Shown here: positions 1-64,000 of the stretch, in pieces | Position numbering within the stretch: position 1 is the first letter of the stretch | Layout: each line of letters begins with the position of its first letter | DNA from: a virus | Taxonomy: Duplodnaviria > Heunggongvirae > Uroviricota > Caudoviricetes | IMG/VR virus record: IMGVR_UViG_3300031873_001030 | Direction: 5' to 3' (one strand) | Length of the DNA: 64,000 nt | Program-made: the position numbers and the translations under genes | The notes under the pieces: model-generated | What the model was told of the DNA's origin: nothing | The model's database searches: none | Seen by the model: the letters and a program-made list of their open reading frames with translations, nothing else

Positions 1-73
1 GAAGAATTTGAAGACGGAGAATGGAGAGAATACTATAATGACGATAGTGAAGACATAATGGAGATGATAGATA

Positions 74-295
74 ATGGGAAATGAAGATGAATGGGATAAG
101 GTAAGGACAATATGTAAGGATTTGCTATACTTGGCTAAGATGAATGGATATGAGAAAGAATCCTTCTTTACATCTATGATTATACTGACAAACTTGAGGA
201 AGTCTTTGGATAGTGAAGATAATGTATGTATGCTTGAGGAAATGGAAAAGGAATTGAGGGAAGAGATACGTAGAAGGATAGGTGGATTTTCTTGA
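74..295 (+). CDS. hypothetical small acidic protein
   Basis: ORF track; co-oriented small-gene block; no recognisable motif. Confidence 0.4.
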   Translation: MGNEDEWDKVRTICKDLLYLAKMNGYEKESFFTSMIILTNLRKSLDSEDNVCMLEEMEKELREEIRRRIGGFS

Positions 296-371
296 GAGAG
301 GGATTTTGTAAAATAAAGAATGAGTATGCCTTCTGTTATTATTTTTCATTTGGACAGACTTATAATAGTCT

Positions 372-695
372 TTGTGGAAAGTTCAAGATAACTCCCACGA
401 AGAATGGATTTATAGTCAGAGAGAGGTGATACACGTATGTTTGAGGAAGAGGAAGAGATTGAAGAGAATGAGGAAGAAGAAGATGAAAAAGTGGAATGAC
501 AAGAAGTTAGTGAAAAATATAATGAAATACGAAGAAGGACTTATGGAAGACAAAGAAGTTGTGCTATTCTTTCAGTATCTTGTTGATATAGGAATGGCTT
601 GGACTTTACAAGGACACTATGGAAGGACTGCCCAATATCTTATTGACAGAGGATTTGTTGAAGACAAAAGAGGTAGGACGAATGTTGAACATTAA
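372..695 (+). CDS. small protein with C-terminal LVDIGMAWTLQGHYGRTAQYLIDRGF motif; start uncertain (in-frame ATGs at 468, 483, 522)
   Basis: ORF track. The C-terminal AW.LQG.YGR-type motif looks like a conserved phage/plasmid small-protein family (from memory, unverified). Basic low-complexity N-terminus. Confidence 0.5.
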   Translation: MWKVQDNSHEEWIYSQREVIHVCLRKRKRLKRMRKKKMKKWNDKKLVKNIMKYEEGLMEDKEVVLFFQYLVDIGMAWTLQGHYGRTAQYLIDRGFVEDKRGRTNVEH

Positions 696-697
696 AT

Positions 698-715
698 CAT
701 TAACATATGTTAATG
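698..715. repeat. 18-bp perfect palindrome CATTAACATATGTTAATG (core TTAACATATGTTAA at 700-713)
   Basis: Read directly; 5 nt after the stop of 372..695 and 25 nt before ATG 739. Confidence 0.95.
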
Positions 716-738
716 TAAAAAATATGGGATTGGTGTGA

Positions 739-975
739 ATGTTTGACGAGAAATGGATAGCTCATTTGGAGAAGGAACACAACGAGAGATGTTCTGATAG
801 GGATTTGAGAAAGAAGAATAAGATATATGAAGTTTCTAAAAAGTATGCTAAGGATTGTATCAAGTGTCAATATATCTGTGAGAGAAGCAATAATTTTCAA
901 TCCACGTTGAAAGAGTTGAAGAGAATGGGTTGGAAGATATATTTTCCTAAAGTGAGACAAACCAGAGGAGATTGA
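739..975 (+). CDS. hypothetical protein
   Basis: ORF track; bracketed by two copies of the TTAACATATGTTAA palindrome. Confidence 0.5.
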   Translation: MFDEKWIAHLEKEHNERCSDRDLRKKNKIYEVSKKYAKDCIKCQYICERSNNFQSTLKELKRMGWKIYFPKVRQTRGD

Positions 976-987
976 AATCTTATGTCA

Positions 988-1001
988 TTAACATATGTTA
1001 A
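988..1001. repeat. TTAACATATGTTAA palindrome
   Basis: Read directly; 13 nt after stop 975 and 38 nt before ATG 1040. Confidence 0.95.
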
Positions 1002-1039
1002 ACATTTTTTTTCTAGCGAACCAAACAGGAAGGTGTAGA

Positions 1040-1195
1040 ATGAAAAAGAAAAAAACATATTGGATAATTGATTGGTGTAATGTGGAAAATTGTAAAGTAG
1101 CATATACATTAACAGAAGCAAGAAAATTTGCGAAAGAATTATATGAAGATAGTTCTCGCGTAATCATATTTCAATATATAGAAGAAAAGAGTTAG
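1040..1195 (+). CDS. hypothetical small protein (track start 995 lies inside the palindrome; ATG 1040 preferred)
   Basis: AGGTG at 1031-1035 precedes ATG 1040; in frame with track ORF 995..1195. Confidence 0.45.
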   Translation: MKKKKTYWIIDWCNVENCKVAYTLTEARKFAKELYEDSSRVIIFQYIEEKS

Positions 1196-1206
1196 AGGTG
1201 TAGAAA

Positions 1207-1578
1207 ATGGGAATGTATAGTTCTACTGATTGGTGTGAATTGAAAGTGAAAAGGGGAAAGGAAATAGAATTTTTTGATTGGCTTAAGAGGAATGAAGATT
1301 GGAAAGAAGCGATAGAAGTATTGAATGGCGAAGTAGAGATACAAGTCAGTTGGAAGATTATAAGTTATTGGTATGACAGCTTCCTTGACGAACTTGAACA
1401 GCTTGCTGAATATATTACAGGAAAATGGATATTGCTTTATGAGACAGGAGAAAGCAAAGCCATAATAACATTTACAGAAGATGACGAAGTGAAGATAGAA
1501 GTTGGGGAAATGGATTATCACAAAATTGATATAGATGATTTGAGAAAGGAAAATATGAAAATGGAAAGGAGTGATTAA
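1207..1578 (+). CDS. hypothetical acidic protein
   Basis: ORF track; stop codon TAA lies inside palindrome 1575-1588. Confidence 0.55.
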   Translation: MGMYSSTDWCELKVKRGKEIEFFDWLKRNEDWKEAIEVLNGEVEIQVSWKIISYWYDSFLDELEQLAEYITGKWILLYETGESKAIITFTEDDEVKIEVGEMDYHKIDIDDLRKENMKMERSD

Positions 1579-1626
1579 CATATGTTAAGAGAGTCGGCGG
1601 ACCCTGAGTTGCTTAACATATGTTAA
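1575..1626. repeat. pair of TTAACATATGTTAA palindromes (1575-1588, 1613-1626) enclosing a 24-bp GC-rich insert
   Basis: Read directly; insert gagagtcggcggaccctgagttgc is 16/24 G+C. Confidence 0.95.
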
Positions 1627-1796
1627 GAAGCTTCATCCCGTTTCCATAGTAAATTTAAATACTATGGAAACTAATATTACATATGGTTAGATGGAAAAAA
1701 GATAGCCATATGATATTTGACAGCAACAATATCTATAATGATTTAGGTAATTGTTGGATTGACTTGAAAGCAAAGAAAAAAATGAGGTGATATGAA

Positions 1797-1886
1797 ATGC
1801 CTGTTGGAAGACCTAAAGGTTATAGTCCTAAGAGAGATAATCAGAAGTGGAACTATTGCCCAAATTGTGGGAAGAAAGTAAATTGA
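1797..1886 (+). CDS. 29-aa AT-hook (GRPKG) plus CxxC mini-protein
   Basis: GAGGTGA at 1784-1790 precedes ATG 1797; translation MPVGRPKGYSPKRDNQKWNYCPNCGKKVN; below the ORF-track size cutoff. Confidence 0.35.
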   Translation: MPVGRPKGYSPKRDNQKWNYCPNCGKKVN

Positions 1887-1905
1887 ACTAAAGAGGTAAT
1901 GAATT

Positions 1906-2094
1906 GTGAATTTGGAGAAGATTGTAAAGAAGATACAATTCCATAAAGAGATATTGATAAAGTTGAAGAATGATATGATTAAGAAGCATAGTCCTTTAGC
2001 TCCTGCGTATATAACTCATATACGTAGTTTGGAAGGTTTCTTGGCATATCTTGAAAAGGAGTTCAAAGCTATTGGAGAACAGAAAGAAGATTGA
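1906..2094 (+). CDS. hypothetical small protein
   Basis: ORF track; AGAGGT upstream. Confidence 0.45.
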   Translation: MNLEKIVKKIQFHKEILIKLKNDMIKKHSPLAPAYITHIRSLEGFLAYLEKEFKAIGEQKED

Positions 2095-2313
2095 TATGCT
2101 GAAAGGAAGTCTTTATAGATATTTCTTTTGTAAGGAAAAGAAAGAAAAAGAATATAGGTGTCCAAAATGCGATTGTATTTTGGAGATAGAGATAAAATGT
2201 GGACCCAAGTGATATTGATGAATAAATTACACGTAGATATATTTGGTATGGATATGGATTTTGTTAAATGTAATTCTATAAAAAATTCTCAGACAAGCGC
2301 TTCTGAAGACAAC

Positions 2314-2504
2314 TTAACATATGTTAAGAATTCAGCAGTACCTGCAGCAAGCAACTCATTAACATATGTTAAGTATCTCCATCGAATCATCCTTGGCAAA
2401 CGCCAGACCCAGGAACACAAGTCTTTAACATATGTTAATGTAATCATTGGCCGCATTGCCTCAAACAAGAAAGAAAATCCCAGTCGCCCATTAACATATG
2501 TTAA
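2314..2504. repeat. four-copy TTAACATATGTTAA array (2314, 2359, 2425, 2491) with unique 31-, 52- and 52-bp spacers
   Basis: Read directly. It produces mirror-image artefact ORFs 2158..2559(+) and 2289..2564(-) with repeated LTYV(N/K). Confidence 0.95.
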
Positions 2505-2641
2505 TAAGTTGGTGCCAGCAATTGCTTGGCAACCAACAGCATACAAAGTGATATTATGAATCATATTCCTTTCATATGAAGCAGATATGTGGAAAATATT
2601 TGATACAATAATAGAAGGGAGAAAAAATGAGTTAAAAAGAG

Positions 2642-2854
2642 ATGCGAATAATGAAAATATTTAATTACAACGTGAGCATAACAATAAAGAAAGATTATCC
2701 TAATTGTAAAGCTCCTATTCAAAAGAGATATAGAGAAAAAAAGAGGATGCGTGGTTTTTGTATAAATGGTGGATGTTGGAACAAAGTTGAAAATAACCGT
2801 TCCAAATGTCCAATCTGTATGGAAAAAGATAGGAAGAGATGGAAAGTGAGATAG
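2642..2854 (+). CDS. small Cys-rich (zinc-ribbon-like) basic protein
   Basis: ORF track; CKAP...CINGGC...CPIC cysteine pairs. Confidence 0.5.
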   Translation: MRIMKIFNYNVSITIKKDYPNCKAPIQKRYREKKRMRGFCINGGCWNKVENNRSKCPICMEKDRKRWKVR

Positions 2855-2867
2855 TTAGTGATTATTT

Positions 2868-3089
2868 GTGGACATAATAATTTCAACATTGATAGCATTT
2901 GGCTCTTTGGTATTGGCGATATTTTTCATACTTATTGCGAGGTGGGACGCAAACAAAGTGATAGATAAGTTGTATAGAGAGGAATATAAAGAGAGAAATA
3001 GGATTGATGCGAATGTTGTCAAATCACTTGTAGGGAACTTGAAACAGAAAAGAGATGATGAAATATCTAGTTCGGAATATACAAAATGA
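2868..3089 (+). CDS. small membrane-anchored protein
   Basis: ORF track; N-terminal hydrophobic helix IISTLIAFGSLVLAIFFILIA. Confidence 0.5.
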   Translation: MDIIISTLIAFGSLVLAIFFILIARWDANKVIDKLYREEYKERNRIDANVVKSLVGNLKQKRDDEISSSEYTK

Positions 3090-3209
3090 TTTTTAAGTAG
3101 CAACGTGTAATTATTAGATTAGTTAGATATAGAGGAGTGAAGGAAGTAACTAAAGAATCTCGTTTCTTTGGATATTTTCTTTAAGAATAAAGTATAATGG
3201 AGGTGGCAA

Positions 3210-3296
3210 ATGTCATTCTACGAAAGATTGGAGAGGAGAGCAAAAGCACTTAATGATATAATGTGGGGTTCAGACGATGAGACTGAAAGTGAATAA
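3210..3296 (+). CDS. 28-aa hypothetical peptide
   Basis: GGAGGTG at 3199-3205 precedes ATG 3210; weak. Confidence 0.3.
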   Translation: MSFYERLERRAKALNDIMWGSDDETESE

Positions 3297-3365
3297 CTCT
3301 ACTATTAATACTTTAGCAATTAATTATACTATAGGGACTTTAGGAGTTCCTATGGTATAAAAAAT

Positions 3366-3409
3366 CTAGGGGCTTTGTTCCTAGTTAGAAAGGGATATTC
3401 TTCCTTTCT
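3366..3409 (+). promoter_or_regulatory. two adjacent short hairpins (CTAGG..CCTAG; AGAAAGG..CCTTTCT) upstream of the 3441 operon
   Basis: Inverted repeats read directly. The second resembles hairpin 7673-7699 (GAAAGGG..CCCTTTC followed by ATAAAA). Confidence 0.5.
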
Positions 3410-3440
3410 AAAAATATGGTAAAAATAAGGTGATATATAA

Positions 3441-4010
3441 ATGAAGACAATAGAAGTAGAAATAAAAGGTCCTATTTTGCTGATGCATAATCCGAAGTCT
3501 ATGCTAGACCCACAGACTACTGGAACGAAATCATCAACTGCGAAATATGACTATAATGTCGAAGCAGAGAAGTCTGCTTACAAGACGAAAAAAAATGAAT
3601 TATATATTCCTGCCCAAGCTATGTTCAGTTCCACATTGAATGGAGCTTCTTTCAAGAAAGTAGGAAAATATACTGCCAAGAGCATTATAGCTGGCAATAT
3701 GAGAATAGAGCCAGAAGAAATCCTGATTCTAGATAGCAAAGGGAAAGTCATGACAAAATATGAGATAGACTTGAGGACTGTGGTTATTGCTCAAGGTAAG
3801 AAAAGAAACCGAATAGTCAGGGCAAGAGCTATGGTAAAGGATTGGAGTGCTAGATTCAGAATAGTCTATAACGACCAATTCATAGGCGACCCTGCTATAA
3901 TAGAAGATTGCTTGAAGGATGCAGGTTCAAGGATAGGTCTGTTGGAATACAGACCACAGACAAGTGGAAGCTACGGAACATTTGAGATAGTGAAATTCAA
4001 GGTGATATAA
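3441..4010 (+). CDS. hypothetical protein, translationally coupled to the ParB-like gene
   Basis: ORF track; AAGGTGA upstream; stop abuts ATG 4011. Confidence 0.65.
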   Translation: MKTIEVEIKGPILLMHNPKSMLDPQTTGTKSSTAKYDYNVEAEKSAYKTKKNELYIPAQAMFSSTLNGASFKKVGKYTAKSIIAGNMRIEPEEILILDSKGKVMTKYEIDLRTVVIAQGKKRNRIVRARAMVKDWSARFRIVYNDQFIGDPAIIEDCLKDAGSRIGLLEYRPQTSGSYGTFEIVKFKVI

Positions 4011-4895
4011 ATGGCACTATGGGATAGGGAAGAAAGAAAGCATACGGAAAATAAAGTATTGCCACTCAAGGATATAGTATTTGATGAGAACATATATCCA
4101 AGACAAAGTTCATGGTGGCAAACTTCGTATAAATATGCCGAAGAGATGAAAGCAGGCGCAAGGTTTCCTCCAATCACAGTAGGTTTTGTGAATGGAAGAT
4201 ACGTGCTTGTGGATGGGAAGCATAGGAATGACGCACTTCTGATGAATAAGGAGACACATACATCAGTAGTAGTTCTCTATGGTTACACTTTGGATGAACT
4301 CTATATTGAAGCTGTAAAACTCAATAGGGCTCACGGTGTAGGACTTACTTCTTTCGACAAGGTCAAGATAATCAAGAGACTTGAAGATATGAAATATTCA
4401 TTGGGAGACATAGCCACGATAGTCCAGATTCCTTTGGGAAGCATAGAGAAATTTGTAGCACAGAGGATTACGTTAAATCCATTAGGACAAGTCACAGTAT
4501 TGAAATCTCCTCTCAAGTTTATGGCAGGAGGAACTATAACGATGACTGACGAAGAGCAAGATACTCTAAGTGTGAGGAGTGAGATAAGTCTGGTAAATCA
4601 GATGACACAGATATTCTCAAATCCGAAGATGCTAAGGGTTGATATAACATTCGTTGATGCTATCGAGAAGCTTTACCAACTGATTCAAGATTTCCTCAAA
4701 GAACAGAAAATTTTGAATGGAGCTGGAAATACAATAGAAGAAGTTCCAAAAGAGAAAATATACAAGAAAAGAGGAAGACCTAAGAAAATCAAGACTGAAA
4801 GTGAGACTTCAGAACCAAAGAAAAAGGGAAGACCTAAAGGTTCTAAGAACAAGCTTAAAGAACTTGATGTCAGTAACGTCAAAGAACAAGCATAA
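4011..4895 (+). CDS. ParB/Srx-fold (ParB-like nuclease domain) protein with two C-terminal AT-hooks
   Basis: N-terminal LPLKDIVFDENIYPR ... RFPPITV ... YVLVDGKHR matches the ParB N-domain pattern (DGxHR). C-terminal KKRGRPKK and KKKGRPKGSK are AT-hook cores. Confidence 0.7.
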   Translation: MALWDREERKHTENKVLPLKDIVFDENIYPRQSSWWQTSYKYAEEMKAGARFPPITVGFVNGRYVLVDGKHRNDALLMNKETHTSVVVLYGYTLDELYIEAVKLNRAHGVGLTSFDKVKIIKRLEDMKYSLGDIATIVQIPLGSIEKFVAQRITLNPLGQVTVLKSPLKFMAGGTITMTDEEQDTLSVRSEISLVNQMTQIFSNPKMLRVDITFVDAIEKLYQLIQDFLKEQKILNGAGNTIEEVPKEKIYKKRGRPKKIKTESETSEPKKKGRPKGSKNKLKELDVSNVKEQA

Positions 4896-4944
4896 ATAGT
4901 TAATCAGTTAGACTTTATTTGGAAAGAATGAAGCAGGGTTTAGT

Positions 4945-5015
4945 GACAACGAACCTCAGAGATAGAACTTACTGATTCTTAGAATCAGTTGGTTCTTACT
5001 GCGAGGTTCGTTGTC
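4945..5015 (+). repeat. 71-nt imperfect-hairpin element, copy 1 (candidate structured RNA or DNA cruciform site)
   Basis: Outer 13-bp stem GACAACGAACCTC/GAGGTTCGTTGTC, inner stems AGAAC/GTTCT and ACTGATTCT/AGAATCAGT; 50 nt after the ParB-like stop. Confidence 0.8.
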
Positions 5016-5431
5016 ATAGTTCCTTCCCTCTTCATACTTTCTTTAATATTAGGGAATTTATAAAAACTGTAGGTTTTTATTATGAGATAAGGTTCGGTTG
5101 GGTCAGTTGGGGTGGGTTCCGTTCCGATATGGTATGGTAAGATTATATTTATTGGACGTGGTAGGATAGGGTAGGATGCGATATGGTATTGTTACTTGTT
5201 CCGATATGGTTCGGTGATTTGGGGTTAGGTTAGGTCTGTTCCGATAGGGCAAGGTATGGTATTTTATTTATTCGATACGGTTCGGTTTGGTGGGTTTGGG
5301 TTAGGCAAGATAAGATAGGGTTAGACAAGGTATCTTACTTTTGTATCCGATTGGGTAAGGTCTGGTAGTATTCGGTCCGTTGTGGTTAGGCACGATATGG
5401 TGTGGTAAGGTTTGACATTTATAGTCAGTCA

Positions 5432-5491
5432 TTAACATATGATAAAGAGTTGGACCCAGTGCACGGGTGGCATTCCATTAACATATGTTAA
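5432..5491. repeat. palindrome pair (5432-5445 TTAACATATGATAA with 1 mismatch; 5478-5491 perfect) enclosing a 32-bp GC-rich insert
   Basis: Read directly; insert agagttggacccagtgcacgggtggcattcca is 19/32 G+C. Confidence 0.9.
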
Positions 5492-5525
5492 TGAGAAAAG
5501 ATAAGAAATAATGTAAAATGATAAT

Positions 5526-5798
5526 ATGAAGAAGATAAAGGAAGAATTTTGCTTTCGCAGGAATGATACTAGAACTTCATATGATATGCAGAAAGGCTAT
5601 CTGATATATGGCAAGATTGATGACATTTATAATATCATCACTTACAATCTATTTGAGATGTGGAATACTACAAAGTGTTTTAAAAGGTTTAGGAAATTGT
5701 TCGTCACTACTTCAAATCACGAATGGATACATTATCTTGTTCCAGATATAAAAGATGGAAGTCTGATGAAGAAGATTGAAAATTGGTTTAACTGGTAA
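5526..5798 (+). CDS. hypothetical protein embedded in the GGTNN tract
   Basis: ORF track; bracketed by a 42-bp perfect direct repeat that contains the palindrome. Confidence 0.45.
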   Translation: MKKIKEEFCFRRNDTRTSYDMQKGYLIYGKIDDIYNIITYNLFEMWNTTKCFKRFRKLFVTTSNHEWIHYLVPDIKDGSLMKKIENWFNW

Positions 5799-5822
5799 AA
5801 TGTATCGTTAACCAAAATTCCA

Positions 5823-5836
5823 TTAACATATGTTAA
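5823..5836. repeat. TTAACATATGTTAA palindrome (within the 42-bp direct repeat 5817-5858 = 5472-5513)
   Basis: Read directly. Confidence 0.95.
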
Positions 5837-5881
5837 TGAGAAAAGATAAGAAATAATGAAAATCAAAAAGAGGTAAAAAAA

Positions 5882-5989
5882 ATGAGATACTATTGCCGAG
5901 AACATAAGGAAAGTTTTGAGACTACTGTCTGCTTTCTTCAACATGTTCTTAAGGAACACCATAGCATATTTGACATCACAAGTGAATAG
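5882..5989 (+). CDS. 35-aa Cys/His-containing peptide
   Basis: ATG 5882 lies 45 nt after the palindrome; translation MRYYCREHKESFETTVCFLQHVLKEHHSIFDITSE; below the track cutoff. Confidence 0.3.
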   Translation: MRYYCREHKESFETTVCFLQHVLKEHHSIFDITSE

Positions 5990-6151
5990 ATATTTATGTG
6001 ATGAGGTGGGGTCAAGTCAGGTCGGTTCTGGTTGCGATACTGACCTTATCACACCAAACCTCACCTTACCAGGGTTCGATAAGTTGTGATTTGGTAGGAT
6101 AGGGTAAAGTTATTTATATTTGAAACACGTAATTATATGTCAAGGAAGTCT

Positions 6152-6223
6152 GACAACAAACCTCAGAGTTGGAACTTTCTGGTTCTAAAAAATCACTTAG
6201 TTCTTTCTGCGAGGTTTGTTGTC
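6152..6223 (+). repeat. imperfect-hairpin element, copy 2
   Basis: Outer stem GACAACAAACCTC/GAGGTTTGTTGTC. Confidence 0.8.
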
Positions 6224-6949
6224 TTTGTATCGACTTTATCATTCGGTCAGGTAAGGCGGGTTCAGGTGGGGTATAGTTTCGGTTCGGTATGGTAGTTTGA
6301 CATTTATACGATACGGTAAGGTGAGGTTTGGAAGATAGTCTTTATGATTCGGTAAGGTGGGGTCAGTTGCGATTGTGTGAGGTTTGATTTGGTTTGGTCT
6401 GATTTGGTAGTTTGAGGCAAGGTAAAGTTAATTCCTTTTATATGATAAGGTATGGTCTAATTCGGTCTGGTTTGGTTGGATGGGCTACGTTCCGATAAGG
6501 TTCGGTATGGTAATATGACACTTATACGATTAGGTTCGGTCAGGTAAGGTTGGGTCAAATGCGATTAGGTAAGATGAGGTTCGGTCAGATACGGCAAGAT
6601 ATGGTATAATATTTATTCGGTTAGGTGAGGTCAGTTTAGGTCTGGTCTGATGTAGTTTGGCATGGTAGTATAACACTTATCGGTTTGGTTCGGTATGATG
6701 CGATATGGTCAGATTCGGTTTGATATGGTAGTATGACACTTATTGGTCAGGTTTAGTAGAATATGGTAAGGTTCGGTTCGATACGGTGGGATATGGTCAG
6801 TTAGGATTTGGAAAAGGAGAGAATAGTTTCAAGAAAGAATCAGCCCTTGGGTGAGTCCCTTGAAATGAAAAATGCCGCACCAGAGATGGTGATATTAGGT
6901 AAACTAATATAAATCAAGGTTCGAACCGTCCGTTAGGCAACGGTTCTCT

Positions 6950-7020
6950 GACAACAAACCTCAGAGTTAGAACTTACTGGTTCTTGAAATCAGTTGGTTC
7001 TTTCTGCGAGGTTTGTTGTC
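6950..7020 (+). repeat. imperfect-hairpin element, copy 3
   Basis: Outer stem GACAACAAACCTC/GAGGTTTGTTGTC; preceded by hairpin GAACCGT..ACGGTTC (6923-6946). Confidence 0.8.
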
Positions 7021-7201
7021 TTCCTCCAAAAAATTACTTATTCGATAGGGTAAGGATAGGTATGCTATGTCAGGGTCAGGTTTGGTTAGGTTTGATATGG
7101 TATGGTAAGGTAATTTAATACTTTTGCTTTGGTGCAATATGGTAATATTCGGTAGGGTATAATTCGGTGGGTTCCGTTAAGGTATGGTAAGGATTATATT
7201 T

Positions 7202-7321
7202 ATGAAATACGTATATAGGAATAGAGATGATGAAAGGGAACTTAAATTTGAAGTTCCAGATAGTATGTCAATAGCTGAAGCATTTGAATTTGCAGAAAGG
7301 AAATGCGCCAGCATGGAGTGA
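7202..7321 (+). CDS. 39-aa hypothetical peptide inside the GGTNN tract
   Basis: Only non-repetitive, protein-like composition in this part of the tract (MKYVYRNRDDERELKFEVPDSMSIAEAFEFAERKCASME); weak. Confidence 0.3.
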   Translation: MKYVYRNRDDERELKFEVPDSMSIAEAFEFAERKCASME

Positions 7322-7672
7322 TTATAATTTTTGGTCTGGTAGGGTGCGATTAGGTACGATTGGGTTTGGTCAGATAGGATATGATATGGACTATTGTAAT
7401 TTTCGGTTAGGTGCGGTTAGGTCTGGTTTGGTGCGTTCGAGGTGTGGTCAGATAGGATATGGAACTTTCATTCGTACTTTTCGGTAGGGCATTATTCGGT
7501 CCGATATGGTCTGGTCAATTCCGCTCTGGTTCGGTTAGATAGTGTATGGTGATATATGTTAAGTCGTGGTTTGGTTCGGTCTGGTAGAATGAGGTTTATC
7601 TTTTTTGATAGGCTATCGTTCGGTCTGGTGAGGTATGGTTCGGTAGGGTTCGGCAAGGTTTAATCCTTTTAG

Positions 7673-7787
7673 GAAAGGGTCTTTGATTCATTCCCTTTCT
7701 ATAAAAGATTTATCCCACGTCTTCGGGATTTATCCCTTCTTTCAGAAGGGATTTATATATCACCGAATCTCGTTTTAAACGAGATTC
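7673..7787 (+). promoter_or_regulatory. cluster of four hairpins (7673-7699; 7707-7758 double ATCCC/GGGAT unit; 7765-7787 GAATCTCGTTT/AAACGAGATTC)
   Basis: Inverted repeats read directly. The GATTTATCCC-N6-8-GGGATTTAT unit recurs at 25703 and 43483. Confidence 0.6.
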
Positions 7788-7963
7788 ACAAAGAACTTGT
7801 GGTCGGGTCTGATACGGCAAGGTGTGATACGGTAAGATAAGATTGGGTTATGGTCTGGCAAGGAACTTTTTACTTATATGGTTTGGCACGGTCCATTCCG
7901 TTGCGTTTAGGTGTGGTAAGGCTTGGTATGGTTACGATTTATTTGGCGTAACATATGTAATAC

Positions 7964-8632
7964 GTGTATTTAAGGTTTCTTATGTATAGTTATGCTATGG
8001 CAAAAGATGAGAATAGGGAAATAAACGTCAGTGGAAAGACAATTGCCTTAATCCTTATGGTAATCATTACAATATTTTCAGTAGGCAGTCTGATAGTAGC
8101 CATAAATGATAAAGGTCAAGCTTCCTCAGATTCAACTAGCTGGCAGAACAAATATACAACTTGCAGTTCTGGATTAAGCTCTTGCAACTCTCAACTAAGC
8201 TCTTCTCAATCAAGCTCCTCTTCATGCGCTTCACAACTCAATACTTGCAATAGCAACCTTGATTATTATCAGAACACAGGAGGAACTTGCAGTTCAGATT
8301 TGAGCAATTGCAATGCCAATTATAATACCTGCAATGCCAATCTTAACAATTATAAGACACTTTATTCTAATTGCGGTGGCAGTCTGACTAACTATCAGAC
8401 ACTTTATTCTAACTGCCAGTCAAGCTATTCTACTTGTAATTCTAATTTCAATACTCTGACTTCCACTTACAATTCTCTGAAGTCAAATTCTGATGTCATG
8501 GCACAGAATTATGCCAGTATGAAATGCTGTCCAAGCTGGCCATCCACCAAATACAGCTATTACTATACAAGCAATGGAAATGTCTATTGCACTGATACAG
8601 CAACAGCAAGCACAAAACTTACAGGATGCTAA
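7964..8632 (+). CDS. membrane-anchored Ser/Asn/Cys-rich low-complexity protein
   Basis: ORF track; TM helix TIALILMVIITIFSVGSLIVAI followed by recurring C-N-S/A-N-(L/Y/F) motifs; start may be ATG 7982. Confidence 0.6.
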   Translation: MYLRFLMYSYAMAKDENREINVSGKTIALILMVIITIFSVGSLIVAINDKGQASSDSTSWQNKYTTCSSGLSSCNSQLSSSQSSSSSCASQLNTCNSNLDYYQNTGGTCSSDLSNCNANYNTCNANLNNYKTLYSNCGGSLTNYQTLYSNCQSSYSTCNSNFNTLTSTYNSLKSNSDVMAQNYASMKCCPSWPSTKYSYYYTSNGNVYCTDTATASTKLTGC

Positions 8633-8635
8633 ATC

Positions 8636-8761
8636 ATGAGAAAATATACATCCGACAAATGGTTGAAACCTGGTGAAAAATATATCAGCACTGCAGAGAA
8701 AGAACCTGTTCCTAAAAAGAAATATGGTCATGTAGAAATTCCAGATATAGAAGACGATTGA
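8636..8761 (+). CDS. 41-aa hypothetical peptide
   Basis: ATG 4 nt after the previous stop; below the track cutoff. Confidence 0.35.
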   Translation: MRKYTSDKWLKPGEKYISTAEKEPVPKKKYGHVEIPDIEDD

Positions 8762-8793
8762 TAACTAATATTATAATAGTTTTTAAGTGGTAA

Positions 8794-9276
8794 GTGATGA
8801 GTTACGACGAGACAAGTGATTTAGCATATCTGATATTATTCGTCGGTTGTATAATTGGATTGCTCATACTTATCGTTGGCTTAGTCGGATTTTTCAATCT
8901 TGTCCAAGGATTATATTTTTGGGATTGGTTCATACTATTTATCTTGACATTCCTAGCTTCAGAAGTTTTCTTCCTTCTTGTATTCAAGAAAAAACCGACA
9001 GGAAATGTATTCTGGAAGACATTTGGAAATAAGATTTTATCTTGGATGTCAGGTTCGTTGATAATCGCAGAATTTACTTCTTTCTATTATTACATTATTC
9101 TGAACATAATCAGAGATTGGCTTACCGTATTGGAAGTATTGACTACTATAGGAAAAATAATTGGAATAGGTGTGATGATTGCATCACTTATTGCTTTTTA
9201 CGTATGGTTCAACACTTTGAGATATAAAAATATCAAAGAACCTAAAGGGAAACTTAAAAAAGTATACAAGAGGTGA
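8794..9276 (+). CDS. polytopic membrane protein
   Basis: ORF track; four to five hydrophobic helices. Confidence 0.65.
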   Translation: MMSYDETSDLAYLILFVGCIIGLLILIVGLVGFFNLVQGLYFWDWFILFILTFLASEVFFLLVFKKKPTGNVFWKTFGNKILSWMSGSLIIAEFTSFYYYIILNIIRDWLTVLEVLTTIGKIIGIGVMIASLIAFYVWFNTLRYKNIKEPKGKLKKVYKR

Positions 9277-9280
9277 TTAG

Positions 9281-9610
9281 TTTCTGATAATTACTCAGAC
9301 ATTCACATTCGGACATAGTGAAAATCTTCTGGCAAGGATATTCTCCTCAAGCACAACACTTGCAAGATGCACATTTGTTTTCAATGAAAGACGCATAATA
9401 GAATATTATATCCGTGAAGAATGGGGTGGAAAAATTGCTGATACAAAAACTATTAATGGTTTCATAGACAGATTATGTAGAGACACCACGCATGAATTTG
9501 TTCATGCTCTTGGAAATTGCCATGTGGAATGGGTACCAAAGATGATGGATAGATGGATGAAAAAACGAATCATATATGCACATTCTGTGGGACAAAGGAA
9601 GGACCTATGA
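9281..9610 (+). CDS. HExxH (HEFVH) putative metallopeptidase-like ORF with no ATG/GTG/TTG near its 5' end
   Basis: Open frame from the stop at 9278-9280 to TGA 9608-9610. Its stop overlaps the next ATG (ATGA at 9607-9610). First canonical start is 87 codons in (GTG 9542); first ATG is 93 codons in (9560). Confidence 0.35.
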   Translation, partial: FLIITQTFTFGHSENLLARIFSSSTTLARCTFVFNERRIIEYYIREEWGGKIADTKTINGFIDRLCRDTTHEFVHALGNCHVEWVPKMMDRWMKKRIIYAHSVGQRKDL

Positions 9611-9681
9611 TACAGTTTGACTATGACGACTGGGAATGTGAAAAATGCCATAGGATGGGAAGACACATATCACGTAAATAA
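9607..9681 (+). CDS. 24-aa CxxC peptide
   Basis: ATGA overlap with the preceding ORF; MIQFDYDDWECEKCHRMGRHISRK. Confidence 0.3.
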   Translation: MIQFDYDDWECEKCHRMGRHISRK

Positions 9682-9702
9682 ATATGAATATCAAAATCAG
9701 AA

Positions 9703-10209
9703 TTGAAATATATGGAAGGATATAGTGTAAAGATTGGAAAGTGTTGTAATTGTAAAAAGGATATAACTAAAATGGGATTGAAAATAATAAAAGCAGAAGT
9801 TTTCACGAAAGAAGTATTTGACAAGATAATGAAAGGTGATTATATCGAAAATGCTAAGAAAGAGTATGAAAGCTTTTCCAATCAAAATCAGAGAAAAGGC
9901 CAATGGTTGTGGAATAAAATATGGGATAAAGTAGTTGATAAAGCAAAGAGACCAGAGAGTGAAAAAGATATTCTTGAAAATGAACAATTAGTTTCACATC
10001 ATCTATGGACTATGAAAGATTCTGAATTTGATGAGATGATGTCAAAGAGGGTAGATTGTTCTAAAATCTTGAAACTGATTGACGAATTTAGTAAAAAGTT
10101 TGATGTTAAGACTTTAGAATTATGTGGAGAAACTATAGAATATATTCCTATAACAATTGCAGACTGGAACAACTTTAAGGAAAAACTCAAGCAAGAGATT
10201 TTGAAATGA
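9703..10209 (+). CDS. hypothetical protein
   Basis: ORF track. Confidence 0.55.
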   Translation: MKYMEGYSVKIGKCCNCKKDITKMGLKIIKAEVFTKEVFDKIMKGDYIENAKKEYESFSNQNQRKGQWLWNKIWDKVVDKAKRPESEKDILENEQLVSHHLWTMKDSEFDEMMSKRVDCSKILKLIDEFSKKFDVKTLELCGETIEYIPITIADWNNFKEKLKQEILK

Positions 10210-10343
10210 TGATAACAACAGCAATATTCATATTACTGAAACTTTTTGTAGAGAATAATAGTGTATCTTGGTGGTGGATGTTACTTTTCATACTCTTTGA
10301 TTTGATGATGGTTCTTACTATCAGAGTAGATTTTGGAAGATGA
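10206..10343 (+). CDS. 45-aa small membrane protein
   Basis: ATGA overlap with the 9703..10209 stop; two hydrophobic helices (MMITTAIFILLKLF...WWWMLLFILFDLMMVLTI). Confidence 0.4.
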   Translation: MMITTAIFILLKLFVENNSVSWWWMLLFILFDLMMVLTIRVDFGR

Positions 10344-10347
10344 AATT

Positions 10348-10524
10348 ATGAGTTATAAATGTGAAAATTGTAAAGGAACAGTTCCAAACTGTATGCCACA
10401 AATAAAGATAATTGTAGAAAAGAGAGATAAGACATATCCGAATGGAAGCATTGGTTGGGAAACAGTCAAAGAGAAAGTATTGTGCAGTTCATGCAATAAG
10501 GATAAAGAGGTCAAAAAATCATAG
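10348..10524 (+). CDS. small zinc-ribbon protein (CENC...CSSC)
   Basis: ORF track (track start TTG 10333; ATG 10348 preferred). Confidence 0.5.
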   Translation: MSYKCENCKGTVPNCMPQIKIIVEKRDKTYPNGSIGWETVKEKVLCSSCNKDKEVKKS

Positions 10525-10649
10525 ATTTCAATCAGATAATTGACAAGTATCTGGATAGGGAAAGGAGAGAAAGAAAGATAGGGGAATATTATGTTAGCGA
10601 GATTCCATATTGTTTAAGATTAACTTGGTTTAGATTCAAACAGCCTAAA

Positions 10650-11186
10650 GTGACATCCAAAAAAACACTCAGGCTATTCGAGAGGGGCAATGTGATTCAT
10701 CAATTCATATCAAAAGTCCTATTGAGTTCGGAAGCAGTAAGGGAAGTAAAAAGTGAACAGTCACTAAGGATACCAAGGATATCTGACAACCCTAAGGAAA
10801 ATTTTCTAATCACAGGCAGATTTGATAACTTTATTGAATTAGTAGAAGGGGAAAATGTGCTGATTGAAGTGAAGACGACAAGAAATCTGGATTATCAGAA
10901 ATCAGCTTCATTGCATCATATCATGCAACTGACACCATATCTTTTATACAAGCAAGGTCTGAAAGGTGCCATATTGTATATAGACATGAACTTCCAGACA
11001 AAAGTATTTGAAGTGATTTATGACCCTAAATTGATGCTGGAAATAATGAAAAGGGCAGAAAATTTGCATATGTATTTAGTGGAAGACAAAATGCCGCTAC
11101 CAGAAGCCAAAGACATACCAGAAAAAAATTGGGAATGCAAATACATATGCAATTATAAAGAGGAATGTGATAAATGTGTTACCTAA
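10650..11186 (+). CDS. Cas4-like / RecB-family PD-(D/E)xK nuclease with Fe-S cysteines; the real N-terminus lies upstream of the track start
   Basis: GNVIH, GRFDNF...LIEVKT (D..ExK), QLTPY (QxxxY) and C-terminal CKYICNYKEEC. The conserved N-terminal SEIPYCLR with the fourth Cys is in frame upstream (10587-10610), where no canonical start exists. Confidence 0.7.
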   Translation: MTSKKTLRLFERGNVIHQFISKVLLSSEAVREVKSEQSLRIPRISDNPKENFLITGRFDNFIELVEGENVLIEVKTTRNLDYQKSASLHHIMQLTPYLLYKQGLKGAILYIDMNFQTKVFEVIYDPKLMLEIMKRAENLHMYLVEDKMPLPEAKDIPEKNWECKYICNYKEECDKCVT

Positions 11187-12039
11187 AGTCACATTTGCAG
11201 TCTGCGCATACAATGAGGAAAAGATTATCGCAGAATGTCTGAGACACATAAAGAACGTCGATTATCCTAACAAGGAGATAATAGTCGGAAGCGATGGGAC
11301 TGACAGGACAACTGAGATAGCACAAAATATTGGTGGTGTGGAAGTCATATCATCTGGAGAGAGGCTTGGAAAGACTCAGATGCTGATGAAGATAATAGAG
11401 CAAGCCAAAGGAGATATAATAATCATAAATGATGCTGAATTTTTCCTATTTCCAAATGACGCTGTCTACAAGATTGTAGAAAGTTTTGAGAACGAAAGGA
11501 TAGGAGGATTGTCATTTGGCTCTTCAGCTCCTCATGAGATTGACTTCACAAATTGGTGGGGACTCGTGGAACACGTGATACAGGACATATTCAGATATCA
11601 TAGGATGAAAAAGAACCCACTCACGTCATTGAAAGATGCTAATTTTATCATCGTAGCAAATGCTTTCAGAAAGGATATCATAACAAAGCTTGAGACGATA
11701 AATGATGATGCTGAGATAGGATATCAATTACTGTCTAAAAATCATTATCTGCTATATGTCCCTTCAGTCAGTTTCTATACACCTGGAGGTTCTGCAAAGA
11801 ACATAAAGGATAATATAAACCAGAGGTCAAGGACTGCAGTAGGATGGATACAGATAGGAAAGTTGTATAAGATAAACTTCTTGAGATTCTATATAATCTC
11901 TTTCTGGATGATTGTCAAACTGATATTCAGCCTGATAATCTGGACTGGAGTATTCATATTCAGCTACCTGAAAGGAAGATTCCTCTACATCATAGGCAGA
12001 AGGTCTTCAAAGCAAGTATGGACAAAGGTAAGAAGATGA
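11167..12039 (+). CDS. family-2 glycosyltransferase with C-terminal membrane helices
   Basis: VTFAVCAYNEEKII...YPNKEIIVGSDGTDRT and IIINDAEF (DxD-like) match the GT2 pattern. Confidence 0.8.
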   Translation: MINVLPKVTFAVCAYNEEKIIAECLRHIKNVDYPNKEIIVGSDGTDRTTEIAQNIGGVEVISSGERLGKTQMLMKIIEQAKGDIIIINDAEFFLFPNDAVYKIVESFENERIGGLSFGSSAPHEIDFTNWWGLVEHVIQDIFRYHRMKKNPLTSLKDANFIIVANAFRKDIITKLETINDDAEIGYQLLSKNHYLLYVPSVSFYTPGGSAKNIKDNINQRSRTAVGWIQIGKLYKINFLRFYIISFWMIVKLIFSLIIWTGVFIFSYLKGRFLYIIGRRSSKQVWTKVRR

Positions 12040-12374
12040 GAAAAAAATTCAATTATGAAAACTATTACAAGAAATATTATGAAAGTCATAAGGATAAGCA
12101 CTTGTATTATGTCAATGAATGGAAGAAGAAGCATAAAGATAGTGTAAGAATTTATTCCAAACGTTATTCCAAAAGTTGGAGATTGAGAAACAAAGAAAGA
12201 TTGAAGAAAACTTCAAAAAGATATTATGACAGGCATATCAGAAGTTCTTGGTTCGATAGGATATTTGGTTTCAAATGCAAAGTATGCGGCAAGAGATATA
12301 AAGATAAAAAGGCTTTGGGTGGGCATACCACATATTGTAAAAGAAAAAGGATTGAACTTATTAACATATGTTAA
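12018..12374 (+). CDS. basic Tyr/Lys-rich protein with C-terminal CxxC...HxxxC zinc finger
   Basis: ORF track; stop codon inside palindrome 12361-12374. Confidence 0.5.
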   Translation: MDKGKKMRKKFNYENYYKKYYESHKDKHLYYVNEWKKKHKDSVRIYSKRYSKSWRLRNKERLKKTSKRYYDRHIRSSWFDRIFGFKCKVCGKRYKDKKALGGHTTYCKRKRIELINIC

Positions 12375-12411
12375 AAAGATTGCATGCAGATAACTTCTTA
12401 ACATATGTTAA
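12361..12411. repeat. palindrome pair (12361-12374, 12398-12411) enclosing a 23-bp insert
   Basis: Read directly; insert aaagattgcatgcagataacttc. Confidence 0.95.
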
Positions 12412-12446
12412 TTGCTCGGAAATTCCGAAAAGCAGAAGGTAATGAC

Positions 12447-12995
12447 ATGGACCCATTGTGGAACAAGAAATTAGAGATAATAAAGAAGCATGGTATAGAC
12501 AATGCTATTTTGGATTTAGGATGCAACATAGGTGACTTCTCCTCATATTTCGTGAGAAATGGATATGATGTGACTGGCGTCGACATAGACAATGAAAATT
12601 TGCTCATAGCAAACAGCAGAGGGATACATACGAAAAAATGCAATCTGAATCTGAAATTGCCTATGAAAAGCAATTCATATCCTACCATCTTCGCATTGGA
12701 GATAATAGAGCATCTCATCAATCCAGACAATGTCATAAAGGAAGCGCATAGACTGCTCAAAGATGGCGGGAAGTTTTATGTGTCAGTCCCATACTTCGGA
12801 CTAGTAAAAAGAACAGCGATATCGCTGTTCTTTTTTGATGATGTCTTTCTATATAATGGTCCGCATATAAGATTTTTCTCTGAAAAATCTTTCCGTAATA
12901 TATTGACAAAAAATGGATTCAAGATTCTCAAGATTTATAAACTTGGAAGATTCTATCCAGTCTATATGGACATGCTTGCCGTATGCTCTAAATAA
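12447..12995 (+). CDS. class I SAM-dependent methyltransferase (Methyltransf_11-like)
   Basis: ILDLGCNIGDF motif I, LEIIEHL, LKDGGKFYVSVP. Track start 12405 is the ATG inside the palindrome; ATG 12447 preferred. Confidence 0.75.
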   Translation: MDPLWNKKLEIIKKHGIDNAILDLGCNIGDFSSYFVRNGYDVTGVDIDNENLLIANSRGIHTKKCNLNLKLPMKSNSYPTIFALEIIEHLINPDNVIKEAHRLLKDGGKFYVSVPYFGLVKRTAISLFFFDDVFLYNGPHIRFFSEKSFRNILTKNGFKILKIYKLGRFYPVYMDMLAVCSK

Positions 12996-13353
12996 GCAAT
13001 ATGCCTACTACAATCAATAACGAAAGCATTACGAAATTTATAAATCTCGAAGAATCAAATGAGATATTCTTCCCATTATACCAAAGGAATACAAAAGGTG
13101 ACATCCAGAAAAAATGTTTGTGCTTCAGTATGAACAGAGTATCTTCAAGAGTAAATTTGCTATGCCTCAAATCTTCTTTATAATCCTTTATGAAACTTTT
13201 TTCTACCAGATGCTTTTCCTCATGCTTTCTGAGCCTTAAGAACAAGCTTCTATTTTTTTTTAGAAATGGTTCCATGTAGATATTGCCATCTTCGACATAG
13301 GCTATGTTGAACGGGTCAAGCTTCTTATAGATAATCTGGTATTTCAAAGTCAT
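12988..13353 (-). CDS. hypothetical protein with C-terminal TM helix
   Basis: ORF track; start of the minus-strand block. Confidence 0.5.
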   Translation of the reverse strand: MTLKYQIIYKKLDPFNIAYVEDGNIYMEPFLKKNRSLFLRLRKHEEKHLVEKSFIKDYKEDLRHSKFTLEDTLFILKHKHFFWMSPFVFLWYNGKNISFDSSRFINFVMLSLLIVVGILLI

Positions 13354-13583
13354 TTATCATCATCAGAATCTTTTGTAAACAGAATTCCCAGATATTTCAA
13401 TCTATCTTCCTCTATTCTTTCAAATCTCAATCTTGTATTTCCAAGCCTGTATACTTCATGGTTGGTGCTATAGTTGTAAAACATGAACCTCAATTGGAAT
13501 TGTTCCAAATCTTTTTTCCCATATAATCTTCCTATCTCAAGTTCATTGTCATCCATCATTTCCTTTCTCCTATACATGAGCAA
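13350..13583 (-). CDS. hypothetical protein
   Basis: ORF track; 4-nt overlap with the downstream gene. Confidence 0.45.
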   Translation of the reverse strand: MLMYRRKEMMDDNELEIGRLYGKKDLEQFQLRFMFYNYSTNHEVYRLGNTRLRFERIEEDRLKYLGILFTKDSDDDK

Positions 13584-13723
13584 TTTTCACAAATCCAATA
13601 CATTGAATTTTTCATTTTGTCATGCCTTATTTTTATGCATTTATTTATGCAGGCAGACTTCCCACAGATGACACATGCTGCCAAAGCTGTCCTTTCGGCT
13701 CTACATATTTCACATGCCATTTA

Positions 13724-14488
13724 TTATCCTTTCCAATTATAATAATTTTTGCAATCATCTTTTGATTCGCACTGTTGGCATGATGTATCATCCTTATCAA
13801 AAAGTGTGAAGCAGTCATGAAAAGGTGGTCTCTTTATTATTTTTTTATTGCCCATGAACAATCCTAATTCGACCAATCTATCTGAACATTCGCTATCTTT
13901 AGCAGATATCACTTCTTCTAATTTGATTTTAAATAGCGCTAGCAAGACCATCGCTTGTCCTCTTTCTTTGCTCTCTCCTTTTGGAAAGTGCTTGTCCAGT
14001 TCATCAATAAGTTCTTCTATTACATTTGCAGACAAGATTTCAGAACAAGGATGCTGTTCTGTCCCTCTTGTTTTACAGGATGAATTGTTTGGGTTATCTG
14101 ACTTGCCTTTCAAAAAATTATTACGAACCTTTTTGAAATCATTAATCTCACCTTCAAGAGCTATGCCTCCGCTCCAATGTAATTGCTTCAGTTTTCTCAT
14201 GTTTTCCAATCTCTTGATTTCACTGTCCAGAATCTTAATTACATTGTCTTTTGCAATTCTTTTTTCATATCTGCTTGGATTGAATGAACACTTTTCCCAG
14301 CTCCTTACTTTCCCATCATTATATTCTCCATCCTCAGAAGTTCCGCATATCAAATCACAATGCAGGGCGACTAATCCCAAATCATTATCAGCATGTTTGC
14401 AACTGCCACAAGTCATCAGTTCTTCTTTGTTGCAACTTTTTATTATTATTTTTTTCATATTCATTTTCATTTTTTCATCTTCTGTCAT
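13724..14488 (-). CDS. Cys-rich hypothetical protein
   Basis: ORF track; preferred over the low-complexity antisense ORF 13848..14588. Confidence 0.55.
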   Translation of the reverse strand: MTEDEKMKMNMKKIIIKSCNKEELMTCGSCKHADNDLGLVALHCDLICGTSEDGEYNDGKVRSWEKCSFNPSRYEKRIAKDNVIKILDSEIKRLENMRKLKQLHWSGGIALEGEINDFKKVRNNFLKGKSDNPNNSSCKTRGTEQHPCSEILSANVIEELIDELDKHFPKGESKERGQAMVLLALFKIKLEEVISAKDSECSDRLVELGLFMGNKKIIKRPPFHDCFTLFDKDDTSCQQCESKDDCKNYYNWKG

Positions 14489-14822
14489 ATTTCACTACAA
14501 CAACTGTTTTGTTTTTCATAACGGCAGTAGCGATAGTATGTGCTGTTCCATAACTCCAACCATCCCAGAACGCAATGACAATATTTGAATCATTTACCAT
14601 TTCAATATTCCTTTTGAGATAATTGCCACTATCAGCAGGGAAATGTTCTATTTCAATATTATTCTCTCTTGCATATTCTTCTGCATATTCGTCAGCACTA
14701 TTCTTACAACAACCTTCAATAATTATGTCATCTTTATGCAAATGACATTTCAATGTATCAAATACTAATTCCTTATAAGATTCTTTCGTTCTTGTTCCAC
14801 ATATCAAGACTTTATTCATCAT
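14475..14822 (-). CDS. SLOG-fold / DUF2493-like protein
   Basis: VLICGTR...IIIEGCCKNSADEYAEEYA...AFWDGWSYGTAHTI matches the DUF2493 pattern (G.R...G...GaD...FWdG.S.GT) from memory. Confidence 0.55.
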   Translation of the reverse strand: MMNKVLICGTRTKESYKELVFDTLKCHLHKDDIIIEGCCKNSADEYAEEYARENNIEIEHFPADSGNYLKRNIEMVNDSNIVIAFWDGWSYGTAHTIATAVMKNKTVVVVKYDRR

Positions 14823-15055
14823 TTCACCTTTCTTTTTTTCTTATTCAAAGGCATCAAGTCATTCGTACCAATAGCAAAATAACCCATCTTTATCATAGGC
14901 GTGCTGTCTCGCAATATCTTTTTGGGATTATTCTTGTCAGCATAGATTGTAGTATTTCCAAATTGCCCTACTATCATGTCTTCACTTTCAAATGTCTCTA
15001 TCCTTGTATTTTTCACCCTCTCTATGAAATCCTTTAATTCTAATTTTATATCCAA
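14819..15055 (-). CDS. hypothetical protein
   Basis: ORF track; overlapping stop/start chain. Confidence 0.45.
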   Translation of the reverse strand: MDIKLELKDFIERVKNTRIETFESEDMIVGQFGNTTIYADKNNPKKILRDSTPMIKMGYFAIGTNDLMPLNKKKRKVK

Positions 15056-15059
15056 ATCA

Positions 15060-15419
15060 TTACCTCTTTAATTTCTTTTTTCGAAAGAAGGCATTGTCAT
15101 AAGTGCAATTCCATTCTGGTTTTCCAACGAGATAAAATCGTTCCTTGCTCAACTTGCCTCTTTTATATTTCTTCTTTTCAATCTTTCCGTAATGATAGCA
15201 TTTGCCTTCATCAAGGACATCATTGACCACATGCCAGAATTTCCTGAACATCAGATTTGCAGGCTTGTCCATATAATTAATCTTCAACCAATGCTGCATA
15301 TTCTTGTTCATCATGAAGAATCCCATGTCAAACATGGCTCTCAATTCATCTTCAGATATCGGTATCTGCAACCAATCCATATTTTTGTCATCAACTATGT
15401 TAATCGTCACTCTCTTCAT
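15060..15419 (-). CDS. hypothetical protein
   Basis: ORF track. Confidence 0.5.
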   Translation of the reverse strand: MKRVTINIVDDKNMDWLQIPISEDELRAMFDMGFFMMNKNMQHWLKINYMDKPANLMFRKFWHVVNDVLDEGKCYHYGKIEKKKYKRGKLSKERFYLVGKPEWNCTYDNAFFRKKKLKR

Positions 15420-15682
15420 AAGATATTCGCTCCTAGATTTCCTATGTTGAGTGCAAGTTTTTCACATCGCAGCCCATCATCAGTCACATCTATCACTTTA
15501 TATAATACTCCATTTTTATCCATGATTACTTTTCCGATATAGTTCTGCTTGTTGACTCTCATGTCTTTCAGCACTTCTGAAGTTATCGAACTCATGTCAA
15601 GAAATCCTCTTATATCATTTTTTTCTGTCCTTGCTCCAAAAATAATCCTTATGTCTCCCATATCATTCATCCTCCAACTCAT
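15416..15682 (-). CDS. hypothetical protein
   Basis: ORF track; 4-nt overlap. Confidence 0.45.
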   Translation of the reverse strand: MSWRMNDMGDIRIIFGARTEKNDIRGFLDMSSITSEVLKDMRVNKQNYIGKVIMDKNGVLYKVIDVTDDGLRCEKLALNIGNLGANIL

Positions 15683-15765
15683 TCAAATCCTTGTCAAATT
15701 CATATATGGCATTCTCATCTTCTGGCATGCACCATTTTTTCAAGAACTTTTTTAATTTCATTTAA

Positions 15766-15984
15766 TCAACCCTGGCAATAATGTCTTGTTCTCTTCTCAC
15801 CTTTGAAAATCCTTCTCGCTTTCCATATTTCCCGATTCTTGTTTACGACGAAGTTCAGGTATTCGCCATCATTATCCATCTTCTCCAAGTCAGCACAAAG
15901 CATGTTCTCATGATATGGACATGGATAATAGTTTCCTCCGCTTGTCCTGCATCCGCAGGCAAAGTCTGTTCCGATTTGAATCAC
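15766..15984 (-). CDS. small Cys-rich protein
   Basis: ORF track. Confidence 0.45.
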   Translation of the reverse strand: MIQIGTDFACGCRTSGGNYYPCPYHENMLCADLEKMDNDGEYLNFVVNKNREIWKARRIFKGEKRTRHYCQG

Positions 15985-16499
15985 CTAAGCTTTCGTATCT
16001 TGACTTCGATGAATGTCTCGGCATCGAAAAACTTTCCAAACTTCAGAGGAATCCATATTATCTTCCCTCTTTTTCCCATCTGACCCACCTTACATCTAAA
16101 ACTTATTTCATTTATCATAAAATATATTAGTTTCATTAGAATATAAAGTTTTAAATTCAATTATAATACAGCAAATAGAAGTGACAATTATACCAAACCC
16201 AAGTTGAGTCACTGAAATGAGGATTTATAGTTCAATCCAATCTTTACAATTTCCACAGAAGTCTCCACCACTCTTACAGCTTCCATCATAAAAATTTTTA
16301 CAACTACTGCAGCATCTCAAGTTTTAACCTATTTTTAGCTTCTTCTTCCAACTTACATATTTCATTTATCGTATACATCACAATAACCTCCACATCTTCA
16401 ATCTGACAGCGAGTTTATACATATTATGCCAAAACCAACTGCCTTCATTCTTTCTCGCAAACATATATATTCCAACATATGTTATCAATGACATAATTG

Positions 16500-16775
16500 T
16501 AAACCACAGATTACCAGACCATACCCGAACCTATAAGACCACATCACACCTGAGCGAAAAGTGTTAACCATACCACATCAGACTTTATCATGCCTTACCA
16601 GTCCTTAACATATCGTAACTTACCACAACGTAGCATAAATGACAATCCATATCTTACCACACACCAACATATCTTACCAAAACCCACCCTAACCCATCTA
16701 ACCCAATCATAAATATAATCCCTATCTTACCAAATCCCATCACAACGGACCCTACCAAATCAGACCCCGTTAAAT
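16500..16775 (-). repeat. GGTNN pentanucleotide tract on the minus strand (NNACC on +)
   Basis: 5-nt reading ttacc agacc atacc ... accaa aaccc accct aaccc; lies downstream (sense) of minus-strand gene 16869..17171. Confidence 0.8.
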
Positions 16776-16803
16776 AATTATAAGTTTCCCTTTAAAGAAA
16801 CAT

Positions 16804-16826
16804 GGAAGAGGACTTGTTCCTCTTCC
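16804..16826 (-). terminator. hairpin GGAAGAGGA-cttgt-TCCTCTTCC, 43 nt downstream of the 16869..17171 stop
   Basis: 9-bp perfect stem read directly, followed on the minus strand by a T-rich stretch. Confidence 0.5.
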
Positions 16827-16868
16827 CAACCAAATAATACCTTCTTGCCCTCTAAGTCAGTTACTTCT

Positions 16869-17171
16869 TTATCGAATAAAAACGTCGAAAGCTTTTGCCT
16901 TTCGTCCGCTTTTAGTTGAAACTAGACCCTTGAAGACAATTTTCAGTTCCTGACCAATTTTCACTGAACCCATCTGTCTCTCTAAAATCATAGAACCAAA
17001 GACAGTTCTGACTTTTCCAGTGTTGTCTTTGATGTCGTAGACTCTGGACTTACTTCCATCTGGCCTGAAGTAATTTCCATCTCGAATTTGCATGAGAGTT
17101 CCTTCCAGTGAGTCGTCTTCATTTTCGAATCTGAATATTTCTCCACTTGTAGATTGCCAATTTCCTGGCAT
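16869..17171 (-). CDS. hypothetical beta-rich protein (possible OB-like fold; speculative)
   Basis: ORF track; first gene of the minus-strand block. Confidence 0.55.
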   Translation of the reverse strand: MPGNWQSTSGEIFRFENEDDSLEGTLMQIRDGNYFRPDGSKSRVYDIKDNTGKVRTVFGSMILERQMGSVKIGQELKIVFKGLVSTKSGRKAKAFDVFIR

Positions 17172-17440
17172 GAATTATCAACTCCATTATTAATTAATAG
17201 AAACTATCAGTCTCTATCTAGATTATTTCATAACTTGGGAATAGTCTAGAATACAGACAAGCTCTTCAGTCTATATAAACATAATTGAAATCTGTGAGAT
17301 AAACTTCAGAAACTTTATCTCATGACTTATATCTTTCAAGATAAAGTTTCCCTGATAGAAAAGAGTATTTATAATCAAACATCAATATAATGACCGATAG
17401 CTTTTTAAAGCTATGCTTTATGTGATAAAGGAGAATAGGA

Positions 17441-17638
17441 ATGATAATAGACTATGGCAAGTTGAAAGGAAAGAAAGTGAAATTGTTATGCGTATTTGAA
17501 GGTCTGAGTCAGACTATCTATTACGATGGCATAATACTAGATTCATCTGAAGTCAATAAGGTTGTGACCATATCAGATAGATTTAGCAAGACAGTTCACA
17601 TTGATATGGATAGTATAAAACAAGTGGTAGAGTTATGA
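17441..17638 (+). CDS. small beta-rich protein (possibly Sm/KOW-like; speculative)
   Basis: ORF track; AAGGAG upstream. Confidence 0.45.
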   Translation: MIIDYGKLKGKKVKLLCVFEGLSQTIYYDGIILDSSEVNKVVTISDRFSKTVHIDMDSIKQVVEL

Positions 17639-17742
17639 TTGAGAGAAAGAAAGACAGAACAAAGGTGGATAACCATTAGTCCTGCCCTTCATCTGTATAA
17701 GATATTGCTTTTTCTAGTATATAAGTCTTACTTGGTGGTATT

Positions 17743-18933
17743 ATGACGTTGAAGAATCTTGTAACGCCATTGGAACTTAAGACTCTCTGGGATTCTGAAT
17801 ATTACAAATCAATATTGACAGCTACAGCTAGCAGCTGCCAATTTGGAAGGATAAGAGAACACCAACGTAATAATACATTCAAAGAAATCAGAGCCAATCT
17901 GAATGCTCTGATAGTTGGAGAATATGGAATTGGGAAATCCACAATGTTGGACATTAAGAATGTCCCAATAGTCAGGGCTAATACAGTTTCAGTTGCTGGA
18001 CTAGCTGGAACTACGACAAGAAGTGGGGAACACGTTATTGGAGCTGCATATAAAGCTAATAATAAATTACTAATTATAGATGACGTTGGTAGTGGTGAAA
18101 ATTCTTATATAGATAATTCTGTAAAACGATGCATGAATCTGCTATTGGAACCTCCGCATACTTTTTCACGAATGTTAGGATTTAAGATGAACATTCCTGT
18201 GAAAGAGAAGAAGGGTGGAGCTTGGGTGAAAGGAAGTGAGAATCAGTTTACATTGCGTTCTAAGTTCAGTTGCATCGTAGCTACAACATCAGTTGTAATT
18301 CGAAATACTGATGACAAAGCTTGGATGTCAAGATTCGTACCAGTAAAACTACATGGTAGTGTGGATTACATGTTTGAATTTTTATCTGGTTCTAATCCAT
18401 TTACAATTACTGGTTTGAATCGGAAAGTCAAGTTATTTGAATTTCCAGATTATCTGGAATTCTTGGAATTCTATGAAGAACATTTTCGTGGAAGTCTGTG
18501 GGAGAAAAGCATAATAGAAAAGGAAGATGAAGTCGGTTCTATAGCGAGAAATACTGGTGACTTGGTAAGATTGGCTGCTTTCAATTGCGCTGTCGATGAT
18601 AGAATAAATATAGAATTTGAAGATGCCAAGAAAGTTTTTGATAGGTTCTACAATCAGATATGGTTCAATATCCAAGTTGGACCACTGACTCATGAACAAT
18701 ATAGAGTTCTATTACTTCTCAATAAGAAGTTGACTGAAGATGAGATAGCAGAAACTATACAAAGGTCACAGCCTTACGTATCTAAGATGATAGAGAAATT
18801 TGAAAGTAAGGGAATACTTGTAGACAGAAAAGTTGCGAAAGAAGTTGAAAACTTTAAACAAACTTCATGGGAAAAACTCGAACCACAGCAGACTTTATCA
18901 GAATCTGTAAAGTTAGATGGTAGTCATGAGTGA
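17743..18933 (+). CDS. MCM-like AAA+ ATPase with C-terminal winged helix-turn-helix
   Basis: Walker A VGEYGIGKST, Walker B LLIIDDVG, sensor-1-like CIVATTS, Arg-finger-like MSRF (MCM SRFD), and C-terminal LTEDEIAETIQRSQPYVSKMIEKFESKGIL. Confidence 0.65.
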   Translation: MTLKNLVTPLELKTLWDSEYYKSILTATASSCQFGRIREHQRNNTFKEIRANLNALIVGEYGIGKSTMLDIKNVPIVRANTVSVAGLAGTTTRSGEHVIGAAYKANNKLLIIDDVGSGENSYIDNSVKRCMNLLLEPPHTFSRMLGFKMNIPVKEKKGGAWVKGSENQFTLRSKFSCIVATTSVVIRNTDDKAWMSRFVPVKLHGSVDYMFEFLSGSNPFTITGLNRKVKLFEFPDYLEFLEFYEEHFRGSLWEKSIIEKEDEVGSIARNTGDLVRLAAFNCAVDDRINIEFEDAKKVFDRFYNQIWFNIQVGPLTHEQYRVLLLLNKKLTEDEIAETIQRSQPYVSKMIEKFESKGILVDRKVAKEVENFKQTSWEKLEPQQTLSESVKLDGSHE

Positions 18934-19090
18934 TTATAAAGATAAATTGCATTATAGTGAACGTGATGATAGATATTACACAATGAGTGACTATGAAAAA
19001 AAATATCGACAAACTAAAAAGTACAAGGAATATAGAAAAAAATATCGGAAAAAACTGAAAGAGAAAAGGTTGATGAGAAGTTACAAATGA
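18926..19090 (+). CDS. 54-aa basic Tyr/Lys-rich peptide
   Basis: Overlaps the ATPase stop by 8 nt; YEKKYRQTKKYKEYRKKYRKK; below the track cutoff. Confidence 0.4.
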   Translation: MSDYKDKLHYSERDDRYYTMSDYEKKYRQTKKYKEYRKKYRKKLKEKRLMRSYK

Positions 19091-19236
19091 TATTACAAAA
19101 TCGGCGCGCGCAAGTTTAACTAAAGCTATTAGCTGATGTGATGAGACTACTATGTAGGAGTAATGCTATATGAAGAACTCTAAGTAGTAAAAATAAAAAA
19201 ATTATATAATATATATATTAGAGTATATGAATGAAA

Positions 19237-19452
19237 TCGTTGTTGGAGTTAAGGCGTAGAATGTCTCCGTTGGGGTAATTCATCTAGTCTGTATAGAGTA
19301 GAGGAAGAATATTCCAAATCGCAGAACATAGAGAGAGAGAGAGAGAAAATCTTGACTTCTTGTTTTGCCAAATGGAATATTTTGCTAGTAGTCTATAAAG
19401 ACTAGATGAACAAGGCTAACGGAGACAATTTACGCCTTCTTTCCAATAACGA
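19237..19452. repeat. 216-bp imperfect palindrome (~66-bp arms) centred on a (GA)8 microsatellite
   Basis: Left arm 19237-19304 aligns to the reverse complement of 19385-19452 at roughly three quarters identity by eye. Inner inverted pair AATATTCCA/TGGAATATT. (GA)8 at 19331-19346. Confidence 0.8.
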
Positions 19453-19672
19453 AAAACGCAGTTTTTTTGCCAAAAATGATATTGAAAAAAGCCACTTTTT
19501 CGTTGTTTTTTGAAACAGCACTAAATTCATAGACTAGTAGTAAAAAAAACTCAAATTAAGTATATGCTTCAAAACATACTTCATATGATATAATTTAACG
19601 AAGGATGACATTTCATGCATTGAAGATATTTAAACTTGAAAAACGAAAGTTATCATTAGTTTAAGTGATAAG

Positions 19673-20074
19673 ATGTTGGAAGAAAAACATAAAGGTTCTT
19701 CAAGTTTTTTACTGATTTTGCTTGGAATTTTTATTGGTGTAGCTATTATGTTTTTGATTGGTTTCATTTCAGATTCAAATCCAGATTTTGATTCACCTTC
19801 AGTCAAACTTTTGGGAACTTGGCAGACTTTCATACCAATCAATGGTGTTCAGAATTTATTCACATTCAGTTTTGACAAGAACGCTAGCACAATCATAGCT
19901 TCAGAAACTGCATCAGTCAGTGGAAAATATGAGATTAAAGGTTCAAGTCTGACTATCTTCGATTCCAGCAATCAGACAATTTCAGTTTATACTTATCAAT
20001 TTATTACAGATAACTCTTTGAGTCTGATTCAGTCTGGACAAAATTTAGGAATTATTCTGACTAGATTGGCATAA
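19673..20074 (+). CDS. signal-anchored secreted/membrane protein
   Basis: ORF track; N-terminal hydrophobic FLLILLGIFIGVAIMFLIGFI. Confidence 0.55.
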   Translation: MLEEKHKGSSSFLLILLGIFIGVAIMFLIGFISDSNPDFDSPSVKLLGTWQTFIPINGVQNLFTFSFDKNASTIIASETASVSGKYEIKGSSLTIFDSSNQTISVYTYQFITDNSLSLIQSGQNLGIILTRLA

Positions 20075-20128
20075 AAATTTTAAAACTTTATAAAGAATGA
20101 TTCCTAAATGAATTGTAGGAAATTTTAA

Positions 20129-20344
20129 TTGGTAAATATGGATTTTATACCTGGAAAATTTTACAGTGTTAAGGAAATAGATGAAGGACTTACAGATTTG
20201 AGAGTCATACACAAGATTAAGGGTGTCGATTATCATCTTTTTAGGAATAAATCACATGATGATGGGAATAGGTATTATCTTATGTATGTTTCAAAAGCGT
20301 ATTGGTTGAAAGAAATACGGGAACGAGGTTTGTTGAAAATATGA
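20129..20344 (+). CDS. hypothetical protein
   Basis: ORF track. Confidence 0.4.
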   Translation: MVNMDFIPGKFYSVKEIDEGLTDLRVIHKIKGVDYHLFRNKSHDDGNRYYLMYVSKAYWLKEIRERGLLKI

Positions 20345-20502
20345 CAAGAGAAGATAGAAGAAACAAAGTCGCACCAGGATGGAAATTTCTCCATAGCAAG
20401 AATAAGACCCTGCTGTTGAGATACGACAATGAAAATAAATAAAATCAGGAAAGTGAAAAATAGATGACTCACCAAATATAAAGAATAATGAAAGTGAAAT
20501 AG

Positions 20503-21249
20503 ATGAGTATCATAGAAGTCAGAAAAGATGCTGCTTATAGAGCTATGAAAGATATTATTTCGCTGATTAATAATGTTAATACAGTTTATGATGTGGGTGG
20601 GAGGAATGGTTGTGACAAACTTTTGAAGAAAGTGAAAAATGTTATCATTTTGGATAGGAATAAAGAGATGCTTGCAAGAGCACGGAGGAAAGGATTCAGA
20701 ACTATCTGTTGTGATTTGAATTACAAGCTTCCATTGAAAAGCAATTCTATAGAAGCATATTTTTGTGCTAATCTAGTGGAGCACATAGTAAATATAGATA
20801 TACTCATATCTGAGATGTGGAGGACTTTGAAACCAGGTGGAACTTTATTTATTCTGACGCCGAATTTGGTCTCGCTGCATAATCGGTTCTTGTTCTTATT
20901 TGGAAAATTACCGACTTGTTGCTGTGTATCTGATTTGTTCTATGTTGGAAGTTCTGGAGAAGAGGGGATATCCCATCGGCATATAAGAATGCATACATTC
21001 TCGTCTCTTGCGAGACTATTTGAACTTCATGGTTTTGATTCTGTGCTTATGAAGGGTTCTGGGTTCTATCCAAGTTTCCTCAATTTCATGTCAGGTGTAG
21101 TGCCTACATTCTCGGTGTATATAATAGCGGTATTTAGAAAGGGAAAAGTTCCAAAAGATGATGTCAGGAGACTTTTGTATAGGAAGCTATATGATGATGA
21201 TATGGAACTGTTAAAAAGAAAATTGTTAGATAGCAGATATGATTTATAG
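20503..21249 (+). CDS. class I SAM-dependent methyltransferase
   Basis: VYDVGGRNG, LVEHIVN, LKPGGTLFILTPN. Confidence 0.7.
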   Translation: MSIIEVRKDAAYRAMKDIISLINNVNTVYDVGGRNGCDKLLKKVKNVIILDRNKEMLARARRKGFRTICCDLNYKLPLKSNSIEAYFCANLVEHIVNIDILISEMWRTLKPGGTLFILTPNLVSLHNRFLFLFGKLPTCCCVSDLFYVGSSGEEGISHRHIRMHTFSSLARLFELHGFDSVLMKGSGFYPSFLNFMSGVVPTFSVYIIAVFRKGKVPKDDVRRLLYRKLYDDDMELLKRKLLDSRYDL

Positions 21250-21672
21250 AGACTATGTTTTGGATGTCGGTTGTGGAAAAGGAAATCTTGAAGTGATATT
21301 GGAAAGAAGGGGATTTGAAAATCTTTTTGCATTGGACAGTTCCAAAATGGCATTGGCAGAACTTAAATTGAGAACAAGAAAAAGCAAGACATCCAAAATC
21401 CTATGCAAGTCATAAAGGAATGCATGAGAGTTGGCAGACAAGCTATCATAGCCGTTCCTAATGGATTTTGGGTCGAACTGATACCTAAGAATTGGACTAT
21501 GCCAATTCCAAATTACTATGCACCTACAAAGAAATTGTTGAAATCTGCTGTGCATTGGTTGGGAGGAGAGATAATAGAATGGAATTATTACTATTCAGAT
21601 TTCAGATTCATAAGAAAATTCTTTCCAAGATGGTTCAGTACTAGCTTCATAGTAAGAGTAAAAAAACGATAA
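21239..21672 (+). pseudogene. decayed methyltransferase: N-fragment 21239..21415 (motif I VLDVGCGKGN) and C-fragment 21403..21672 (RVGRQAIIAVPN) in different frames, middle missing
   Basis: Translated by hand. Premature TAA at 21413-21415. The C-part is open in another frame from 21367. The motif II region is absent. Confidence 0.5.
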
Positions 21673-21728
21673 GTTTATATACTTTCACAAACAATATATA
21701 ATATGCTTCAGAGACATGAAGTTAACTA

Positions 21729-22961
21729 TTGGAGATGAAAGTGATGAACATAGGTGAAGTTGAAATTGGAAAACCTTGGCAATATAAGGAAAATTCTATT
21801 GGAATTGTTGTTCCACTTTTAAGGAAGAATCAAGTCAAAAGAAATTATAAGACAGTTGAGGAAGTTAAGGAGATGATGAATATCAAGGATACTGGAAATA
21901 TAGACAGTGTTGAAATTTCCTCAAAAGTCAATGAACCAGTTTTTATCAGGAGCGGGACGATGTTTGAAGGGGTTGGAACTCAGAGCAGGACGCCAACAAC
22001 TAGCATTGTCATAATTCCAAATCAACAGCCTATGAAAGTTCCTGTAAAATGCATACATGCTTCTCATCACATATCTTCTGGAAGCAACTTTAAAGTCGCA
22101 GGTAGTATTCCCCACTATATTGGTTATGCAGCTTTTGGACCAAGGGCTAGTCAATCTCGTGTGTGGTCTTCTGTAAGCATGCAAGCAAGTTCTGTAAGCC
22201 ATCATGCTATGCATCTTTCTGACAATCTTATCGATAACGTAAGAAAAATAGAAACTTTTAAGAAAGATATTGGCGAAGCAGTTAAAAACTATCCGATATT
22301 GAAAAATCAAGTTGGTATAGTTGTTCTTGATTTTAACGGGGTTGTTGGTCTTGAGATGTTTGATAATTCTGAATCTTGGGCAGCAGTATGTAAAGACATA
22401 ATCAATAAGTATTCTGACACAATAACACAGCTTGTTGACAGTCCTTTATTTTCATTGAATGAAGAAAGCATAAAACCAAAGATATTGGAATTCTTGAAGA
22501 AGCTGACAGAAGCAAAAGAAGAGATTATCTTTCAAGCAGATGTGATGAAAACAATCTTATTGGAAAATGGAGATATCATTGGAGAATGTACGAGTATTGA
22601 TGGCAGGATGATACATCTCATGGGAATGAAAAAGAAGGATGAGGAAAGGACATATGGTTCAGTTGCTCCAAATAATTTACCATTTACACCACAAAATTGG
22701 ACAACCAGAGGTTCTAACTATTCTGTGCTATCTGCACTTGGAGATGGAAGTAGGAGATTTTCAGAAATAGAGAAAACAACTAAATTATCCCCAGCTACAG
22801 TAAGCAAAAATTTAAGCAAGTTCCATTCTCTTGGATTTATTGACAAGTCAGCAGAAATAATAAACAACAAGGCCCGTGAAGTTTATAGCCTTACAAGCAA
22901 CGGTAAAAATGCATTTTTTACTATGCATGATGTCAGGAAGAAATTGATGAAGCTTGGATAA
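21729..22961 (+). CDS. uncharacterised N-domain fused to a C-terminal wHTH (ArsR/TrmB-like)
   Basis: C-terminal YSVLSALGDGSRRFSEIEKTTKLSPATVSKNLSKFHSLGFI. Confidence 0.6.
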   Translation: MEMKVMNIGEVEIGKPWQYKENSIGIVVPLLRKNQVKRNYKTVEEVKEMMNIKDTGNIDSVEISSKVNEPVFIRSGTMFEGVGTQSRTPTTSIVIIPNQQPMKVPVKCIHASHHISSGSNFKVAGSIPHYIGYAAFGPRASQSRVWSSVSMQASSVSHHAMHLSDNLIDNVRKIETFKKDIGEAVKNYPILKNQVGIVVLDFNGVVGLEMFDNSESWAAVCKDIINKYSDTITQLVDSPLFSLNEESIKPKILEFLKKLTEAKEEIIFQADVMKTILLENGDIIGECTSIDGRMIHLMGMKKKDEERTYGSVAPNNLPFTPQNWTTRGSNYSVLSALGDGSRRFSEIEKTTKLSPATVSKNLSKFHSLGFIDKSAEIINNKAREVYSLTSNGKNAFFTMHDVRKKLMKLG

Positions 22962-23109
22962 GCCTTAAATACTTTAACAGCCAATATTTTTTAGATATCA
23001 AATGAGAATCTACGATAATGTCACGATATAAGTTACACATTATGTGTAACCTCTCTATCTTTGCCTAGCAAGTGAAGACAGGGACATAAAAGAAAAAGAG
23101 GTAGATTCA

Positions 23110-23427
23110 ATGGTATTAATGTATAGGCAGGGAGACTTGCTTTTCAGAAAAGTAGAGAAGATTCCTTCTAATGCAGATGTCGTTAAAAATGGCGTTATTC
23201 TAAAAGGTGAAGCGACTGGACATGCTCACAAGCTTGTAGGCGGTACAGTATTTTCACAGTCAACTGGATTCATGGGAAATGGTCCAAGACAAATGTTCCT
23301 TCAAGTTGAAAAGAGCGGAAGAGTTGTTCATGAAGAACATAAAACAATTGAACTTGAAATTGGGTTCTACATCGTAATCCGTCAACGTGAATATAACCCA
23401 TACAGAATCTCATTAGTCGGGGATTAG
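23110..23427 (+). CDS. hypothetical protein (QGDLLF...GEATGHAH motif)
   Basis: ORF track. The motif resembles a small family seen in phage genomes (memory only). Confidence 0.55.
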   Translation: MVLMYRQGDLLFRKVEKIPSNADVVKNGVILKGEATGHAHKLVGGTVFSQSTGFMGNGPRQMFLQVEKSGRVVHEEHKTIELEIGFYIVIRQREYNPYRISLVGD

Positions 23428-24054
23428 ATGATGGACGAATTCAAGAACACAATGAAAGGATTCTTTCACAGTTTTGATTATCTTCCTGAAGTGTTCAAGA
23501 CTCTTCATATCATAAGGCTAGTTCCAGGAAAGTTCGAGGTCAAGATGAAGCAGCCAATGATAATCCTTGGAAACCTGAGATTCCTGAATGAGACAAAACA
23601 TAGATGGCAGGAATACAATTTCGAAACTTTCTTCCTCAAAAAGAGAATTCCAGATTGCCAATGCAAAGAAGTCATGGATGCTGCAAAGGAATACATCCTA
23701 TTCAAAAGACTGCATGAGAACCAGAAAATCAGTGCAAGAGAAATAATGAATTGCAAAAATCTCGAATTGAGGAGAGCATTACTTGAAAGGTTTGGTTATG
23801 AGAAAATGTTGAATGAGCTTGGTGGACATATGATAGATGCAGAAGGAAATTACATTCTTTTCAAAATGGATTTCAGGGAAGTAAATGAATCTGTAAAATT
23901 AAATGAGGATGTAAAACTTTTGAAGATGAAGGATTCCTCAACAGAAAGATGGTATGTATTAAGGGTTCCTCCAAATGTAAAAAATTGCACTGAAGCTGTG
24001 TCATGGTCTTTCAATACGCCAGTTGAAGAATACAAATTAGAAGTGGAAACATAG
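23428..24054 (+). CDS. hypothetical protein
   Basis: ORF track; abuts the previous stop. Confidence 0.55.
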   Translation: MMDEFKNTMKGFFHSFDYLPEVFKTLHIIRLVPGKFEVKMKQPMIILGNLRFLNETKHRWQEYNFETFFLKKRIPDCQCKEVMDAAKEYILFKRLHENQKISAREIMNCKNLELRRALLERFGYEKMLNELGGHMIDAEGNYILFKMDFREVNESVKLNEDVKLLKMKDSSTERWYVLRVPPNVKNCTEAVSWSFNTPVEEYKLEVET

Positions 24055-24110
24055 TGCGTGTGACAGGATTTGAACCTGTAAGGCACTAAGCAACGGATAT
24101 CCAAGTCCTA
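24055..24110 (-). other. tRNA 3'-part-like fragment (T-arm ACAGG-TTCAAAT-CCTGT plus acceptor strand CACACGC plus A); no matching 5' acceptor strand found
   Basis: Read on the minus strand. The complementary GCGTGTG occurs once (31075-31081), inside ORF 31056..31520 and about 7 kb away, so it cannot be the 5' acceptor strand. Confidence 0.35.
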
Positions 24111-24415
24111 ATCGTTTAAGTTTACTCTTGGTTTGAGCCTTTGAGTTTGGGCCTCTAAGTCCGCCTATCTTTTAAATAATTATATATGCTGTAATATATA
24201 TTATGAAAAAGCGAAAACTAATTTAACTGTTGAAATTAAAGTTATTGGATATGTCTTACTGTAAAGCATGCAGAATATGCCTTCCTTTCTTAATTCATCA
24301 TGCAATTTTATAATTAAGAAGGTTATAATGTTGACTTTGATACTCTTCTTTCCAGCACAAGCTCATATCTTTTTAATACCTTCCTTATTGCAGCAATGAT
24401 ACTTATCTTTTTCTC

Positions 24416-24479
24416 TTAACATATGTTAATCAGTGATGCAGCATAATGCAAAATTCCTTCAGTCTTTAACATATGTTAA
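24416..24479. repeat. palindrome pair (24416-24429, 24466-24479) enclosing a 36-bp insert
   Basis: Read directly; lies between the tRNA fragment and tRNA-Tyr. Confidence 0.95.
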
Positions 24480-24527
24480 TGTCAAATTAGAAATGCAATA
24501 CGATTGTTAACAAGAAAGTTAACAAAG

Positions 24528-24598
24528 TCTCACCTGCCAGAATTGCACCAGCATCTACGAGGCTACAGCTCGTTGTTCTACTGTTGAACTAAGGCGAG
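24528..24598 (-). tRNA. tRNA-Tyr (GTA)
   Basis: Hand fold CTCGCCT-TA-GTTC-AACAGTA-GAAC-A-ACGAG-CTGTAGC-CTCGT-AGAT-GCTGG-TGCAATT-CTGGC-AGGTGAG-A; C1-G72 as in archaeal/eukaryal tRNA-Tyr. Confidence 0.75.
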
Positions 24599-24601
24599 TT
24601 G

Positions 24602-24674
24602 TGGGGATGCTGAGATTTGAACTCAGATTATTCGCTTCCAGAGCGAAGGTTCTAACAAGTTATACTACATCCCC
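24602..24674 (-). tRNA. tRNA-Pro (TGG)
   Basis: Acceptor GGGGATG/CATCCCC, anticodon arm TTCGC-TCTGGAA-GCGAA, T arm CTGAG-TTCAAAT-CTCAG. Confidence 0.85.
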
Positions 24675-24677
24675 AAG

Positions 24678-24751
24678 GGAGAATAGAGGGATTTGAACCC
24701 TCTCTAACAAGTTCACAGCTTGACGTGCTCGCCTACTACACCATATTCTCC
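24678..24751 (-). tRNA. tRNA-His (GTG) with genomically encoded G-1
   Basis: G-GAGAATA...TATTCTC-C, D stem GTGT/GCAC, anticodon loop CTGTGAA, T arm GAGGG-TTCAAAT-CCCTC. Confidence 0.8.
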
Positions 24752-25212
24752 ATTTTATTATGTTCTTCTCTATGGCAATTTGCACATAGAAGTTTGCATT
24801 TCTGCAATTCTTTTCGTATCACCTCGAGACTATTATGCCATATTCTGGATATTTCATATTTCTTTTCTCCGTTCATATGATGAAATTCAAGTGCTGCGAA
24901 ACATTTGTTATATCCACATTTTTGACATTTACCTCCAAATTCCATTTTCATAATTTTTGTTTTTTCTTGGTTTTTACGCTTTTGTGCTATATACCACAAA
25001 TGTCTCTGAGGGAGAGATGATTTTTGTTTATGTTGTTTTATATATTTTCTCATATATTCTCTATGATATTTTTTCCTTTTTTCTCTGTTTTCAGGGTTTG
25101 ACAACCAAATTTTCCATCGTTCTTTTTCTTGCTCACGGTGTGATTTTCTATATAATCTATTTATTTCACACAATCGTTCTTTGTTTTTTTCATAATATTT
25201 TTTACTGGTCAT
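24736..25212 (-). CDS. HNH endonuclease with N-terminal basic Tyr/Lys-rich region, inserted in the tRNA cluster
   Basis: CQKCGY...LEFHH...N...CANCHREEH; its 3' end overlaps tRNA-His by 16 nt. Confidence 0.8.
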   Translation of the reverse strand: MTSKKYYEKNKERLCEINRLYRKSHREQEKERWKIWLSNPENREKRKKYHREYMRKYIKQHKQKSSLPQRHLWYIAQKRKNQEKTKIMKMEFGGKCQKCGYNKCFAALEFHHMNGEKKYEISRIWHNSLEVIRKELQKCKLLCANCHREEHNKMENMV

Positions 25213-25255
25213 ATAATGTAATTGTTTAATACCATTTATATTTGTTGTTGAACTA

Positions 25256-25330
25256 CGCTCTGGGCAAGACTCGAACTTGCAATTTCTCCGTTAACAGCGG
25301 AGCGCTTGTACCTGTTTAAGCTGCCAGAGC
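25256..25330 (-). tRNA. tRNA-Asn (GTT)
   Basis: GCTCTGG-CA-GCTT-AAACAGGTAC-AAGC-G-CTCCG-CTGTTAA-CGGAG-AAATT-GCAAG-TTCGAGT-CTTGC-CCAGAGC-G. Confidence 0.85.
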
Positions 25331-25333
25331 AAG

Positions 25334-25437
25334 TACTCCCCGAATGATTCGAACATTCGTCTCTTGGTTTCTCCAAGTTTCAGATTCTTGTTGAAATTAT
25401 CAAAGCCAAGCATCTTTGTCCACTGGACGAGGGGAGT
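25334..25437 (-). tRNA. tRNA-Gln (TTG) with a ~31-nt intron after position 37
   Basis: Acceptor ACTCCCC/GGGGAGT (A1-U72); anticodon stem CTTGG/CCAAG enclosing CTTTGA-[intron]-A; T arm GAATG-TTCGAAT-CATTC. Confidence 0.65.
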
Positions 25438-25466
25438 ATATTGATTGTAGTTCTTTTTAAAAACTA

Positions 25467-25538
25467 TGGACACAAGCGGGAATCGAACTCGCATCTCTTT
25501 CTTGCAAGGGAAGTATCCTACCATTAAACGATTGGCCC
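25467..25538 (-). ncRNA. degenerate tRNA-like element (Ala TGC-like anticodon loop CTTGCAA) with mismatches in the acceptor, anticodon and T stems
   Basis: GGGCCAA...TTGTGTCCA pairs at only 5 of 7 acceptor positions (2 mismatches). Anticodon stem CTTCC/GAAAG and T stem GCGAG/CCCGC each carry an A-C mismatch. Confidence 0.35.
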
Positions 25539-25702
25539 GTCATTGAAGAAAAAAGAACTAGCTCTATTGATTTGCCTTATGGGCGGGCTGTTGATTATAT
25601 GCTTCAATAGACATATTAGAAAATTTAGTCTTGATGATTGATTTGATTTTGTATTATGTGATATATAGAATGCAATATATATTTTAGAAGCATTATTTTC
25701 TA

Positions 25703-25729
25703 GATTTATCCCTCTAACGGGATTTATAT
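25703..25729. promoter_or_regulatory. GATTTATCCC-tctaac-GGGATTTATAT hairpin unit overlapping the XPF stop codon
   Basis: Read directly; same unit as 7707-7758 and 43483-43508. Confidence 0.5.
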
Positions 25730-26358
25730 TTTTCAGTCAATATCTTCTTGATTCTAGTTGAAAGTACGTCTCCTATTCCCTTTGCTTTCTGCAAGTCTTC
25801 CTCACTGGCTAAAAGTACTTTTTCAACAGAACCGAGATTTTCCAACAGCCTTTTGGATATTGTCGAATTTACTCCAGGAATGGAGGAGACTATCTGCTCT
25901 TGTATCTTTGACATTTCTGTCGGCACCTTTTCAAATTTGTATGATACAGTTCTTTTGCTTTCAACTTGCTCTTTTTTCGCAAGATGATATATCATTCTGG
26001 CAGTGTCCATTTTGTCCTTAGTATTTACTATGGAAATGTTGAATCTGATGATTAGACTTGCCATAGCGGCTTTCACAATGTTCACATCTATGCGTTCATT
26101 TGGAAATCCTTCTATGATTATGATGACAATCTTAAAATTGTCCTTCATCCTAGTTGTCTGTTCAAATAACCTTCCATCAAATATTGACGCTACAAAATCT
26201 TGATATGTCTTCCTTTCAATCACTGTCCTATCCGAAACTATGAAGTCTCCAACTTCCAAGAAAGATTCATTCAAGTTGACGTTGGCAAAATTTCTCAGAA
26301 AGTATATCAGCTCTTTTTCCCTGGAATCTGCTGATATCGTGATTTTAAATTCTTCCAT
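25714..26358 (-). CDS. short-form XPF/Hef-type ERCC4 nuclease with C-terminal (HhH)2
   Basis: DSRE...VGDFIV...VIERKTYQDFVASIFDGRLFEQ...IIIIEG; C-terminal IPGVNSTISKRLLENLGS...AKGIGDVLSTRI. Confidence 0.85.
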   Translation of the reverse strand: MEEFKITISADSREKELIYFLRNFANVNLNESFLEVGDFIVSDRTVIERKTYQDFVASIFDGRLFEQTTRMKDNFKIVIIIIEGFPNERIDVNIVKAAMASLIIRFNISIVNTKDKMDTARMIYHLAKKEQVESKRTVSYKFEKVPTEMSKIQEQIVSSIPGVNSTISKRLLENLGSVEKVLLASEEDLQKAKGIGDVLSTRIKKILTEKYKSR

Positions 26359-26598
26359 AGTATTATCAGTAATTGCAAAAATATATCTCCGAAATCGGGA
26401 AGGTTACAGATTCACTGGAAACCAGCGAAGCATTGTCGATGCTATGAAATCCTTCCCAGTAGGAGATAAATTTATTTGTGCAGATAATCTTAAATACTTT
26501 AACAACCGATATAATTGTATCTCTCATACAGCTATGGGATTCATAATACAACAACAGGATGTAGTACAGTTTCCGTAGCGATTTTGGAGGGTACATTT

Positions 26599-26859
26599 AT
26601 GGATACCATCACGCTATATATACTTAGAACAAAGCCAGAGACACATTTCTATGTTGGAATTACTAAAGACCTTGATAAGAGATTAGAACAGCATAAAAAT
26701 AATCCAAATGTCTCTTGGGTAAAAAGAAGAAACTTTAAATTTGATTTAGTATGGAGAGAGAAATTTCCTGATTTGAAATCTGCAAGGAAAAAGGAGAAAT
26801 ATTATAAGAAAATGGAAAGGAAAAGACTCTTAAAAATCATTGGGATAAAAGGAGTGTGA
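26599..26859 (+). CDS. GIY-YIG nuclease-domain protein (paralog 1)
   Basis: LYILRTKPETHFYVGITKDLDKRLEQH...RKKEKYYKK; GGAGGG precedes ATG 26599 (track start 26515 is less likely). Confidence 0.8.
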   Translation: MDTITLYILRTKPETHFYVGITKDLDKRLEQHKNNPNVSWVKRRNFKFDLVWREKFPDLKSARKKEKYYKKMERKRLLKIIGIKGV

Positions 26860-26863
26860 TGGT

Positions 26864-28279
26864 ATGGAACTAAACAAAGGTTCAAAAAGAACGAGAAAAG
26901 TAATTAATCCTGAAGGTTCTATAGTATTGAAACGTTCAGATGAAATCCAGCTATATCTTGAAGCAAGCAATCTCAACATAAAGGAAGATAAGTTCTATCA
27001 GAGTGCTAAGGACAAGCTGGCAAGCTTGATAAAGATGGCTAGGGAAGCCAATCAGGCATACGTCTTTGGTCTTGGAAGATTCTTAACTGACAACGGATTG
27101 AAACTTTCTCCAGTTGTGTTATATTCAGTACTGTCTGACAGACATGTTCCAATTAATGCAAGTGCAATAAAGACATTCAACACTCCTCAAAGAATAGCAG
27201 AAGCTGTATCATTGCAGAATCTTAAGATAGTTAAATTGAACAACCAATTCAAGAAAAAGATTCTTAAGAAAGCCTTGGAAAACATGTCAGAATTTACTTT
27301 GAGAAAGAACAAGATGCTTAAGAGAAAAGTCAAGGAAAAGGACTTGATTAAACTTTTGAGGCCTAAGCCAGCAAATGCAGAAATGGCAAAGCTATACAAG
27401 GCAATTATAGAAGATGACAAGCTTTCAAAGATGAAGGAGACTGAAACATTTGTAAGAGTGAAGTCTTCAAAAGAAATGAACACTAAAGATAAGCTTGATT
27501 ATTTGACAAATAACGTAGACAGGCTTCCAATAAATGAATTGATAAGAAATCTTAAGTTCATCTCTGAAAATGCAGACTTCAGGAAAGACTTTGAATTGAA
27601 GAGCAAAGTGATAGCAAAATTGCAGAATATAAAGGACATGAGGTTCTTGAACGTTTTTGATTTGATAACCACTGTGGTTTATGTTCCAGACTTCAGCAAG
27701 GCACTGTCAGAAGTTGTAAAGAAATTTTGCGATGATGTTAAAGCTAAGTTTGACTACAATGAAAGTGCAACTGTATTATTTGACTTGTCTGGAAGTATGG
27801 AAGGGGAGGGAATAGAAAAAGGTTTTAAGTACTTGGTACTGTTTGCAAATATATTTGGCAATTTGAAATTGAGATGCTTTAGTGAAGAATTGCTTAAGGA
27901 CACTTACCAGAATGTCATCACTGACATAAATAAAGGAAATTACAAGATTGCATTGAACAAGCTTGACACTATCGGTGGAACTGCATTGCTTGATTCTTTG
28001 GACAAACTTATAGATGAGGGAAAGACTGAATCTAATATAATCATTATAAGCGATGAAGTGAGCTGGCTTGAAGGAGATGACTTGAGTGTGAGAATAAAGG
28101 AAATTTCAGACAAGCTTAAGGGAAAGAAAGTGATACTGGTAAATCCTGTAGTTTATAAGGGAACAGTATTCAGGGACAATATAATTGCATTTGCAAGCCT
28201 TACCTCAAATGTCATTTACAATCTGATGATAGGAACAAAGCCAGAAGCATTTGTAAAGATGATAAAAGAATATAAGTGA
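26864..28279 (+). CDS. Ro60-like TROVE domain plus vWA (MIDAS) protein
   Basis: NPEGS...FYQS, KDLIKLLRPKP (compare Ro60 KDLLRLSHLKP), LIRNLKF; vWA MIDAS residues DLSGSM, GGT, SDE. Confidence 0.65.
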   Translation: MELNKGSKRTRKVINPEGSIVLKRSDEIQLYLEASNLNIKEDKFYQSAKDKLASLIKMAREANQAYVFGLGRFLTDNGLKLSPVVLYSVLSDRHVPINASAIKTFNTPQRIAEAVSLQNLKIVKLNNQFKKKILKKALENMSEFTLRKNKMLKRKVKEKDLIKLLRPKPANAEMAKLYKAIIEDDKLSKMKETETFVRVKSSKEMNTKDKLDYLTNNVDRLPINELIRNLKFISENADFRKDFELKSKVIAKLQNIKDMRFLNVFDLITTVVYVPDFSKALSEVVKKFCDDVKAKFDYNESATVLFDLSGSMEGEGIEKGFKYLVLFANIFGNLKLRCFSEELLKDTYQNVITDINKGNYKIALNKLDTIGGTALLDSLDKLIDEGKTESNIIIISDEVSWLEGDDLSVRIKEISDKLKGKKVILVNPVVYKGTVFRDNIIAFASLTSNVIYNLMIGTKPEAFVKMIKEYK

Positions 28280-28299
28280 TAAAAAAGGAAGTGAAATAA

Positions 28300-28599
28300 A
28301 TGGGAATGTTTGATTATGTATTGGCAGATTTCAAATGTCCTTACTGCAAATTTATTGTTGCACAAGAAAGCATGCAGAAAAGTGTAAACACTGGGGAATA
28401 TGACACATGGCAAACAAAAGATTTGAGTTGCGGTTTGAGGATAATAAAGGTTGGTGACAAGATAAAATTAAGTGGGATGCATATCGGAAAAGGATTCCTA
28501 AACATTCATCACATATGCCCAAAATGCGACAAGCTTGTCGAAGCAAGAATCAAAATAAAGAATTACAAGCTTACAAACAAAAAGAGATACATAATATGA
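28300..28599 (+). CDS. zinc-ribbon protein (CPYC...CPKC)
   Basis: ORF track. Confidence 0.55.
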   Translation: MGMFDYVLADFKCPYCKFIVAQESMQKSVNTGEYDTWQTKDLSCGLRIIKVGDKIKLSGMHIGKGFLNIHHICPKCDKLVEARIKIKNYKLTNKKRYII

Positions 28600-28844
28600 A
28601 CTTTGAAGACTCATCAAGAGAAAGGATAGAATCCATGAAGAAATTAAAGGACGAATTTTTAGAGGAAGTATTCAAGAAATTTGGAATGTCCAAAACTGGA
28701 AGTAATGATATCTATAAGGTGAAGGACATGTCAATAGGTATCGTTAGAGATGAACTATATCAAGTGTTCAGAAAATTGGCAAAGCAGGAATTGCGAAATA
28801 CCTTTACTAAATTATGCAAGGAAATAGATGGTGATGAAGATTAA
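28596..28844 (+). CDS. hypothetical protein (ATG 28596 overlaps the previous stop; track start 28515 is less likely)
   Basis: ATATGA overlap; in frame with the track ORF. Confidence 0.45.
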   Translation: MNFEDSSRERIESMKKLKDEFLEEVFKKFGMSKTGSNDIYKVKDMSIGIVRDELYQVFRKLAKQELRNTFTKLCKEIDGDED

Positions 28845-29322
28845 GCAATACAAGATAGTCTATCCAAAAGAGTTTGAGGTCAACGAAACTTGGGGAAAAT
28901 CATTTGTTTTTCCATTTGAACCATTGGATTTGTCAAATAAGCCAGATAGCTTGGGAAGAATTGAGTGGCATATAGAACTTGTAATGGATAAGAAAAAGAG
29001 CAAGGTCAGCAAATCATTTTCAAAATATTACATAAAGGAATTGTGGGTATTTGCCACACAGACAAAAGATAAGAGGTACATAGGTAAAATATTCAAGATA
29101 CCGTGCCATACAGAAACTCTTACTGCTTCTTCTTTCCATCCTGAGGACTATTTGAACAACTTATGGAAATTCACATTCTGCGATGAGCACAAGAACCCAC
29201 TCTTTTCTGCATATCCAAAAGATGAGCACAAATATTTTGTGATTGATGCATCAAGTTCCATTTCAATAGAACCAAAATTCATGTCAAAATTACCTGTTAA
29301 AGATGTACTGCATAAGAGTTAG
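28828..29322 (+). CDS. hypothetical protein
   Basis: ORF track. Confidence 0.5.
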   Translation: MVMKIKQYKIVYPKEFEVNETWGKSFVFPFEPLDLSNKPDSLGRIEWHIELVMDKKKSKVSKSFSKYYIKELWVFATQTKDKRYIGKIFKIPCHTETLTASSFHPEDYLNNLWKFTFCDEHKNPLFSAYPKDEHKYFVIDASSSISIEPKFMSKLPVKDVLHKS

Positions 29323-29483
29323 AATAAAGTAATGATGTAAAATGTATGTTGCGATATATAATTTCTGAAATCTAAAACAATATTAATCATCTTTCATAAA
29401 TTTTATTCTGCTCCTAAAAGTTTGTCTTAATAAGCTAGCTTTACGGAGTATTTGATAAGTAAGTAAGTAACTAGGTAATAATA

Positions 29484-29903
29484 ATGGATAAGCCTAAATC
29501 AAATGAAGAGGAAAAGTTTGAGAAGGGAGCAGAGGCTAGTTCATCTACCCTTGCTCCTTCTTCAAAATTAAAAGAAGAGAGAAAAATTCCTGAGGCGACT
29601 TTTGTGGTTCCTACTTCTACTATTGGGACTTTTGTGAAGAAGGATGATAAAGACGTTTCATTTCCAGAATGGGAGGGACGGTATAGGAAACGGGCTAGGA
29701 GGCTTGGGATTATTTTCACGGTCTGCTGTATTTTGGCTGTCATTTGGTTGTTATACATTTACATTGCTGGAAACAAGGATGTCCTTAGTACGATAACATA
29801 TACTCTTCTGATGTGGATACTTGTGATAGTGTTCCTGAAGTTTGCTGTGAATAGGAGAGTAAAGCAGAAAGAGAATTCCTATAGAAAGAAAGCGGAGGGC
29901 TAG
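29484..29903 (+). CDS. membrane protein (two TM helices, acidic/basic N-tail)
   Basis: ORF track. Confidence 0.55.
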   Translation: MDKPKSNEEEKFEKGAEASSSTLAPSSKLKEERKIPEATFVVPTSTIGTFVKKDDKDVSFPEWEGRYRKRARRLGIIFTVCCILAVIWLLYIYIAGNKDVLSTITYTLLMWILVIVFLKFAVNRRVKQKENSYRKKAEG

Positions 29904-29905
29904 TT

Positions 29906-30238
29906 GTGGGAAATTACAGATTTCTTATAACTCTTGAGCTCCTTGGGAGATTAGTCTTGGGTGTGAGCTGGCTTATTTTCGTCAGCGCTTTTGTGCGGTT
30001 TGGTGAATATTTTTCGGCTTTTGCGTTTGTAGTTTTTGGATTGTCATCTATCGCAATGGTTTACTGGATGTTCGTTCCATTCTTCATTCCTGTTGCTTTA
30101 TTGACCCCACTGATGGGGTTGACAAGAAAGAAAGATGAGAAACTGGATAGCAGAAGGAAACCAGAGGAATTTTCTGGAATGATACTTTTCAACTTGGCCT
30201 ATGAAAGATTAAAACAGAGAGTAGAGCGAGGTTCATAA
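29906..30238 (+). CDS. membrane protein (three TM helices)
   Basis: ORF track. Confidence 0.5.
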   Translation: MGNYRFLITLELLGRLVLGVSWLIFVSAFVRFGEYFSAFAFVVFGLSSIAMVYWMFVPFFIPVALLTPLMGLTRKKDEKLDSRRKPEEFSGMILFNLAYERLKQRVERGS

Positions 30239-30241
30239 TCA

Positions 30242-31066
30242 ATGGCTAAACTTACTGCTACTGTAAATGATGTTGTCATGTTCAAGTCTCTTTTTGGTCT
30301 GTTGTGCAGGAATTCTGATATGCTAAAATTTAAAGTCGATAAGGAAGGTATAAGTTCTGTTACTATGCCTGCGGATATGGCGACTTTTCTTAGTGTTTTG
30401 ATAAAGCCAAATTTCTTTGAGGAATGGAATTTTGAAGGTTCGTTCATGTATTGCTATTTTGACCCGCAGCAATTTTCTCGGATGATGAAGAATCTTACCT
30501 CGAAGAAGATTGAGATGGTGCTTGATGAGAATTATATAAATTTCAGTCTTGAGAACGAGGGAAGAAAGAAACATATCTCATTGGTACAGATTACTGGAGA
30601 ATTGTCAGAGCTTCCTGGGAATTTGGGAACTGATTTTGATTTTTCATGGATTATTGAGATAGAGACTTTGAAAAGCATTGTGGATGATATTGTCAATGTC
30701 GATGACAATGCGGATTTGTCTTCCATCTATTTCACATGGGAAAAAGACAGTCTGAAAGTTGAAGCAAGGGAGAGTAAGGTCATGAAGTTTGAGACTATTA
30801 TTGGCCCACCTTTTGTGAAATGTGGTAGCGGGCATTCTTCTTTTAGGACCAATTATTTTTCAAAGATAGTCTGGGCTGGTCTTGGTAAGATTAGATTTTC
30901 AATCTTGAATACTGACGGTCCAGCTTTTATGGAGACTTGTGATGATAGCAAGTTCTCATTGAAATTTATTGTGGCGCCTTTTGTGGCAAGTAATCCTGAT
31001 ATGGATATCACGTCCGAGAATGACGGTAAAAGTTCACAAGATAGTGAGGTGGTAAGTGATGGGTAA
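30242..31066 (+). CDS. divergent PCNA-like sliding clamp with acidic C-terminal tail
   Basis: Colinear resemblance to archaeal PCNA recalled from memory: FKVDKEGISSVTMPADMATFLSV vs FKVTEDGISMRAMDPSRVVLIDL, and terminal LKFIVAPFV vs LTFLLAPRV; ~250-aa core. Confidence 0.65.
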   Translation: MAKLTATVNDVVMFKSLFGLLCRNSDMLKFKVDKEGISSVTMPADMATFLSVLIKPNFFEEWNFEGSFMYCYFDPQQFSRMMKNLTSKKIEMVLDENYINFSLENEGRKKHISLVQITGELSELPGNLGTDFDFSWIIEIETLKSIVDDIVNVDDNADLSSIYFTWEKDSLKVEARESKVMKFETIIGPPFVKCGSGHSSFRTNYFSKIVWAGLGKIRFSILNTDGPAFMETCDDSKFSLKFIVAPFVASNPDMDITSENDGKSSQDSEVVSDG

Positions 31067-31520
31067 ATGTACAGCGTGTGGAAAAAACATAGGAATGTTT
31101 GGTAGCAGCAAGTCTTGCGATGCTGAAGATTGTAAAGTTGAAGGTCTGTGCAAGGAATGTTCGTCTGCCAAATTGTCAGACTGCGAAAAATGCGGATATA
31201 CATTCTGCATTGCTCACATAAAAAATCATGAATGCGAAGAGGAAAGTGATAAGGAAGAGAGTGAGGATTCTGAAGATGGAGAAGAGGAGGAAGAGCCTGT
31301 TGAATTGTCTGAAGATGATGTCCATATCTCAAAGGATAAGAAATTTAAGATGCTTCTTTTGGAAGATTACTATAATGAAGATATTGTAAACTTCCTTGAA
31401 GAGACGGAAAAGGAAGGGTATGTGCTTATCGGCACCGATATGGGCAATAGCATGTACTTATTCAAGAACTTTTCTTTAGAAAAGAAAAGTTCACAAAAGA
31501 AAGAAGGAGAAAGTGCATGA
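31056..31520 (+). CDS. Cys-rich zinc-finger (AN1-like second half CxxCx4CxxHx3HxC) protein with an acidic linker
   Basis: CEKCGYTFCIAHIKNHEC; Glu/Asp-rich run. Confidence 0.5.
   Translation: MMGKCTACGKNIGMFGSSKSCDAEDCKVEGLCKECSSAKLSDCEKCGYTFCIAHIKNHECEEESDKEESEDSEDGEEEEEPVELSEDDVHISKDKKFKMLLLEDYYNEDIVNFLEETEKEGYVLIGTDMGNSMYLFKNFSLEKKSSQKKEGESA
31466..31492. repeat. GAACTTTTCTT-tagaa-AAGAAAAGTTC palindrome plus ACAAAAGAAA tail, inside the 3' end of ORF 31056..31520
   Basis: Read directly. Confidence 0.9.
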
Positions 31521-31547
31521 AGAATCAAGAATCAGAAAATTCTTTGT

Positions 31548-31569
31548 ATACTTTCTTTGAAGAAAGTAT
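31548..31569. promoter_or_regulatory. ATACTTTCTT-tg-AAGAAAGTAT palindrome upstream of the SPFH gene
   Basis: Part of the 29-bp block TTCTTTGTATACTTTCTTTGAAGAAAGTA (31541-31569), repeated exactly at 33876-33904; followed by GGAGGT and ATG 31587. Confidence 0.85.
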
Positions 31570-31586
31570 TTGGAGGTTATAAAGAA

Positions 31587-32483
31587 ATGATAATGACAAC
31601 AGGAAGTTGGATATTGGCAGGATTAGGTGCCTTCATATTCATAATGTTTCTTTCTGGAATAAGGATAGTAAGGCCTTTGGAAAGGGGTTTGGTTGAAAGG
31701 TTTGGTAAGTATCATAGGTTTGCCATGCCAGGTTTCAATTGGATAATCCCAGTATTTGACAGCATGTACAGAATCAACATCACCGAGACTATGGTGAATG
31801 CTGAACCTCAGCAGATTATTACTATGGATAAACTGAATGCCACAGTTGATGCGCAGGTTTATTTCAAGGTAAAAGATGATGAGACTTCTGTGAAGGCTTC
31901 TCAATATAACGTCTACAACTACAGGTACCAGATTGTAAATCTTGCGAGGACTACTCTGAGAAACATCATAGGTACGATGTCCCTTACTGATGCAAATAGC
32001 AAGAGGGATGTGATAAACAAGGATTTGATGGATACTCTCAGTGTCGAGACAAAGAATTGGGGTATACAAGTTGTGAGGACTGAATTGAAGGAGATAGACC
32101 CGCCAGAAGATGTACAAGCTACAATGAACAGGGTAGTGAAAGCGGAGAATGAAAAGATGGCTGCCATAGACTTTGCAACAGCTGCAGAGACTCAGGCAGA
32201 TGGTCTTAAGAGAGCGAAGATAAAGGAAGCGGAAGGTCTGAGGCAATTTGAGATATTGCGTGCAGAAGGTAATAAGCAGGCGACTATACTTGAAGCTGAC
32301 GGAAGAGCTCAGGCTATCAAGCTTGTGAATGAGGCTGCAGAAAAGTATTTCATTGGAAATGCCCAGAAATTGAAGACTCTCGAAGTCACTCAGAGTTCAT
32401 TGGAAAGCAATACAAAAATAATAGTTCCGAACGACCAGAAAATCATAAATGTGATAGGAAACTTAATCGGCGAAAAATTATAG
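31587..32483 (+). CDS. SPFH/band-7 (stomatin/prohibitin-like) membrane protein
   Basis: N-terminal TM, then IRIVRPLERGLVERFGKY...GFNWIIPVFD...VDAQVYFKV and a C-terminal coiled Ala/Glu-rich region. Confidence 0.85.
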   Translation: MIMTTGSWILAGLGAFIFIMFLSGIRIVRPLERGLVERFGKYHRFAMPGFNWIIPVFDSMYRINITETMVNAEPQQIITMDKLNATVDAQVYFKVKDDETSVKASQYNVYNYRYQIVNLARTTLRNIIGTMSLTDANSKRDVINKDLMDTLSVETKNWGIQVVRTELKEIDPPEDVQATMNRVVKAENEKMAAIDFATAAETQADGLKRAKIKEAEGLRQFEILRAEGNKQATILEADGRAQAIKLVNEAAEKYFIGNAQKLKTLEVTQSSLESNTKIIVPNDQKIINVIGNLIGEKL

Positions 32484-32484
32484 A

Positions 32485-32506
32485 GAAACTTTTTCAAAAA
32501 AGTTTC
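32485..32506. repeat. GAAACTTTTT-ca-AAAAAGTTTC palindrome 1 nt after the SPFH stop
   Basis: Read directly. Confidence 0.85.
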
Positions 32507-32564
32507 ATCAAAAAATCTGTGGTAGGGTTTGGTATATTGATTTTGTTAGTGAGGAGTATATAAA

Positions 32565-32807
32565 ATGACGAAAACAATAGTTGAGGAAAGTGTGATGCCG
32601 CATAAAAATGATTTCAGTTTTGACGAAGGAAAATCTTTTCTTGTAGAGGAATTTAAGATTAATGATAATCTTAGAAGAAGATATGTGAAGCTTATTGACC
32701 AGCATGGAAAATTCGAATTGTCTTTGTCACAGTTCAAATGGATTGTTGAAAAAGTCAATTGCATAGAATCTGAAGTAAATGTATATGAAAAACAATTGAG
32801 ATTGTGA
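32565..32807 (+). CDS. hypothetical protein
   Basis: ORF track. Confidence 0.45.
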   Translation: MTKTIVEESVMPHKNDFSFDEGKSFLVEEFKINDNLRRRYVKLIDQHGKFELSLSQFKWIVEKVNCIESEVNVYEKQLRL

Positions 32808-33193
32808 ATATGAAAAATATAAAGATAACGACAAAAATTTGTGACAAGCATTTTGCAATTTTGAGATATGAAAGTGATGATATGATTAGTGCGAAGAAGG
32901 TTTTCAATAAGCTGAATTGTAAGTTTAATTTCAAAGAGACTTGGTTCGTATCTGTTGATGGGATGATTTTTTCCATATCTTTCTGCCTTTATACTTGGTC
33001 GAAATACAAGTCGATGATTTATGCAAAAGGTATTTCAAAGAATTTCCGTGAAGGATGTTTGAAGGATAGGTGCGGTTGTCTTGTGTTGAAACCTGGCTGC
33101 AAGTTTAAAGTATTGTACAAATTCAATCAGGAGCGTTCGAATCAGGAACTTAAGAATAGCATTCAAGATATATTAACTAGGAAAGAATTATAA
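32804..33193 (+). CDS. hypothetical protein
   Basis: ORF track; 4-nt overlap. Confidence 0.45.
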   Translation: MNMKNIKITTKICDKHFAILRYESDDMISAKKVFNKLNCKFNFKETWFVSVDGMIFSISFCLYTWSKYKSMIYAKGISKNFREGCLKDRCGCLVLKPGCKFKVLYKFNQERSNQELKNSIQDILTRKEL

Positions 33194-33200
33194 TTATGGA

Positions 33201-33222
33201 GAACTTTCTTCAAAGAAAGTTC
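33201..33222. promoter_or_regulatory. GAACTTTCTT-ca-AAGAAAGTTC palindrome plus ACAAAGAAA tail
   Basis: Read directly; followed by GGAGGT and ATG 33247. Confidence 0.85.
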
Positions 33223-33246
33223 ACAAAGAAATTGGAGGTAACTGGT

Positions 33247-33501
33247 ATGAGTAAAGAAGCTGCAAGTAAGGAAGATGGTAGAGGAAGAAACGCAGTTTCT
33301 TCCCTAATGCATAAGCTGAAGATGGAAAAAAGATATAAAGGTAAGAAGATTGTTTCGATGAAGGAACGGTTCCTTAAGACTGCGCATCAGAGAGGGAAGA
33401 TGAAAAAAGGAATGACTAAATCCCAGATGAAGAAAGAAATCAAGCAAAGATTAAAAGATAAAAAACCAATATATCAATCAAGGCTTACCGATTATGTTTA
33501 A
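33247..33501 (+). CDS. small basic Lys-rich protein (track start 33196 lies before the palindrome)
   Basis: GGAGGT 8 nt before ATG 33247; in frame with the track ORF. Confidence 0.45.
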   Translation: MSKEAASKEDGRGRNAVSSLMHKLKMEKRYKGKKIVSMKERFLKTAHQRGKMKKGMTKSQMKKEIKQRLKDKKPIYQSRLTDYV

Positions 33502-33829
33502 GAAGAAAAAAGTTTCGGCGAGACAGGAAGTAGAAGATATACGGAATAAAGTACATCAATCTGTACATTCTAAAGATAGGATGTCTTTAAAGGAAGAGCT
33601 TGATGAACTTCATGCACAGATACATGAGTCTGGAAAAGTTCGGATGCCTACTAGGGGGGAGATATATGGACATCCAACAAAGCCGATTGGAATCTGCTTG
33701 AAATGCAAAAAGATGTTTCCGACTGAGCAGCTTCAACGTTATTATATAAATCCAGAAGAGTGTTATTGGTTGTGTCCAAAGTGCGGTTTCAAGAAAAGAA
33801 TGAGAGAAAAGTTTTCATCGAGATTATAA
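33494..33829 (+). CDS. protein with C-terminal zinc ribbon (CLKC...CPKC)
   Basis: ORF track. Confidence 0.5.
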   Translation: MFKKKKVSARQEVEDIRNKVHQSVHSKDRMSLKEELDELHAQIHESGKVRMPTRGEIYGHPTKPIGICLKCKKMFPTEQLQRYYINPEECYWLCPKCGFKKRMREKFSSRL

Positions 33830-33882
33830 TTAAGTGATAAGAGGCAATAGAAAGTGAAAGAAGAAATCATTAATTTCTTTGT

Positions 33883-33904
33883 ATACTTTCTTTGAAGAAA
33901 GTAT
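33883..33904. promoter_or_regulatory. ATACTTTCTT-tg-AAGAAAGTAT palindrome abutting the PrimPol-like start
   Basis: Identical to 31548-31569. Confidence 0.85.
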
Positions 33905-33905
33905 T

Positions 33906-34622
33906 ATGATAGAAGATGAAATTATAAGCGGGAGAATTTCTATTGGTCGGGTTGGTATTTATCTTAATGCTAAGACTAAAGGTGGTTACAATATAGGATT
34001 TAATTTTCTTAATAGTCCAGAGCTGAGGACTGCGGGCGTGTGCAATATCACGAAGGACCAGATGTTTATAATGTTTGCTGATTTTGACAATATAGGTTAT
34101 GAAAAACTTAAAGACCAGTTGGATTTCATAAATAGGAATCATGATGTGAGCAATTTTCTTGTTCTTACGACTGGAAAGAATCGATATCATGTGATAAGTT
34201 TTGAAAAATTCTGGAAACAGGAATTAGTTGACATATTGAAGAATACTTTCTGCGATTATACGTATAAAAGTTTTGTTCCGTTGAAAGTTGACAAGGGCTG
34301 GATACTTAGGGTGACTGAAAAGAGGGATTTGGATAATAATGTTGTGAAGGACAGGCCTGAATATGTAGAATCGTTTTCTTATTCTGAAGTCCCTAAGAGG
34401 AGATTGTCGCGTGCTCACGTAGAATTTTTTTCGAGAATGTATCCTGAATTCAGGAAATTTGCAGAGGAGAAGCTTGATAAAAATTATTGGGATGAGTTTA
34501 CTGTGATTCAGCTGCTGAAATATGGGACAAGCCATGAGAATCTTATTGCAAAATTTGACTTGAAGGATTTGATAGATTCCAAGAAGCTTGAAATAGTGTG
34601 GAAGGACAATATATTTGATTAG
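33906..34622 (+). CDS. archaeo-eukaryotic primase (AEP)/PrimPol-like replication protein (tentative)
   Basis: FIMFADFDNI (hhhDxD) and LTTGKNRYHVISF (sGxxxH) occur in the order and spacing of AEP motifs I and II; motif III is unclear. Confidence 0.5.
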   Translation: MIEDEIISGRISIGRVGIYLNAKTKGGYNIGFNFLNSPELRTAGVCNITKDQMFIMFADFDNIGYEKLKDQLDFINRNHDVSNFLVLTTGKNRYHVISFEKFWKQELVDILKNTFCDYTYKSFVPLKVDKGWILRVTEKRDLDNNVVKDRPEYVESFSYSEVPKRRLSRAHVEFFSRMYPEFRKFAEEKLDKNYWDEFTVIQLLKYGTSHENLIAKFDLKDLIDSKKLEIVWKDNIFD

Positions 34623-34623
34623 T

Positions 34624-34694
34624 GACAATGAACCTCAGAGTAGGAACCAACTGGAAAGTGGAATCAGCAAGTCATAACTGCGAGGTTCATTGTC
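34624..34694 (+). repeat. imperfect-hairpin element, copy 4
   Basis: Outer stem GACAATGAACCTC/GAGGTTCATTGTC; starts 2 nt after the stop of 33906..34622. Confidence 0.75.
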
Positions 34695-34739
34695 AGGCTT
34701 TTATTGTACAAAAACGAAGATTAATATTGAGGACCTTTT

Positions 34740-35402
34740 ATGACCGATATCGATGCCGAAAAAGTTTGGAGCTCTCTTAGAAGGGAAAAGACATTGGATT
34801 TGTTAGGGCTTACTGACAGTGAATTGAGGGATATTGTTGATTCGCTTATTGATGAGGCTGGATTTCCTGCGACTAATTTGGGAGATGAAGCTAGGGAATT
34901 GCTGACAGATGAGGCTAGAAAGGAAGCTGGTCCTGAGGAGGAAGTTGAAAGAGAAAAAGAGATAGAGGAAGCAGAAGAAGTCACTGAAGAAGAGCTTGAA
35001 GCTGCTAGGGAAGGAAGAGCTGAAGAGAGAAGGGAAGAGCGTCTTGAACGTCTTGGAGAAAGGAGACCAAGAAGGGAAAGAGGAGTTGGAATTGAGCCTA
35101 TGGAATTGCCTAAAGTGAAGATTCCAGAAGAGAGGATTCCAGAAATAAGAGTTCCTCCTGGAGTTGAACTTCCAGTTATTCGGGAATTTGAAACTCCATC
35201 TAAGCGCATGGAAAGGGTCATAGGTGAAGTTGAGGGTGGTGTAGAGAAGAGAATAAAAGAGACTGATGAAAAGACAAAAGAGATTAGTAAAGGTCCAGTT
35301 AGTTTTGGCCAGAGAGTTGCCGATACTGCAAGAAATGTGAGGGATACTGTTATTAATGTTTCAAAGCGTATAATTGATAGAATAAGGCAATTAGGTAGAT
35401 AA
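34740..35402 (+). CDS. Glu/Arg-rich acidic protein
   Basis: ORF track; preferred over the Ser-rich antisense ORF 34721..35221. Confidence 0.55.
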   Translation: MTDIDAEKVWSSLRREKTLDLLGLTDSELRDIVDSLIDEAGFPATNLGDEARELLTDEARKEAGPEEEVEREKEIEEAEEVTEEELEAAREGRAEERREERLERLGERRPRRERGVGIEPMELPKVKIPEERIPEIRVPPGVELPVIREFETPSKRMERVIGEVEGGVEKRIKETDEKTKEISKGPVSFGQRVADTARNVRDTVINVSKRIIDRIRQLGR

Positions 35403-35408
35403 TCTTTA

Positions 35409-35490
35409 TGTGATGAGTTAGGGTCCGATGGGGTAAGTTAGGATATTGTGAGGTCGGATGTGGTATGTTTGGTGAGGTAAGGTATGGTCC
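35409..35490 (+). repeat. short GGTNN tract filling the intergenic gap
   Basis: gttag ggtcc gatgg ggtaa gttag ... ggtga ggtaa ggtat ggtcc gatat ggttt. Confidence 0.7.
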
Positions 35491-35502
35491 GATATGGTTT
35501 AA

Positions 35503-35982
35503 GTGATTGATATGAAAATTGAAGTAAGGATGCACCATCTTAGCGAACTTAAGAGAAAGTTGCTTGATTCTGATATGAATCATACCAAGTATATTTTACT
35601 GGATGAGATGAGAGCGACGATAGATAAGTTGAAGGGTGACAGGAATCTCATGTTCAAGATTGTTGCTATGATGTCGAAAGTGACTACTGCTTCTCGGTTG
35701 ACTACTGAAGGGATGATAATGGCTTTGGAAAATATGGTTTTGTTTGATATAATGCAATATGATATTTTACAGGATGGTGATGTGACTGTTTTGAATCTGA
35801 ATGTTGATGATAATTATTTTGAGATTTTTAACAAGATTCCTCTGATTGGCAGGTTTATCTCAACTCTTTCTGGAGGAAGAAAAAGATATTTGGAAGAGGT
35901 GAGAAAAACTATAGAGGAGGATTATACAAAAGATTATACACTGAAAATAATCATGGATGATACAAAGGAGGTTCATGAATAA
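35503..35982 (+). CDS. hypothetical protein
   Basis: ORF track. Confidence 0.5.
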   Translation: MIDMKIEVRMHHLSELKRKLLDSDMNHTKYILLDEMRATIDKLKGDRNLMFKIVAMMSKVTTASRLTTEGMIMALENMVLFDIMQYDILQDGDVTVLNLNVDDNYFEIFNKIPLIGRFISTLSGGRKRYLEEVRKTIEEDYTKDYTLKIIMDDTKEVHE

Positions 35983-36239
35983 TGAATCGCGTCACATTGT
36001 ACATATTAAAATGCGATAATGGAATGTTTTATACTGGTATTACTAGAGATTTAAAAAAGAGACTTTTTCAGCATAGAAATTGTAAAAGTTCTTCATTTGT
36101 AAAAAGAAGAAATTTAAATTTTGATGTTGTTTATACTGAAACTTTTGGGAATTGGACACTTGCTAGAAAAAAGGAAAAATATTATAAGAAGATGAATAGG
36201 GAAAAATTAAAAAAAATTATAAAGAGTGTGACGCGATGA
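35982..36239 (+). CDS. GIY-YIG nuclease-domain protein (paralog 2)
   Basis: LYILKCDNGMFYTGITRDLKKRLFQH...RKKEKYYKKM; colinear with 26599..26859. Confidence 0.8.
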   Translation: MNRVTLYILKCDNGMFYTGITRDLKKRLFQHRNCKSSSFVKRRNLNFDVVYTETFGNWTLARKKEKYYKKMNREKLKKIIKSVTR

Positions 36240-36646
36240 ATTCACTTGTGTGGATTTTGTTGATACTTTATGTTCTGATAGGTGTTGGAGTAGCTGTCAG
36301 CAAGAAATGGATAACGAATAGCACGGGTGAGATAAACTTGCAGAATGTGTTGAGGCTGCAGACTTGGACAAGATTGTTTTTCAATCCATGGACTGTTTTG
36401 ATTTTAGCGGTCTCTATAGGATTGTTCGGAGTTTCTATGTGGGTGTTTTCTCTTGAGAAAGCTAACAGTATAATTTTAGTGAGCATGGTTCTTGGATTAC
36501 CAGCTACGTTGTTCAACGTATTCTTGAATAAGAGGATTCTTGGTGAGATTGTGTCATCTTCACAGTACGTTCCAATTTCTATGACTGTTGTCGGTTATAT
36601 GCTGATGATTGCTGGAGTCTGGTATTTCGTTGGAGGGATAAAGTGA
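36236..36646 (+). CDS. four-TM small transporter-like protein (EamA/SMR-like; possible lipid-sugar flippase subunit)
   Basis: Four hydrophobic helices; function inferred only from the glycan-cluster context. Confidence 0.5.
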   Translation: MNSLVWILLILYVLIGVGVAVSKKWITNSTGEINLQNVLRLQTWTRLFFNPWTVLILAVSIGLFGVSMWVFSLEKANSIILVSMVLGLPATLFNVFLNKRILGEIVSSSQYVPISMTVVGYMLMIAGVWYFVGGIK

Positions 36647-36771
36647 AATTGTCAGATGAAGATAAAAAAGTCTTGAAGGATAAGAAATGGTGGGTTCTTT
36701 TAGCGTTTTCTTTGCTGCTTCTTGGAGTTTTTATATGGTTTGTTAGTTCTCACAGTGGAGCAGGTTTATGA
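36643..36771 (+). CDS. 42-aa single-TM peptide
   Basis: GTGA and ATGA overlaps with both neighbours. Confidence 0.35.
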   Translation: MKLSDEDKKVLKDKKWWVLLAFSLLLLGVFIWFVSSHSGAGL

Positions 36772-37862
36772 AGATAGCAATTCTATTTGATTTCATAGAA
36801 GGATGTGCGGGTGGAGAGAAGTTGTTAAAATTCCTAGCTCAAAAATATGATGCTGATATTTATACTGGCTATGTGGATTGGGACAATACTTATCCAGAAT
36901 TTAAGAATATGCGTATAACTGTCATAGGAAAAATATCAAAGATTCAGATATTGAAGCAGGAGATGCTGATAAGAAGTTTCAGGAAATTGGATTTGTCTGG
37001 ATATGATAAGATAATATGTCTTGGATTGTATTCAATCTACGCAGCGGAGAACTTTTCTTTGAAGAAAAGTTCACAAAAGAAATCAGAGATAATTTGGTAT
37101 CCTTATGGAGTGAGTCCTTTCTACAAAAAGAGAGCCAATATGGATGATAGTTTTGCTAATCAGAGTTTGATTTGGAAGATAGGTGCTTGGATATTGACGC
37201 AAAGGACTAAAGGATATAATAAAAAGATTGTTCAAAATAATATTGACAGGATAGTGACGATATCCACGTATTCAAGGAAATCTTTCAGGGAATATTATGG
37301 AAGGGATTCTGCTGTGATATCGCCGCCAGTGGATATGGATAAACATTATTGGAAACAAAACAAAGGATACTATCTGATTGTATCAAGGTTGCTTGCTGGA
37401 AAGAGAGTTGACTTGGTGATAGAGGCTTTCAAAAAAATGCCAGACAAGATTCTTTATATCGAAGGGATAGGTCATATGGAAAATAAATTGAAGGAGCTTG
37501 CAAATGGATATGATAATATAAAATTTCTTGGAAGGATTCAGTCTGACAAGCTTCCAGAACTTTATTCTGAATGCATAGCTTTTGTGGGAACTGCTCTATA
37601 TGATGATTGGAGCATGCCTATGGTGGAAGCTTTGGCATCAGGGAAACCTTGCATAGCTGTGAATAAGGGGGCATATCCTGAAATCATAAATGACAGGGTT
37701 GGCATATTGGTTGAAGGGACGCCAGAAGGGATAATTGCAGGTGTGAATAAGATTACTCCAGGAATCGCTGAGAGCATGAAGGATGAGTGCATCAAAAGGG
37801 CAAGAAGATGGGGCATGGTAGAATTTGGAAATAAATGGGATAAGATATGCGAAGTATATTAA
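36768..37862 (+). CDS. GT-B glycosyltransferase (GT4-like)
   Basis: C-terminal WSMPMVEALASGKPCIAVNKGAYPEII (E-x7-E type motif). Confidence 0.8.
   Translation: MKIAILFDFIEGCAGGEKLLKFLAQKYDADIYTGYVDWDNTYPEFKNMRITVIGKISKIQILKQEMLIRSFRKLDLSGYDKIICLGLYSIYAAENFSLKKSSQKKSEIIWYPYGVSPFYKKRANMDDSFANQSLIWKIGAWILTQRTKGYNKKIVQNNIDRIVTISTYSRKSFREYYGRDSAVISPPVDMDKHYWKQNKGYYLIVSRLLAGKRVDLVIEAFKKMPDKILYIEGIGHMENKLKELANGYDNIKFLGRIQSDKLPELYSECIAFVGTALYDDWSMPMVEALASGKPCIAVNKGAYPEIINDRVGILVEGTPEGIIAGVNKITPGIAESMKDECIKRARRWGMVEFGNKWDKICEVY
37049..37072. repeat. GAACTTTTCTT-tg-AAGAAAAGTTC palindrome plus ACAAAAGAAA tail, in frame inside the GT4 gene
   Basis: Read directly; encodes ENFSLKKSSQKK. Confidence 0.9.
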
Positions 37863-39082
37863 AATGCAGGTCATGTGGTAGTAAAAAATTGATTCCTTTA
37901 CTGTCATTGGGAAATCAATACATATCTAATTTTGTAAAAAAATCTGAAGAGAGGGGAAAGAAGATACCTCTGACTCTTCTGTTGTGTGAAAATTGCAAAT
38001 TGGTGCAGTCGAAATATACAGCGCCTCGGGAATTGCTATATTCAAAGTATTGGTACAAATCTGGGATAAGTTCTACAATCAGGGATGACTTGAAAGATAT
38101 AGTAGATAGTGTGAAAAAATTTGTTGCTTTGGAGAGGAATGACAAAGTGATTGACATAGGTTGCAATGATGGGACTTTGCTGCGGTATTATAAGAATGAT
38201 GTGGTCAAGATAGGATTTGAACCGTCGGATTTGTATAAGGAAGCTGAAGATGGAAATGATTGGATAGTCCATGATTATTTCAGTCTGCATCCCAAAGGGT
38301 TGGGATATGAAAATTTCTTTGATGTCAGGGCAAAAGTTGTGACTGCAATCTCGATGTTCTATGACTTGGATGACCCGAACCAATTTCTTGAGGATGTGAA
38401 AAATATTCTGCATGAGGATGGCATATTTGTCATACAGCAGAATTATCTTGTGTCCATGATGGAGCAGAATGCTTTTGATAACATTGTACATGAGCATCTG
38501 GAATATTATTCATTGTATTCTTTGGAGAAACTTTTGGACAGGCATGGCATGGAAATTTTTGATGTCAAGATAAGCGGCATAAATGGCGGAAGTTTTAGGA
38601 CATACATAAGATTGAAGAAAGGAAATAAAATCCCGTCAAGACGGGATAAATGTTCTTCTTATTCTCTAAAGTCAATGAGAAAAAAAGAAAAACTTTTGAA
38701 GTTGGACAAAAAAGAAATTTATATGAGATTTGGAAAAAGGGTAAAAAAAATAAGAAGAGATTTGAAATCATTGCTGCTAAAGCTGAAAAAACAGAAGAAG
38801 AGCATAGGGATATATGGGGCATCGACAAGGGGAAATACGATTCTCCAATATTGCGGCATAGACAAATCCATAGTTGATTTTGCGACAGACAAGAATCCAG
38901 ATAAATGGGGCAAGCATACAATCACGATGATACCGATAATATCAATAGAAGAATATAGGAAAAGAAAACCAGATGTCCTTCTTGTGATGACTTGGCATTT
39001 CTTTGACGAGATAAAAAAACAGGAAAAAGATTATGAAGGTGTATTCATAATTCCAATGCCTAAGGTGAGGCTAGTAGCATGA
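37847..39082 (+). CDS. sugar C-methyltransferase-type SAM enzyme (N-terminal Zn-ribbon, SAM domain, C-terminal C-MT domain)
   Basis: CRSCGS...CENC, VIDIGCNDGTLL; overall architecture of NDP-hexose C-methyltransferases. Confidence 0.75.
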   Translation: MRSILKCRSCGSKKLIPLLSLGNQYISNFVKKSEERGKKIPLTLLLCENCKLVQSKYTAPRELLYSKYWYKSGISSTIRDDLKDIVDSVKKFVALERNDKVIDIGCNDGTLLRYYKNDVVKIGFEPSDLYKEAEDGNDWIVHDYFSLHPKGLGYENFFDVRAKVVTAISMFYDLDDPNQFLEDVKNILHEDGIFVIQQNYLVSMMEQNAFDNIVHEHLEYYSLYSLEKLLDRHGMEIFDVKISGINGGSFRTYIRLKKGNKIPSRRDKCSSYSLKSMRKKEKLLKLDKKEIYMRFGKRVKKIRRDLKSLLLKLKKQKKSIGIYGASTRGNTILQYCGIDKSIVDFATDKNPDKWGKHTITMIPIISIEEYRKRKPDVLLVMTWHFFDEIKKQEKDYEGVFIIPMPKVRLVA

Positions 39083-39213
39083 TGTTATGGATAAAAATTG
39101 TGATTGGAATTGCATCGTTCATAGTTGCTGCATTCATATTTTTGGTGATTTCTTTCTACTTTCTGATGAAAGAGCTTGAGAAACGGGAAAGGGAGATGGG
39201 GGAATCTCAATGA
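39079..39213 (+). CDS. 44-aa single-TM peptide
   Basis: ATGA overlaps at both ends. Confidence 0.35.
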   Translation: MMLWIKIVIGIASFIVAAFIFLVISFYFLMKELEKREREMGESQ

Positions 39214-40823
39214 TGGAAATAAAATTTGACCCATATCTGATTGTTTTTATTATCATCGCTCTCGGTGTTTTGGTATTTGAATTGATTGTGACTGTCGGCA
39301 AGCCTCTGGCTTTCGGTGACGAGGCATATCATGCTTACATCGGAAAATATATTGGAACTACGCATACATTTCCAAAGGACCTTCCAGGATTCGGAGGTCT
39401 TTACACGTATTCTCCATTGTTGCATATCATATTGGGTGTGATATATGTATTGCCTTCTGCGTTATGGGTATTGGCAAAGACTGTAGTGCCATTGACTGTT
39501 CTTGTGATAGGGATGTCGATGTTCATTCTTCTGTCGAAATTATATAATAGCAGGCTGGCATTTGTAGCTTCAGTGATAATAATCGCATTGCCGATATTTG
39601 TGACTTATTCAGTTTTGATTTATACTGACATGCTGATGGTATTGTTTTTCTTCCTTTCATTTGCTTTCACATTATTGGCAGATAAATTTGGTAGTAAAAA
39701 ATATTGGTTTCTTGCTGTCGTATTTGCATCTCTTTCTTACTTGTCAAAAACTCCAGGAATAGTGAGTTTCTTGTTCATCGGTGGGTTGCTGGTATATAAA
39801 TTTGCGAAGAAGGAATTGTCTCTGAAACAATTCTTGGCAATATCATTGATATCTATCGGGATTGTGGCAGCATTAGTCGGTTGGTGGTGGGTGAGGAATT
39901 ATGTTGATTTCAAGACGATTGATTGCAATCTTCCTCTTACATTTTTCAACACCGTTATCGGTGTCAAATCAGAATGTTACAATCTGTCGGATGTGATTAC
40001 TAAGGAGAGTGCTGATAAGTTTGCTGGATATGTTGCACCGACTGGTTCGAATCTGGACGTGCTTCATTTTGGATTGAAAGGATTCATGGAATTTGTGTAT
40101 GGAAAAATGTTGTTGGTTCCACTGTTCGTATTTTGTGGAATAATTCTGATGTTGAGAAGGAGAGAACGGAATGACATTTATTTGCTGGTATTATTGCTGC
40201 TGTCTGTATTGCCAGTGATATTTGTAAGTTCTGCAAGAGTGGAGGATGTTGGAAGGTATATAATTCTGTCAACTGTGACTTTTGCCCTGATGTCTGCAGT
40301 TTTTCTTGAGGAGTTTTTCAAGTCAGTGCAAAAGTTTTGGAAATACATACCTGTGTTAATCATCATTGTGATGCTGATATTGTTTTGGCCTGTGTTTAAG
40401 AGCAGGTTGGATACGATGTCACAAGTGAAGACTTTCTCTCCATTGTTCTTTGATGCGTGCGATTGGATAAAAGGAAATACGCCAAATGATGGGATATTCC
40501 TGTCTTTATGGTCAGCTCCTACTGCATATAATTGCGAAAGGACATCAAAATGGAGCACTAATGATTTGCCTGATATTGTACTGAGTCAGAATGTGACGAT
40601 TGTATTGGATGCGTTGGAAAGTGAAAAAATAAATTATATATTCATCCAGAAATTTGCAATGAGCGGTGCTGCATATATAACCATGGTTCCTTACAATTTT
40701 GTAGTATTTCTAGAGAGTAATCCAAATAACTTTCAGAAGGTTTATGAGAATGGACCTTCCTTGAATGATTGTGCGAGTGCTGGCGGATGTGACGGAACTA
40801 TAGTTTATAAAGTGATAAAATGA
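39210..40823 (+). CDS. GT-C family glycosyltransferase (PMT/ArnT-like)
   Basis: ~12 TM helices, a first-loop FGDEAYHAY acidic motif, and a C-terminal soluble domain. Confidence 0.7.
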   Translation: MMEIKFDPYLIVFIIIALGVLVFELIVTVGKPLAFGDEAYHAYIGKYIGTTHTFPKDLPGFGGLYTYSPLLHIILGVIYVLPSALWVLAKTVVPLTVLVIGMSMFILLSKLYNSRLAFVASVIIIALPIFVTYSVLIYTDMLMVLFFFLSFAFTLLADKFGSKKYWFLAVVFASLSYLSKTPGIVSFLFIGGLLVYKFAKKELSLKQFLAISLISIGIVAALVGWWWVRNYVDFKTIDCNLPLTFFNTVIGVKSECYNLSDVITKESADKFAGYVAPTGSNLDVLHFGLKGFMEFVYGKMLLVPLFVFCGIILMLRRRERNDIYLLVLLLLSVLPVIFVSSARVEDVGRYIILSTVTFALMSAVFLEEFFKSVQKFWKYIPVLIIIVMLILFWPVFKSRLDTMSQVKTFSPLFFDACDWIKGNTPNDGIFLSLWSAPTAYNCERTSKWSTNDLPDIVLSQNVTIVLDALESEKINYIFIQKFAMSGAAYITMVPYNFVVFLESNPNNFQKVYENGPSLNDCASAGGCDGTIVYKVIK

Positions 40824-40978
40824 AATCAAAGGAACGGAGATTGCTATTGGCATGTGAAAAGCTGTCTAAGTTAAAACAAGAGGAAAGAGAATTGGAAGAT
40901 AAGTTATATCATGTAAGGATAAAAATTGAAGAATTGTATTATGGGAAGAGGCAAGCAAATGAAATCAGTAAATATTAG
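40820..40978 (+). CDS. 52-aa coiled-coil peptide
   Basis: ATGA overlap with the GT-C stop. Confidence 0.35.
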   Translation: MKSKERRLLLACEKLSKLKQEERELEDKLYHVRIKIEELYYGKRQANEISKY

Positions 40979-41090
40979 GACAGAATCAAAATCAGTGACT
41001 TATGTTTCTTATGAGGATAATCCAGATGAAAAGGAAATGAGAGACTATATTTTGAAGACATTGAACTTTAGAGGTGACTTTCTTTTATGA
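40959..41090 (+). CDS. 43-aa peptide
   Basis: Overlaps both neighbours (ATGA at 41087). Confidence 0.3.
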   Translation: MKSVNIRTESKSVTYVSYEDNPDEKEMRDYILKTLNFRGDFLL

Positions 41091-41671
41091 CAGATTTGAG
41101 CAGAGTGATAGAAAATAGCGGGGTAGTGTTGAAATATTGCGAGGGGATTAAGAATCCGAAGATAATAGAATTTGGCGGTGGAAACAATAGGTTGGTGCTT
41201 CCATACAAAGTTGATGAATTGGATTACATAAGATTGAAGAAAGGCGATATGATTGCGGATTTGGAAAAGAGACTTCCGATAAAGAGCAATTCTTATGATA
41301 TCATATTCTCATCATCAGTCTTCGAACATGTGTTCAACATCAAGCAGCTTTTCAATGAATGCCATAGGATACTCAGACCAGAAGGGAAATTGATATGTTT
41401 CATTCCGCATTTTGCATCGTTATCGTCTATACACTTTCTGCATCAGAAATTCTTTTCAACAACATCTTTTGGAGTTCTGACCGAAATTGATACTGATTTC
41501 AATTATGAGTTTAGAGGAAAGTTGTGGAAGATAGTTGAGATGAGAATAACTTGTCCGTTGAAATTCTTGGAGCCATTGATAAACTTGAACCAGAGATTTT
41601 ATGAAGGTACGATACTGAAAAATATAGTTCCTCCACGATTCTTGGTTGTTGTGCTGGAAAAGGTTTTATAA
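41087..41671 (+). CDS. class I SAM-dependent methyltransferase
   Basis: IIEFGGGNN, LPIKSNSYDIIFSSSVFEHV, LRPEGKLICFIPH. Confidence 0.7.
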   Translation: MTDLSRVIENSGVVLKYCEGIKNPKIIEFGGGNNRLVLPYKVDELDYIRLKKGDMIADLEKRLPIKSNSYDIIFSSSVFEHVFNIKQLFNECHRILRPEGKLICFIPHFASLSSIHFLHQKFFSTTSFGVLTEIDTDFNYEFRGKLWKIVEMRITCPLKFLEPLINLNQRFYEGTILKNIVPPRFLVVVLEKVL

Positions 41672-41696
41672 ACTTTGATTACCAATTATTATGACA

Positions 41697-41745
41697 GCGT
41701 ATGGTTAGGTCTGGTTGGATGTGATAAGATAAGGTTTGGTAAGAT
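41697..41745 (+). repeat. short GGTNN tract in the intergenic gap
   Basis: gcgtatggttaggtctggttggatgtgataagataaggtttggtaagat. Confidence 0.65.
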
Positions 41746-41763
41746 AATAAAGAGGTAATGTAA

Positions 41764-42054
41764 ATGGGAATACTTGATATGTTTACGCAATCTGACAGAC
41801 TGAAAAATGTTTTGTTGGGAATTATTAATATGTTGCTTCTTTTGGGAATTTTTCTTCTTGGCCATAATTCTGCGATATGGACAAATGAACAAATACAAAC
41901 ATATTGTTCCATAGATTGGTGCAATGCTTATCGCATGAATACAGGAATTTTCAATACTTCTATCATAACTGGTGTGAATGATACTTTTAATATTTCAGAT
42001 TTAGGTCTGAATCCGAAATTGAATTTTACATTGGTGAATGTAAGTGGTAGCTAG
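41764..42054 (+). CDS. small signal-anchored protein with N-x-S/T sequons
   Basis: ORF track. Confidence 0.45.
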   Translation: MGILDMFTQSDRLKNVLLGIINMLLLLGIFLLGHNSAIWTNEQIQTYCSIDWCNAYRMNTGIFNTSIITGVNDTFNISDLGLNPKLNFTLVNVSGS

Positions 42055-42583
42055 AATCTTGAATGTCGGTTGTGGTAATGATACCTATGGAACGGATTTT
42101 ATAGACATGTATCCGATGAGAAAGGAAGTAAGAAGATGCGATATTGAGAATGAGAAGCTTCCATTCAAGGATAATACTTTTGACGAAGTGTATTCTGAAA
42201 ACTTTTTTGAGCATCTGAAAAATCCAAGCAATGTGTTGAAGGAAATGAGAAGAGTGTTGAAGCATGGAGGCAAGCTTGTAGTCATAACAGATAATGCTGG
42301 ATTCTGGGCATTTCATATTGCTGGTGCTACTACTCACTATGGAGGATATGAGAAGAAAAGTTTTGGAAAATTGGACAGGCATTTCGGATTGTTCACCCCT
42401 TGGCATCTGAAAAATCATTTTGAAGATATCGGACTGAAAAATATCATGTATAAATATAGGTTATTGAGAAAGAAAAATCCTTATTGGTATGTGAGAATAA
42501 TTTCAAATGTCATAAGTGTTGTGACTAAGAGAATGGGACAATCGCAGATAAGGATTGAAGGTATTAAACAATTTACCAAATAA
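42044..42583 (+). CDS. class I SAM-dependent methyltransferase
   Basis: ILNVGCGND, LPFKDNTFDEVYSENFFEHL, LKHGGKLVVITDN. Confidence 0.8.
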   Translation: MVARILNVGCGNDTYGTDFIDMYPMRKEVRRCDIENEKLPFKDNTFDEVYSENFFEHLKNPSNVLKEMRRVLKHGGKLVVITDNAGFWAFHIAGATTHYGGYEKKSFGKLDRHFGLFTPWHLKNHFEDIGLKNIMYKYRLLRKKNPYWYVRIISNVISVVTKRMGQSQIRIEGIKQFTK

Positions 42584-43328
42584 TTTGGTACAATTCAATT
42601 GTTCTATTTGGAAAACCAAAAGAATTTGATGTGTTTACTTCTTCATCATTTTGAGGTTCGATGAAAATTCTACCTTTGTCTGTAGTGTTGAATATTATTA
42701 TTGCATGCCCTATTGTGTAATTTTTCCATTCAATATATACTAAGCCAATACTGATGTGTTGTTTAAGAGAATTTAATATGATGTCTCGACTAAAGTCCCA
42801 ACAATTATAAGTTTCATTATATGTGTTTTCATTTGTCTTATCAGTAGCTATGAAATTTTTCATATCATTATATGTTGGGTCTTGAGAATTTTCATAGAAA
42901 AGGTAGTCATTTAAATTCCACGTATTACGATAGAATGTTGTCAAGTTAGTTGTGTTAAAGACTGATATATTTGTTATGTTCAATACTGTCAAATTAGTTG
43001 TGTTAAAGACTGATATATTTGTTATGTTCAATACTGTCAAATTAGTTGTGTTAAAGACTGATATATTTGTTATGTTCAATGTTGTCAATTCTGTTATGTT
43101 CGTTACGTTTAATACTGTGATATTAGTTATGTTAAGAATTTTGATGTTTGATATCGAACTGTTGACTAAATTTATCTTATCGTCTAAAAGAGTTTTTACA
43201 CTGCTTAGTTCATTTTGTGTGGAAGTTAGACTTTTTTGTATTTCAGATGTTTTTTGAATCTGAAAAATTATTGTAATCAAGGTTGCAATAAAAATTGTGG
43301 AAAAGACGAAGATTGTCTTTGAATCCAT
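42573..43328 (-). CDS. membrane-anchored protein: NIT/NTT 16-aa repeats plus a C-terminal Cys-His domain (possible thiol-peptidase/transglutaminase-like core)
   Basis: TM helix near the N-terminus; NITNISVFNTTNLTVL x3; YNCWDF...IGHAIIIF...IEPQNDE. Confidence 0.65.
   Translation of the reverse strand: MDSKTIFVFSTIFIATLITIIFQIQKTSEIQKSLTSTQNELSSVKTLLDDKINLVNSSISNIKILNITNITVLNVTNITELTTLNITNISVFNTTNLTVLNITNISVFNTTNLTVLNITNISVFNTTNLTTFYRNTWNLNDYLFYENSQDPTYNDMKNFIATDKTNENTYNETYNCWDFSRDIILNSLKQHISIGLVYIEWKNYTIGHAIIIFNTTDKGRIFIEPQNDEEVNTSNSFGFPNRTIELYQIIW
42939..43082 (-). repeat. 48-bp tandem repeat x3 (near perfect), with degenerate copies to ~43140, inside CDS 42573..43328
   Basis: Units start at 42939, 42987 and 43035. 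Confidence 0.9.
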
Positions 43329-43482
43329 AATTTATCATAGTGTTCGTTGAACTTAAGACAATCGCAGATTCTGCAACATACAGGTTGAGTCTTGTATATA
43401 CGTAGAATCATGTCCTAAACTATATGATTAAGCTTATATATTTCCAAAGCTTAATTACTAATTGTGACCAAATTACATAAAA

Positions 43483-43508
43483 CTTTTATCCCGAAGACGG
43501 GATTTAAG
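43483..43508. promoter_or_regulatory. CTTTTATCCC-gaagac-GGGATTTAAG hairpin unit upstream of the RHH gene
   Basis: Near reverse complement of the 7711-7730 unit (ATCCCGAAGACG(T)GGGAT). Confidence 0.5.
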
Positions 43509-43538
43509 AGAAATTTGTTGAATCCTATTTCACAGAGG

Positions 43539-43721
43539 ATGAGTTTTGTATTTCCTGTTTCTTTTTACAGATTGTTGGGAGGCATCAGTATGAAGTACAA
43601 TCGTGATATGACATATATCATGATGGAAGCTGTGAATGAATGGACGATGAAGAGGGAAGGAATAAATCTTGCAGAACTTTCAAACAATGGAAGAAAAATA
43701 AAAATAGGAGGTAGATTGTAA
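43539..43721 (+). CDS. ribbon-helix-helix (CopG/MetJ-like) DNA-binding protein
   Basis: FVFPVS (strand), FYRLLGGISMKYN (helix), RDMTYIMMEAVNEW (helix); first gene of the plus-strand surface module; start uncertain (43464/43539/43590). Confidence 0.5.
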   Translation: MSFVFPVSFYRLLGGISMKYNRDMTYIMMEAVNEWTMKREGINLAELSNNGRKIKIGGRL

Positions 43722-43919
43722 ATGGGCGGTGAATCGATAGAAGATAAGATTGCAGGTACGATACCATTAGTCATAACTACTGGAGTTGCTATGAATGTCT
43801 ATGAGAGGACTTTGGGCAGTAGCGGAAAGAAACCGAAGAAAAAGATGGTGAATAAAGTATTTGGTGCGAAGAAAATTTCTTTCGGGAATTCAAAGAAAAA
43901 TGGATTGTATGACTTGTGA
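43722..43919 (+). CDS. hypothetical small protein
   Basis: ORF track. Confidence 0.4.
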   Translation: MGGESIEDKIAGTIPLVITTGVAMNVYERTLGSSGKKPKKKMVNKVFGAKKISFGNSKKNGLYDL

Positions 43920-44162
43920 TGTGAGTTGAAGAAAACATGTCACATGGGGAAAAAAGACAGAGAAGGAAAAAAACTAAGAAGCAAAGGCAAAGAAAAAGGA
44001 TGAAAGAGAGGAGAGACAAAGGGAGGTAATCTATGAATGAGATTGACATCCATGAAATGAATTATTTCATCGACATGGTGTCACCAGCTTATCAAGATGA
44101 GTTGTGAAAAAAATGAGATGCGAAAACAATAGGGGTAATTGCCCAATTTGGAGGGTTTTGTA

Positions 44163-47100
44163 ATGGCAAATAGTATTTTTGGTCAGCCTCAGCCAAATCC
44201 ATTTTCACCAGGCACGACATTGCCGTCATCAAATGTAAGTGTGACGCCAAGTATGCCCATTGGTGGATTGACTGTAGGATTAGGAGGAAGTGGAAATGTT
44301 TATTATGGAGGAGCGCCTGCTGGAGGAGTTGGTCAGACTACAACAACAACTGGAGGTCCTGCGATTTATATTCCTCCACAGGAGACTGCAAAAGCAGCAG
44401 AAAAAACAATAACTCCTGCTTTGATTCCTGAAATAAAACCGCCAACTTTAAAAGTTGGTGTCGGCGGATTGGTAGAAGGTTTGGGAAAATCTGGTAATGT
44501 ATATGAAGGTGGTGTGCTTGTTGGAGGTACTACTCCATGGGGTCCTGTAGTTAAGGAAGGTGGTGTCAGTTATGTCCCAACTGGAAGGACAGCTGAAACT
44601 GGAGAGACAATTTATTCTGGAACTCAGATAAGTTCTGCAACACCTATTGGAACTTTTGTGCCTGCAAAGAGAATTGAAATAACTCCACTGATGCCAGAGA
44701 TTAGTGTACAACCAGCTACAGCTGGTGCTATAGGTCTTTCATTTCCTGCAGGTGTTTTGTCTGTAAAATCTGGTCCAGTTGATGTGAGCAAACTTTCTCC
44801 AGATGTGCAGACTGCGTTGGGAAATCTTCAAGGAAAGGTGCAGGCTGAATATCCAGGATTCAAGCTTGCAAGTTGGACTCGTGAAGGTGATGAGCTGAAA
44901 GGTGTTTTGGAACCTGTGAAGTATGTCTCACTTGGAACTGATGTTACGAAAGCGACTGCTGCCATAAAGGATTTGGGATTGAAAGAAGGTGATTATAAAT
45001 TATATACTGGAATTGGTGGGGATTATCAGCTTGTGACTGATAAGGTGTCAAGCCAGAAATACGTGAGTGGTCTTCTTTCCAGTTATTCAGTTATTCCTAT
45101 AACTGGGTATGGACAGTATAGAGGGTCTGATGAGAGGATTGCATTGAAGTTTCTTGATAAGGAAGGTTATATCAAAGATGGTGTGATAAGCAAAGATGTT
45201 CAAGTGATAGGGGATATAGGAGTAGGAGGAACTGGTGCGATGATAGTTTTAAAGGGAAGTACAAAGAGTTCTGAAGATTTGTCAAAGACTTATTTTTCTT
45301 CCTTGACTGAAGTGCAGAAGGAAGATACTGCGATGGCAAGAGGAGAGTTGCAGATTGCTCAGGAAAAGGAACTTTTGAGACAACCTGGTATGAGTGTTGA
45401 AAAGGGAGCTGCTTGGTGGAATTTGAATGTTGGTCCTTATATGCTTTCTCCAAAGGACCCTCTTGGTCTGAGGAGTGCTTACATAGGAGTTGAAGGTTTG
45501 GTAAAAGGAACTCCTGTCAGTGTCATACAAAAGGACATAGAAGCTAGCAGGCTTTCTGCAGAACAGGAATTTCTTCAGAGAAAATATATGGGAGAGTCTT
45601 GGACTAAATCATTATGGGAAGCTCCTGCAACGCAGCCTTTGAAAGTTGCTGCTACTTGGTATGGCGGTGGTCTTTTGTTGGGAGGTGCTGCTGGAGTTCT
45701 TAAAACTGCTGAAGTAGGTGCTGGTATAGTATCAAAAGCTCCATGGCTTGCAACTACAGGAAGAGTTATTTCAACTGCTGGAAAAGTTGCGACAAGTGTT
45801 CCAGGACAAGTTGTAATTGGTTCAGGATTGTATGGTTTTACTGAAAGAGGAAATATAATGGCACTTGCAAAAGGAGGTGTTCCAAGAGACATTGTTCCTG
45901 GAATGATTTTTGACGCATCACAATTTGGATTTGCATATGGCGGTGCAGCTGCAGGTTTTCCAGTTGGTTATTCTAGAGGTGCTGGATTGGGTTATGCTTT
46001 CAAGCCTGGTGCATTGCCTCCATCTGAAACATTCGTGGCAGAAATCAGAGGGACTGGAGTATCTGGAATTCCAGGTGAATTGCAAGGATTGAAACTTGGG
46101 ACAAGGGTTGCTGGAGAAGTTCCAAAGGGTTTTGTTCCAAAAGGATTTAGTGAAGGTGTTCCTTATAGGGCGTTCTTGCAGGAGGGTGTGACAGTTACAA
46201 GAGCTGGAGAAGTTGTACCTTCTGGGACTTTGATGCCAACTATTGCAGAAATGGAACCTGCAAAACCTTTGATGCAGAGGATTGCCACTGCAATGACAAA
46301 GCCAAGCGAATTGATTCCTAAGATGCTTCCTGGAGGACCTACTGTTGAAGCTCCTTTTCTTGAATCAATCAGATATGGTGAAGAAAAGATAGCGAAAGGA
46401 GGAACTAAGGATATTTATGCTGCAGGTTATCAGCCAGGAACTACAATATGGTCAAGATTGAAGATGCCTGTTGAAGGAGCGCAGTATGGGATTGCTGAAG
46501 GTTTTAAGACTGTTACAGCTGAGAGTCCTCTTGCTTCGTTGACAGAAAAATACACTACAAGGATGGCATTGAGAGCTACTGGCGCTCCTATTGAAGCGGG
46601 AGATGTTGTTCCAGTGAAAATAATGGCAAAGACAGATTTTATTGTAAATGATGAAGGGATAGCTGCGATGTTGAAATCTGGAAAGAATCTTGCAGATATT
46701 GAAAAATTGAAAGGTGCTGATATAATACAGCGTGATATTGAATTTGCAGATAAGCCTGCTGTAAGGTACACTAGATTTATTGATAAGGAAACTGGAAAAT
46801 CTTTGGTTGTGTTGAAGCAGACTGCAGCTCCTACAATAGAGGAAGTTGTTGCTTTGGCAGAGGAAGGAAAGACTTTGATAAAACCTGAATATGTTGGAGG
46901 AAAGGTTGCAGGCTATAGTATAAGAGGTACTGAAATAGTTGGAGAGGGGAAAGAATTTGCAGGAGGAGTGCGTTATAAAAAGGGTGTTGAAGTAGTTGGT
47001 AAGGAACAAGTGACAGGAATAGCTCTTGATGATAAGACATTTAACGCATTGATGGATAAATATGGAAACAAGATATTGAGGGTTTCATCTCCGACAACTG

Positions 47101-48161
47101 CAAGAGATATAGCAGCTCTTGAGGCAAGTGCTGAAGGCGGTGTCACAAGAGGGACAAGCGAGCTTTCTGTCATCAGATACGTCTCAAGGGGACAATTTGA
47201 AGATTATCTGAAATCAAGAACTGGAGTAAGTAGTGTGAAGGGTGGTGAATATCCTCCTACTGAAGCTGGAACTTTTGGAACTGTTTCAATTGAAAGGCCT
47301 GAAGTTCCTAGACTTCCTAAGGTACCAGAAGAAAAAATAGTTCCACCTGAAGCTGGAGTTTCAAAAGGAGGTCTTATGTCTGAAGGCGAGAGAGTGATGT
47401 CAATTGCTCTTTCAGAAGAAGTTGGAAGACCAGCAGTCGGATTGGAAGAACGTCCTTTGAGATTCACTGAAAAGTATTTTGGGATGCAAACTCCATCCTT
47501 TGGAGTGACATCTGTTGAAGGTGCAGGGATAATAAGTTCTGACATAGCCATTGCTACAAAGTCTGCTGTTGGAATGCGTGAACAATTAGTTGCAGCTCCA
47601 GAGATTAGTGTTAGAACTATGTTGAAACCATCTGCAATTATGACTAGTGTAAATATTGAGGATGTGTTGCTTAAGATTTCTGAAAGTATTTTAGGCAAGT
47701 TGCAGCCAAGGATAAGTACTGATATCACTGATGTAGGAATGAGGATTGAACCGATAACTTCTCCTATTGTTACAACTAAGGTTACAACTGCTGTTGATAT
47801 AACACCTATACCTATGAATTTGATAGCTCCTATTACAACTTTTAAAGGACCAATTGTGACTGTCAGACCTCCAATAATACCTCCTGGTGGTGGGGGCGGT
47901 GGTGGAGAAGGTAAAAAACCTGAAAGAGAATATTTTGGATATTTCGGTCGTAAAAAAGCAGGAAAGAGAATTTTAAGTTCTGATTTGTTTTCTGTTGCTG
48001 TGTCTCAGGCTGCGTATGGAAAAGCCACTACTCCAAAGTTTAGTAGGAAAGAAGTTTCTGAACTTGAGAGCAGAGGTTTGATAAGAGTTCCTACAGCTGA
48101 GATATCTGGAATCCCAAGTTCTGGAGAATTATTGAAAAGATTGTTAGGAGGTAGAAAATGA
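44163..48161 (+). CDS. 1332-aa Gly/Val/Ala/Pro/Thr-rich protein of unknown function
   Basis: Uninterrupted ORF; GGAGGG precedes ATG 44163; no TM helix seen; G7 run and basic tail near the C-terminus. Confidence 0.8.
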   Translation: MANSIFGQPQPNPFSPGTTLPSSNVSVTPSMPIGGLTVGLGGSGNVYYGGAPAGGVGQTTTTTGGPAIYIPPQETAKAAEKTITPALIPEIKPPTLKVGVGGLVEGLGKSGNVYEGGVLVGGTTPWGPVVKEGGVSYVPTGRTAETGETIYSGTQISSATPIGTFVPAKRIEITPLMPEISVQPATAGAIGLSFPAGVLSVKSGPVDVSKLSPDVQTALGNLQGKVQAEYPGFKLASWTREGDELKGVLEPVKYVSLGTDVTKATAAIKDLGLKEGDYKLYTGIGGDYQLVTDKVSSQKYVSGLLSSYSVIPITGYGQYRGSDERIALKFLDKEGYIKDGVISKDVQVIGDIGVGGTGAMIVLKGSTKSSEDLSKTYFSSLTEVQKEDTAMARGELQIAQEKELLRQPGMSVEKGAAWWNLNVGPYMLSPKDPLGLRSAYIGVEGLVKGTPVSVIQKDIEASRLSAEQEFLQRKYMGESWTKSLWEAPATQPLKVAATWYGGGLLLGGAAGVLKTAEVGAGIVSKAPWLATTGRVISTAGKVATSVPGQVVIGSGLYGFTERGNIMALAKGGVPRDIVPGMIFDASQFGFAYGGAAAGFPVGYSRGAGLGYAFKPGALPPSETFVAEIRGTGVSGIPGELQGLKLGTRVAGEVPKGFVPKGFSEGVPYRAFLQEGVTVTRAGEVVPSGTLMPTIAEMEPAKPLMQRIATAMTKPSELIPKMLPGGPTVEAPFLESIRYGEEKIAKGGTKDIYAAGYQPGTTIWSRLKMPVEGAQYGIAEGFKTVTAESPLASLTEKYTTRMALRATGAPIEAGDVVPVKIMAKTDFIVNDEGIAAMLKSGKNLADIEKLKGADIIQRDIEFADKPAVRYTRFIDKETGKSLVVLKQTAAPTIEEVVALAEEGKTLIKPEYVGGKVAGYSIRGTEIVGEGKEFAGGVRYKKGVEVVGKEQVTGIALDDKTFNALMDKYGNKILRVSSPTTARDIAALEASAEGGVTRGTSELSVIRYVSRGQFEDYLKSRTGVSSVKGGEYPPTEAGTFGTVSIERPEVPRLPKVPEEKIVPPEAGVSKGGLMSEGERVMSIALSEEVGRPAVGLEERPLRFTEKYFGMQTPSFGVTSVEGAGIISSDIAIATKSAVGMREQLVAAPEISVRTMLKPSAIMTSVNIEDVLLKISESILGKLQPRISTDITDVGMRIEPITSPIVTTKVTTAVDITPIPMNLIAPITTFKGPIVTVRPPIIPPGGGGGGGEGKKPEREYFGYFGRKKAGKRILSSDLFSVAVSQAAYGKATTPKFSRKEVSELESRGLIRVPTAEISGIPSSGELLKRLLGGRK

Positions 48162-48304
48162 AACTTACAAAGGAAAAGATAGCGTATTTCATCAAGGACG
48201 AGAAGAAAGCTGTGAAGGAATATCACAAGTATGGCCTGCACAATCTTGAAAAGGACGAGCGCAAGCATAAGAAATTCCTGCTTAAAAAATTAGGGGGAAA
48301 GTAA
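48158..48304 (+). CDS. 48-aa basic peptide
   Basis: ATGA overlap with the previous stop; abuts ATG 48305. Confidence 0.4.
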   Translation: MKLTKEKIAYFIKDEKKAVKEYHKYGLHNLEKDERKHKKFLLKKLGGK

Positions 48305-48928
48305 ATGCCAGAAGAAAAATGGAGGAAAAGATTAACATTTCAACCTTCTCCTGGAGCTTCTATAATGGATGCTTTTAAGATTGCAGAAGATTTGCCGCAA
48401 CTGACTACAGGAAAATTGCCATTGGGAGAAACAGAAAGAGAAATCAAGTCAAAAGAATGGTATGGGGCGACACGTCCAGAGGAATATGAGGAAAGGGAAC
48501 GGATAAAGAGAGAGGCTATGGTAAGGGAAGGAGTTAGGAGAAATCCGAAGTTGCCTGAACCTGAGATGGTTGGTGGGAAGGAAGGAATTGAAATTTTTAG
48601 TCCTGCTAAATCCTCGCTAACTTATGGTAGTCAGCCTCAAATAAGGGAAGCTGAAGATGTTCTCTCAAGGAAAGAAAAACTTAGAGCTAGGGCGCAAGTA
48701 TTGTCTGAAAAGGTTGAAGCAGAAAGTTTAAGAAGAAGAGAATTTGAAGAATGGAGAAGTTCTCCGAAAGGTGCTCCATTGAGATTTGCAGAGACTGTTG
48801 GTGCAAGATTTCTTAATCCAAGAGAGCTTCGTAGGATTCCCGCAATACCAAAAATGCCATTTGGCGGGTATAAAAAATATGGAAGGGGAATTGAAAGGAG
48901 AAAAGCTAAATTGCTTTTCAGCAGGTAA
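48305..48928 (+). CDS. Arg/Glu/Lys-rich protein
   Basis: ORF track. Confidence 0.55.
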   Translation: MPEEKWRKRLTFQPSPGASIMDAFKIAEDLPQLTTGKLPLGETEREIKSKEWYGATRPEEYEERERIKREAMVREGVRRNPKLPEPEMVGGKEGIEIFSPAKSSLTYGSQPQIREAEDVLSRKEKLRARAQVLSEKVEAESLRRREFEEWRSSPKGAPLRFAETVGARFLNPRELRRIPAIPKMPFGGYKKYGRGIERRKAKLLFSR

Positions 48929-49089
48929 AATAAAAATGGGAGATTCAAGATGAAATTAGTTAAAAGGAATGGTCAGTTCTTGGAGGAATGAACTAAGATG
49001 AATATCACTAGACAATTGTGGTTAGAAAAAAATAGAGATATGATTAGTGATTATAATAAAAATTATTATCTGAAGGAGGAAAAAAAATA

Positions 49090-49320
49090 ATGAGATTAAA
49101 AAAAGTCAAAGGTCAGTTTCTCATAGTTTCCATGATTGCCACATTTATGACAGTGACGGCATTCATCGTAATCTATCCGATATTGAGCAGCCAGATAAAT
49201 TCAGCAGTTGGAGATATGGATGTTTATTCTGCAACTATGCTGAAACTGACTCCGTTCTTCATATTGGTTAGCATAATACTGACGATAGTGTTCGCATCAA
49301 TGCCTATGAGAGAAGGTTGA
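49090..49320 (+). CDS. type IV pilin-like small protein (class III signal peptide)
   Basis: MRLKKVKG/QFLIVSMIATFMTVTAFIV: basic N-terminus, KG-Q junction, then a hydrophobic helix. Confidence 0.55.
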   Translation: MRLKKVKGQFLIVSMIATFMTVTAFIVIYPILSSQINSAVGDMDVYSATMLKLTPFFILVSIILTIVFASMPMREG

Positions 49321-49388
49321 ACACCGATAACGGTGTTGAAGAACTTTTTCAAATTAGGAGGAACTGACATGAAAGTAAAGAGTACAAT

Positions 49389-52300
49389 ATGCATTGGAAA
49401 CATTTACTTACTCATAAGTCTCTTTTTCTGGAGGGGATTCGAATCAGTATAAGATTGTCAAAGGCAACTGTAAAGATTACAAGCTTGATATTCGCATTGG
49501 CTCTGATTGGAACTTTTGGCTATCTTTTTATCTCCAATGTCAGCAACAAAGTGAGTGGAGATTCTTATAATGACATAAATATGAGTGATATAGTCAATAA
49601 TACTATAGTGACAGCATCTAGTTATTCGAATTATGAATATGAGGTGACTAAAAATGTATACAAGACTTATTTCCAAGACAATATCAATTCAGGTGAAGCT
49701 GTAAGGTTTGAGAAGGATGGATATTATTTCATATATGATTTGAGTGGTGGAAAGATTCAGTGGGCAGAACAAGATGGAAACCCTACGAAGACAAAGTCCA
49801 TAGGAGCAATATTATCTTCTCCGATAAGTCTTGCTGGTGATAAAGTTTATTACAATGATGCTTTTGCATATACAAATGTGAGTTATCTTATCTTGAATGA
49901 CATGCTCAAAGAGAATTTCATATTGTCATCATCGTTGCCGATAGATGACACATACTTGTATTTGGAATATACTGGTGAGATAAAGCATTCGGATAGTCTG
50001 ATGATTTATGCAAATGATAAGAATCAGACTGAAAAGAATTTTGTAACTCAAGGTAAGATAGAATTCAAGGATGTAAATGGAACTACGATATTTTTCTTAC
50101 CAGCACCTACAGTAACTGATTCGAATGGAAAGTCGGAATATGGTTTTTATGATATAAAAATTTCCAGTGGAAAGATTGCATTCAATCTTAGAGTGAACAG
50201 CACTTTCTTGAAAAATGCCGCTTACCCAGTGTATATAGACCCAACTATTAGAACTTTCAATGATACATTATCATCAAAAAACTTGACATTTATATGGAAT
50301 CAGAATCAGACACTTTATATATCAATACCAAAAAATGCTATAGTTACAAATGCTTACTTGAATTTGAGTGGATTCCCGGCACAGAATAATGTAAATTTCT
50401 TTGACCCCTTAGACAATGGAAATTATATTAGTTCAACCAATGCTATAGTAAGTGGCGGGCAAATAACATTAAATCGTCAAAACAATACAGGGGAAAGTTT
50501 TACTTCACCTCCCTGCAGTGAAATACAATATATAGGCGGTACCGTACCAGGTACTTATGCAACTGCACAATCCTTTAGAGCATCGGGTGTGTATCTTTCA
50601 TATATTAAAGTCAAGTTCTTCAATCAAGTCACCGCAACATTATCAATAAGGTCGAGTTTAGCTGGAGCCAATCTTGTTTCTACAAGTGTTGCAAGCGGAG
50701 ATGAGAGATATTATGAATGGTATATCACAAACCCACCAGCGCTCACTGTTGGTAATACTTACTACATAGTTCTTACATGGAGTTCTGACGGAAGCAATTA
50801 TGGAGGCTTGAGACAGGCTTGCTACAATTATTTGTATCCGAACGGAACTTATTATGCTTACTTGTTAAGTTCCTGGAACACTGAACCGAATGGGGCTTAC
50901 TATGACCATGCTTTTGAAACAAAATACTGGGAGTATGATACAAGCAATTATGTTAATTCAGTTGCAATAGACACCACATCATATTATTTGAATGCAACCT
51001 TAACAAAATCAGATAACATACCAGCAGGAACATCAATAACTTATTATTTAAGTTCAAATGGTGGCGCGTCTTGGGAACAAGTCACCTCAGGCATAAATCA
51101 TACATTCTCTAATATCGGGCAAGATATCAGATGGAGAGGAGTATTGACAACAAATTCTGATAGGTCATCAACACCAACACTTTATAACATGACTGTGAAT
51201 GCATCTCAAGGGTATTGGCCAATGAATCCTTATCTTGATATTTCTGGGGATGGAGACGTGGAATGGAATTATACAGGAACATTTAATCAATCAAACAATA
51301 GGACAGCAAACTTATCCTCTGAAATAAACACATATTTGTCGACTTGTACACCAACAAGTGGGAATTGCACAATGCCATTAGTATTCCATTCAGATACAGC
51401 AGGAATAATTCAGGTTTCAGATATCAACATAACATATAATGTGCCTTTTATATCGGTTTGGAATACTTCAAAGGCAGGAACTAGCAACTCTACACAGATT
51501 GAATTGCCTTTATACAATGGAGGCACTTATGCATTTACAGTGGACTGGGGTGATGGAACAACAGATTACATCACTTCATATCTGAATGATAACCACACTT
51601 ATGCGACAGCAGGGGTTTACGTTGTGAACATAGCTGGGACTATAAATGGATTCAGGTTCAACAATGGTGGCGACAGATTAAAGATTATCAACATCACACA
51701 ATGGGGAGACTTGAATGTAGGAAATTCTGGTAATTATTTTCACGGTTGTGCTAATTTGAATAGCAATGCCACTGATAACTTGAATTTGGCAGGAACTACG
51801 GATTTGTCTAATATGTTTTATTCAGCTACTTCCTTCAATGGAAGTATTTCAGGCTGGGATACAAGTGGTGTCACTTCCATGTATACTATGTTCTATGGCG
51901 CTTCTAATTTTAATTCGAATATTTCAAGCTGGAATACAGGAAATGTAATCAATATGGAATATATGTTTTATACCGCTTCTTCCTTTAATCAGAATATTTC
52001 AAACTGGAATACAGGAAAAGTCACTAGTATGTTAAGTATGTTTCATGGTGCCACTTCTTTCAATCAGAACATAAGCAATTGGGATGTCAGTAAAGTCACT
52101 ACTATGTCTGATATGTTTCATAGTGCTACTTCCTTCAATGGAAATATTTCAGGCTGGAATGTAGTCAATGTCACTACTATGTATGATATGTTCCATAGTG
52201 CCACTTCTTTCAATCAGAGTATGAGTAGTTGGAATACAGGAAATGTTGCTACTATGTTTTCCATGTTTTATGGTGCTACTGCTTTCAATGGCAATATTTC

Positions 52301-55300
52301 AGGCTGGAATACAGGAAATGTCAATAATATGGTAGCTATGTTTTATAATACTCCTTTTAATCAGAATATTGGAAATTGGAATGTCAGCAGTGTCACTACC
52401 ACATATCAGATGTTTTATAGTGCTTCTATTTTCAATCAGAATATCAGTAGTTGGAACACAAGTAAAGTCATTACTATGAGTGAGATGTTTCGTGGTGCTT
52501 CTGCTTTCAATCAGAATATAAGCAATTGGGATACAAGCAAAGTCACTACTATGACCAATATGTTTTATGATGCTACTTCATTCAATGGCAATGTTTCAGG
52601 CTGGAATATAGGAAATGTCACTACTATTGATTATATGTTCCGTGGTGCTACTTCTTTCAACCAGAGTATGAATAATTGGAACACAAGTAAAGTCACTACT
52701 ATGTATGCTATGTTCTATGGCGCTTCTAATTTTAATGGAAATATTTCAAATTGGAATACAAGCAATGTCATTGCCATGGATTATATGTTTTATAATACTG
52801 CTTTCAATCAGAATATTTCAAGCTGGAATACAGGAAAAGTCGCTAGTATGGCAGGTATGTTTCAGAGTGCTGCTTCCTTCAATCAGAATCTTAGTTCTTG
52901 GAATGTCAGTTCAGTGACTAATGCGGCAAATATGTTTTTGTCTGTGACATTATCTACTCCCAATTATGATTCCTTGCTTGTTGGATGGGGCAGCAGGGTT
53001 GAAAAGAATGCTACTGTTTTTTCGGGAGGTAATTCCAAGTATTCTGCTGCTGGTCTTGCTGGCAGGAATAATTTGACTGGTATTTATAATAATTGGACTA
53101 TCACTGATGGTGGTCCTGTGGACATAATTAATCCGACATATACTAACTTCGGTTCAGATTACACGAATAACACAGCAGTAAATGGCGGAAGTATTTTAAC
53201 TTATTATGCGAAATGGATAGATAATATCCAATTAGACAAATGTGTAAACTCAAGCAAGATAAATACCTCAGGCAGCTGGACTAATGGAACTTGGGCATCA
53301 GCAGGAACAGGTAACTGGACTAACTACACAGTAAAATTTCCAGCAGAAGTAGGAAGCAACTATACAGTAAAAATCTATTGTAACGATACTTCTGGATACA
53401 TGAATGTGACTGGAACTTTATTCTGGTGGGCAGAGAGTTTTGTGATAACTCAGAATCATACTTGGCAAGGTACGACATTGGAAGATGACAATACATTCGC
53501 ATATTCTCCAACGTTGAATGTGAGTTTCCAGATGACTGCATTGAATTTTGACAATGGAACATTTGAATTTGACGGAGCTAATTATACAATTTCTACAAAT
53601 CCAAAAGTTTACAACAATACCAATGGAGTTTATTGGATTAATTTTACAAATAAAAAACCAGGAAATTATAATTTCAAATGGTATGCCAGTACGATTAGTG
53701 GAATATGGAAAAATACAAGTCAAGTGACTTTGATAGTTACAAAGGCATATCCTGCATTTTCAAATTCAGTTACAACACCGATAAATTATCTTACTGCATC
53801 TGATTATGCAAGTAATGGAAATAATTTAGGTTGTGATGACTGTACATATTATACAAAAAGGAATGGAACTCAGATATGTGTTGGAGCTTGTTCAGATACG
53901 ACTGTATTAGGAGCAAGTGCATATAATTATACAATCTATACGGCTGGAGGTGAGAATTATACTTCAGGCCAGAGTGAATTGGATTTGACTGTGAATAAAA
54001 TCATATTGTCAGGTACGATAAATTCTCCTGATGTGACTTATCCTACTGGAATGTCAATAACTGGAAGCGAATCAAATACTGGAGATGGAGATGTCGCATA
54101 TCAAACTTGTTTAGATAATGTATGTACATTAGGCAAGGGACCAAATACTTTTAATTATGGTGCGAATACTTACACTTGCAAGTTCAACACCACTGGAGCT
54201 ACTTTTGAAAACTATACGGCAAGTGCAAGCATAGCTATAGACTCATGCACTATAAACAAAGGTACGTCACTTTCGCTGTCGATAAATTCAAATGTGACAT
54301 CACCGATAACATATCCTATACCATCATCGATAAACGGAAGTGGGTGTGTGTTTGGAGCTGGTTATGGGACAGATATAGTTTGTACTTTATACAGAGGAAA
54401 TTCAACTTGGTCAGGAACTGGAAATGATACGGCAATCTTAGGAGCGGGCATCTATGCATATAATTATTCTACTCCAGGAGGAACAAACTGGACTGCAACA
54501 TCTGCAAGCAATTATACACTGATAGTGAACAGGGGAAGTCTTTCTTTATCGATAAATTCCAATGTCACGTCTCCGATAACATATCCTACACCATCATCGG
54601 TAAATGGAAGTGGATGTGCAGGAAGTGATGTAGTCTGCACTTTATACAGAGGAAATTCGTCTTGGTCTGGAACAGGAAATGATTCTGCAGTTTTATCTGC
54701 AGGTGTGTATGCATATAATTATTCCACTCCAGGTGGAACTAACTATTCAGCAGCATCTGCTGTTAATTATACATTGGTAGTGCTTGGTAATACTCCGCCA
54801 ACATATTCGTATTTTGGTGCAACTGTTCCAAATAATACAGTAGTGGTTGGTGGAAGTGTTGTGACTTATTATGCAAAATGGTCAGATGATGTCCAATTGG
54901 ATAAGTGTGCAAATTCTTCGAGAGTGAATAATTCAGCATGGGTTAATGGGACATGGGTATCTCCAGGAACAGGCAATTGGACGAACTATACAGTAGCATT
55001 TCCATCTGAGCGTGGGAGCAACTTGACAATAAGGATTTATTGCAATGATAGTGTCGGGCAGATGGTTGAGACTGGAACTTTGTTCTGGATTATAGATTAT
55101 TATCCATATTCAAATTCTACAGGACAAGCAAGCAATTCGATACCTTCAGGGACTAACAACACGTTATTTTCTAAATTATTTGCTGGTGGCGGAGGCACTA
55201 CACTTAGTTGGGCATGGCTATCTACAAATGAAACAGGAGCGTGGAAAAATTATACAATTACTAATTATACGTATTATAGTGTAATCTTAAATGAATCAAA

Positions 55301-58300
55301 TAGTGGTAATATTGGTGATACTTTTGAGGCAGGTAGTAGTAATCCTAATATAAATAATGGTATATATCCAAGTCTGGAAGTCTATGCATTTTATGGTATG
55401 CGAACATTTTTGTTGTGGAATTTGTCAATAATACCAACAGGTGCTACAATAGTTAGTGCTAATTTGTCTTTATATGGGTATGATATTGCACATGGTGGAC
55501 TTGGTTCAAGATTGTATAATGCATATAATACATCTACATATACTCTCAATGATTGTGGGCAGCAATGGATAGAAGGAACAAGGAACCAGTCAGCTAATGT
55601 GACCTGTAATGAATTGGTATATAACAATCAGCCATCTTTGAATATTTTACAGGATTCTATTTGGACTGGAACTACAAGTAATGTTTGGTTATCTTGGAAT
55701 GTGACAAACGCCACTATATCAACTTATTCAAATACAACCAATAAAAATATGAGCATAGTAATAAAAGAAAATACTGAAGTTGACAATATTTATTCACTTT
55801 TCTTCTCAAAAGAATATACAGGTAACATAGCATTAAGGCCACAATTGAATATAACATATGCATTGCCTTCTCCTTATATTGCTGGAAGTTTATTCAATTG
55901 GGTTAATTTCACGTGGCAGAACAATTCCATAATTGCTGGAAACATAATAGGTTGGAAGATATATTTCAATGATTCTTTAGGGCATGAAAATGTGACTGAG
56001 ACATATAACTTTACTATTGAGAGTAGCAAACCGATAATATCCCAGAATCATACTTGGCAAGGTACGACATTGGAAGATGATAATACATTTACATATTCTC
56101 CAACTTTGAATGTCAGTTTCCAGATTACTGCATGGGCTTATGATTTGAACATTCTTACTGCGACATTTGAATTTAACGGAGTCAATTATACAAATTCAAC
56201 AACAACTAGGGTCTATAATAATACAAATAATGTGTTCTGGATTAACTTCACTTCGATGAAAGCTGGCAATTATAATTTCAGGTGGTATGTCAATGATACT
56301 GTAGGTGGATGGAGCAATACAAGTCAAGTTGTATTGGCAATAGGTAAAGCTACATTGGTTGGAACAATATCCTCTCCAGATGTGTATTTTCCTGCTGACA
56401 TGTCACTGACTGGTTTGGAAAGCAATGCAGGAGATGTGGATGTTGCATATCAGACTTGTCTAGGTGATGCATGTAAACCTGGATTAGGACCAAATCTTTT
56501 TGGTTCATGTTGTGAATATCCTGCAGATACTTACACTTGCAAATTCAATACGACTGGAGCTGTCTTTGAGAATTATACTTCAAATGCCAACATAGCTACA
56601 GATTCTTGTACAATCAATAAAGGAGGACTTGTAGGAACAATAACAAGTCCAGATGTAACTTATCCAGCTGACTTATTTTTAACTGGTTCAGAGAGCAATG
56701 TAGGTGATACAGATGTCACATATCAGACTTGTGTCAGCAACATATGTAAGGCAGGTTTGGGTGCGAATAGTTTTGATATTGGAGGAGGAACATATAATTG
56801 CATATTCAATACTACAGGAGCTACTTTTGCAAATTGGACGGCAAGTGCAAGCATGCAGACTGACAGTTGCACTGTAAACAAAGGAATATTGACAGGAAGT
56901 TCTTCATCACCAGCAGTGACTTATCCTGCTGGATTGACAGCGACAGGAACTGAAACTAACACAGTGGATACTGATGTCGCATACAGGGAATATTGTGAAT
57001 TAGGAACAAAAGGAGTTTTGATGGGTTCTGCCTTAGGTGGAAATCCTTCAGGAACTGTTGTGCTTGATGTAGGGACATGGACATGCAAGCTTAACACCAC
57101 AGGCGGACCATTTGCCAATTGGACTGCATCCGCAAGCATAGGAACATCTGTTGGAATAGTAAGCATAGGAACATTGACTGGGACTATATCATCTCCAGAT
57201 GTCACTTATCCGACTGATATGACAATCACTGGAATTGAGACTAATACTGGTGATAGTGATGTTGCTTATAGGACTTGTTTAAGTGGCAGTGGTGAATGCA
57301 AGTCAGGAAAGGGACCAAATACTTTTGATTATCCTCCTGGAACTTATAGTTGCGTATTTAACACTACAGGTGCGGCATTTGCAAATTGGACGTCATCATC
57401 AAATATTGCTACGGATGTGTGTGTCATAAACAATGGAACGCTTACAATACAATTGTCAACACCAACTCCTATAACTTATGAAGCTGTAGCTGGTATCGAA
57501 GGATGGATTACTAATAACGCTGGAGATGGTGGATGTACTTATATCTTATTGAGGAATGGCACTCAAATCAATACCAGTATTCATGTCACTGATAACACAA
57601 TACTAGGTGCTGGATATTACAACTATACTTATTATACAGCAGGTTGTGCAAATTATACTATCAATAGGCTTGCTGATGTGCCATTGACTGTGAATCAGAA
57701 AAATGCATTTGTAAGAGTCTATCCATGGACAGGTCCTATAACATATGAGACAAGTGTATTTCAATATTGTACATCCTTATCTACATTGGTAAATTGTACG
57801 ATGTACAGGAATGGAACTACAGTTACGAATGGAACGAATATAGTATTAGGAGTTGGAGCTTATCTTTTCAAGGCTAACATATCAGATGCTGCCAATTATA
57901 CAAATTATGATGACTTGAATATTCTGACTGTCGATAAAAAACAGTTGGCAGCAAATTTATGGATTAATGGTCACTTGAATCAGAATACAACTGTGGTTCA
58001 AACATTCCCATACATTCCTAAATATGCGACTTCAAATGCGACGAATATCAATGGATTGAGTGGTTCTCTATATAGAGATGATGCACCTGTTGCAGGTGAT
58101 ACTGATACAATTCCACCTGTGCAAGGAACATATAAATACAAGGCCAATGCGACTGGAAATGTAAATTATACAAGCGATTCTGTAGGGCAGACATTTTATG
58201 CAAGTGTCATCTCAGCTCACAACATAACAATCTCAAGTCCAGTAAATGGAAGTTCGATTGGGATATTGCCAAATACAAATAAGAGTGTCCAAATAAATTA

Positions 58301-60647
58301 TACGGTTGGAAATCCAGTTTCAATTGTTTGCGCATATGCGATAGATGCTGGAATCAATACATCATATCGTGTAAATATGCTGACATGTGAGAATGTGACT
58401 TCTATTGGCATAAGTCAGATTGGGAGCCATAACTTGACAGTAGCTGTTTGGGATACGTTCTTCACTACATATAATGAAAGCAGTGTCTTCTTTGACATAG
58501 ATTTTGTCAATCAGTGGATTGTGACTAATGGCGGTGGTGTTGTGCTGACTGATGGAAATGTATCATTTTCAAATGGAACGTATAGCTTTAACTTGTCTAC
58601 AACTAATGGAACGTTTTCGACAAATACATCTCTGCTTCCGAAAGGTAATGTGTCAGCTACATTCAAAGATTTTGTGACGTATGCAGATAAAACTGTATAC
58701 TACAATGTGACTAATGAGACTCAAATTTCTACAACTATTGTTCTTTCATTTTCTGGAGTCACTATAAGGGTATTTGGAGAAGATTCGCTTTCTCCGATAA
58801 ATTGGTATAAAGTGACGATGACAAATGGGACTGCAAGCACTGGAGCGTATACTACGCAATTGACAGTTGGAAAGGGAAATCCTGGGGGTTACTTGATAAA
58901 TTTCCTTGATGATGATATCAATACTTATGAGAGCAATCTGAATGCCTTGTTCACTTATGAATTTGGATTTACAAATGCGACATTTGCATTGACATATAAT
59001 ATATCTGATGCTGTTGGAAATAGCACCAATCTTACATTGAAGATTTATAACAATACAGTAGGTGCATGGGATACTGTCTTCAATCTGACAAATTCTGGAA
59101 ATAGTGGAGGAATCACGACAAGATATTTCACGATAGACAATAGTCCGTCGATATATGCAAATTATGGGGACATATTCACAAGCTGTCTTGGAACATATTG
59201 CCCATTGTTCATGATGAACATGACACCAGCTGGTTCTGCAGTGATAAAAGTTTATGAGATGAGATTGACAGAACCATATACTTATGATACAAACGGATTT
59301 GCACAGATTAATTTCACAAAGTTCCCGATTACTAGCGGAACTAGCAGATTCATGTTTCAATCTCCTGTATATGCTTCATCATTGAATAATTATGGACTGA
59401 GGACTTATTTCATAAATCCATCTGCGATGGCTACGATAAATTTGGATGCATATCTTAGTAACTTATGTTATATACAGCAGTTCCAAACTGTCCAATCTAG
59501 TTTGGCTACTACAAATCCTATTCCAGTTCCTGATGTGTTGCTTACATTGATGAAGGTATTTGGAACTGAATTGAAGATAGTCGACCAGCAGAAGAGCGAT
59601 TATTCTGGCATTGCAAGATTGTGTGTGGAAGCTGGTTATCCATATACTATGACTTTTGTGAAGAGTGGATATCAGACACAGACTGCTTATGATGAAGTGT
59701 TTTCAAACGCTGGTCCTTATTATGTCAACATGTTTACAGTGAACGCAAGCGATTACTTTTCAAACCCATATTCTACAAACATTTCGATAACTCCTGCAGA
59801 TAATTATATACACAATTCTACAACAATCTATACATGTGCTGTACTGGCTCCATATAATCCATGGGGACCTTCTGGAAATGTATTACTCTCATCTTTCCTT
59901 AGAATATATCATTCTTATGAGTTTGCTGCATATCCTCCAAACATATCTTCAGCGTTATATCCACCAAGTTCTGGATTCTGTAATGGTACTGCTCCATTTT
60001 GCACTAACTATTATACAAATACGACTTGTGCAGCAGTTGTAGGATGTAATTGGGTAAATTGGATTGTTACTGGTGCTTGTAATGGACCACCAACTTGCCT
60101 TAGTCATCTGAAAGAATCAACTTGTTTGAATGAGACTGGATGTGATTGGACACGTTTTGGACCATTTGGAATATCAACATTGCATAATTCGACATTGGTA
60201 TCTAATCAGACTTCAACAAATCCGCTTGGAGCTATATTCACTTATGGATTGAATGAGTCTGGAACTTACAACATAACTTGTGGAGGATATTTTCGTGTAG
60301 TGAATGATACTTCAATCTTCAATGCGACTGGGAGTATTATCGAAATTTCTAAGCAGAGGGTAATATGGGTAGAACCTACTGGAGGTGGAATAGCTGGTGC
60401 TGGAAAAGACTTGATAGGAAACATAAGCGAATCTGCGTTATATTTTGTAGTGCTGATATTGGATATGATTATAACAAGTTTCTTTGTCCGTCACTTTGGT
60501 ATGAAAAGTGCGTTTATATTCCTTGTAGTATGGGCTATGGCAATGGTGATATTAGGAGGTTGGGGTTTCAATGCACAGACTGGAGTATTCTCAGTTGGAT
60601 TTTTGTTATGGATAGCACTCATGTTCTATCCATATAGGAGGGAATAA
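49389..60647 (+). CDS. 3752-aa giant surface protein with DUF285/BspA-type repeats, duplicated modules, a Cys-rich region and C-terminal TM helices
   Basis: Uninterrupted ORF; N-terminal TM; ~15 x 25-aa MFxxAxxFNxNISxWNTxxVxxMxx repeats; very dense N-x-S/T sequons; DNRLRE-like segment (LLWNLSIIPTGATIVSANLSLYGY). Confidence 0.9.
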   Translation: MHWKHLLTHKSLFLEGIRISIRLSKATVKITSLIFALALIGTFGYLFISNVSNKVSGDSYNDINMSDIVNNTIVTASSYSNYEYEVTKNVYKTYFQDNINSGEAVRFEKDGYYFIYDLSGGKIQWAEQDGNPTKTKSIGAILSSPISLAGDKVYYNDAFAYTNVSYLILNDMLKENFILSSSLPIDDTYLYLEYTGEIKHSDSLMIYANDKNQTEKNFVTQGKIEFKDVNGTTIFFLPAPTVTDSNGKSEYGFYDIKISSGKIAFNLRVNSTFLKNAAYPVYIDPTIRTFNDTLSSKNLTFIWNQNQTLYISIPKNAIVTNAYLNLSGFPAQNNVNFFDPLDNGNYISSTNAIVSGGQITLNRQNNTGESFTSPPCSEIQYIGGTVPGTYATAQSFRASGVYLSYIKVKFFNQVTATLSIRSSLAGANLVSTSVASGDERYYEWYITNPPALTVGNTYYIVLTWSSDGSNYGGLRQACYNYLYPNGTYYAYLLSSWNTEPNGAYYDHAFETKYWEYDTSNYVNSVAIDTTSYYLNATLTKSDNIPAGTSITYYLSSNGGASWEQVTSGINHTFSNIGQDIRWRGVLTTNSDRSSTPTLYNMTVNASQGYWPMNPYLDISGDGDVEWNYTGTFNQSNNRTANLSSEINTYLSTCTPTSGNCTMPLVFHSDTAGIIQVSDINITYNVPFISVWNTSKAGTSNSTQIELPLYNGGTYAFTVDWGDGTTDYITSYLNDNHTYATAGVYVVNIAGTINGFRFNNGGDRLKIINITQWGDLNVGNSGNYFHGCANLNSNATDNLNLAGTTDLSNMFYSATSFNGSISGWDTSGVTSMYTMFYGASNFNSNISSWNTGNVINMEYMFYTASSFNQNISNWNTGKVTSMLSMFHGATSFNQNISNWDVSKVTTMSDMFHSATSFNGNISGWNVVNVTTMYDMFHSATSFNQSMSSWNTGNVATMFSMFYGATAFNGNISGWNTGNVNNMVAMFYNTPFNQNIGNWNVSSVTTTYQMFYSASIFNQNISSWNTSKVITMSEMFRGASAFNQNISNWDTSKVTTMTNMFYDATSFNGNVSGWNIGNVTTIDYMFRGATSFNQSMNNWNTSKVTTMYAMFYGASNFNGNISNWNTSNVIAMDYMFYNTAFNQNISSWNTGKVASMAGMFQSAASFNQNLSSWNVSSVTNAANMFLSVTLSTPNYDSLLVGWGSRVEKNATVFSGGNSKYSAAGLAGRNNLTGIYNNWTITDGGPVDIINPTYTNFGSDYTNNTAVNGGSILTYYAKWIDNIQLDKCVNSSKINTSGSWTNGTWASAGTGNWTNYTVKFPAEVGSNYTVKIYCNDTSGYMNVTGTLFWWAESFVITQNHTWQGTTLEDDNTFAYSPTLNVSFQMTALNFDNGTFEFDGANYTISTNPKVYNNTNGVYWINFTNKKPGNYNFKWYASTISGIWKNTSQVTLIVTKAYPAFSNSVTTPINYLTASDYASNGNNLGCDDCTYYTKRNGTQICVGACSDTTVLGASAYNYTIYTAGGENYTSGQSELDLTVNKIILSGTINSPDVTYPTGMSITGSESNTGDGDVAYQTCLDNVCTLGKGPNTFNYGANTYTCKFNTTGATFENYTASASIAIDSCTINKGTSLSLSINSNVTSPITYPIPSSINGSGCVFGAGYGTDIVCTLYRGNSTWSGTGNDTAILGAGIYAYNYSTPGGTNWTATSASNYTLIVNRGSLSLSINSNVTSPITYPTPSSVNGSGCAGSDVVCTLYRGNSSWSGTGNDSAVLSAGVYAYNYSTPGGTNYSAASAVNYTLVVLGNTPPTYSYFGATVPNNTVVVGGSVVTYYAKWSDDVQLDKCANSSRVNNSAWVNGTWVSPGTGNWTNYTVAFPSERGSNLTIRIYCNDSVGQMVETGTLFWIIDYYPYSNSTGQASNSIPSGTNNTLFSKLFAGGGGTTLSWAWLSTNETGAWKNYTITNYTYYSVILNESNSGNIGDTFEAGSSNPNINNGIYPSLEVYAFYGMRTFLLWNLSIIPTGATIVSANLSLYGYDIAHGGLGSRLYNAYNTSTYTLNDCGQQWIEGTRNQSANVTCNELVYNNQPSLNILQDSIWTGTTSNVWLSWNVTNATISTYSNTTNKNMSIVIKENTEVDNIYSLFFSKEYTGNIALRPQLNITYALPSPYIAGSLFNWVNFTWQNNSIIAGNIIGWKIYFNDSLGHENVTETYNFTIESSKPIISQNHTWQGTTLEDDNTFTYSPTLNVSFQITAWAYDLNILTATFEFNGVNYTNSTTTRVYNNTNNVFWINFTSMKAGNYNFRWYVNDTVGGWSNTSQVVLAIGKATLVGTISSPDVYFPADMSLTGLESNAGDVDVAYQTCLGDACKPGLGPNLFGSCCEYPADTYTCKFNTTGAVFENYTSNANIATDSCTINKGGLVGTITSPDVTYPADLFLTGSESNVGDTDVTYQTCVSNICKAGLGANSFDIGGGTYNCIFNTTGATFANWTASASMQTDSCTVNKGILTGSSSSPAVTYPAGLTATGTETNTVDTDVAYREYCELGTKGVLMGSALGGNPSGTVVLDVGTWTCKLNTTGGPFANWTASASIGTSVGIVSIGTLTGTISSPDVTYPTDMTITGIETNTGDSDVAYRTCLSGSGECKSGKGPNTFDYPPGTYSCVFNTTGAAFANWTSSSNIATDVCVINNGTLTIQLSTPTPITYEAVAGIEGWITNNAGDGGCTYILLRNGTQINTSIHVTDNTILGAGYYNYTYYTAGCANYTINRLADVPLTVNQKNAFVRVYPWTGPITYETSVFQYCTSLSTLVNCTMYRNGTTVTNGTNIVLGVGAYLFKANISDAANYTNYDDLNILTVDKKQLAANLWINGHLNQNTTVVQTFPYIPKYATSNATNINGLSGSLYRDDAPVAGDTDTIPPVQGTYKYKANATGNVNYTSDSVGQTFYASVISAHNITISSPVNGSSIGILPNTNKSVQINYTVGNPVSIVCAYAIDAGINTSYRVNMLTCENVTSIGISQIGSHNLTVAVWDTFFTTYNESSVFFDIDFVNQWIVTNGGGVVLTDGNVSFSNGTYSFNLSTTNGTFSTNTSLLPKGNVSATFKDFVTYADKTVYYNVTNETQISTTIVLSFSGVTIRVFGEDSLSPINWYKVTMTNGTASTGAYTTQLTVGKGNPGGYLINFLDDDINTYESNLNALFTYEFGFTNATFALTYNISDAVGNSTNLTLKIYNNTVGAWDTVFNLTNSGNSGGITTRYFTIDNSPSIYANYGDIFTSCLGTYCPLFMMNMTPAGSAVIKVYEMRLTEPYTYDTNGFAQINFTKFPITSGTSRFMFQSPVYASSLNNYGLRTYFINPSAMATINLDAYLSNLCYIQQFQTVQSSLATTNPIPVPDVLLTLMKVFGTELKIVDQQKSDYSGIARLCVEAGYPYTMTFVKSGYQTQTAYDEVFSNAGPYYVNMFTVNASDYFSNPYSTNISITPADNYIHNSTTIYTCAVLAPYNPWGPSGNVLLSSFLRIYHSYEFAAYPPNISSALYPPSSGFCNGTAPFCTNYYTNTTCAAVVGCNWVNWIVTGACNGPPTCLSHLKESTCLNETGCDWTRFGPFGISTLHNSTLVSNQTSTNPLGAIFTYGLNESGTYNITCGGYFRVVNDTSIFNATGSIIEISKQRVIWVEPTGGGIAGAGKDLIGNISESALYFVVLILDMIITSFFVRHFGMKSAFIFLVVWAMAMVILGGWGFNAQTGVFSVGFLLWIALMFYPYRRE
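51790..52945 (+). repeat. ~15 tandem 75-bp (25-aa) DUF285-type repeats inside the giant ORF
   Basis: Successive ATGTT(T/C) unit starts at 51813 and 51888 are 75 bp apart. Confidence 0.9.
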
Positions 60648-60649
60648 TC

Positions 60650-61099
60650 ATGAAAATGATATATAGGAAAGCAGCATCGTTGACTTTATTATTATCCATA
60701 TGGGCTGGAATAATAGGAGTTGGTGTATTGGCATATCCAAGCGGATATAAATCTACTTGGGACCAGATACAGACAGTATATTCAAATCCAGTTGGTGCAA
60801 TTCCAGTGATAATTAAGAATGCATTTTCAGCAGGGAATCTTGGTATGTTTGGAGGATTGTTAGTTGCTGGAGCAGTATCTGCAGTGATATTTACAACTTC
60901 TGTCTTGGGTGGTGGATTTTCCCAGCTGTTTGCAATTCCACTATTGATTATATTTGCAGTTGTCAATATGTTTGTCTTGCCAACGACTCAGATATTGTCA
61001 GAAAGTGGTGCGCCTTATGCAGTGCAGGTAATCTATACGCTTTTCATAGGGACACTTACTATTTTGACGGCATTGACATTCACTTCAGGTAGACCATAA
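60650..61099 (+). CDS. polytopic membrane protein
   Basis: ORF track; 3 nt after the giant ORF stop. Confidence 0.6.
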   Translation: MKMIYRKAASLTLLLSIWAGIIGVGVLAYPSGYKSTWDQIQTVYSNPVGAIPVIIKNAFSAGNLGMFGGLLVAGAVSAVIFTTSVLGGGFSQLFAIPLLIIFAVVNMFVLPTTQILSESGAPYAVQVIYTLFIGTLTILTALTFTSGRP

Positions 61100-61149
61100 G
61101 AGGCAAATGATATGAAAAAAGAAGATACAGAGAAGGAGGGAATGAGAAA

Positions 61150-61425
61150 ATGGTAGTATCTTTTCCATTCTTATGGGATGAATTGATTCAACAATTGTTA
61201 CTTAGTGTGACAGGTAGCCCATTACTTGTTGGTCTAATCGGAATATTTTTCATCGGAGTGTTAGGATTGGCAATGAGATTGACATTAGAGATACAGCTAA
61301 TTGCGATGTTCTTTTTTATAATGCTAATTGCTGTCGCATATATACCATGGATAAGTGGAGTTGTGCTAATTGTAGCTGGAATATTCGTTGGAATGTTTTT
61401 CTTTTACACGTTTTTCAGAGGATAA
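61150..61425 (+). CDS. small membrane protein (three TM helices)
   Basis: ORF track. Confidence 0.55.
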   Translation: MVVSFPFLWDELIQQLLLSVTGSPLLVGLIGIFFIGVLGLAMRLTLEIQLIAMFFFIMLIAVAYIPWISGVVLIVAGIFVGMFFFYTFFRG

Positions 61426-61426
61426 T

Positions 61427-61615
61427 ATGGAATTTGAAAAAGAATTGCAGTGCCCAAGATGCAGGACAAATTCACTGATAGATATAGGTGATTGGGATGA
61501 TGAGAATCTTTTCAAGTGCGTGTCTTGCAGATATTGGTTTCTGGAATCTTACATAAGAGGAAAAAATAATGATGCGTTGTGTCTGCATGAAGTGCCGATA
61601 GGAGATTTAAAATGA
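61427..61615 (+). CDS. zinc-ribbon protein (CPRC...CVSC)
   Basis: ATG 61427 lies 2 nt after the previous stop; in frame with track ORF 61388..61615. Confidence 0.5.
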   Translation: MEFEKELQCPRCRTNSLIDIGDWDDENLFKCVSCRYWFLESYIRGKNNDALCLHEVPIGDLK

Positions 61616-61830
61616 AATATCTGTACAACAAAGTTTCAGAAAAAATAGATGAGCTGATAAGGAAGAGCCCGAAGAGGGAGTTGGATATGGAATTATTGAA
61701 GAGGAGTCTTCCAAATAAGATAAGGCTTACAAGATTTGACGTATTGAGCATTGTGAGAGAAATGGAAAAAGATGGTTGTTTCGTTATCGATGGCAATAAA
61801 CTCAGAAAGGAGGTGAAAACCGATGGTTGA
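61612..61830 (+). CDS. small wHTH-like protein
   Basis: ORF track; ATGA overlap. Confidence 0.45.
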   Translation: MKYLYNKVSEKIDELIRKSPKRELDMELLKRSLPNKIRLTRFDVLSIVREMEKDGCFVIDGNKLRKEVKTDG

Positions 61831-61942
61831 ATACATTGTGAAAATATATAAAAGGAAAAGAGACGGAACTCTGACTGCTAATCTTGTGAGGCATTCTTAT
61901 AAGAAAGGAAAGGCTATAAAGATGGCTAAAGTCAATATTTGA
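61823..61942 (+). CDS. 39-aa basic peptide
   Basis: Overlaps the previous stop by 8 nt. Confidence 0.3.
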   Translation: MVEYIVKIYKRKRDGTLTANLVRHSYKKGKAIKMAKVNI

Positions 61943-61978
61943 TGAATTAAGATATAAAATAGTGGAGGTGAAAAAGAA

Positions 61979-62053
61979 ATGGCAAAAAAATGTTCAAATA
62001 AAGGAAAATTACTCAAAGTCAAGGGAAAAGTTCCCAAAGGTTGGAAAAAATGA
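61979..62053 (+). CDS. 24-aa basic peptide ending GKVPKGWKK
   Basis: GGAGGTG 8 nt upstream; 3' end lies in the 37-bp repeat 62024-62060. Confidence 0.35.
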   Translation: MAKKCSNKGKLLKVKGKVPKGWKK

Positions 62054-62092
62054 AAGAGTTGAAAAATATAAGATGATGGGGGTGAAAAAGAA

Positions 62093-62206
62093 ATGCAAAA
62101 ATGGAAAATTGAAAAAAGCAAAGTGAAAAAATTGAAAAAAATGAAAGGGAAATTTGATAAGATTGACATATATGAAGGAAAAGTTCCAAAAGGTTGGAAA
62201 AAATGA
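62093..62206 (+). CDS. 37-aa basic peptide ending GKVPKGWKK (paralog)
   Basis: GGGGGTG upstream; 3' end lies in the 37-bp repeat 62177-62213. Confidence 0.35.
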   Translation: MQKWKIEKSKVKKLKKMKGKFDKIDIYEGKVPKGWKK

Positions 62207-62349
62207 AAGAGTTAGGAACTGTGAAAAGAGGCAAGGTGAAGATATATTCAGAGAAACAGATGAAGTATCTTCATTTTAAGGAATTGCCTCACACTCACTA
62301 TAAGTATGTTGGAGGAAAGTTAATAAAAAAGAGGCATATATATACATGA
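62203..62349 (+). CDS. 48-aa basic peptide
   Basis: ATGA overlaps at both ends. Confidence 0.35.
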   Translation: MKELGTVKRGKVKIYSEKQMKYLHFKELPHTHYKYVGGKLIKKRHIYT

Positions 62350-64000
62350 CGCTTAAATTTGGAAAAATCAATAAGTTTAGTATGAGATGGCTTATCCTAT
62401 TAGCTATAGTGCCACTGATATTTTTCTCAGGATGTACTAGTCAACCAGGCATAATTTTATCTGCACCAAGCGGTAATCAGACTATATTTTTGACTCATGT
62501 TAATACGACTGTATTTGCATGGAATGGAACAGCTTTATCAGATTTGAATATGAGCATGTATTCGATAATAAATGCGACTTGGGTTAATACCACAAATATA
62601 AATGTCAGTCAGATTTGTTTCAATGGAACTTGTCTATTGTCATGGCCTATAAATTCATCTGCACAGATTATTGCTGTAATAAATAATTCTGGATATTACA
62701 ATATCACAGCTGCGATAGCTTCATACATAAATAATGCGACTGAGAGAAATCTGTTTACTGCGACATATAACATAACTTACAATACATGGGCATACAACCA
62801 GACATCTCCAGCAGTCAGCTATATAGATTGGTTGATACTTGTTTTTAATTCCACTTGGAATTCTACGTATAATGTTACGTATGATACTTGGGCTTATAAC
62901 CAGACAACACCTGCAGTAAATTATGTAGATTGGATTGTAGATACTTTCAATTCAACTTGGAACACCACTTATAACTCGACGTATGACACATGGGCATATA
63001 ACCAGACCACTCCAGCAGTCAGTTATACAAATTGGATTGTAGATATTTTCAACGCGACTTGGAACACAACTTATAATTCTACTTATGACCAATGGACTTA
63101 TAATCAAACACTTCCTGCTATCACATATGCGAACAGTCAATTCATAAATATGTCAAATGCAACTGTAAACCAATGGTTATACAATCAGACAACTCCTGCT
63201 ATAGACTGGGTTATAGCTCAAGGGTACATTAGCCAAGAATCAGAATATAATTCCAATCCACTTGGTTACATAAATGATACTTCGTGGAACATAACTGCAT
63301 GGAACGGTACTTTAGCTTTCAATAATACTTTATCAACTTATGACACATGGGCATATAACCAGACTACACCAGCTATAGATTGGGTCATAGCTCAAGGATA
63401 TACTGGAAATGCTTCATGGAACCAATCGTTAGCTGATACGTTATATTACAGTATCTTGAATCCGAATAATTTCATAAACAGTAGTTATAATGCAACTTAT
63501 GATACATGGTCATACAATCAGACTACTCCAGCTATTGACTGGGTCACAGCTCAAAATTATACTACTAGTAATTTTACATGGAACCAGTCATTAGCAGATA
63601 CACTTTACTACTGGATAACAAATCCAGATAATTTTGTGAATAATACTTATAATTCTACCTATGATACATGGGCTTATAATCAAACAACTCCAGCTATAGA
63701 TTACATACTGTCAAATCCTTATGGCTGGCTTAATACGAGTTATAACTCAACGTATAACACTTATGCTTATAACCAGACACAGCCAGCAATAGATTGGGTT
63801 ATAGCTCAAGGGTACATTAGTCAAGAGTCAGAGTATAACTCAAATCCACTTGGTTACATAAATGATACAAGTTGGAACATATCAGCTTGGAATGGTACTT
63901 TAGCTTTTAACGACACATTGGCTACATATGATACTTGGGCATATAACCAGACACTTCCAGCAATAGATTATGCAAATAGCCAATTCATAAACATGACTAA
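62347..64000 (+). CDS. lipoprotein-like surface protein with (S/N)TYDTWAYNQTTPAIDW repeats; 3' end beyond the window
   Basis: Hand translation shows the frame open from ATG 62347 to the window end. It is not in the ORF track because no stop is reached. N-terminal MRWLILLAIVPLIFFSGC is lipobox-like. At least 11 W/Y-AYNQT units. Confidence 0.8.

Follow-up and report, generated by a model that had tools for sequence, protein, structure and literature searches.

Viral Interference Programmable Repeat (VIPR) is an RNA-guided system carried by viruses that was described only in 2026 (bioRxiv 10.64898/2026.04.26.720920, 10.64898/2026.04.26.720927). The vrRNAs, as defined in the first of these reports, come from arrays that typically contain 9–16 YNNGG repeats (at least four) with hypervariable NN positions and a conserved 3' tail, and the published arrays are tandem, staggered, hammerhead-interspersed, or single-guide (bioRxiv 10.64898/2026.04.26.720920). 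The promoter-early stem-loop (PeSL) elements of T4-like phages are regulatory cassettes (Arbiol et al. 2010, PMC2839356; Comeau et al. 2014, PMC4122927). Promoter and terminator activities as well as mini-circles have been shown experimentally for PeSLs (PMC2839356, PMC4122927), whereas the module described below is known from sequence. We analysed a direct repeat located within a VIPR array on a 64,000-nucleotide stretch of viral DNA, the whole of which is called the window here.

The vipr gene (3441–4010, forward strand) encodes a RAMP-fold Vipr protein of 189 residues with a full-length profile match to the SUSP1 Vipr protein (PDB 36pp, E = 1.1e-16) and a match to phrog_4652. Its structural model has a pLDDT of 86, and the best Foldseek matches were Cmr4/Csm3/Cas7. 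The next gene on the same strand (4011–4895), in the position of a VIPR accessory gene (vap), encodes a ParB/KorB/Noc-like DNA-binding protein with a C-terminal AT-hook tail, which matches phrog_1033 and, by profile, Helicobacter pylori ParB (4umk) including the helix-turn-helix (HTH); its best Foldseek matches were KorB (8qa9), Noc, and ParB. The tract further downstream (5085–7942, forward strand), which the sequence-only reading had called a non-coding GGTNN tract, proved to be an array of VIPR guide RNAs. Its units contain about ten NNGGY pentamers, ranging from 7 to 14 in the window, followed by a tail such as A[AG]TATGACACTTAT. Distant viral contigs and the relatives L049 and L052 have a tract of this kind downstream of their vipr homologs. 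The host is probably archaeal. The array is broken up by hairpin elements, by other small ORFs, and by an island at 5423–5994, consisting of a first repeat copy (R1), a 90-codon ORF (ORF90), a second copy (R2), and a 35-codon ORF (ORF35). The vrRNA unit A (5341–5422, forward strand), with a tail ending in TTTGACATTTAT, stops directly before this island, and unit B follows at 6233–6307 on the same strand. When 29 guides from the window, L008, L056, L049, L052, and L009 were compared with the window and eight related loci under the published 1-nt-skip rule, all best scores against the repeat, the palindromes, or the relatives were within the range of shuffled guides.

As the sequence-only reading had reported, an exact 42-mer, ATTCCATTAACATATGTTAATGAGAAAAGATAAGAAATAATG, occurs at 5472–5513 and 5817–5858, compared with 0 copies expected by chance from 100 dinucleotide shuffles; a third copy is absent from the window even when up to three mismatches are allowed. 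The full repeat extends to 46 nt with a single mismatch (T5514 versus A5859), so that R1 covers 5472–5517 and R2 covers 5817–5862, both on the forward strand and 345 bp apart from start to start, and the sequences outside the 46 nt are unrelated on both flanks. R1 is composed of a 6-nt left flank, a palindrome, and a purine-rich extension ending in ATG (5511–5513), and R2 is the same over 42 nt. An 18-bp perfect palindrome, CATTAACATATGTTAATG, is found in each copy (5476–5493 and 5821–5838); only 6 nt on its left side and 24–28 nt on its right side are specific to the pair. The two copies bracket ORF90 (5526–5798) as the only sizeable ORF between them, and start codons follow them at distances of 12 nt (5526) and 23 nt (5882), both as first described. 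R2 begins 18 nt past the ORF90 stop codon, and its last base lies 19 nt before the start of ORF35. We rejected the terminal ATG of the repeat as a conserved start codon: it is followed directly by TAA in R1, opens an ORF of six codons in R2, and in L008 and L024 opens unrelated short ORFs. A degenerate third palindrome, pal' (5430–5447, forward strand; core 5432–5445 with one mismatch), lies 46 bp upstream of the R1 palindrome and forms with R1 a typical two-site pair, and the AAAGAG downstream of pal' is the same as in the L024 unit.

The palindrome had been noted as part of the repeat, which holds for both copies, but it is not special to the pair. Its 14-bp core, TTAACATATGTTAA, has 14 exact and two near copies (1–2 mismatches) in the window, where 0.1 would be expected, and all 16 sites fall within the first 25 kb (700–24479). 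Besides those in R1 and R2, the palindrome scan of the window located exact cores at 700–713 and starting at 988, 1575, 1613, 2314, 2359, 2425, 2491, 12361, 12398, 24416, and 24466, and a near copy at 16605. The sites are often paired at distances of 37–66 bp and are mostly found in short intergenic gaps between a stop and a start codon. Where the genes were clear enough for measurement (sites 700, 988, 1613, 5478, 5823, and 12398), the core lies 4–34 nt past the stop and 25–45 nt before the start, and the starts downstream often have a Shine-Dalgarno sequence. The four sites at 2314–2504 have no clear gene downstream, and the pair 24416/24466, located where a convergent tRNA cluster has its 3' end, is followed by no gene, so that not every core site is promoter-like. 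As RNA, the palindrome is predicted to fold into a hairpin (−7.5 kcal/mol, z = −3.85), but a terminator function is doubtful because the palindrome is AT-rich and no U-run follows it. A consistent sigma-70 −35/−10 pair was not found at the palindromes, and we rejected the sigma-70 promoter reading since matches were no commoner than in shuffled sequences and no consistent −10 element follows the palindromes. A search of the literature for the palindrome string gave no match.

ORF90 encodes, on the forward strand, a 90-residue protein with an HExxH motif (NHEWIHYLVP), the sole ORF of a 345-bp unit that has no terminal inverted repeats. Its codon-usage score of 0.18 is within the range of the known genes of the window and is the best of the six frames. 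A word search among 5.8e9 proteins matched only the protein itself, while a full HMMER search identified two remote homologs (44% identity, E = 5e-6; 38% identity, E = 7e-4) in which HExxH and GSL..IE.WF are kept. Copies of the 42-mer around ORF90 homologs elsewhere had been suggested as something to look for; however, the palindrome, the 42-mer, and a GGY/NN tract are all lacking from the contigs of both homologs (P0050 and P0051), which indicates that the module belongs to the virus and not to the gene. ORF35 (5882–5989, forward strand), downstream of R2 and preceded by the Shine-Dalgarno-like AAGAGGT, would encode a zinc-finger-like protein of 35 residues (YYCREH...HVLKEHH). No homolog was found in any relative locus examined, and the ORF is too short for its coding status to be other than uncertain. 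Exact look-ups of ORF90, ORF35, and the ORF at 7964–8632 in the assembly index returned no match.

A blastn search of the phage nucleotide database with positions 3400–8700, an exact-pattern scan of viral contigs with part of the unit, a degenerate-pattern scan of metagenome contigs with the unit, and a paired-palindrome scan of viral contigs gave no match, and a ParB-based locus search of viral contigs found no relatives. The single 18-mer had eight isolated matches in viral contigs, which show no protein similarity to the window and are probably due to chance. The paired-palindrome scan of genomes produced six matches, all unrelated; the two examined, L003 and L006, are operators of toxin-antitoxin-like loci of Pacearchaeota and Patescibacteria. 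The scan of metagenomes produced 14. L024 and, at a greater distance, L020 are the only relatives among them; five others examined in detail (L015, L017, L021, L022, and L025) proved to be unrelated tandem repeats or iterons.

The core palindrome is present in relatives down to 47% protein identity, with four sites in L008, four in L024/L056, and five exact and two near sites in L020. It is absent from relatives that are more distant but share this kind of array, and a search for a replacement palindrome or regulon motif in L009 and L011 gave only Shine-Dalgarno-type repeats. L008 has a unit orthologous to R1 at 7659–7694 with 33 of 36 positions identical, compared with about 77% over the neighbouring genes, and the private extension is partly kept in L024 and L054. 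This conservation argues that the extension is under constraint and not filler, although L024 has 7 nt fewer between the palindrome and the terminal ATG. The vrRNA unit A is conserved in L008 (6826–6889) and L024 (2257–2308). Units A and B are separated by 8 bp in L008, by a single module in L024, and in the window by about 820 bp, of which the island is a part. All four palindromes of L008 lie inside the array, one of them (site 7020) about 25–29 nt before the 5' end of a vrRNA (TTCGGT), and in L024 vrRNA units A and B each have a module copy directly in front of them. The L024 lineage has its own palindrome repeat of 50 nt with one mismatch, which brackets vrRNA unit A and is present in contigs listed under two different sample records. 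The copies are more alike within than between genomes, which indicates that each lineage recently underwent local duplication or conversion. The array-embedded ORFans differ from relative to relative, and a clean empty site, with one repeat copy followed by ORF35, was not found among the relatives. An old, fixed duplication, with both copies at the same spacing in all relatives, had been named as the finding that would speak against mobility. Instead, both the copy number and the content between copies vary, which suggests that the region is plastic and makes recombination between copies plausible.

The explanation that we favour, with a probability of about 0.6, is that R1 and R2 are copies of a portable cis-regulatory module placed before two small genes in a VIPR array and that the pair arose by a recent duplication. 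The 18-bp palindrome would be an operator, a TATA-like core-promoter element, or both, used by this lineage at 16 sites at least, and the purine-rich extension of about 25 nt would run to the transcription start. If the palindrome is TATA-like, a start about 26–27 nt from its centre would coincide with the last bases of the 42-mer, and the repeat would span approximately −39 to +3; such an archaeal TATA reading depends on the putative assignment to an archaeal host. With R1 before ORF90 and R2 before ORF35, the island would have been inserted exactly at a boundary between guide units. Recent local duplication, recombination, or gene conversion would have produced the near-complete identity of the copies, perfect over 42 nt, and would have brought a captured ORFan and its neighbour under common control. 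The 42–46 nt of homology left behind would, as a side effect, allow ORF90 to be lost or excised. We infer the promoter or operator role, the binding protein, and the recombination route of the module from these patterns. Besides the ParB-like protein, two wHTH proteins (17743–18933 and 21729–22961) and a C2H2 protein (12018–12374) of the window are candidates for binding the palindrome core, which a host factor might also do. The tandem duplication of a promoter unit, which the sequence-only reading had also offered, comes close to this reading, with the promoter role as its putative part.

Two other origins of the pair were considered. A sharp-edged direct repeat around a single ORFan, in a region that varies between relatives, could also result when a site-specific recombinase inserts the 345-bp unit (ORF90 plus one repeat copy) at the palindrome, which could be its binding site, and thereby duplicates the att core, as happens with integron cassettes or integrative elements. 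Such a gene cassette at an attachment site had been the first suggestion for this DNA, but our results do not support it and we consider it quite improbable. Scans with Pfam and NCBIfam detected no domain of an integrase, recombinase, or transposase in about 46 ORFs, among them some of the small ORFs, and the palindrome is a dispersed motif of 16 sites upstream of starts that also occurs in relatives, whereas attC sites follow their cassettes. Moreover, the perfect 18-bp palindrome is without imperfect R and L boxes like those of attC, ORF90 homologs exist elsewhere without such a site, and 42–46 nt is too long for a transposition target duplication, for which terminal inverted repeats are also missing. 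That the repeat was created by mis-joined reads is less credible still, and we give it almost no weight. Metagenome assemblies can indeed mis-join at repeats, and the contigs L001 and L054 end inside such repeats. However, 42 nt is shorter than a typical read, so that reads can span the repeat. The Logan contig L001 (run SRR9651338), matched by coordinate offset to positions 2114–5501 of the window, ends exactly 30 nt into R1, which is where an assembly graph with k = 31 would break at a genuine two-context repeat with its left edge at 5472, and the analogous repeat of the L024 lineage was assembled identically in L056 and L057.

The two remaining alternatives keep a function for the palindromes but assign it differently. 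All of them, including those in R1 and R2, might be parS- or OB-like sites of the adjacent ParB/KorB-like protein, which would load or spread from them to silence or organise the region, with R1 and R2 as two sites of a nucleation cluster. The protein combines a ParB N-terminal domain with an HTH fold and structurally matches KorB, Noc, and ParB, the sites are palindromes of 14–18 bp like parS, NBS, and OB, and 11 of the 16 lie within 3.3 kb of its gene. KorB acts as a repressor of many promoters, using operators that lie about 40 bp upstream. We still regard this reading as unlikely, because homologs that keep a very similar predicted recognition helix (P0005, 59% identical; P0008, 52%) belong to relatives in which neither this palindrome nor any enriched one occurs within 7–20 kb around the gene. 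Furthermore, the 5.7 kb upstream of vipr in L008 contain no site, no ParA partner was seen, the protein has the motif DGKHR compared with GERR in CTP-clamp ParBs, and the conserved extension of 24–28 nt and the perfect identity of the copies would be left unexplained. Similarly doubtful is the possibility that the module belongs integrally to the VIPR array, as either a promoter or a signal for vrRNA processing or boundaries, with the downstream ORFs being incidental. The arrangement in L024 and L008, where copies stand directly before vrRNA units or inside the array, would agree with it. In the window, however, most vrRNA units have no palindrome in front, and 11 sites are outside the array and adjoin protein genes. 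The absence of the motif from distant relatives with the same kind of array, together with the real homologs and gene-like codon usage of ORF90, also argues against it.

Taken alone, the repeat would be ordinary, as a regulatory module that was duplicated in a variable part of a viral genome. Its setting in a probable archaeal virus provides a VIPR example with a ParB/KorB-like accessory protein and with an array architecture that has not been reported for VIPR, in which small protein genes are interspersed among guide units, together with a repeated palindromic module that varies in number and position between close relatives. If the modules drive expression and the exchange of units, they would offer a testable idea for the regulation and diversification of VIPR arrays. 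More speculatively, and with a small chance of being right in our estimate, the palindromic modules might be the units of modularity of these arrays, serving as regulated promoter and recombination homology at once, across which single guide units, like the vrRNA bracketed by two copies in L024, and payload genes, like ORF90, would be excised, inserted, and exchanged as cassettes. If such shuffling is true, it would be a recombination route by which an RNA-guided system gains, loses, and shuffles guides. To our knowledge, no acquisition machinery is known for VIPR.

Compared with the described systems, the locus agrees with VIPR in being virus-borne, in having a Vipr RAMP protein with an adjacent gene for a DNA-binding accessory protein, and in its array of NNGGY units with a conserved tail near vipr. 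The VIPR paper makes no mention of protein-coding islands, palindromic repeated modules, or a ParB-like accessory protein; the 42-mer itself is not a vrRNA, and none of the tested vrRNAs targets it. As with KorB-OB of plasmid RK2, ParB-parS, and Noc-NBS, a gene for a ParB-fold HTH protein stands beside multiple palindromes, and the sites of those systems are 13–16-bp palindromes of which some are promoter-proximal, as here. Unlike in KorB-OB and ParB-parS, the site and the protein do not co-vary (L009, L011, L049, and L052 keep the protein but have neither a copy of the palindrome nor another enriched one), no ParA or KorA partner was seen, and binding is putative. Integron cassettes resemble the unit in that a single small promoter-adjacent ORF is delimited by palindrome-containing repeats. 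However, no IntI-type (tyrosine) recombinase turned up among the ORFs scanned, and the repeat precedes the ORFs and carries the likely promoter, whereas integron cassettes are promoterless and have attC downstream. The attC site is also an imperfect inverted repeat of 57–141 bp, in contrast to a perfect 18-bp palindrome with a non-palindromic extension. Target duplications by transposons measure 2–15 bp and come with terminal inverted repeats and a transposase, unlike this repeat of 42–46 nt, which is accompanied by neither feature. Phage morons are additional genes, each with a promoter of its own, that have been inserted among conserved ones. The island is similar in combining a lineage-specific gene and a promoter-like sequence between conserved units, but that sequence is a copy of a resident regulon motif and was not imported with the gene. 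PeSLs differ in having a sigma-70 consensus, which is not found here, where the host is probably archaeal, in their G/C-rich terminator as opposed to an AT-rich perfect palindrome, and in residing in early-gene regions and not in a guide-RNA array. The likeness to PeSLs lies in a short repeated motif with a stem-loop, accompanied by a promoter region in PeSLs and by a putative promoter here. In both, the motif is located between the stop of one gene and the next Shine-Dalgarno sequence and start, mostly upstream of ORFans in hyperplastic regions, it bounds indels between close relatives, and two near copies can bracket a single ORFan.

Sequence comparison bore out the exact 42-mer at 5472-5513 and 5817-5858, its copies 345 bp apart, the ORF bracketed between them at 5526-5798, and the start codons 12 nt after copy 1 and 23 nt after copy 2, as described in the sequence-only reading. 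The identity extends to 46 nt (R1, 5472-5517; R2, 5817-5862) with one mismatch, T5514 versus A5859, and ends abruptly on both sides. Allowing as many as three mismatches, we found no further copy of the 42-mer in the window; shuffled sequence is expected to hold none. An assembly artefact is an unlikely source of the repeat because Logan contig L001 (run SRR9651338), placed at window 2114-5501 by its coordinate offset, stops exactly 30 nt inside copy 1, the point at which a k=31 graph is expected to break if the repeat is genuine and its left edge is 5472. Contigs L056 and L057 of a related lineage, represented by L024, also reproduce the repeat arrangement of that lineage.

The 14-bp palindromic core of the repeat, TTAACATATGTTAA, belongs to a family of dispersed sites and is not unique to R1 and R2. 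The window holds 14 exact sites (700, 988, 1575, 1613, 2314, 2359, 2425, 2491, 5478, 5823, 12361, 12398, 24416, and 24466) and two with one or two mismatches (5432 and 16605), against about 0.1 expected by chance, and all lie within 700-24479. They are often paired with a spacing of 37-66 bp; the near copy at 5432 forms such a pair with copy 1 at 46 bp. What R1 and R2 share with no other site is limited to ATTCCA to the left of the palindrome and GAGAAAAGATAAGAAATAATG[T/A]AAA to its right. Where the genes are clear, the palindrome is located 4-34 nt past a stop codon and 25-45 nt ahead of the next start, and the downstream starts often carry a Shine-Dalgarno-like sequence. At 2314-2504, four exact palindromes with spacings of 45, 66, and 66 bp and unrelated spacers suggest putative phased binding sites; the ORF covering them (2158-2559) translates to LTYV(K/N) at every palindrome and is unlikely to be a gene. 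Unrelated genomes of Pacearchaeota and Patescibacteria (CPR) also carry the same palindrome in pairs (L003 2412-2483, L006 1829-1884, and L002 1095-1150). In the two loci examined, L003 and L006, the pair lies upstream of toxin-antitoxin-like operons (wHTH-nucleotidyltransferase/HEPN; HTH antitoxin/Doc), probably through convergent use of a simple AT-rich palindrome.

The GGTNN tract around the repeat, previously taken as non-coding, is present, and we now read it as a guide-RNA array of the Viral Interference Programmable Repeat (VIPR) type on account of the vipr gene match and the pentamer units. VIPR, first described in a 2026 preprint, comprises a Vipr RAMP protein, a DNA-interacting accessory gene (vap), and guide RNAs (vrRNAs) in which 9-16 YNNGG repeats, variable at NN, precede a conserved 3' tail; its carriers are mostly phages and archaeal viruses, and competing elements are silenced (10.64898/2026.04.26.720920). 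Window 3441-7960 is a VIPR locus with a Vipr RAMP gene, a ParB/KorB-like accessory gene, and a vrRNA array of about 3 kb. The vipr product (3441-4010, 189 aa, phrog_4652) matches the "SUSP1 Vipr protein" (PDB 36pp) over its full length (E=1.1e-16), and its predicted model (pLDDT 86) has the Cas7/Csm3/Cmr4 RAMP fold. The profile of the product of the next gene, a ParB-family gene (4011-4895), aligns to H. pylori ParB including the helix-turn-helix, and the structures closest to its model are KorB, Noc, and ParB; the AT-hook-like GRP repeats at its end occur in the window only. In keeping with that description, vrRNA units such as 6462-6525, 6617-6680, and 6681-6743 consist of ten NNGGY pentamers and the tail A[AG]TATGACACTTAT. 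A GGY/NN tract also lies downstream of very distant vipr homologs (31-35% identity, contig GC 50-65%) in 8 of 11 IMG/VR contigs, with tract positions read in four.

Unit A of the array (5341-5422) has a tail ending in TTTGACATTTAT, directly 3' of which an island starts, running from the degenerate palindrome at 5432 through R1, the 90-aa ORF90, and R2 to ORF35, a putative zinc-finger-like mini-protein gene (5882-5989). The next GGY/NN unit begins at about 5990, so the island sits at a guide-unit boundary. Under the published 1-nt-skip rule, vrRNA targeting of the repeat scored no higher than it did with shuffled guides. The variable NN code of some guide units is retained from one relative to another: TCCCGTTAACAT is common to the window, L008 (one mismatch), and L049, and CTTTTGGGACCCAATC to the window and L049. 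Such units (window 5372-5416 and 6462-6511; L008 6825-6889; L049 11460-11524 and 12966-13005) might have conserved targets, as the retained code suggests; none were found in the window and related loci compared. The array stretch 6036-6075 is inverted (ACC-strand pentamers) and, together with units nearby, makes up long-range inverted repeats such as 6054-6070 and 6315-6331 (17 nt, 100% complementary). The array contains two more non-pentamer islands: 6806-6945, which is 140 nt long and includes a small hairpin, gaaccgtccgttaggcaacggttc, and 7184-7321, a 45-aa ORF, MVRIIFMKYVYRNRDDERELKF..., without homologs in the loci compared. An element of about 73 nt, a near-perfect hairpin present three times (4944-5016, 6152-6223, and 6950-7020; 79-94% alike), resembles a miniature mobile hairpin element. 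The folding energy of one copy is -38 kcal/mol (z = -6.4), and the first copy is nested in the loop of a terminator-like hairpin 3' of the ParB-like gene, whose ortholog in L008 (6600-6650) has no nested element; a 17-nt seed of the element had no match in the 48 loci compared.

In codon usage ORF90 resembles known genes of the window, and of all six frames its own has the top score. A word-indexed search of 5.8 billion proteins returned only ORF90 itself, and full HMMER against 1.84 billion representatives identified two remote homologs, P0050 (44% identity, E=5e-6) and P0051 (38% identity, E=7e-4). The three share an HExxH motif (NHEWIHYL, NHEFIHHL, and IHEFVHHL) and a GSL..IE.WF motif, and thus may form a tiny family of zinc-metallopeptidase-like proteins (window 5526-5798, L060 106-417, and L061 506-844). 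A small C2H2 zinc-finger ORF lies ahead of the L061 homolog, and ORF35 follows ORF90. The two homolog contigs (GC about 30%) contain neither the palindrome, nor a 42-mer-like sequence, nor a GGY/NN tract, so the idea that ORF90 homologs might be flanked by the same 42-mer did not hold for these two. The gene is thus found elsewhere with no such repeat beside it, and the repeat belongs to the putative regulatory vocabulary of this virus and not to ORF90.

Close relatives were retrieved via the ParB-like and Vipr proteins. L008 (8.3 kb; genes about 77% identical in nucleotide sequence) carries four palindromes, none of them outside its array, and one orthologous extended unit, TTAACATATGTTAATGGAAAAAGATAAGGAATAATG, which at 33 of 36 identical positions is better conserved than the genes; minus-strand ORFs run toward it. 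The L024 lineage (contigs L054-L059, about 75% identity to the window) has its own palindrome-bearing direct repeat of 50 nt with one mismatch, GAAATGTTAACATATGTTAAAGAGAAAAT[A/G]TTATGATTCGCTTCGATTC, in copies 125 bp apart. It brackets vrRNA unit A instead of a gene, with unit B following; contig L054 breaks inside the unit. The interval from unit A to unit B is 8 bp in L008, one 50-nt module in L024, and about 820 bp in the window, where the island is joined by a further guide unit and a hairpin element. L020, with one protein in common with the window (47% identity), has five exact palindromes, several of them 22-50 nt upstream of SD+ATG. The distant relatives L009, L011, L049, and L052 retain vipr and the ParB-like gene, with GGY/NN tracts visible in L049 and L052 and one run in L009; this palindrome is absent from all four, as is any other enriched palindrome. 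The small ORFans inside the array differ in each genome. Module copies are nearly identical within a genome and different between genomes (a 7-nt indel and an unrelated tail between window and L024 units), which suggests that each lineage duplicated or converted its copies locally and recently.

We consider R1 and R2 to be two copies of a portable regulatory module that was recently duplicated, with a probability of roughly 0.6. The module would comprise the lineage's putative operator or core-promoter palindrome and the sequence up to the likely transcription start, and the duplication would have placed a captured ORFan and the gene next to it under common control. If the palindrome were TATA-like, transcription would start 26-27 nt from its centre, at the last bases of the 42-mer, and the repeat would reach from about -39 to +3. 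The L008 site at 7020 precedes a vrRNA 5' end by about 29 nt. The initial proposal of a duplicated promoter unit thus came close to the mark as regards a duplicated regulatory module, its promoter role being putative. The pair at 24416-24479 is at odds with a simple promoter role, since it sits at a convergent junction with no gene downstream, 48-98 nt past the 3' end of a minus-strand cluster of five tRNAs (24527-25538; Tyr, Pro, His, Asn, and one found only by Rfam).

The other proposal, that the 345-bp unit is a cassette inserted into an attachment site, is improbable: a scan of roughly 46 ORFs turned up no recombinase, no attC-like structure is present at the repeat, the palindrome is dispersed upstream of genes, and the ORF90 homologs lack the site. 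Because the ParB-like gene is a neighbour and 11 of the 16 sites fall less than 3.3 kb away, it is attractive to regard the palindromes as putative ParB/KorB-type binding sites. Against this, the palindrome is missing from relatives whose predicted recognition helix is similar, and in L008 the 5.7 kb ahead of vipr contain none. A role confined to the array, as promoter or boundary of vrRNAs, suits the arrangements in L024 and L008 but neither the eleven window sites outside the array nor the many guide units that have no palindrome. That two L024 copies bracket a single guide raises the idea, which we regard as improbable, that the modules allow cassette-like shuffling of guide units and payload genes.

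Of greater interest is the setting: gene islands are embedded in the VIPR array, the accessory protein is ParB-like, and the viral host is probably archaeal; neither such a protein with an AT-hook tail nor such a host is mentioned in the 2026 VIPR preprint. Judged by gene content, the element is probably an archaeal virus: the window encodes a Hef/XPF-type ERCC4-HhH nuclease, a Cas4-like nuclease, wHTH domains resembling Sta1/Lrs14/MsvR, and C2H2 zinc fingers, and the relative L049 has a weak Hjc match. The window also encodes many glycosyl- and methyltransferases and two giant ORFs, 49389-60647 (3752 aa, with four DUF285, or BspA-like repeat, stretches) and 44139-48161 (1340 aa). Among known systems, T4-like phages have promoter-early stem-loops (PeSLs), promoter/stem-loop motifs repeated in the gaps from stop to start codons; in hyperplastic regions they precede ORFans, and their copies recombine to generate indels and mini-circles (PMC2839356, PMC4122927). 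The window module is not a member of that family because it has no sigma-70 consensus; it nevertheless resembles the PeSL cassettes, and by analogy R1 and R2 can be described as a PeSL-like, duplicated putative regulatory module.

Follow-up and report, generated by a model that had tools for sequence, protein, structure and literature searches.

A stand-alone Cas4-family nuclease gene with a probable near-cognate AUC start in a 64-kb viral sequence

Where does translation begin in a gene whose conserved N-terminus lies upstream of its only canonical start codon? The question is raised by a Cas4-like nuclease gene in a stretch of 64,000 nucleotides (here called the window) from virus record IMGVR_UViG_3300031873_001030. 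A preliminary description had proposed in its headline that a −1 frameshift on a run of six adenines (A6) fuses an upstream zinc ribbon to the nuclease, and it named ATC 10518 or ATA 10521 as alternative starts. We find the frameshift fusion unsupported. The nuclease is probably translated by Shine-Dalgarno-led initiation at the near-cognate codon AUC 10518 instead.

The nuclease and its missing canonical start

The nuclease frame, on the + strand, is open from 10506 to the stop codon TAA 11184-11186 and is preceded by TAA 10503-10505. Its first ATG, GTG, or TTG is GTG 10650-10652, which automatic gene callers pick. When read from ATC 10518, the start that we infer, the coding sequence (10518-11186) has 222 codons plus the stop, and GTG 10650 is codon 45. 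Re-reading the sequence bore out the earlier statements that the frame has no canonical start between 10506 and GTG 10650 and that the conserved N-terminal segment (EYYVSEIPYCLRLTWF) and the fourth Fe-S cysteine (Cys32, TGT 10611-10613) both lie 5′ of that codon. Public gene calls for the nuclease are shortened (164 aa in JGI; 178 aa and 192 aa in Logan). A stretch of 48 codons with no canonical start is not rare by itself, with a roughly estimated chance of 8% in DNA of 35% G+C.

As had been proposed, the 222-residue product is a Cas4-family PD-(D/E)XK nuclease of the stand-alone kind (solo or mobile-element type). The D...ExK and QxxxY residues were invariant in a 34-sequence family alignment (D103, 10824-10826; E117, 10866-10868; K119, 10872-10874; Q137, 10926-10928; Y141, 10938-10940). 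So were one N-terminal and three C-terminal cysteines, which are the predicted cluster ligands (Cys32; C207, 11136-11138; C211, 11148-11150; C217, 11166-11168). These include every motif residue and C-terminal cysteine recognized in the preliminary description, and all 12 invariant family residues are kept in the 222-codon frame. The C-terminal cysteine spacing is C-x3-C-x5-C, versus C-x2-C-x5-C in most homologs. A Pfam scan returned PF12705 (PDDEXK_1; 30.5 bits, cut-off 22) rather than PF01930, and the TIGR00372 cas4 score of 50.8 bits fell below the curated cut-off of 65. PADLOC Cas4 models matched at E values from 4.5e-14 to 8e-07, and a profile search against PDB sequences found 4ic1 at 9e-21. 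The AlphaFold model (pLDDT 92.6, pTM 0.88) has the fold of a solved Cas4, with 4ic1 (SSO0001) as the best Foldseek match in the PDB (E 1e-10, TM 0.69-0.73, 224 columns).

Relatives of the nuclease are overwhelmingly in Aenigmatarchaeota, Iainarchaeota, Woese-, Pace-, Undin-, and Micrarchaeota genomes, with some in viral contigs. The search gave 523 homologs; of the 150 listed, most have lengths of 215-235 aa. The family is mainly DPANN archaeal, and the host of the element is probably archaeal. A word search for close relatives matched only P0001, a shortened call of the same protein, and an exact-sequence look-up of P0001 returned nothing. There was no blastn match to phage GenBank records, and a search for viral contigs with the single nuclease protein found none. 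Ten large ORFs compared with PHROG in a search for virus hallmark genes gave no usable match. Neither TRF nor a repeat search revealed a CRISPR array in the window. Among 10 window proteins screened, the nuclease alone matched Cas4 or Cas1 adaptation models, with no other adaptation or effector match and no adjoining cas1, cas2, and array. This agrees with the preliminary description, which had noted no other cas genes or array. Two others of the 10 had weak matches, in wHTH regions, to CasR/Csa3 regulator models.

The lack of a canonical start is genuine and the gene is real, because the 44 codons upstream of GTG 10650 match family profiles (PHROG 1706 from residue 14 and PHROG 1990 from residue 7), are modelled at pLDDT 90-98, and are under purifying selection. 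In the model, these 44 residues are built into the fold, and they carry the invariant Cys32. We compared the window with a diverged strain in assembly SRR35961417 (L094; about 94% nucleotide identity). Codons 1-44 had a pS of 0.36 and a pN of 0.08 (ratio 0.22, versus 0.25 for codons 45-174), whereas the other two frames had pN/pS values of about 0.8 and about 5, so that codons 1-44 evolve as coding sequence. GTG 10650 is GTA in L094 (10652 G>A). In most of the 150 listed homologs, the alignment opens within residues 1-15 of the homolog and at query residues 1-5. Homologs start upstream of the position of GTG 10650 and not at it, contrary to an outcome that had been entertained earlier, and therefore the gene is not simply truncated. 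GTG 10650 is not the biological start; a protein begun there would lose helix 1, strand 1, and Cys32.

The codon at the Met1 position and its ribosome-binding site

ATC 10518-10520 (+ strand) aligns with the initiator codon of the family. About 12 of 33 proteins in an alignment start at its column, including P0002, P0004, P0007, P0020, P0026, P0035, and P0040. We extended the comparison to DNA by a census of the Met1 codon in 91 related loci, 88 of which could be scored. The codon in this column was ATG in 69, TTG in 4, GTG in 1, ATC in 3, and ATT in 1, and most of the remaining loci had ATG one or two codons upstream. In all, 75 of the 91 loci were scored as having a canonical start at the Met1 column, and none of these carries an N-terminal zinc-ribbon fusion. 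The ATG of relatives aligns exactly with ATC 10518 (ATGATAGATTT versus ATCATAGATTT in the window), and homologous loci read ATGATAGATTTTGAC (L009, L010, and L012), ATGATTGACTTT (L008), or ATGATTGATTTT (L011), compared with ATCATAGATTTCAAT in the window. The window thus has a near-cognate codon at the Met1-homologous position and no canonical start upstream in the open frame, and we interpret it as derived from an ancestral ATG by a G-to-C change in the third position. Of the two near-cognate starts named earlier, ATC is the one that aligns with Met1.

A Shine-Dalgarno motif, AAAGAGGT, is at 10504-10511 on the + strand. Its GAGGT ends 6 nt, and its AGAGG core 7 nt, before ATC 10518, and it contains the AAGAGG (10505-10510) pointed out previously. 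Many predicted starts in the window are preceded by GAGGT or GGAGG, and AGAGGT with ATG after a 7-nt spacer is found again at 669, 1194, 5869, 23097, and 41751. AAAGAGGT is therefore a recurrent ribosome-binding motif of the element, and ATC 10518 is at normal spacing from it. The A6 run (10513-10518, + strand), the slippery site proposed earlier, has the first base of ATC as its last A. It is one of 82 + strand runs in the window with at least six adenines, and A7-A8 spacers occur at other ribosome-binding sites (AGAGGTAAAAAAAATG after 5869 and GGAGGAAAAAAAATAATG before 49090). The run is better read as the A-rich spacer that separates the Shine-Dalgarno motif from the start codon. In a scan of long + strand genes, the nuclease alone had a Shine-Dalgarno motif and then an ATH codon upstream of its first ATG, GTG, or TTG.

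Near-cognate codons at the Met1 column also occur elsewhere in the family. Three loci from Aenigmatarchaeota-type genomes (L063, L085, and L089) have ATC ATA at this position and are at most 59% identical to any relative with an ATG start. In L063 and L085, the 9 open codons upstream contain no canonical start, and the next one is at codon +35 or +43. Their codons 1-35 differ by 18 synonymous and no nonsynonymous changes. ATC in the clade of L063, L085, and L089 has persisted through saturating synonymous divergence under strong purifying selection. With the pN/pS values and pLDDT given above, the L063/L085 differences point to translation of the stretch from the near-cognate codon to the first canonical start. 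Another locus, L052, has ATT at the consensus 8-nt spacing behind GGTGAT. There are, then, three apparently independent ATH events in about 82 lineages: ATC in the window and L094, ATC in L063, L085, and L089, and ATT in L052. A recognizable Shine-Dalgarno motif is absent in 56 of 70 chromosomal DPANN homologs, so the initiation mode in the L063 clade may differ from that of the window. Five truncated family representatives, considered as further ATC candidates, were set aside. P0064 has an ATG that the gene caller skipped, and P0050, P0114, P0132, and P0141 are uninformative because they are at or near the ends of short contigs.

We also considered explanations at the level of the whole element. 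An alternative genetic code was rejected because TAA, TGA, and TAG all end long ORFs. A sense reading of TAG would meet TAA four codons later, and ATA encodes Ile at conserved family positions such as nuclease residue 7. Generally relaxed start-codon use was also rejected, with only one other candidate in the element, an ORF at 9281-9610 whose ATG was lost in a rearrangement. That ORF gave no significant match in Pfam, PHROG, NCBIfam, or PADLOC.

We know of no measurement of AUC initiation in any archaeon, and of almost no near-cognate initiation data for uncultured archaea. On the mechanism that we propose, the consensus Shine-Dalgarno motif AAAGAGGU (10504-10511) would place the ribosome on a polycistronic mRNA, and AUC 10518 would be read as the start, presumably by the initiator tRNA with insertion of Met. 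Termination-reinitiation coupling may help at the AUCAUAG overlap with the upstream cistron. AUC is expected to be weak and would keep the nuclease level low. Initiation in E. coli at AUC, AUA, AUU, and CUG reaches about 1-2% of that at AUG, with Met inserted at AUC (bioRxiv 10.1101/063800). Haloferax ribosome profiling found near-cognate codons at about 30% of putative alternative start sites (PMC7261190).

Frameshift fusion and other readings

The upstream cistron is a zinc-ribbon ORF on the + strand (10348-10524; 58 aa with two CxxC pairs; stop TAG 10522-10524) that overlaps the nuclease start by 7 nt (ATCATAG). We confirmed that it ends GTC AAA AAA TCA TAG with A6 at 10513-10518 and that a −1 shift there reads ATC ATA GAT TTC. 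Programmed −1 frameshifting or transcriptional slippage on this run, alone or alongside AUC initiation, could therefore fuse the two proteins, and several observations fit. The frame geometry is right (GTC AAA AAA and then ATC ATA GAT), and loss of the ATG would be neutral in a fused product. From the 82 runs in 64 kb, we estimate that an A6 run would be expected inside the 16-19-nt stretch of productive shifts in about 2-3% of cases. There is also a second A6/−1 junction 1 kb upstream (9560-9565), and A-AAA-AAT supports −1 frameshifting in Saccharolobus fucA1 (PMC8211752). However, the proposed check for a zinc ribbon and nuclease fused in one ORF elsewhere came out negative. None of the 150 listed representatives has a zinc-ribbon N-terminal extension (the eight longest extensions were read and none has paired CxxC), and no fused homolog was seen in the DNA loci examined. 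The zero-frame heptamer is C-AAA-AAA and not X-XXY-YYZ, the definition of a slippery heptamer (PMC8211752); the P-site tRNA would have to re-pair with CAA, and only the A-site tRNA re-pairs perfectly. The RNA structure that stimulates a programmed −1 shift is expected 5-9 nt downstream of the slippery site. The 102 nt that follow the run (10519-10620) have an MFE of −10 kcal/mol (z = +0.99) and are no more stable than shuffled versions, of which 169 out of 200 reach the same or a lower energy. A stimulatory Shine-Dalgarno for −1 shifts is at roughly 10 nt in dnaX, whereas the Shine-Dalgarno-like element here ends 2 nt before A6. A6 is short for transcriptional slippage, and A-rich spacers, A7-A8 included, are normal before starts in the window. 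In L063 and L085, the upstream gene is a SAM synthetase on the other strand; this divergent arrangement leaves no possibility of fusion in that ATC clade. We consider a fusion quite unlikely.

Searches with the zinc ribbon itself gave little. It had no homolog but itself in a search of 5.8 billion proteins and no significant match in Pfam, PHROG, NCBIfam, or PADLOC. Chromosomal homologs of the nuclease have other neighbour genes. The locus of the closest homolog (L008) has a Cys-rich ORF that overlaps the nuclease gene by ATGA, but the two small proteins have no similarity, and we rejected the idea of a conserved zinc-ribbon partner.

Could the junction be a sequence error or a minor variant, with ATG at 10518 in the true population or an A7 run giving a fused ORF? 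The window is a metagenome assembly, and homopolymers and single-base variants are classic error sites. Against this, Logan assembly L100 (SRR9651338) matches window positions 8893-12024 (3132 nt) at 100% identity, junction included, and L094 has the same junction, GATAAAGAGGTCAAAAAATCATAGATTTC, with A6 and ATC. Because the same A6 and ATC are in two other assemblies, an A5, A7, or ATG assembly error at the junction is unlikely. The preliminary description had allowed that an A5 or A7 run would reduce the case to an indel; in the three assemblies compared, the run is A6. The A6 at 9560-9565 is likewise identical in all three. We regard an error or variant as very improbable. The window and L094 have only 5 differences in 400 nt around the junction and none in 174 nt of the zinc-ribbon ORF. 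Since the junction is in this near-identical patch, conservation of ATC between the two says nothing about selection on ATC.

Another reading is that the start codon has been lost and the gene is a young pseudogene, silent or yielding only a truncated product from GTG 10650 that lacks Cys32. ATC is one substitution from the family ATG, gene callers choose downstream starts, and the neighbouring 9281-9610 gene also lost its ATG, through rearrangement. However, the 222-codon frame is intact with its invariant residues, its pN/pS against L094 is low on both sides of a GTG that L094 does not share, a consensus Shine-Dalgarno motif is kept before ATC, and the L063, L085, and L089 clade has maintained ATC despite saturating synonymous change. 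We consider such a loss unlikely. Initiation at ATA 10521, giving a protein one residue shorter, is also quite improbable. ATA lies 9 nt past GAGGT, and ATG starts in the window have this spacing as often as 7 nt. ATAG would overlap the upstream stop by 4 nt, as ATGA commonly does, and L063, L085, and L089 also keep ATA as codon 2. However, the family Met1 aligns with ATC and not with ATA, and the presence of ATA is not special, since 26 of 65 loci with an ATG start also have it as their second codon. Initiation at AUC 10518 is therefore the reading that we favor.

Implications and comparison with known systems

Every automatic call of this nuclease loses 30-58 residues and the first Fe-S cysteine, so an intact enzyme is represented in databases by a broken version. 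The same truncation is to be expected for any gene with a start other than ATG, GTG, or TTG. An A-run in a gene overlap of AT-rich DNA is insufficient for a frameshift call; here it appears to be a ribosome-binding-site spacer. An ATC start seems to be used in two unrelated lineages of one nuclease family and in one of them to have been maintained across three species-level genomes, which makes the window and the L063 clade a clean test case for near-cognate initiation in uncultured archaea. We suggest, tentatively and with more doubt than confidence, that AUH starts are a recurrent, selected feature of the solo-Cas4 family in DPANN archaea and their mobile elements, keeping a potentially harmful nuclease at a low level. 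If so, the family would provide the first comparative evidence that an AUC initiation codon can be stably maintained in Archaea.

Archaea have one documented case of programmed −1 frameshifting in a cellular gene, fucA1 of Saccharolobus solfataricus (PMC8211752). Both fucA1 and our locus have two overlapping ORFs in the 0 and −1 frames with an A-run in the overlap. However, fucA1 has a perfect A-AAA-AAT, rare codons, a stem-loop, and homologs that are single full-length ORFs, whereas the window has an imperfect heptamer, no structure, and a fusion seen in no homolog examined.

The window protein shares its fold over the entire length, the D...ExK and QxxxY motifs, the arrangement of one N-terminal and three C-terminal cysteines, and a length of about 200-220 aa with the Cas4-family archetype, SSO0001 of Saccharolobus solfataricus (PDB 4ic1). 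It differs in being only 20-23% identical, in scoring below the TIGR00372 cut-off, in its C-x3-C-x5-C spacing, and in having no adjoining cas1/cas2 or array. The solo-Cas4 of DPANN archaea and the MGE-Cas4 of archaeal viruses, which have been described but are functionally uncharacterized, are likewise stand-alone cas4-like genes outside any CRISPR locus (Hudaiberdiev et al. 2017, PMC5704561). The window protein is about 42% identical to the chromosomal DPANN solo-Cas4 clade and 48% identical to its nearest relative, P0002, and its gene differs in belonging to a patchily diverged, rearranged element and in its ATC start.

Two E. coli genes, infC and pcnB, have the non-AUG start AUU. As in the window, a near-cognate AUH codon is at the start position behind a Shine-Dalgarno motif, and the gene is intact and conserved. 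The window differs in having AUC and not AUU, a host that is probably archaeal, and no known autoregulatory logic. Even so, the low-level logic of the infC AUU resembles that which we propose, tentatively, for selected AUH starts in the solo-Cas4 family.

A Cas4-family nuclease with a truncated gene call

The 222-residue translation from 10518 (10518-11186, + strand) matched Pfam PDDEXK_1. It also matched PHROG 1706 ("CRISPR/Cas system associated") from residue 14 and PHROG 1990 ("Cas4-domain exonuclease") from residue 7, both well 5' of GTG 10650. PADLOC Cas4 models matched with E values of 4.5e-14 to 8e-07, NCBIfam TIGR00372 (cas4) scored 50.8 bits, under its cut-off of 65, and the family profile found the solved Cas4 SSO0001 (4ic1; E 9e-21). 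An AlphaFold model made with 34 input sequences had a mean pLDDT of 92.6 (90-98 over the first 40 residues), and its top PDB structural match was again 4ic1, over the full length (TM 0.69-0.73). These matches indicate that the gene encodes a Cas4-family nuclease and that its N-terminal 44 residues are predicted to be integral to the fold. With ATC 10518 as codon 1, the family residues fall at C32, D103, E117, K119, Q137, Y141, C207, C211, and C217. The C-terminal cysteines are spaced C-x3-C-x5-C (CKYICNYKEEC), whereas most of the family has C-x2-C-x5-C.

No CRISPR array was found in the window, and a screen of ten window proteins gave Cas4 or Cas1 model matches for the nuclease alone, in agreement with the preliminary description of a stand-alone Cas4-like enzyme. 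Two further screened proteins had weak matches to CasR/Csa3 regulator models in winged-helix (wHTH) regions. Solo-Cas4 proteins, encoded outside CRISPR loci, and MGE-Cas4 proteins of mobile elements are an uncharacterised group (PMC5704561), and possible roles of the nuclease include repair, defence and anti-defence.

In the ORF list for 10200-11300, the nuclease frame has a TAA at 10503-10505, is open from 10506, and ends with TAA 11184-11186; its earliest ATG, GTG or TTG is GTG 10650. The upstream zinc-ribbon ORF (10348-10524) ends GTC AAA AAA TCA TAG. A -1 shift past the A6 run (10513-10518) would continue as ATC ATA GAT TTC. The preliminary description had this geometry right throughout. 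Public calls are all short at the N terminus: 164 aa from GTG 10692 (JGI), 178 aa from GTG 10650 (Logan), and 192 aa from a TTG specific to the diverged strain L094 (Logan). The gene is thus a warning on truncated gene calls. At the other end, the nuclease gene is overlapped by a GT2 glycosyltransferase gene with an ambiguous start (11157-11178). Its Shine-Dalgarno motif, GAGG 11160-11163, lies 3 nt from GTG 11167, 6 nt from the in-frame ATA 11170, and 12 nt from GTG 11176.

Homolog starts and the ribosome-binding site

An exhaustive HMMER search of 1.84 billion representatives found 523 homologs. Most of the best 150 are 215-235 aa long, and their residues 1-15 align to query residues 1-5. 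The preliminary description had considered that homologs might begin at GTG 10650. Instead, about 12 have Met1 exactly at the ATC 10518 column (MIDFDKIID, MVDFDALID, etc., versus IIDFNQIID in the window). At the start, the DNA reads ATGATTGACTTT in the closest relative (L008, 48% identity), ATGATAGATTTTGAC in L009, L010, and L012, ATGATTGATTTT in L011, and ATCATAGATTTCAAT in the window. A scan of species-representative genomes gave 175 loci. The 80 kept are nearly all from DPANN archaea (Aenigmatarchaeota, Iainarchaeota, Woese-, Pace-, Undin-, and Micrarchaeota), which agrees with the report that most DPANN genomes encode solo-Cas4 (PMC5704561). The Met1 column could be scored in 88 of 91 loci: ATG in 69, TTG in 4, GTG in 1, ATC in 3, and ATT in 1, the remainder mostly having ATG one or two codons upstream. 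Homolog starts and codon census together argue that ATC 10518 is an ancestral ATG altered by one G-to-C change, and that the family architecture is stand-alone.

GAGGT/GGAGG motifs are frequent 5-10 nt ahead of starts in a rough gene list of the window. The recurrent form is AAAGAGGT, and AGAGGT plus 7 nt plus ATG occurs at 669, 1194, 5869, 23097, and 41751. AAAGAGGT is also present at 10504-10511, followed by the spacer CAAAAA and ATC 10518; ATA 10521 has an acceptable spacing of 9 nt. Other starts (after 5869, before 49090) likewise have A-rich spacers with A7-A8 runs, so for this element the A6 run is an expected spacer between Shine-Dalgarno motif and start codon. Initiation at ATC 10518 or ATA 10521 had been proposed as a fallback. 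For ATC, it is now well supported by comparison.

A sequence error at the start is highly improbable. Over window 8893-12024, a second assembly (L100, Logan, SRR9651338) shows 100% identity. The junction GATAAAGAGGTCAAAAAATCATAGATTTC is unchanged in the syntenic strain L094 (Logan, SRR35961417, 28.8 kb), which matches 10179-12463 at ~94% nucleotide identity. Both keep A6, which makes the A5 or A7 indel once envisaged, or a missed ATG, unlikely. Divergence from L094 varies from patch to patch, and around the junction the two strains are nearly identical; the shared junction replicates the sequence but is no sign of selection on ATC. Between window and L094, nuclease codons 1-44 have a pS of 0.36 and a pN of 0.08 (ratio 0.22), close to the pN/pS of 0.25 for codons 45-174, whereas reading the same bases in the two alternative frames yields ~5 and 0.8. 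In addition, GTG 10650 is GTA in L094. These data indicate that translation in the nuclease frame covers the segment 5' of GTG 10650, a codon that is not conserved as a start. We consider it unlikely that the gene is silent or truncated.

Other putative near-cognate starts

Three chromosomal solo-Cas4 genes in Aenigmatarchaeota-type genomes have ATC ATA at the Met1 column (L063:1501-2163, L085:1501-2163, and L089:1501-2163). Identity is 80-91% among the three, at most 59% to any ATG-start relative, and ~40% to the window protein. Automatic ORF lists begin them at codon 36-44. L063 and L085 have nine open codons upstream of ATC without a canonical start, and the nearest one is at codon +35 or +43, past Cys32. 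L089 has a GTG three codons upstream, within an AAGTGAT motif. All three have a conserved promoter-like element, CAACTTTATCTAA, ~30-40 nt upstream, adjoining the divergent SAM synthetase gene. In L063 and L085 that gene is the upstream neighbor and runs on the other strand, which leaves the nuclease without an ORF to be fused to. Their codons 1-35 differ at 18 synonymous and 0 non-synonymous positions, with synonymous sites near saturation. This clade suggests that ATC at the Met1 codon is compatible with long-term gene function, and ATC there appears to have arisen at least twice. ATT in L052 (233-910) lies 8 nt past the GG of GGTGAT, the ATG spacing of several relatives (including L046 and L057). 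It is possibly a third independent near-cognate start; an in-frame ATG four codons and a GTG three codons upstream overlap the Shine-Dalgarno motif GGTGAT.

A second gene in the window is without a canonical start. A metallopeptidase-like HExxH (HEFVH) ORF (9281-9610, +) is open for 110 codons, with its first ATG, GTG or TTG at codon 82. Immediately upstream is a strong Shine-Dalgarno motif, AAGAGGTGAT (9268-9277), after which the sequence reads TTT CTG ATA ATT. A 93% identical relative (P0151; L094, L096) starts ATG ATA ATT GTG ATA ATC. The window has different DNA upstream, with homology beginning at TGATAAT, which indicates loss of the ATG through a rearrangement. At its 3' end the gene overlaps a 42-aa zinc-ribbon ORF (9553-9681) in the -1 frame, and the overlap has another A6 run (9560-9565), identical in three assemblies.

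The patchy divergence and this breakpoint relative to L094 suggest a recombining element. The window (G+C 34-42%, coding mostly on the + strand) encodes glycosyltransferases, methyltransferases, and an SPFH protein; no virus hallmark gene was recognised in a PHROG scan of ten large ORFs. The window may be a DPANN-type genome fragment or a mobile element. An ARPP-1 domain fused to a wHTH domain (21729-22961; Pfam E 2.8e-25) and a P-loop protein with a weak MCM-like match and a C-terminal MarR/TrmB-type winged helix (17743-18933) are both characteristic of mobile elements or conflict systems in archaea. Four tRNA genes (Tyr-GTA, Pro-TGG, His-GTG, and Asn-GTT) cluster at 24527-25331 on the minus strand. 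A 3752-aa ORF (49389-60647), largely DUF285 (BspA-like) repeats (Pfam E 2.8e-138), contains a 75-nt period array (51780-52751) and follows a 1340-aa ORF without a family match (44139-48161). A 48-nt tandem repeat (24-nt sub-period, ~3 copies, 97% identity; 42934-43157) lies inside a minus-strand ORF (42573-43328). Degenerate 25-40 nt repeats of type TACGATTAGGTTCGGTCAGGTAAGG, spaced 34-47 nt, occupy ORF-poor stretches (6491-6640, 7355-7426, and 16650-16772); those near 16.7 kb are ACC-rich, apparently reverse-complement copies. They look like iterons or binding-site arrays and perhaps mark a replication origin.

Initiation or frameshift

We consider it likely that the nuclease is initiated at AUC or AUA. 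The Shine-Dalgarno motif would direct translation of a polycistronic mRNA to begin at AUC 10518 or, with lower probability, at AUA 10521. Coupling to termination of the zinc-ribbon cistron is possible because the two cistrons overlap by ATCATAG. A weak start could keep the nuclease scarce, which we suggest as its purpose. In E. coli, AUC, AUA, AUU, and CUG give 1-2% of AUG activity and Met is inserted (bioRxiv 10.1101/063800), and near-cognate codons are ~30% of putative alternative start sites in Haloferax (PMC7261190). The nuclease adds to a known family a member whose start codon is uncommon, and its gene is of interest chiefly because it allows a clean test of near-cognate initiation in uncultured archaea.

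The preliminary description had raised, as its main idea, a possible -1 frameshift at A6 that fuses the zinc ribbon to the nuclease. The frames are arranged for it and low-level slippage at the run may occur, but such a fusion, by frameshift or slippage, is very unlikely. In the zero frame the heptamer is C-AAA-AAA, not X-XXY-YYZ, and folding of the downstream 102 nt (-10 kcal/mol) is weaker than the shuffle mean (z = +0.99). None of the eight longest N-terminal extensions among the best 150 homologs contains a zinc ribbon, and the ATC genes of L063 and L085 have no fusion partner. In Archaea, only one cellular -1 frameshift is established, that of fucA1, where a perfect A-AAA-AAT heptamer is accompanied by rare codons and a stem-loop; fucA1 homologs are single ORFs (PMC8211752). 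The window junction differs from fucA1 in all of these features: heptamer, rare codons, stem-loop, and single-ORF homologs.

Follow-up and report, generated by a model that had tools for sequence, protein, structure and literature searches.

Pentamer-repeat tracts on a probably archaeal virus or plasmid are very likely vrRNA genes of a VIPR system, with detached units at three remote sites

VIPR (Viral Interference Programmable Repeat) is a CRISPR-like RNA-guided DNA-binding system described in 2026 (10.64898/2026.04.26.720920, 10.64898/2026.04.26.720927). It comprises a RAMP protein of about 190 aa (Vipr), an accessory gene with a DNA-related function (vap; classes vap1 to vap6), and vrRNAs of 9 to 16 GGY/NN pentamers, and its seven types are hosted mostly by phages and archaeal viruses (10.64898/2026.04.26.720920). 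Published vrRNA genes flank vipr and usually carry a tail, although array layouts vary and sometimes follow "a related consensus" (10.64898/2026.04.26.720920). Each Vipr protomer takes up one pentamer, with G-G-Y buried and NN presented; the NN dinucleotides pair with double-stranded DNA such that every third target base is skipped, and the R-loop forms at a remote DNA target, not at the vrRNA's own gene (10.64898/2026.04.26.720927). The published vrRNAs are RNAs of about 100 nt that copurify with Vipr, they typically target genes of competing mobile elements, the skipped base falling at the wobble position, and the experimentally characterized Vipr of Escherichia phage SUSP1 reads the second G specifically (VIPR preprints).

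We analyzed a 64,000-nt stretch of DNA (IMGVR_UViG_3300031873_001030), here called the window, from an element that is probably an archaeal virus or plasmid. It contains about 30 vrRNA-like units with a G/T-rich sense strand, about 25 of them downstream of vipr and a ParB-like gene and 6 remote, and we regard it as very likely that these tracts are the vrRNA genes of a VIPR system. The finding is an instance of a known, very recently described system and leaves the published picture otherwise unchanged; the modest new points are remote orphan mini-arrays (one on the opposite strand), the array size, a relaxed second G, short junctions, and a ParB-fold partner. VIPR is a newly reported mode of RNA-guided DNA recognition, proposed to be older than CRISPR, to which the window adds a probably archaeal example. 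The features are as follows.

3441 to 4010, plus strand: vipr, predicted to encode a 189-aa minimal RAMP (Cas7-like) protein, just before the ParB-like gene
4011 to 4895, plus strand: vap-like accessory gene (ParB-like), abutting vipr (last base of the vipr stop codon at 4010, start codon from 4011)
5086 to 7934, plus strand: main array of candidate vrRNA genes, about 25 units of 10 to 17 G-N-Y-N-N pentamers (HMM parse)
6041 to 6070, minus strand: antisense fragment of six pentamers inside the main region (phase test and HMM parse)
16501 to 16766, minus strand: four vrRNA-like units forming an orphan mini-array within a block of minus-strand genes, about 12.5 kb away from vipr
16804 to 16826, minus strand: hairpin (9-bp stem) and T-rich run, likely the terminator of gene 16869 to 17171
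35412 to 35500, plus strand: orphan vrRNA-like unit or units of 11 and 6 pentamers, with a 4-nt phase break between them (HMM parse and phase test)
41693 to 41747, plus strand: orphan vrRNA-like unit of 11 pentamers between 41087 to 41671 and 41764 to 42054, no spacer

The product of 3441 to 4010 has no Pfam match and matches PHROG 4652 (function unknown) over its full length. Its structure, predicted with 25 homologues (pLDDT 86.9, pTM 0.81), is a RAMP fold with the features of a minimal RAMP, namely an RRM core, a glycine-rich loop, and a thumb. For comparison we used the SUSP1 Vipr, picked out in its genome by the flanking tracts and nine published residue positions: a 195-aa protein encoded at 28474 to 29061 on the minus strand, with H17, K33, E71, M72, R138, C173, D177, W178, and R179 at the published positions and with tracts of 14 to 17 pentamers, one upstream and three downstream, whose tails of about 45 nt agree with the publication. 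HHalign of the 26-sequence window family against this protein (AVU07_agp039) gave a probability of 98.4% and an E value of 8.9e-15 over 168 columns (residues 1 to 185), and paired SUSP1 H17, R138, D177, W178, and R179 with window H16, R129, E169, Y170, and R171, of which R129 and R171 are invariant in the window Vipr family. Judged by this alignment, the predicted GGY-contact residues are conserved or conservatively replaced, and we assign gene 3441 to 4010 on sequence grounds as encoding a Vipr, each protomer of which presumably binds one pentamer, as in the published system. No second vipr was found in the window, including near the remote loci, by tblastn or by HHalign against 34740 to 35402 and 12991 to 13353, and the remote units would therefore act in trans.

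The window resembles the type II VIPR of SUSP1 in its minimal RAMP of about 190 aa with full-length homology and retained GGY-contact residues, in the adjacent accessory gene, in the virus-like carrier, and in intergenic same-strand units (10 to 17 pentamers in the window) with G-G-Y conserved and NN hypervariable. It differs in that the second G is degenerate (G > A > T), the pseudoknotted tail of about 45 nt is replaced by AT-rich spacers of 9 to 14 nt, there are about 30 units rather than 4, and six units, including one opposite-strand group, lie 12.5 to 37.7 kb from vipr. A ParB fold and AT-hook-like motifs mark the accessory protein of the window, while the accessory gene of SUSP1 is vap1 (146 aa); the host is probably archaeal, and no targets were identified.

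Pentamer tracts were detected in two ways. A phase test (5 or more GGT in 10 successive pentamer slots required; maximum of 4 in 40 block shuffles) flagged plus-strand segments in the main region (5086 to 5423, 6346 to 6814, 7039 to 7200, 7318 to 7681, and 7801 to 7939) and at remote sites (35451 to 35520 and 41693 to 41752), along with minus-strand segments at 16491 to 16560 and, as a short one, at 6021 to 6090. A five-state HMM, run on both strands of the whole 64 kb, parsed the units and found 22 segments of at least 10 pentamers, versus 1 in total over ten shuffles within 100-bp blocks, which preserve local G/T richness; it placed no units outside the main region and the three remote loci. 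The original prediction had read the NNACC pattern on the plus strand at 16500 to 16775 as GGTNN on the minus strand, which is correct, and ACC occurs there 7 to 10 times per 100 nt compared with a window mean of 0.53. Its two other GGTNN tracts, near 35409 to 35490 and 41697 to 41745 on the plus strand, were recovered by both methods, and the scan for GGTNN-periodic segments that it proposed returned, within the window, the main region, the three remote loci, and one antisense fragment. The share of GGT-to-GGT spacings divisible by 5 is 24% elsewhere in the window but 80% in the main tract and 50, 88, and 100% at the 16.5-, 35.4-, and 41.7-kb loci, respectively. The remote G-N-Y-N-N tracts of 5-nt period (minus strand, 16501 to 16766; plus strand, 35412 to 35500 and 41693 to 41747) and the 2.9-kb main tract have one common unit grammar, and all lie above local-composition shuffles. 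Since one pentamer profile holds at every locus, we class the three remote loci with the main tract as one type of element, beyond mere G/T-rich DNA; they are assigned to VIPR by unit grammar only and do not adjoin vipr.

In this profile, position 1 is G in 90% of main-array pentamers (90 to 94% over all loci), and position 3 is T or C in 98% (94 to 100% over all loci). Position 2 is G in 50 to 63% (63% in the main array), A in 19 to 36%, and T in 0 to 17%, and positions 4 and 5 show near-maximal variability (1.5 to 1.95 bits; 1.9 bits in the main array). The main array begins 190 nt past the ParB-like gene, on the same strand as vipr, and is divided into six blocks (5086 to 5418, 6000 to 6112, 6245 to 6814, 7044 to 7195, 7333 to 7661, and 7801 to 7934) separated by small ORFs, hairpins, and palindromes. 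The higher-order units are 50 to 85 nt long with conserved junctions of only 9 to 14 nt. The structured tail of about 40 nt seen in SUSP1 is absent from the window units, whose 9- to 14-nt spacers in the main array are instead AT-rich with TTAT (e.g., tatgacacttatac, aatatttattc, and tttgacatttatac). Many units, main and remote, share the 3′ end (A/G)ATGGTA(A/G), with or without GGATT, followed by an AT-rich (ACA)YTTAT spacer, and TTAT lies within 14 nt upstream of 22 of the 31 units, among them 5 of the 7 remote segments parsed, compared with about 10% of random 14-mers. One unit end, GGATT followed by ATATTTATG, is identical at 7195 in the main array and at 16717 in the 16.5-kb locus. Known RNA families or ribozymes between the units were considered, and none were found: Rfam 15 returned only tRNAs at gathering score over the window, and over 4800 to 8100 nothing credible appeared at an E value of at most 5, with no hammerhead or other ribozyme.

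The antisense fragment at 6041 to 6070 is a partial inverted duplicate of the plus-strand unit at 6310 to 6334, with which it shares GGTAAGGTGAGGTTTGG, so a plus-strand transcript of it would be partly complementary to that vrRNA. The fragment could be a relic of inverted duplication or an anti-guide.

The six remote units lie at three sites, 12.5, 31.4, and 37.7 kb from vipr, one site being on the opposite strand. At 16.5 kb, the HMM parse gives minus-strand units at 16766 to 16717 (10 pentamers), 16708 to 16644 (13), 16634 to 16565 (14), and 16555 to 16501 (11), separated by the spacers atatttat, gtcatttat, and acacttttc, and TTAT stands ahead of 3 of the 4. The flanking ORFs and the hairpin at 16804 to 16826 are as originally predicted. 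On the minus strand, the hairpin GGAAGAGGA-CTTGT-TCCTCTTCC gives way to ATGTTTCTTT and then to CTTATAATTATTTAAC directly ahead of the first 16.5-kb unit; the hairpin is context and does not belong to the vrRNA units. Ten nucleotides separate the stop codon of 34740 to 35402 from the start of the 35.4-kb unit, and the unit's 5′ junction, where TCTTTATGT meets GATGAG, equals the junction at 5990 to 6005 in the main region; this unit is possibly processed out of an mRNA 3′ end. The 41.7-kb unit ends in GGTAAGATAA followed by TAAAG, like a main-array end at 5145, and has a candidate promoter box, TTTTATAA, about 29 nt upstream.

The remote tracts might be nonfunctional relics, that is, decayed or hitchhiking fragments of the main array moved by recombination. 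GGY fidelity is 40% at the 16.5-kb locus versus 58% in the main array, because of which some remote units could be decaying copies; the inverted fragment at 6041 to 6070 shows that array pieces get copied, and L015, one of the fetched related loci, lacks the remote loci at the syntenic position. Against this, unit lengths are intact (10 to 14 pentamers) and boundaries are kept, conservation at positions 1 and 3 equals that of the main array, and six of six remote units are in sense orientation, so that we hold relics as the general explanation to be improbable.

All four window loci lie directly 3′ of an ORF on the same strand, as the original prediction had stated, with p = 0.06 for this co-orientation under a coin-flip null. 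Only the 16.5-kb locus is informative for orientation, being on the minus strand within the minus-strand block 12398 to 17171. The further statement that the tracts always follow the local direction of transcription describes these four loci but goes too far as a universal: the fragment at 6041 to 6070 is antisense, and in L015 a minus-strand unit at 13899 to 13968 stands back to back with a plus-strand unit at 14167 to 14231 that is opposed to its minus-strand gene block. Co-orientation with transcription is thus a rule, not a law. Tabulating strand against flanking ORFs, as had been suggested, for 86 clusters with ORFs on both sides at other loci gave 62 clusters with both ORFs on the tract strand, 14 with the upstream ORF only, 8 with the downstream ORF only, and 2 with neither; ORF calls were crude, the 2 last cases are calling artefacts, and the counts are confounded because most clusters adjoin vipr. 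Over 58 nonredundant loci, surveyed within 10 kb on either side, 199 units are on the vipr strand versus 3 on the opposite strand, and 153 of these 202 units are downstream and 49 upstream of vipr.

These counts bear on what kind of role the tracts have. A role at the RNA level, favored originally over a purely DNA-structural one, is borne out by the strand polarity, by the 199:3 ratio, and by the match to vrRNA genes, and the units' sense orientation would follow from their need to be transcribed. The specific suggestion that the remote tracts are 3′-UTR elements or termination or processing signals of the upstream genes fares differently. The 4/4 placement just 3′ of same-strand ORFs and the 10-nt distance of the 35.4-kb unit from a stop codon are what it would lead one to expect, but the units have the grammar of a guide-RNA array, gene 16869 to 17171 has its own hairpin and T-run before the tract is reached, 49 of 202 units in the relatives lie upstream of vipr, one L015 unit is opposed to its neighbors, and the co-orientation reaches only the p value given above; we therefore consider such a role extremely improbable. 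R-loop formation at the tract's own locus, also proposed originally, does not fit, since the vrRNA R-loop lies at a remote DNA target (10.64898/2026.04.26.720927). DNA curvature or histone positioning was set aside by reasoning only: a 5-bp period on one strand alternates between opposite helix faces, and no net bend is expected.

Conservation across genomes ties the tracts to the RAMP gene. By tblastn, full-length Vipr homologues of about 25% identity occur in cultured phages: Pseudomonas phage LESphi2 has three GGYNN tracts directly upstream of its homologue, and Gordonia phage UmaThurman (NC_031249) has a five-unit array directly downstream of its homologue gp39, on the same strand in both cases. 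A profile-guided scan added 53 IMG/VR loci and two archaeal MAG loci (Thermoplasmata and Hadesarchaea). Tracts are present in 68 of the 71 fetched loci with a Vipr homologue, while only 23 of the 71 have a homologue of the ParB-like gene. The UmaThurman gene gp40 (L012 4601 to 4924), annotated as a hypothetical protein, coincides with the five-unit GGYNN array and is probably a mis-called CDS over vrRNA genes. Gene callers thus mis-annotate such arrays as proteins, and metagenome assemblies tend to break there: contigs of relatives often end within the array (L001, L003, L004, L005, L014, and L025), so that array sizes are underestimated. The largest array among the loci examined, at L013 11399 to 15081 (GCA_964352345.1, a 106-kb contig; Vipr 73% identity), packs about 40 units into the 3.7 kb of gene-free DNA that follows vipr and vap.

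The accessory gene at 4011 to 4895 encodes a protein with an N-terminal domain of ParB/sulfiredoxin fold, structurally closest to pNOB8 ParB-N, then a helical domain and a disordered C terminus with two GRP (AT-hook-like) motifs. On sequence, the gene fits the vap role. In the close relatives found through this gene, the tract always follows it, and the pairing of gene and tract is kept down to 40% identity, with the repeat reading GGCNN in GC-rich relatives. The layout in close relatives first suggested a ParB centromere, and the main tract does start 190 nt after a genuine ParB-N-fold gene; short degenerate direct-repeat arrays, moreover, are known centromeres of other partition proteins. 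On such a reading, the tracts would be DNA-level centromeres, parS-like partition sites, or silencing sites for the ParB-like protein, with extra copies scattered over the element. We dropped the idea and now rate it as highly improbable: the tracts follow the RAMP gene, 47 of the 68 tract-bearing loci have no detectable ParB-like homologue, and the SUSP1, LESphi2, and UmaThurman arrays occur without a ParB-like gene; the cassette has no ParA-type ATPase, the neighboring gene being a RAMP and not a P-loop ATPase; the 199:3 polarity relative to vipr is unexpected for a duplex binding site; and a fixed recognition sequence is hard to square with two hypervariable positions in each pentamer. The window shares with ParB-parS and pNOB8-type partition the ParB-N structure and the repeat-rich noncoding DNA beside the gene, but it lacks ParA, and its repeats are direct, strand polar, hypervariable, and track a RAMP gene, whereas parS-type sites, recognized by the ParB HTH, are palindromic or of fixed sequence.

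If the tracts are vrRNA genes, as we prefer, each unit would be transcribed, singly or within a longer RNA, and then trimmed. Transcription would start at AT-rich promoter-like boxes of their own for the 16.5- and 41.7-kb units, whereas the 35.4-kb unit would depend on read-through of the gene ahead of it. By analogy with the described system, one Vipr protomer would cover each pentamer, hiding G-G-Y and presenting the two variable bases; the dinucleotides along the filament would pair with a double-stranded DNA target with each third target base skipped; and the resulting gapped R-loop would keep a competing mobile element from being transcribed. The single Vipr would also act in trans on the remote units.

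We saw no reference to detached ("orphan" or "distal") units in the main text of 10.64898/2026.04.26.720920, and their existence means that surveys made only beside vipr undercount guides and hence targets. A further idea, which we think unlikely though worth stating, is that guide genes have become untied from the effector locus, with TTAT-bounded units spreading to intergenic gaps on either strand and maturing from mRNA 3′ ends or from their own promoters. If true, about 30 guides, spread over the genome as a modular library, would depend on one small Vipr gene, and this would suggest an undescribed form of guide-unit copying or acquisition, e.g., by duplication and transposition of units. 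It is a further possibility that the ParB-fold partner, possibly clamp-like, acts at the RNA-selected targets.

The copying of guide units might be linked to a genome-specific hairpin. This imperfect hairpin of 71 nt, GACAAC(G/A)AACCTCAGAG...CTGCGAGGTT(C/T)GTTGTC, has four copies (4945 to 5015, 6152 to 6223, 6950 to 7020, and 34624 to 34694) with compensatory changes at two stem positions; three copies head vrRNA sub-arrays, and the fourth stands 720 nt ahead of the 35.4-kb unit. None of the 72 other fetched loci carries it, Rfam gives no match to it, and we rejected it as a conserved array component because it is absent from the fetched relatives. It looks like an insertion, since it is missing at the homologous place in L002.

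We searched for targets under the 1-nt skip rule. In the window, the 1-nt skip gave no unit a better match than the controls with 0-, 2-, and 3-nt skips, and self-targeting was set aside; no target in 0.96 Mb of related loci rose above the same controls. Exact-match scans (five viral and two metagenome; patterns of 20 to 24 specified bases) gave no match for the units at 16708, 16634, 16555, 35412, and 6528. The 41.7-kb unit gave one match at 22 of 22 NN positions (11 dinucleotides), in a head-tail adaptor gene (L073 149 to 182, minus strand) of the 32%-GC tailed phage IMGVR_UViG_3300037329_000043. For this AT-rich pattern, about 0.5 to 2.6 matches per 1e11 AT-rich positions are expected by chance, the skipped base is at codon position 1, not the wobble position, and the reversed-pattern control gave 0 matches. 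This match is at chance level, and we have no convincing target.

Two other systems invite comparison. In class 1 CRISPR-Cas, the filaments of Cas7, Csm3, and Cmr4 have a period of 6 nt with 5 informative, as opposed to 5 nt with 2 informative in the window, and the guide is placed beside the repeat, whereas in the window guide information is interleaved with the "repeat." There is no sign in the window of a CRISPR repeat-spacer array (25- to 40-nt repeats with unique spacers of similar length), and Pfam and PHROGs scans of about 40 ORFs found no Cas families save for one subthreshold partial Cmr2-domain match in the ERCC4 nuclease. TRAP is an oligomer that reads (G/U)AG triplets spaced by 2 to 3 nt, with one subunit per repeat. 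It resembles the window in that a trinucleotide RNA motif of about 5-nt period is read by an oligomeric protein; it is unlike VIPR in its unrelated fold, its closed ring acting in attenuation, its uninformative spacers, and its lack of DNA targeting.

The archaeal assignment of the element is probable because it carries a short ERCC4 plus HhH nuclease and an Orc1/MCM-like AAA+-wHTH gene and has two archaeal MAG matches, and because relatives carry Hjc (weak Pfam match) and an ATP-dependent ligase. No capsid or terminase gene was recognized among the ORFs scanned, and Megablast of the first 25 kb against phage records returned nothing near-identical. Gene strand and GC skew switch together at about 12.4 and 17.2 kb, and the Orc1/MCM-like AAA+ gene with a C-terminal winged helix (17743 to 18933) starts just past the latter switch; the region around 12000 to 18933 may contain a replication origin. 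As this gene and a GC-skew switch are near the 16.5-kb tract, replication-origin repeats were considered for it, but the tract is built like the arrays and is missing from the syntenic region of L015.

The palindrome TTAACATATGTTAA occurs in 15 perfect copies, all in the first 25 kb and mostly as close intergenic pairs, with positions at 700, 988, 1575, 1613, 2314, 2359, 2425, 2491, 5478, 5823, 12361, 12398, 24416, and 24466. Two of them bracket a small ORF at 5526 to 5798, and the palindrome also occurs in L002 at 6984 to 7670. It is probably an operator for an element-encoded transcription factor, independent of the pentamer tracts. The near-palindrome reported earlier at 16603 is a match to TTAACATATGTTAA, with two mismatches, inside a repeat unit; it is a separate motif, one of a genome-wide palindrome family, rather than part of the tract.

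A tRNA cluster of four to five genes lies at 24527 to 25538 on the minus strand (Tyr-GTA, Pro-TGG, His-GTG, and Asn-GTT, with a weak Rfam match at 25468 to 25538). At 42939 to 43133, a 48-nt tandem repeat (3.1 copies, 97% identical) is followed by related 24-nt repeats; these have an iteron-like look and overlap a minus-strand ORF at 42573 to 43328. Coding repeats of 102 and 162 nt occur near the window end (62784 to 63700). The ORF at 49389 to 60647 (3,752 aa) has a 75-nt (25-aa) repeat in about 14 copies at 51805 to 52903 and probably encodes a giant repeat-rich surface protein.
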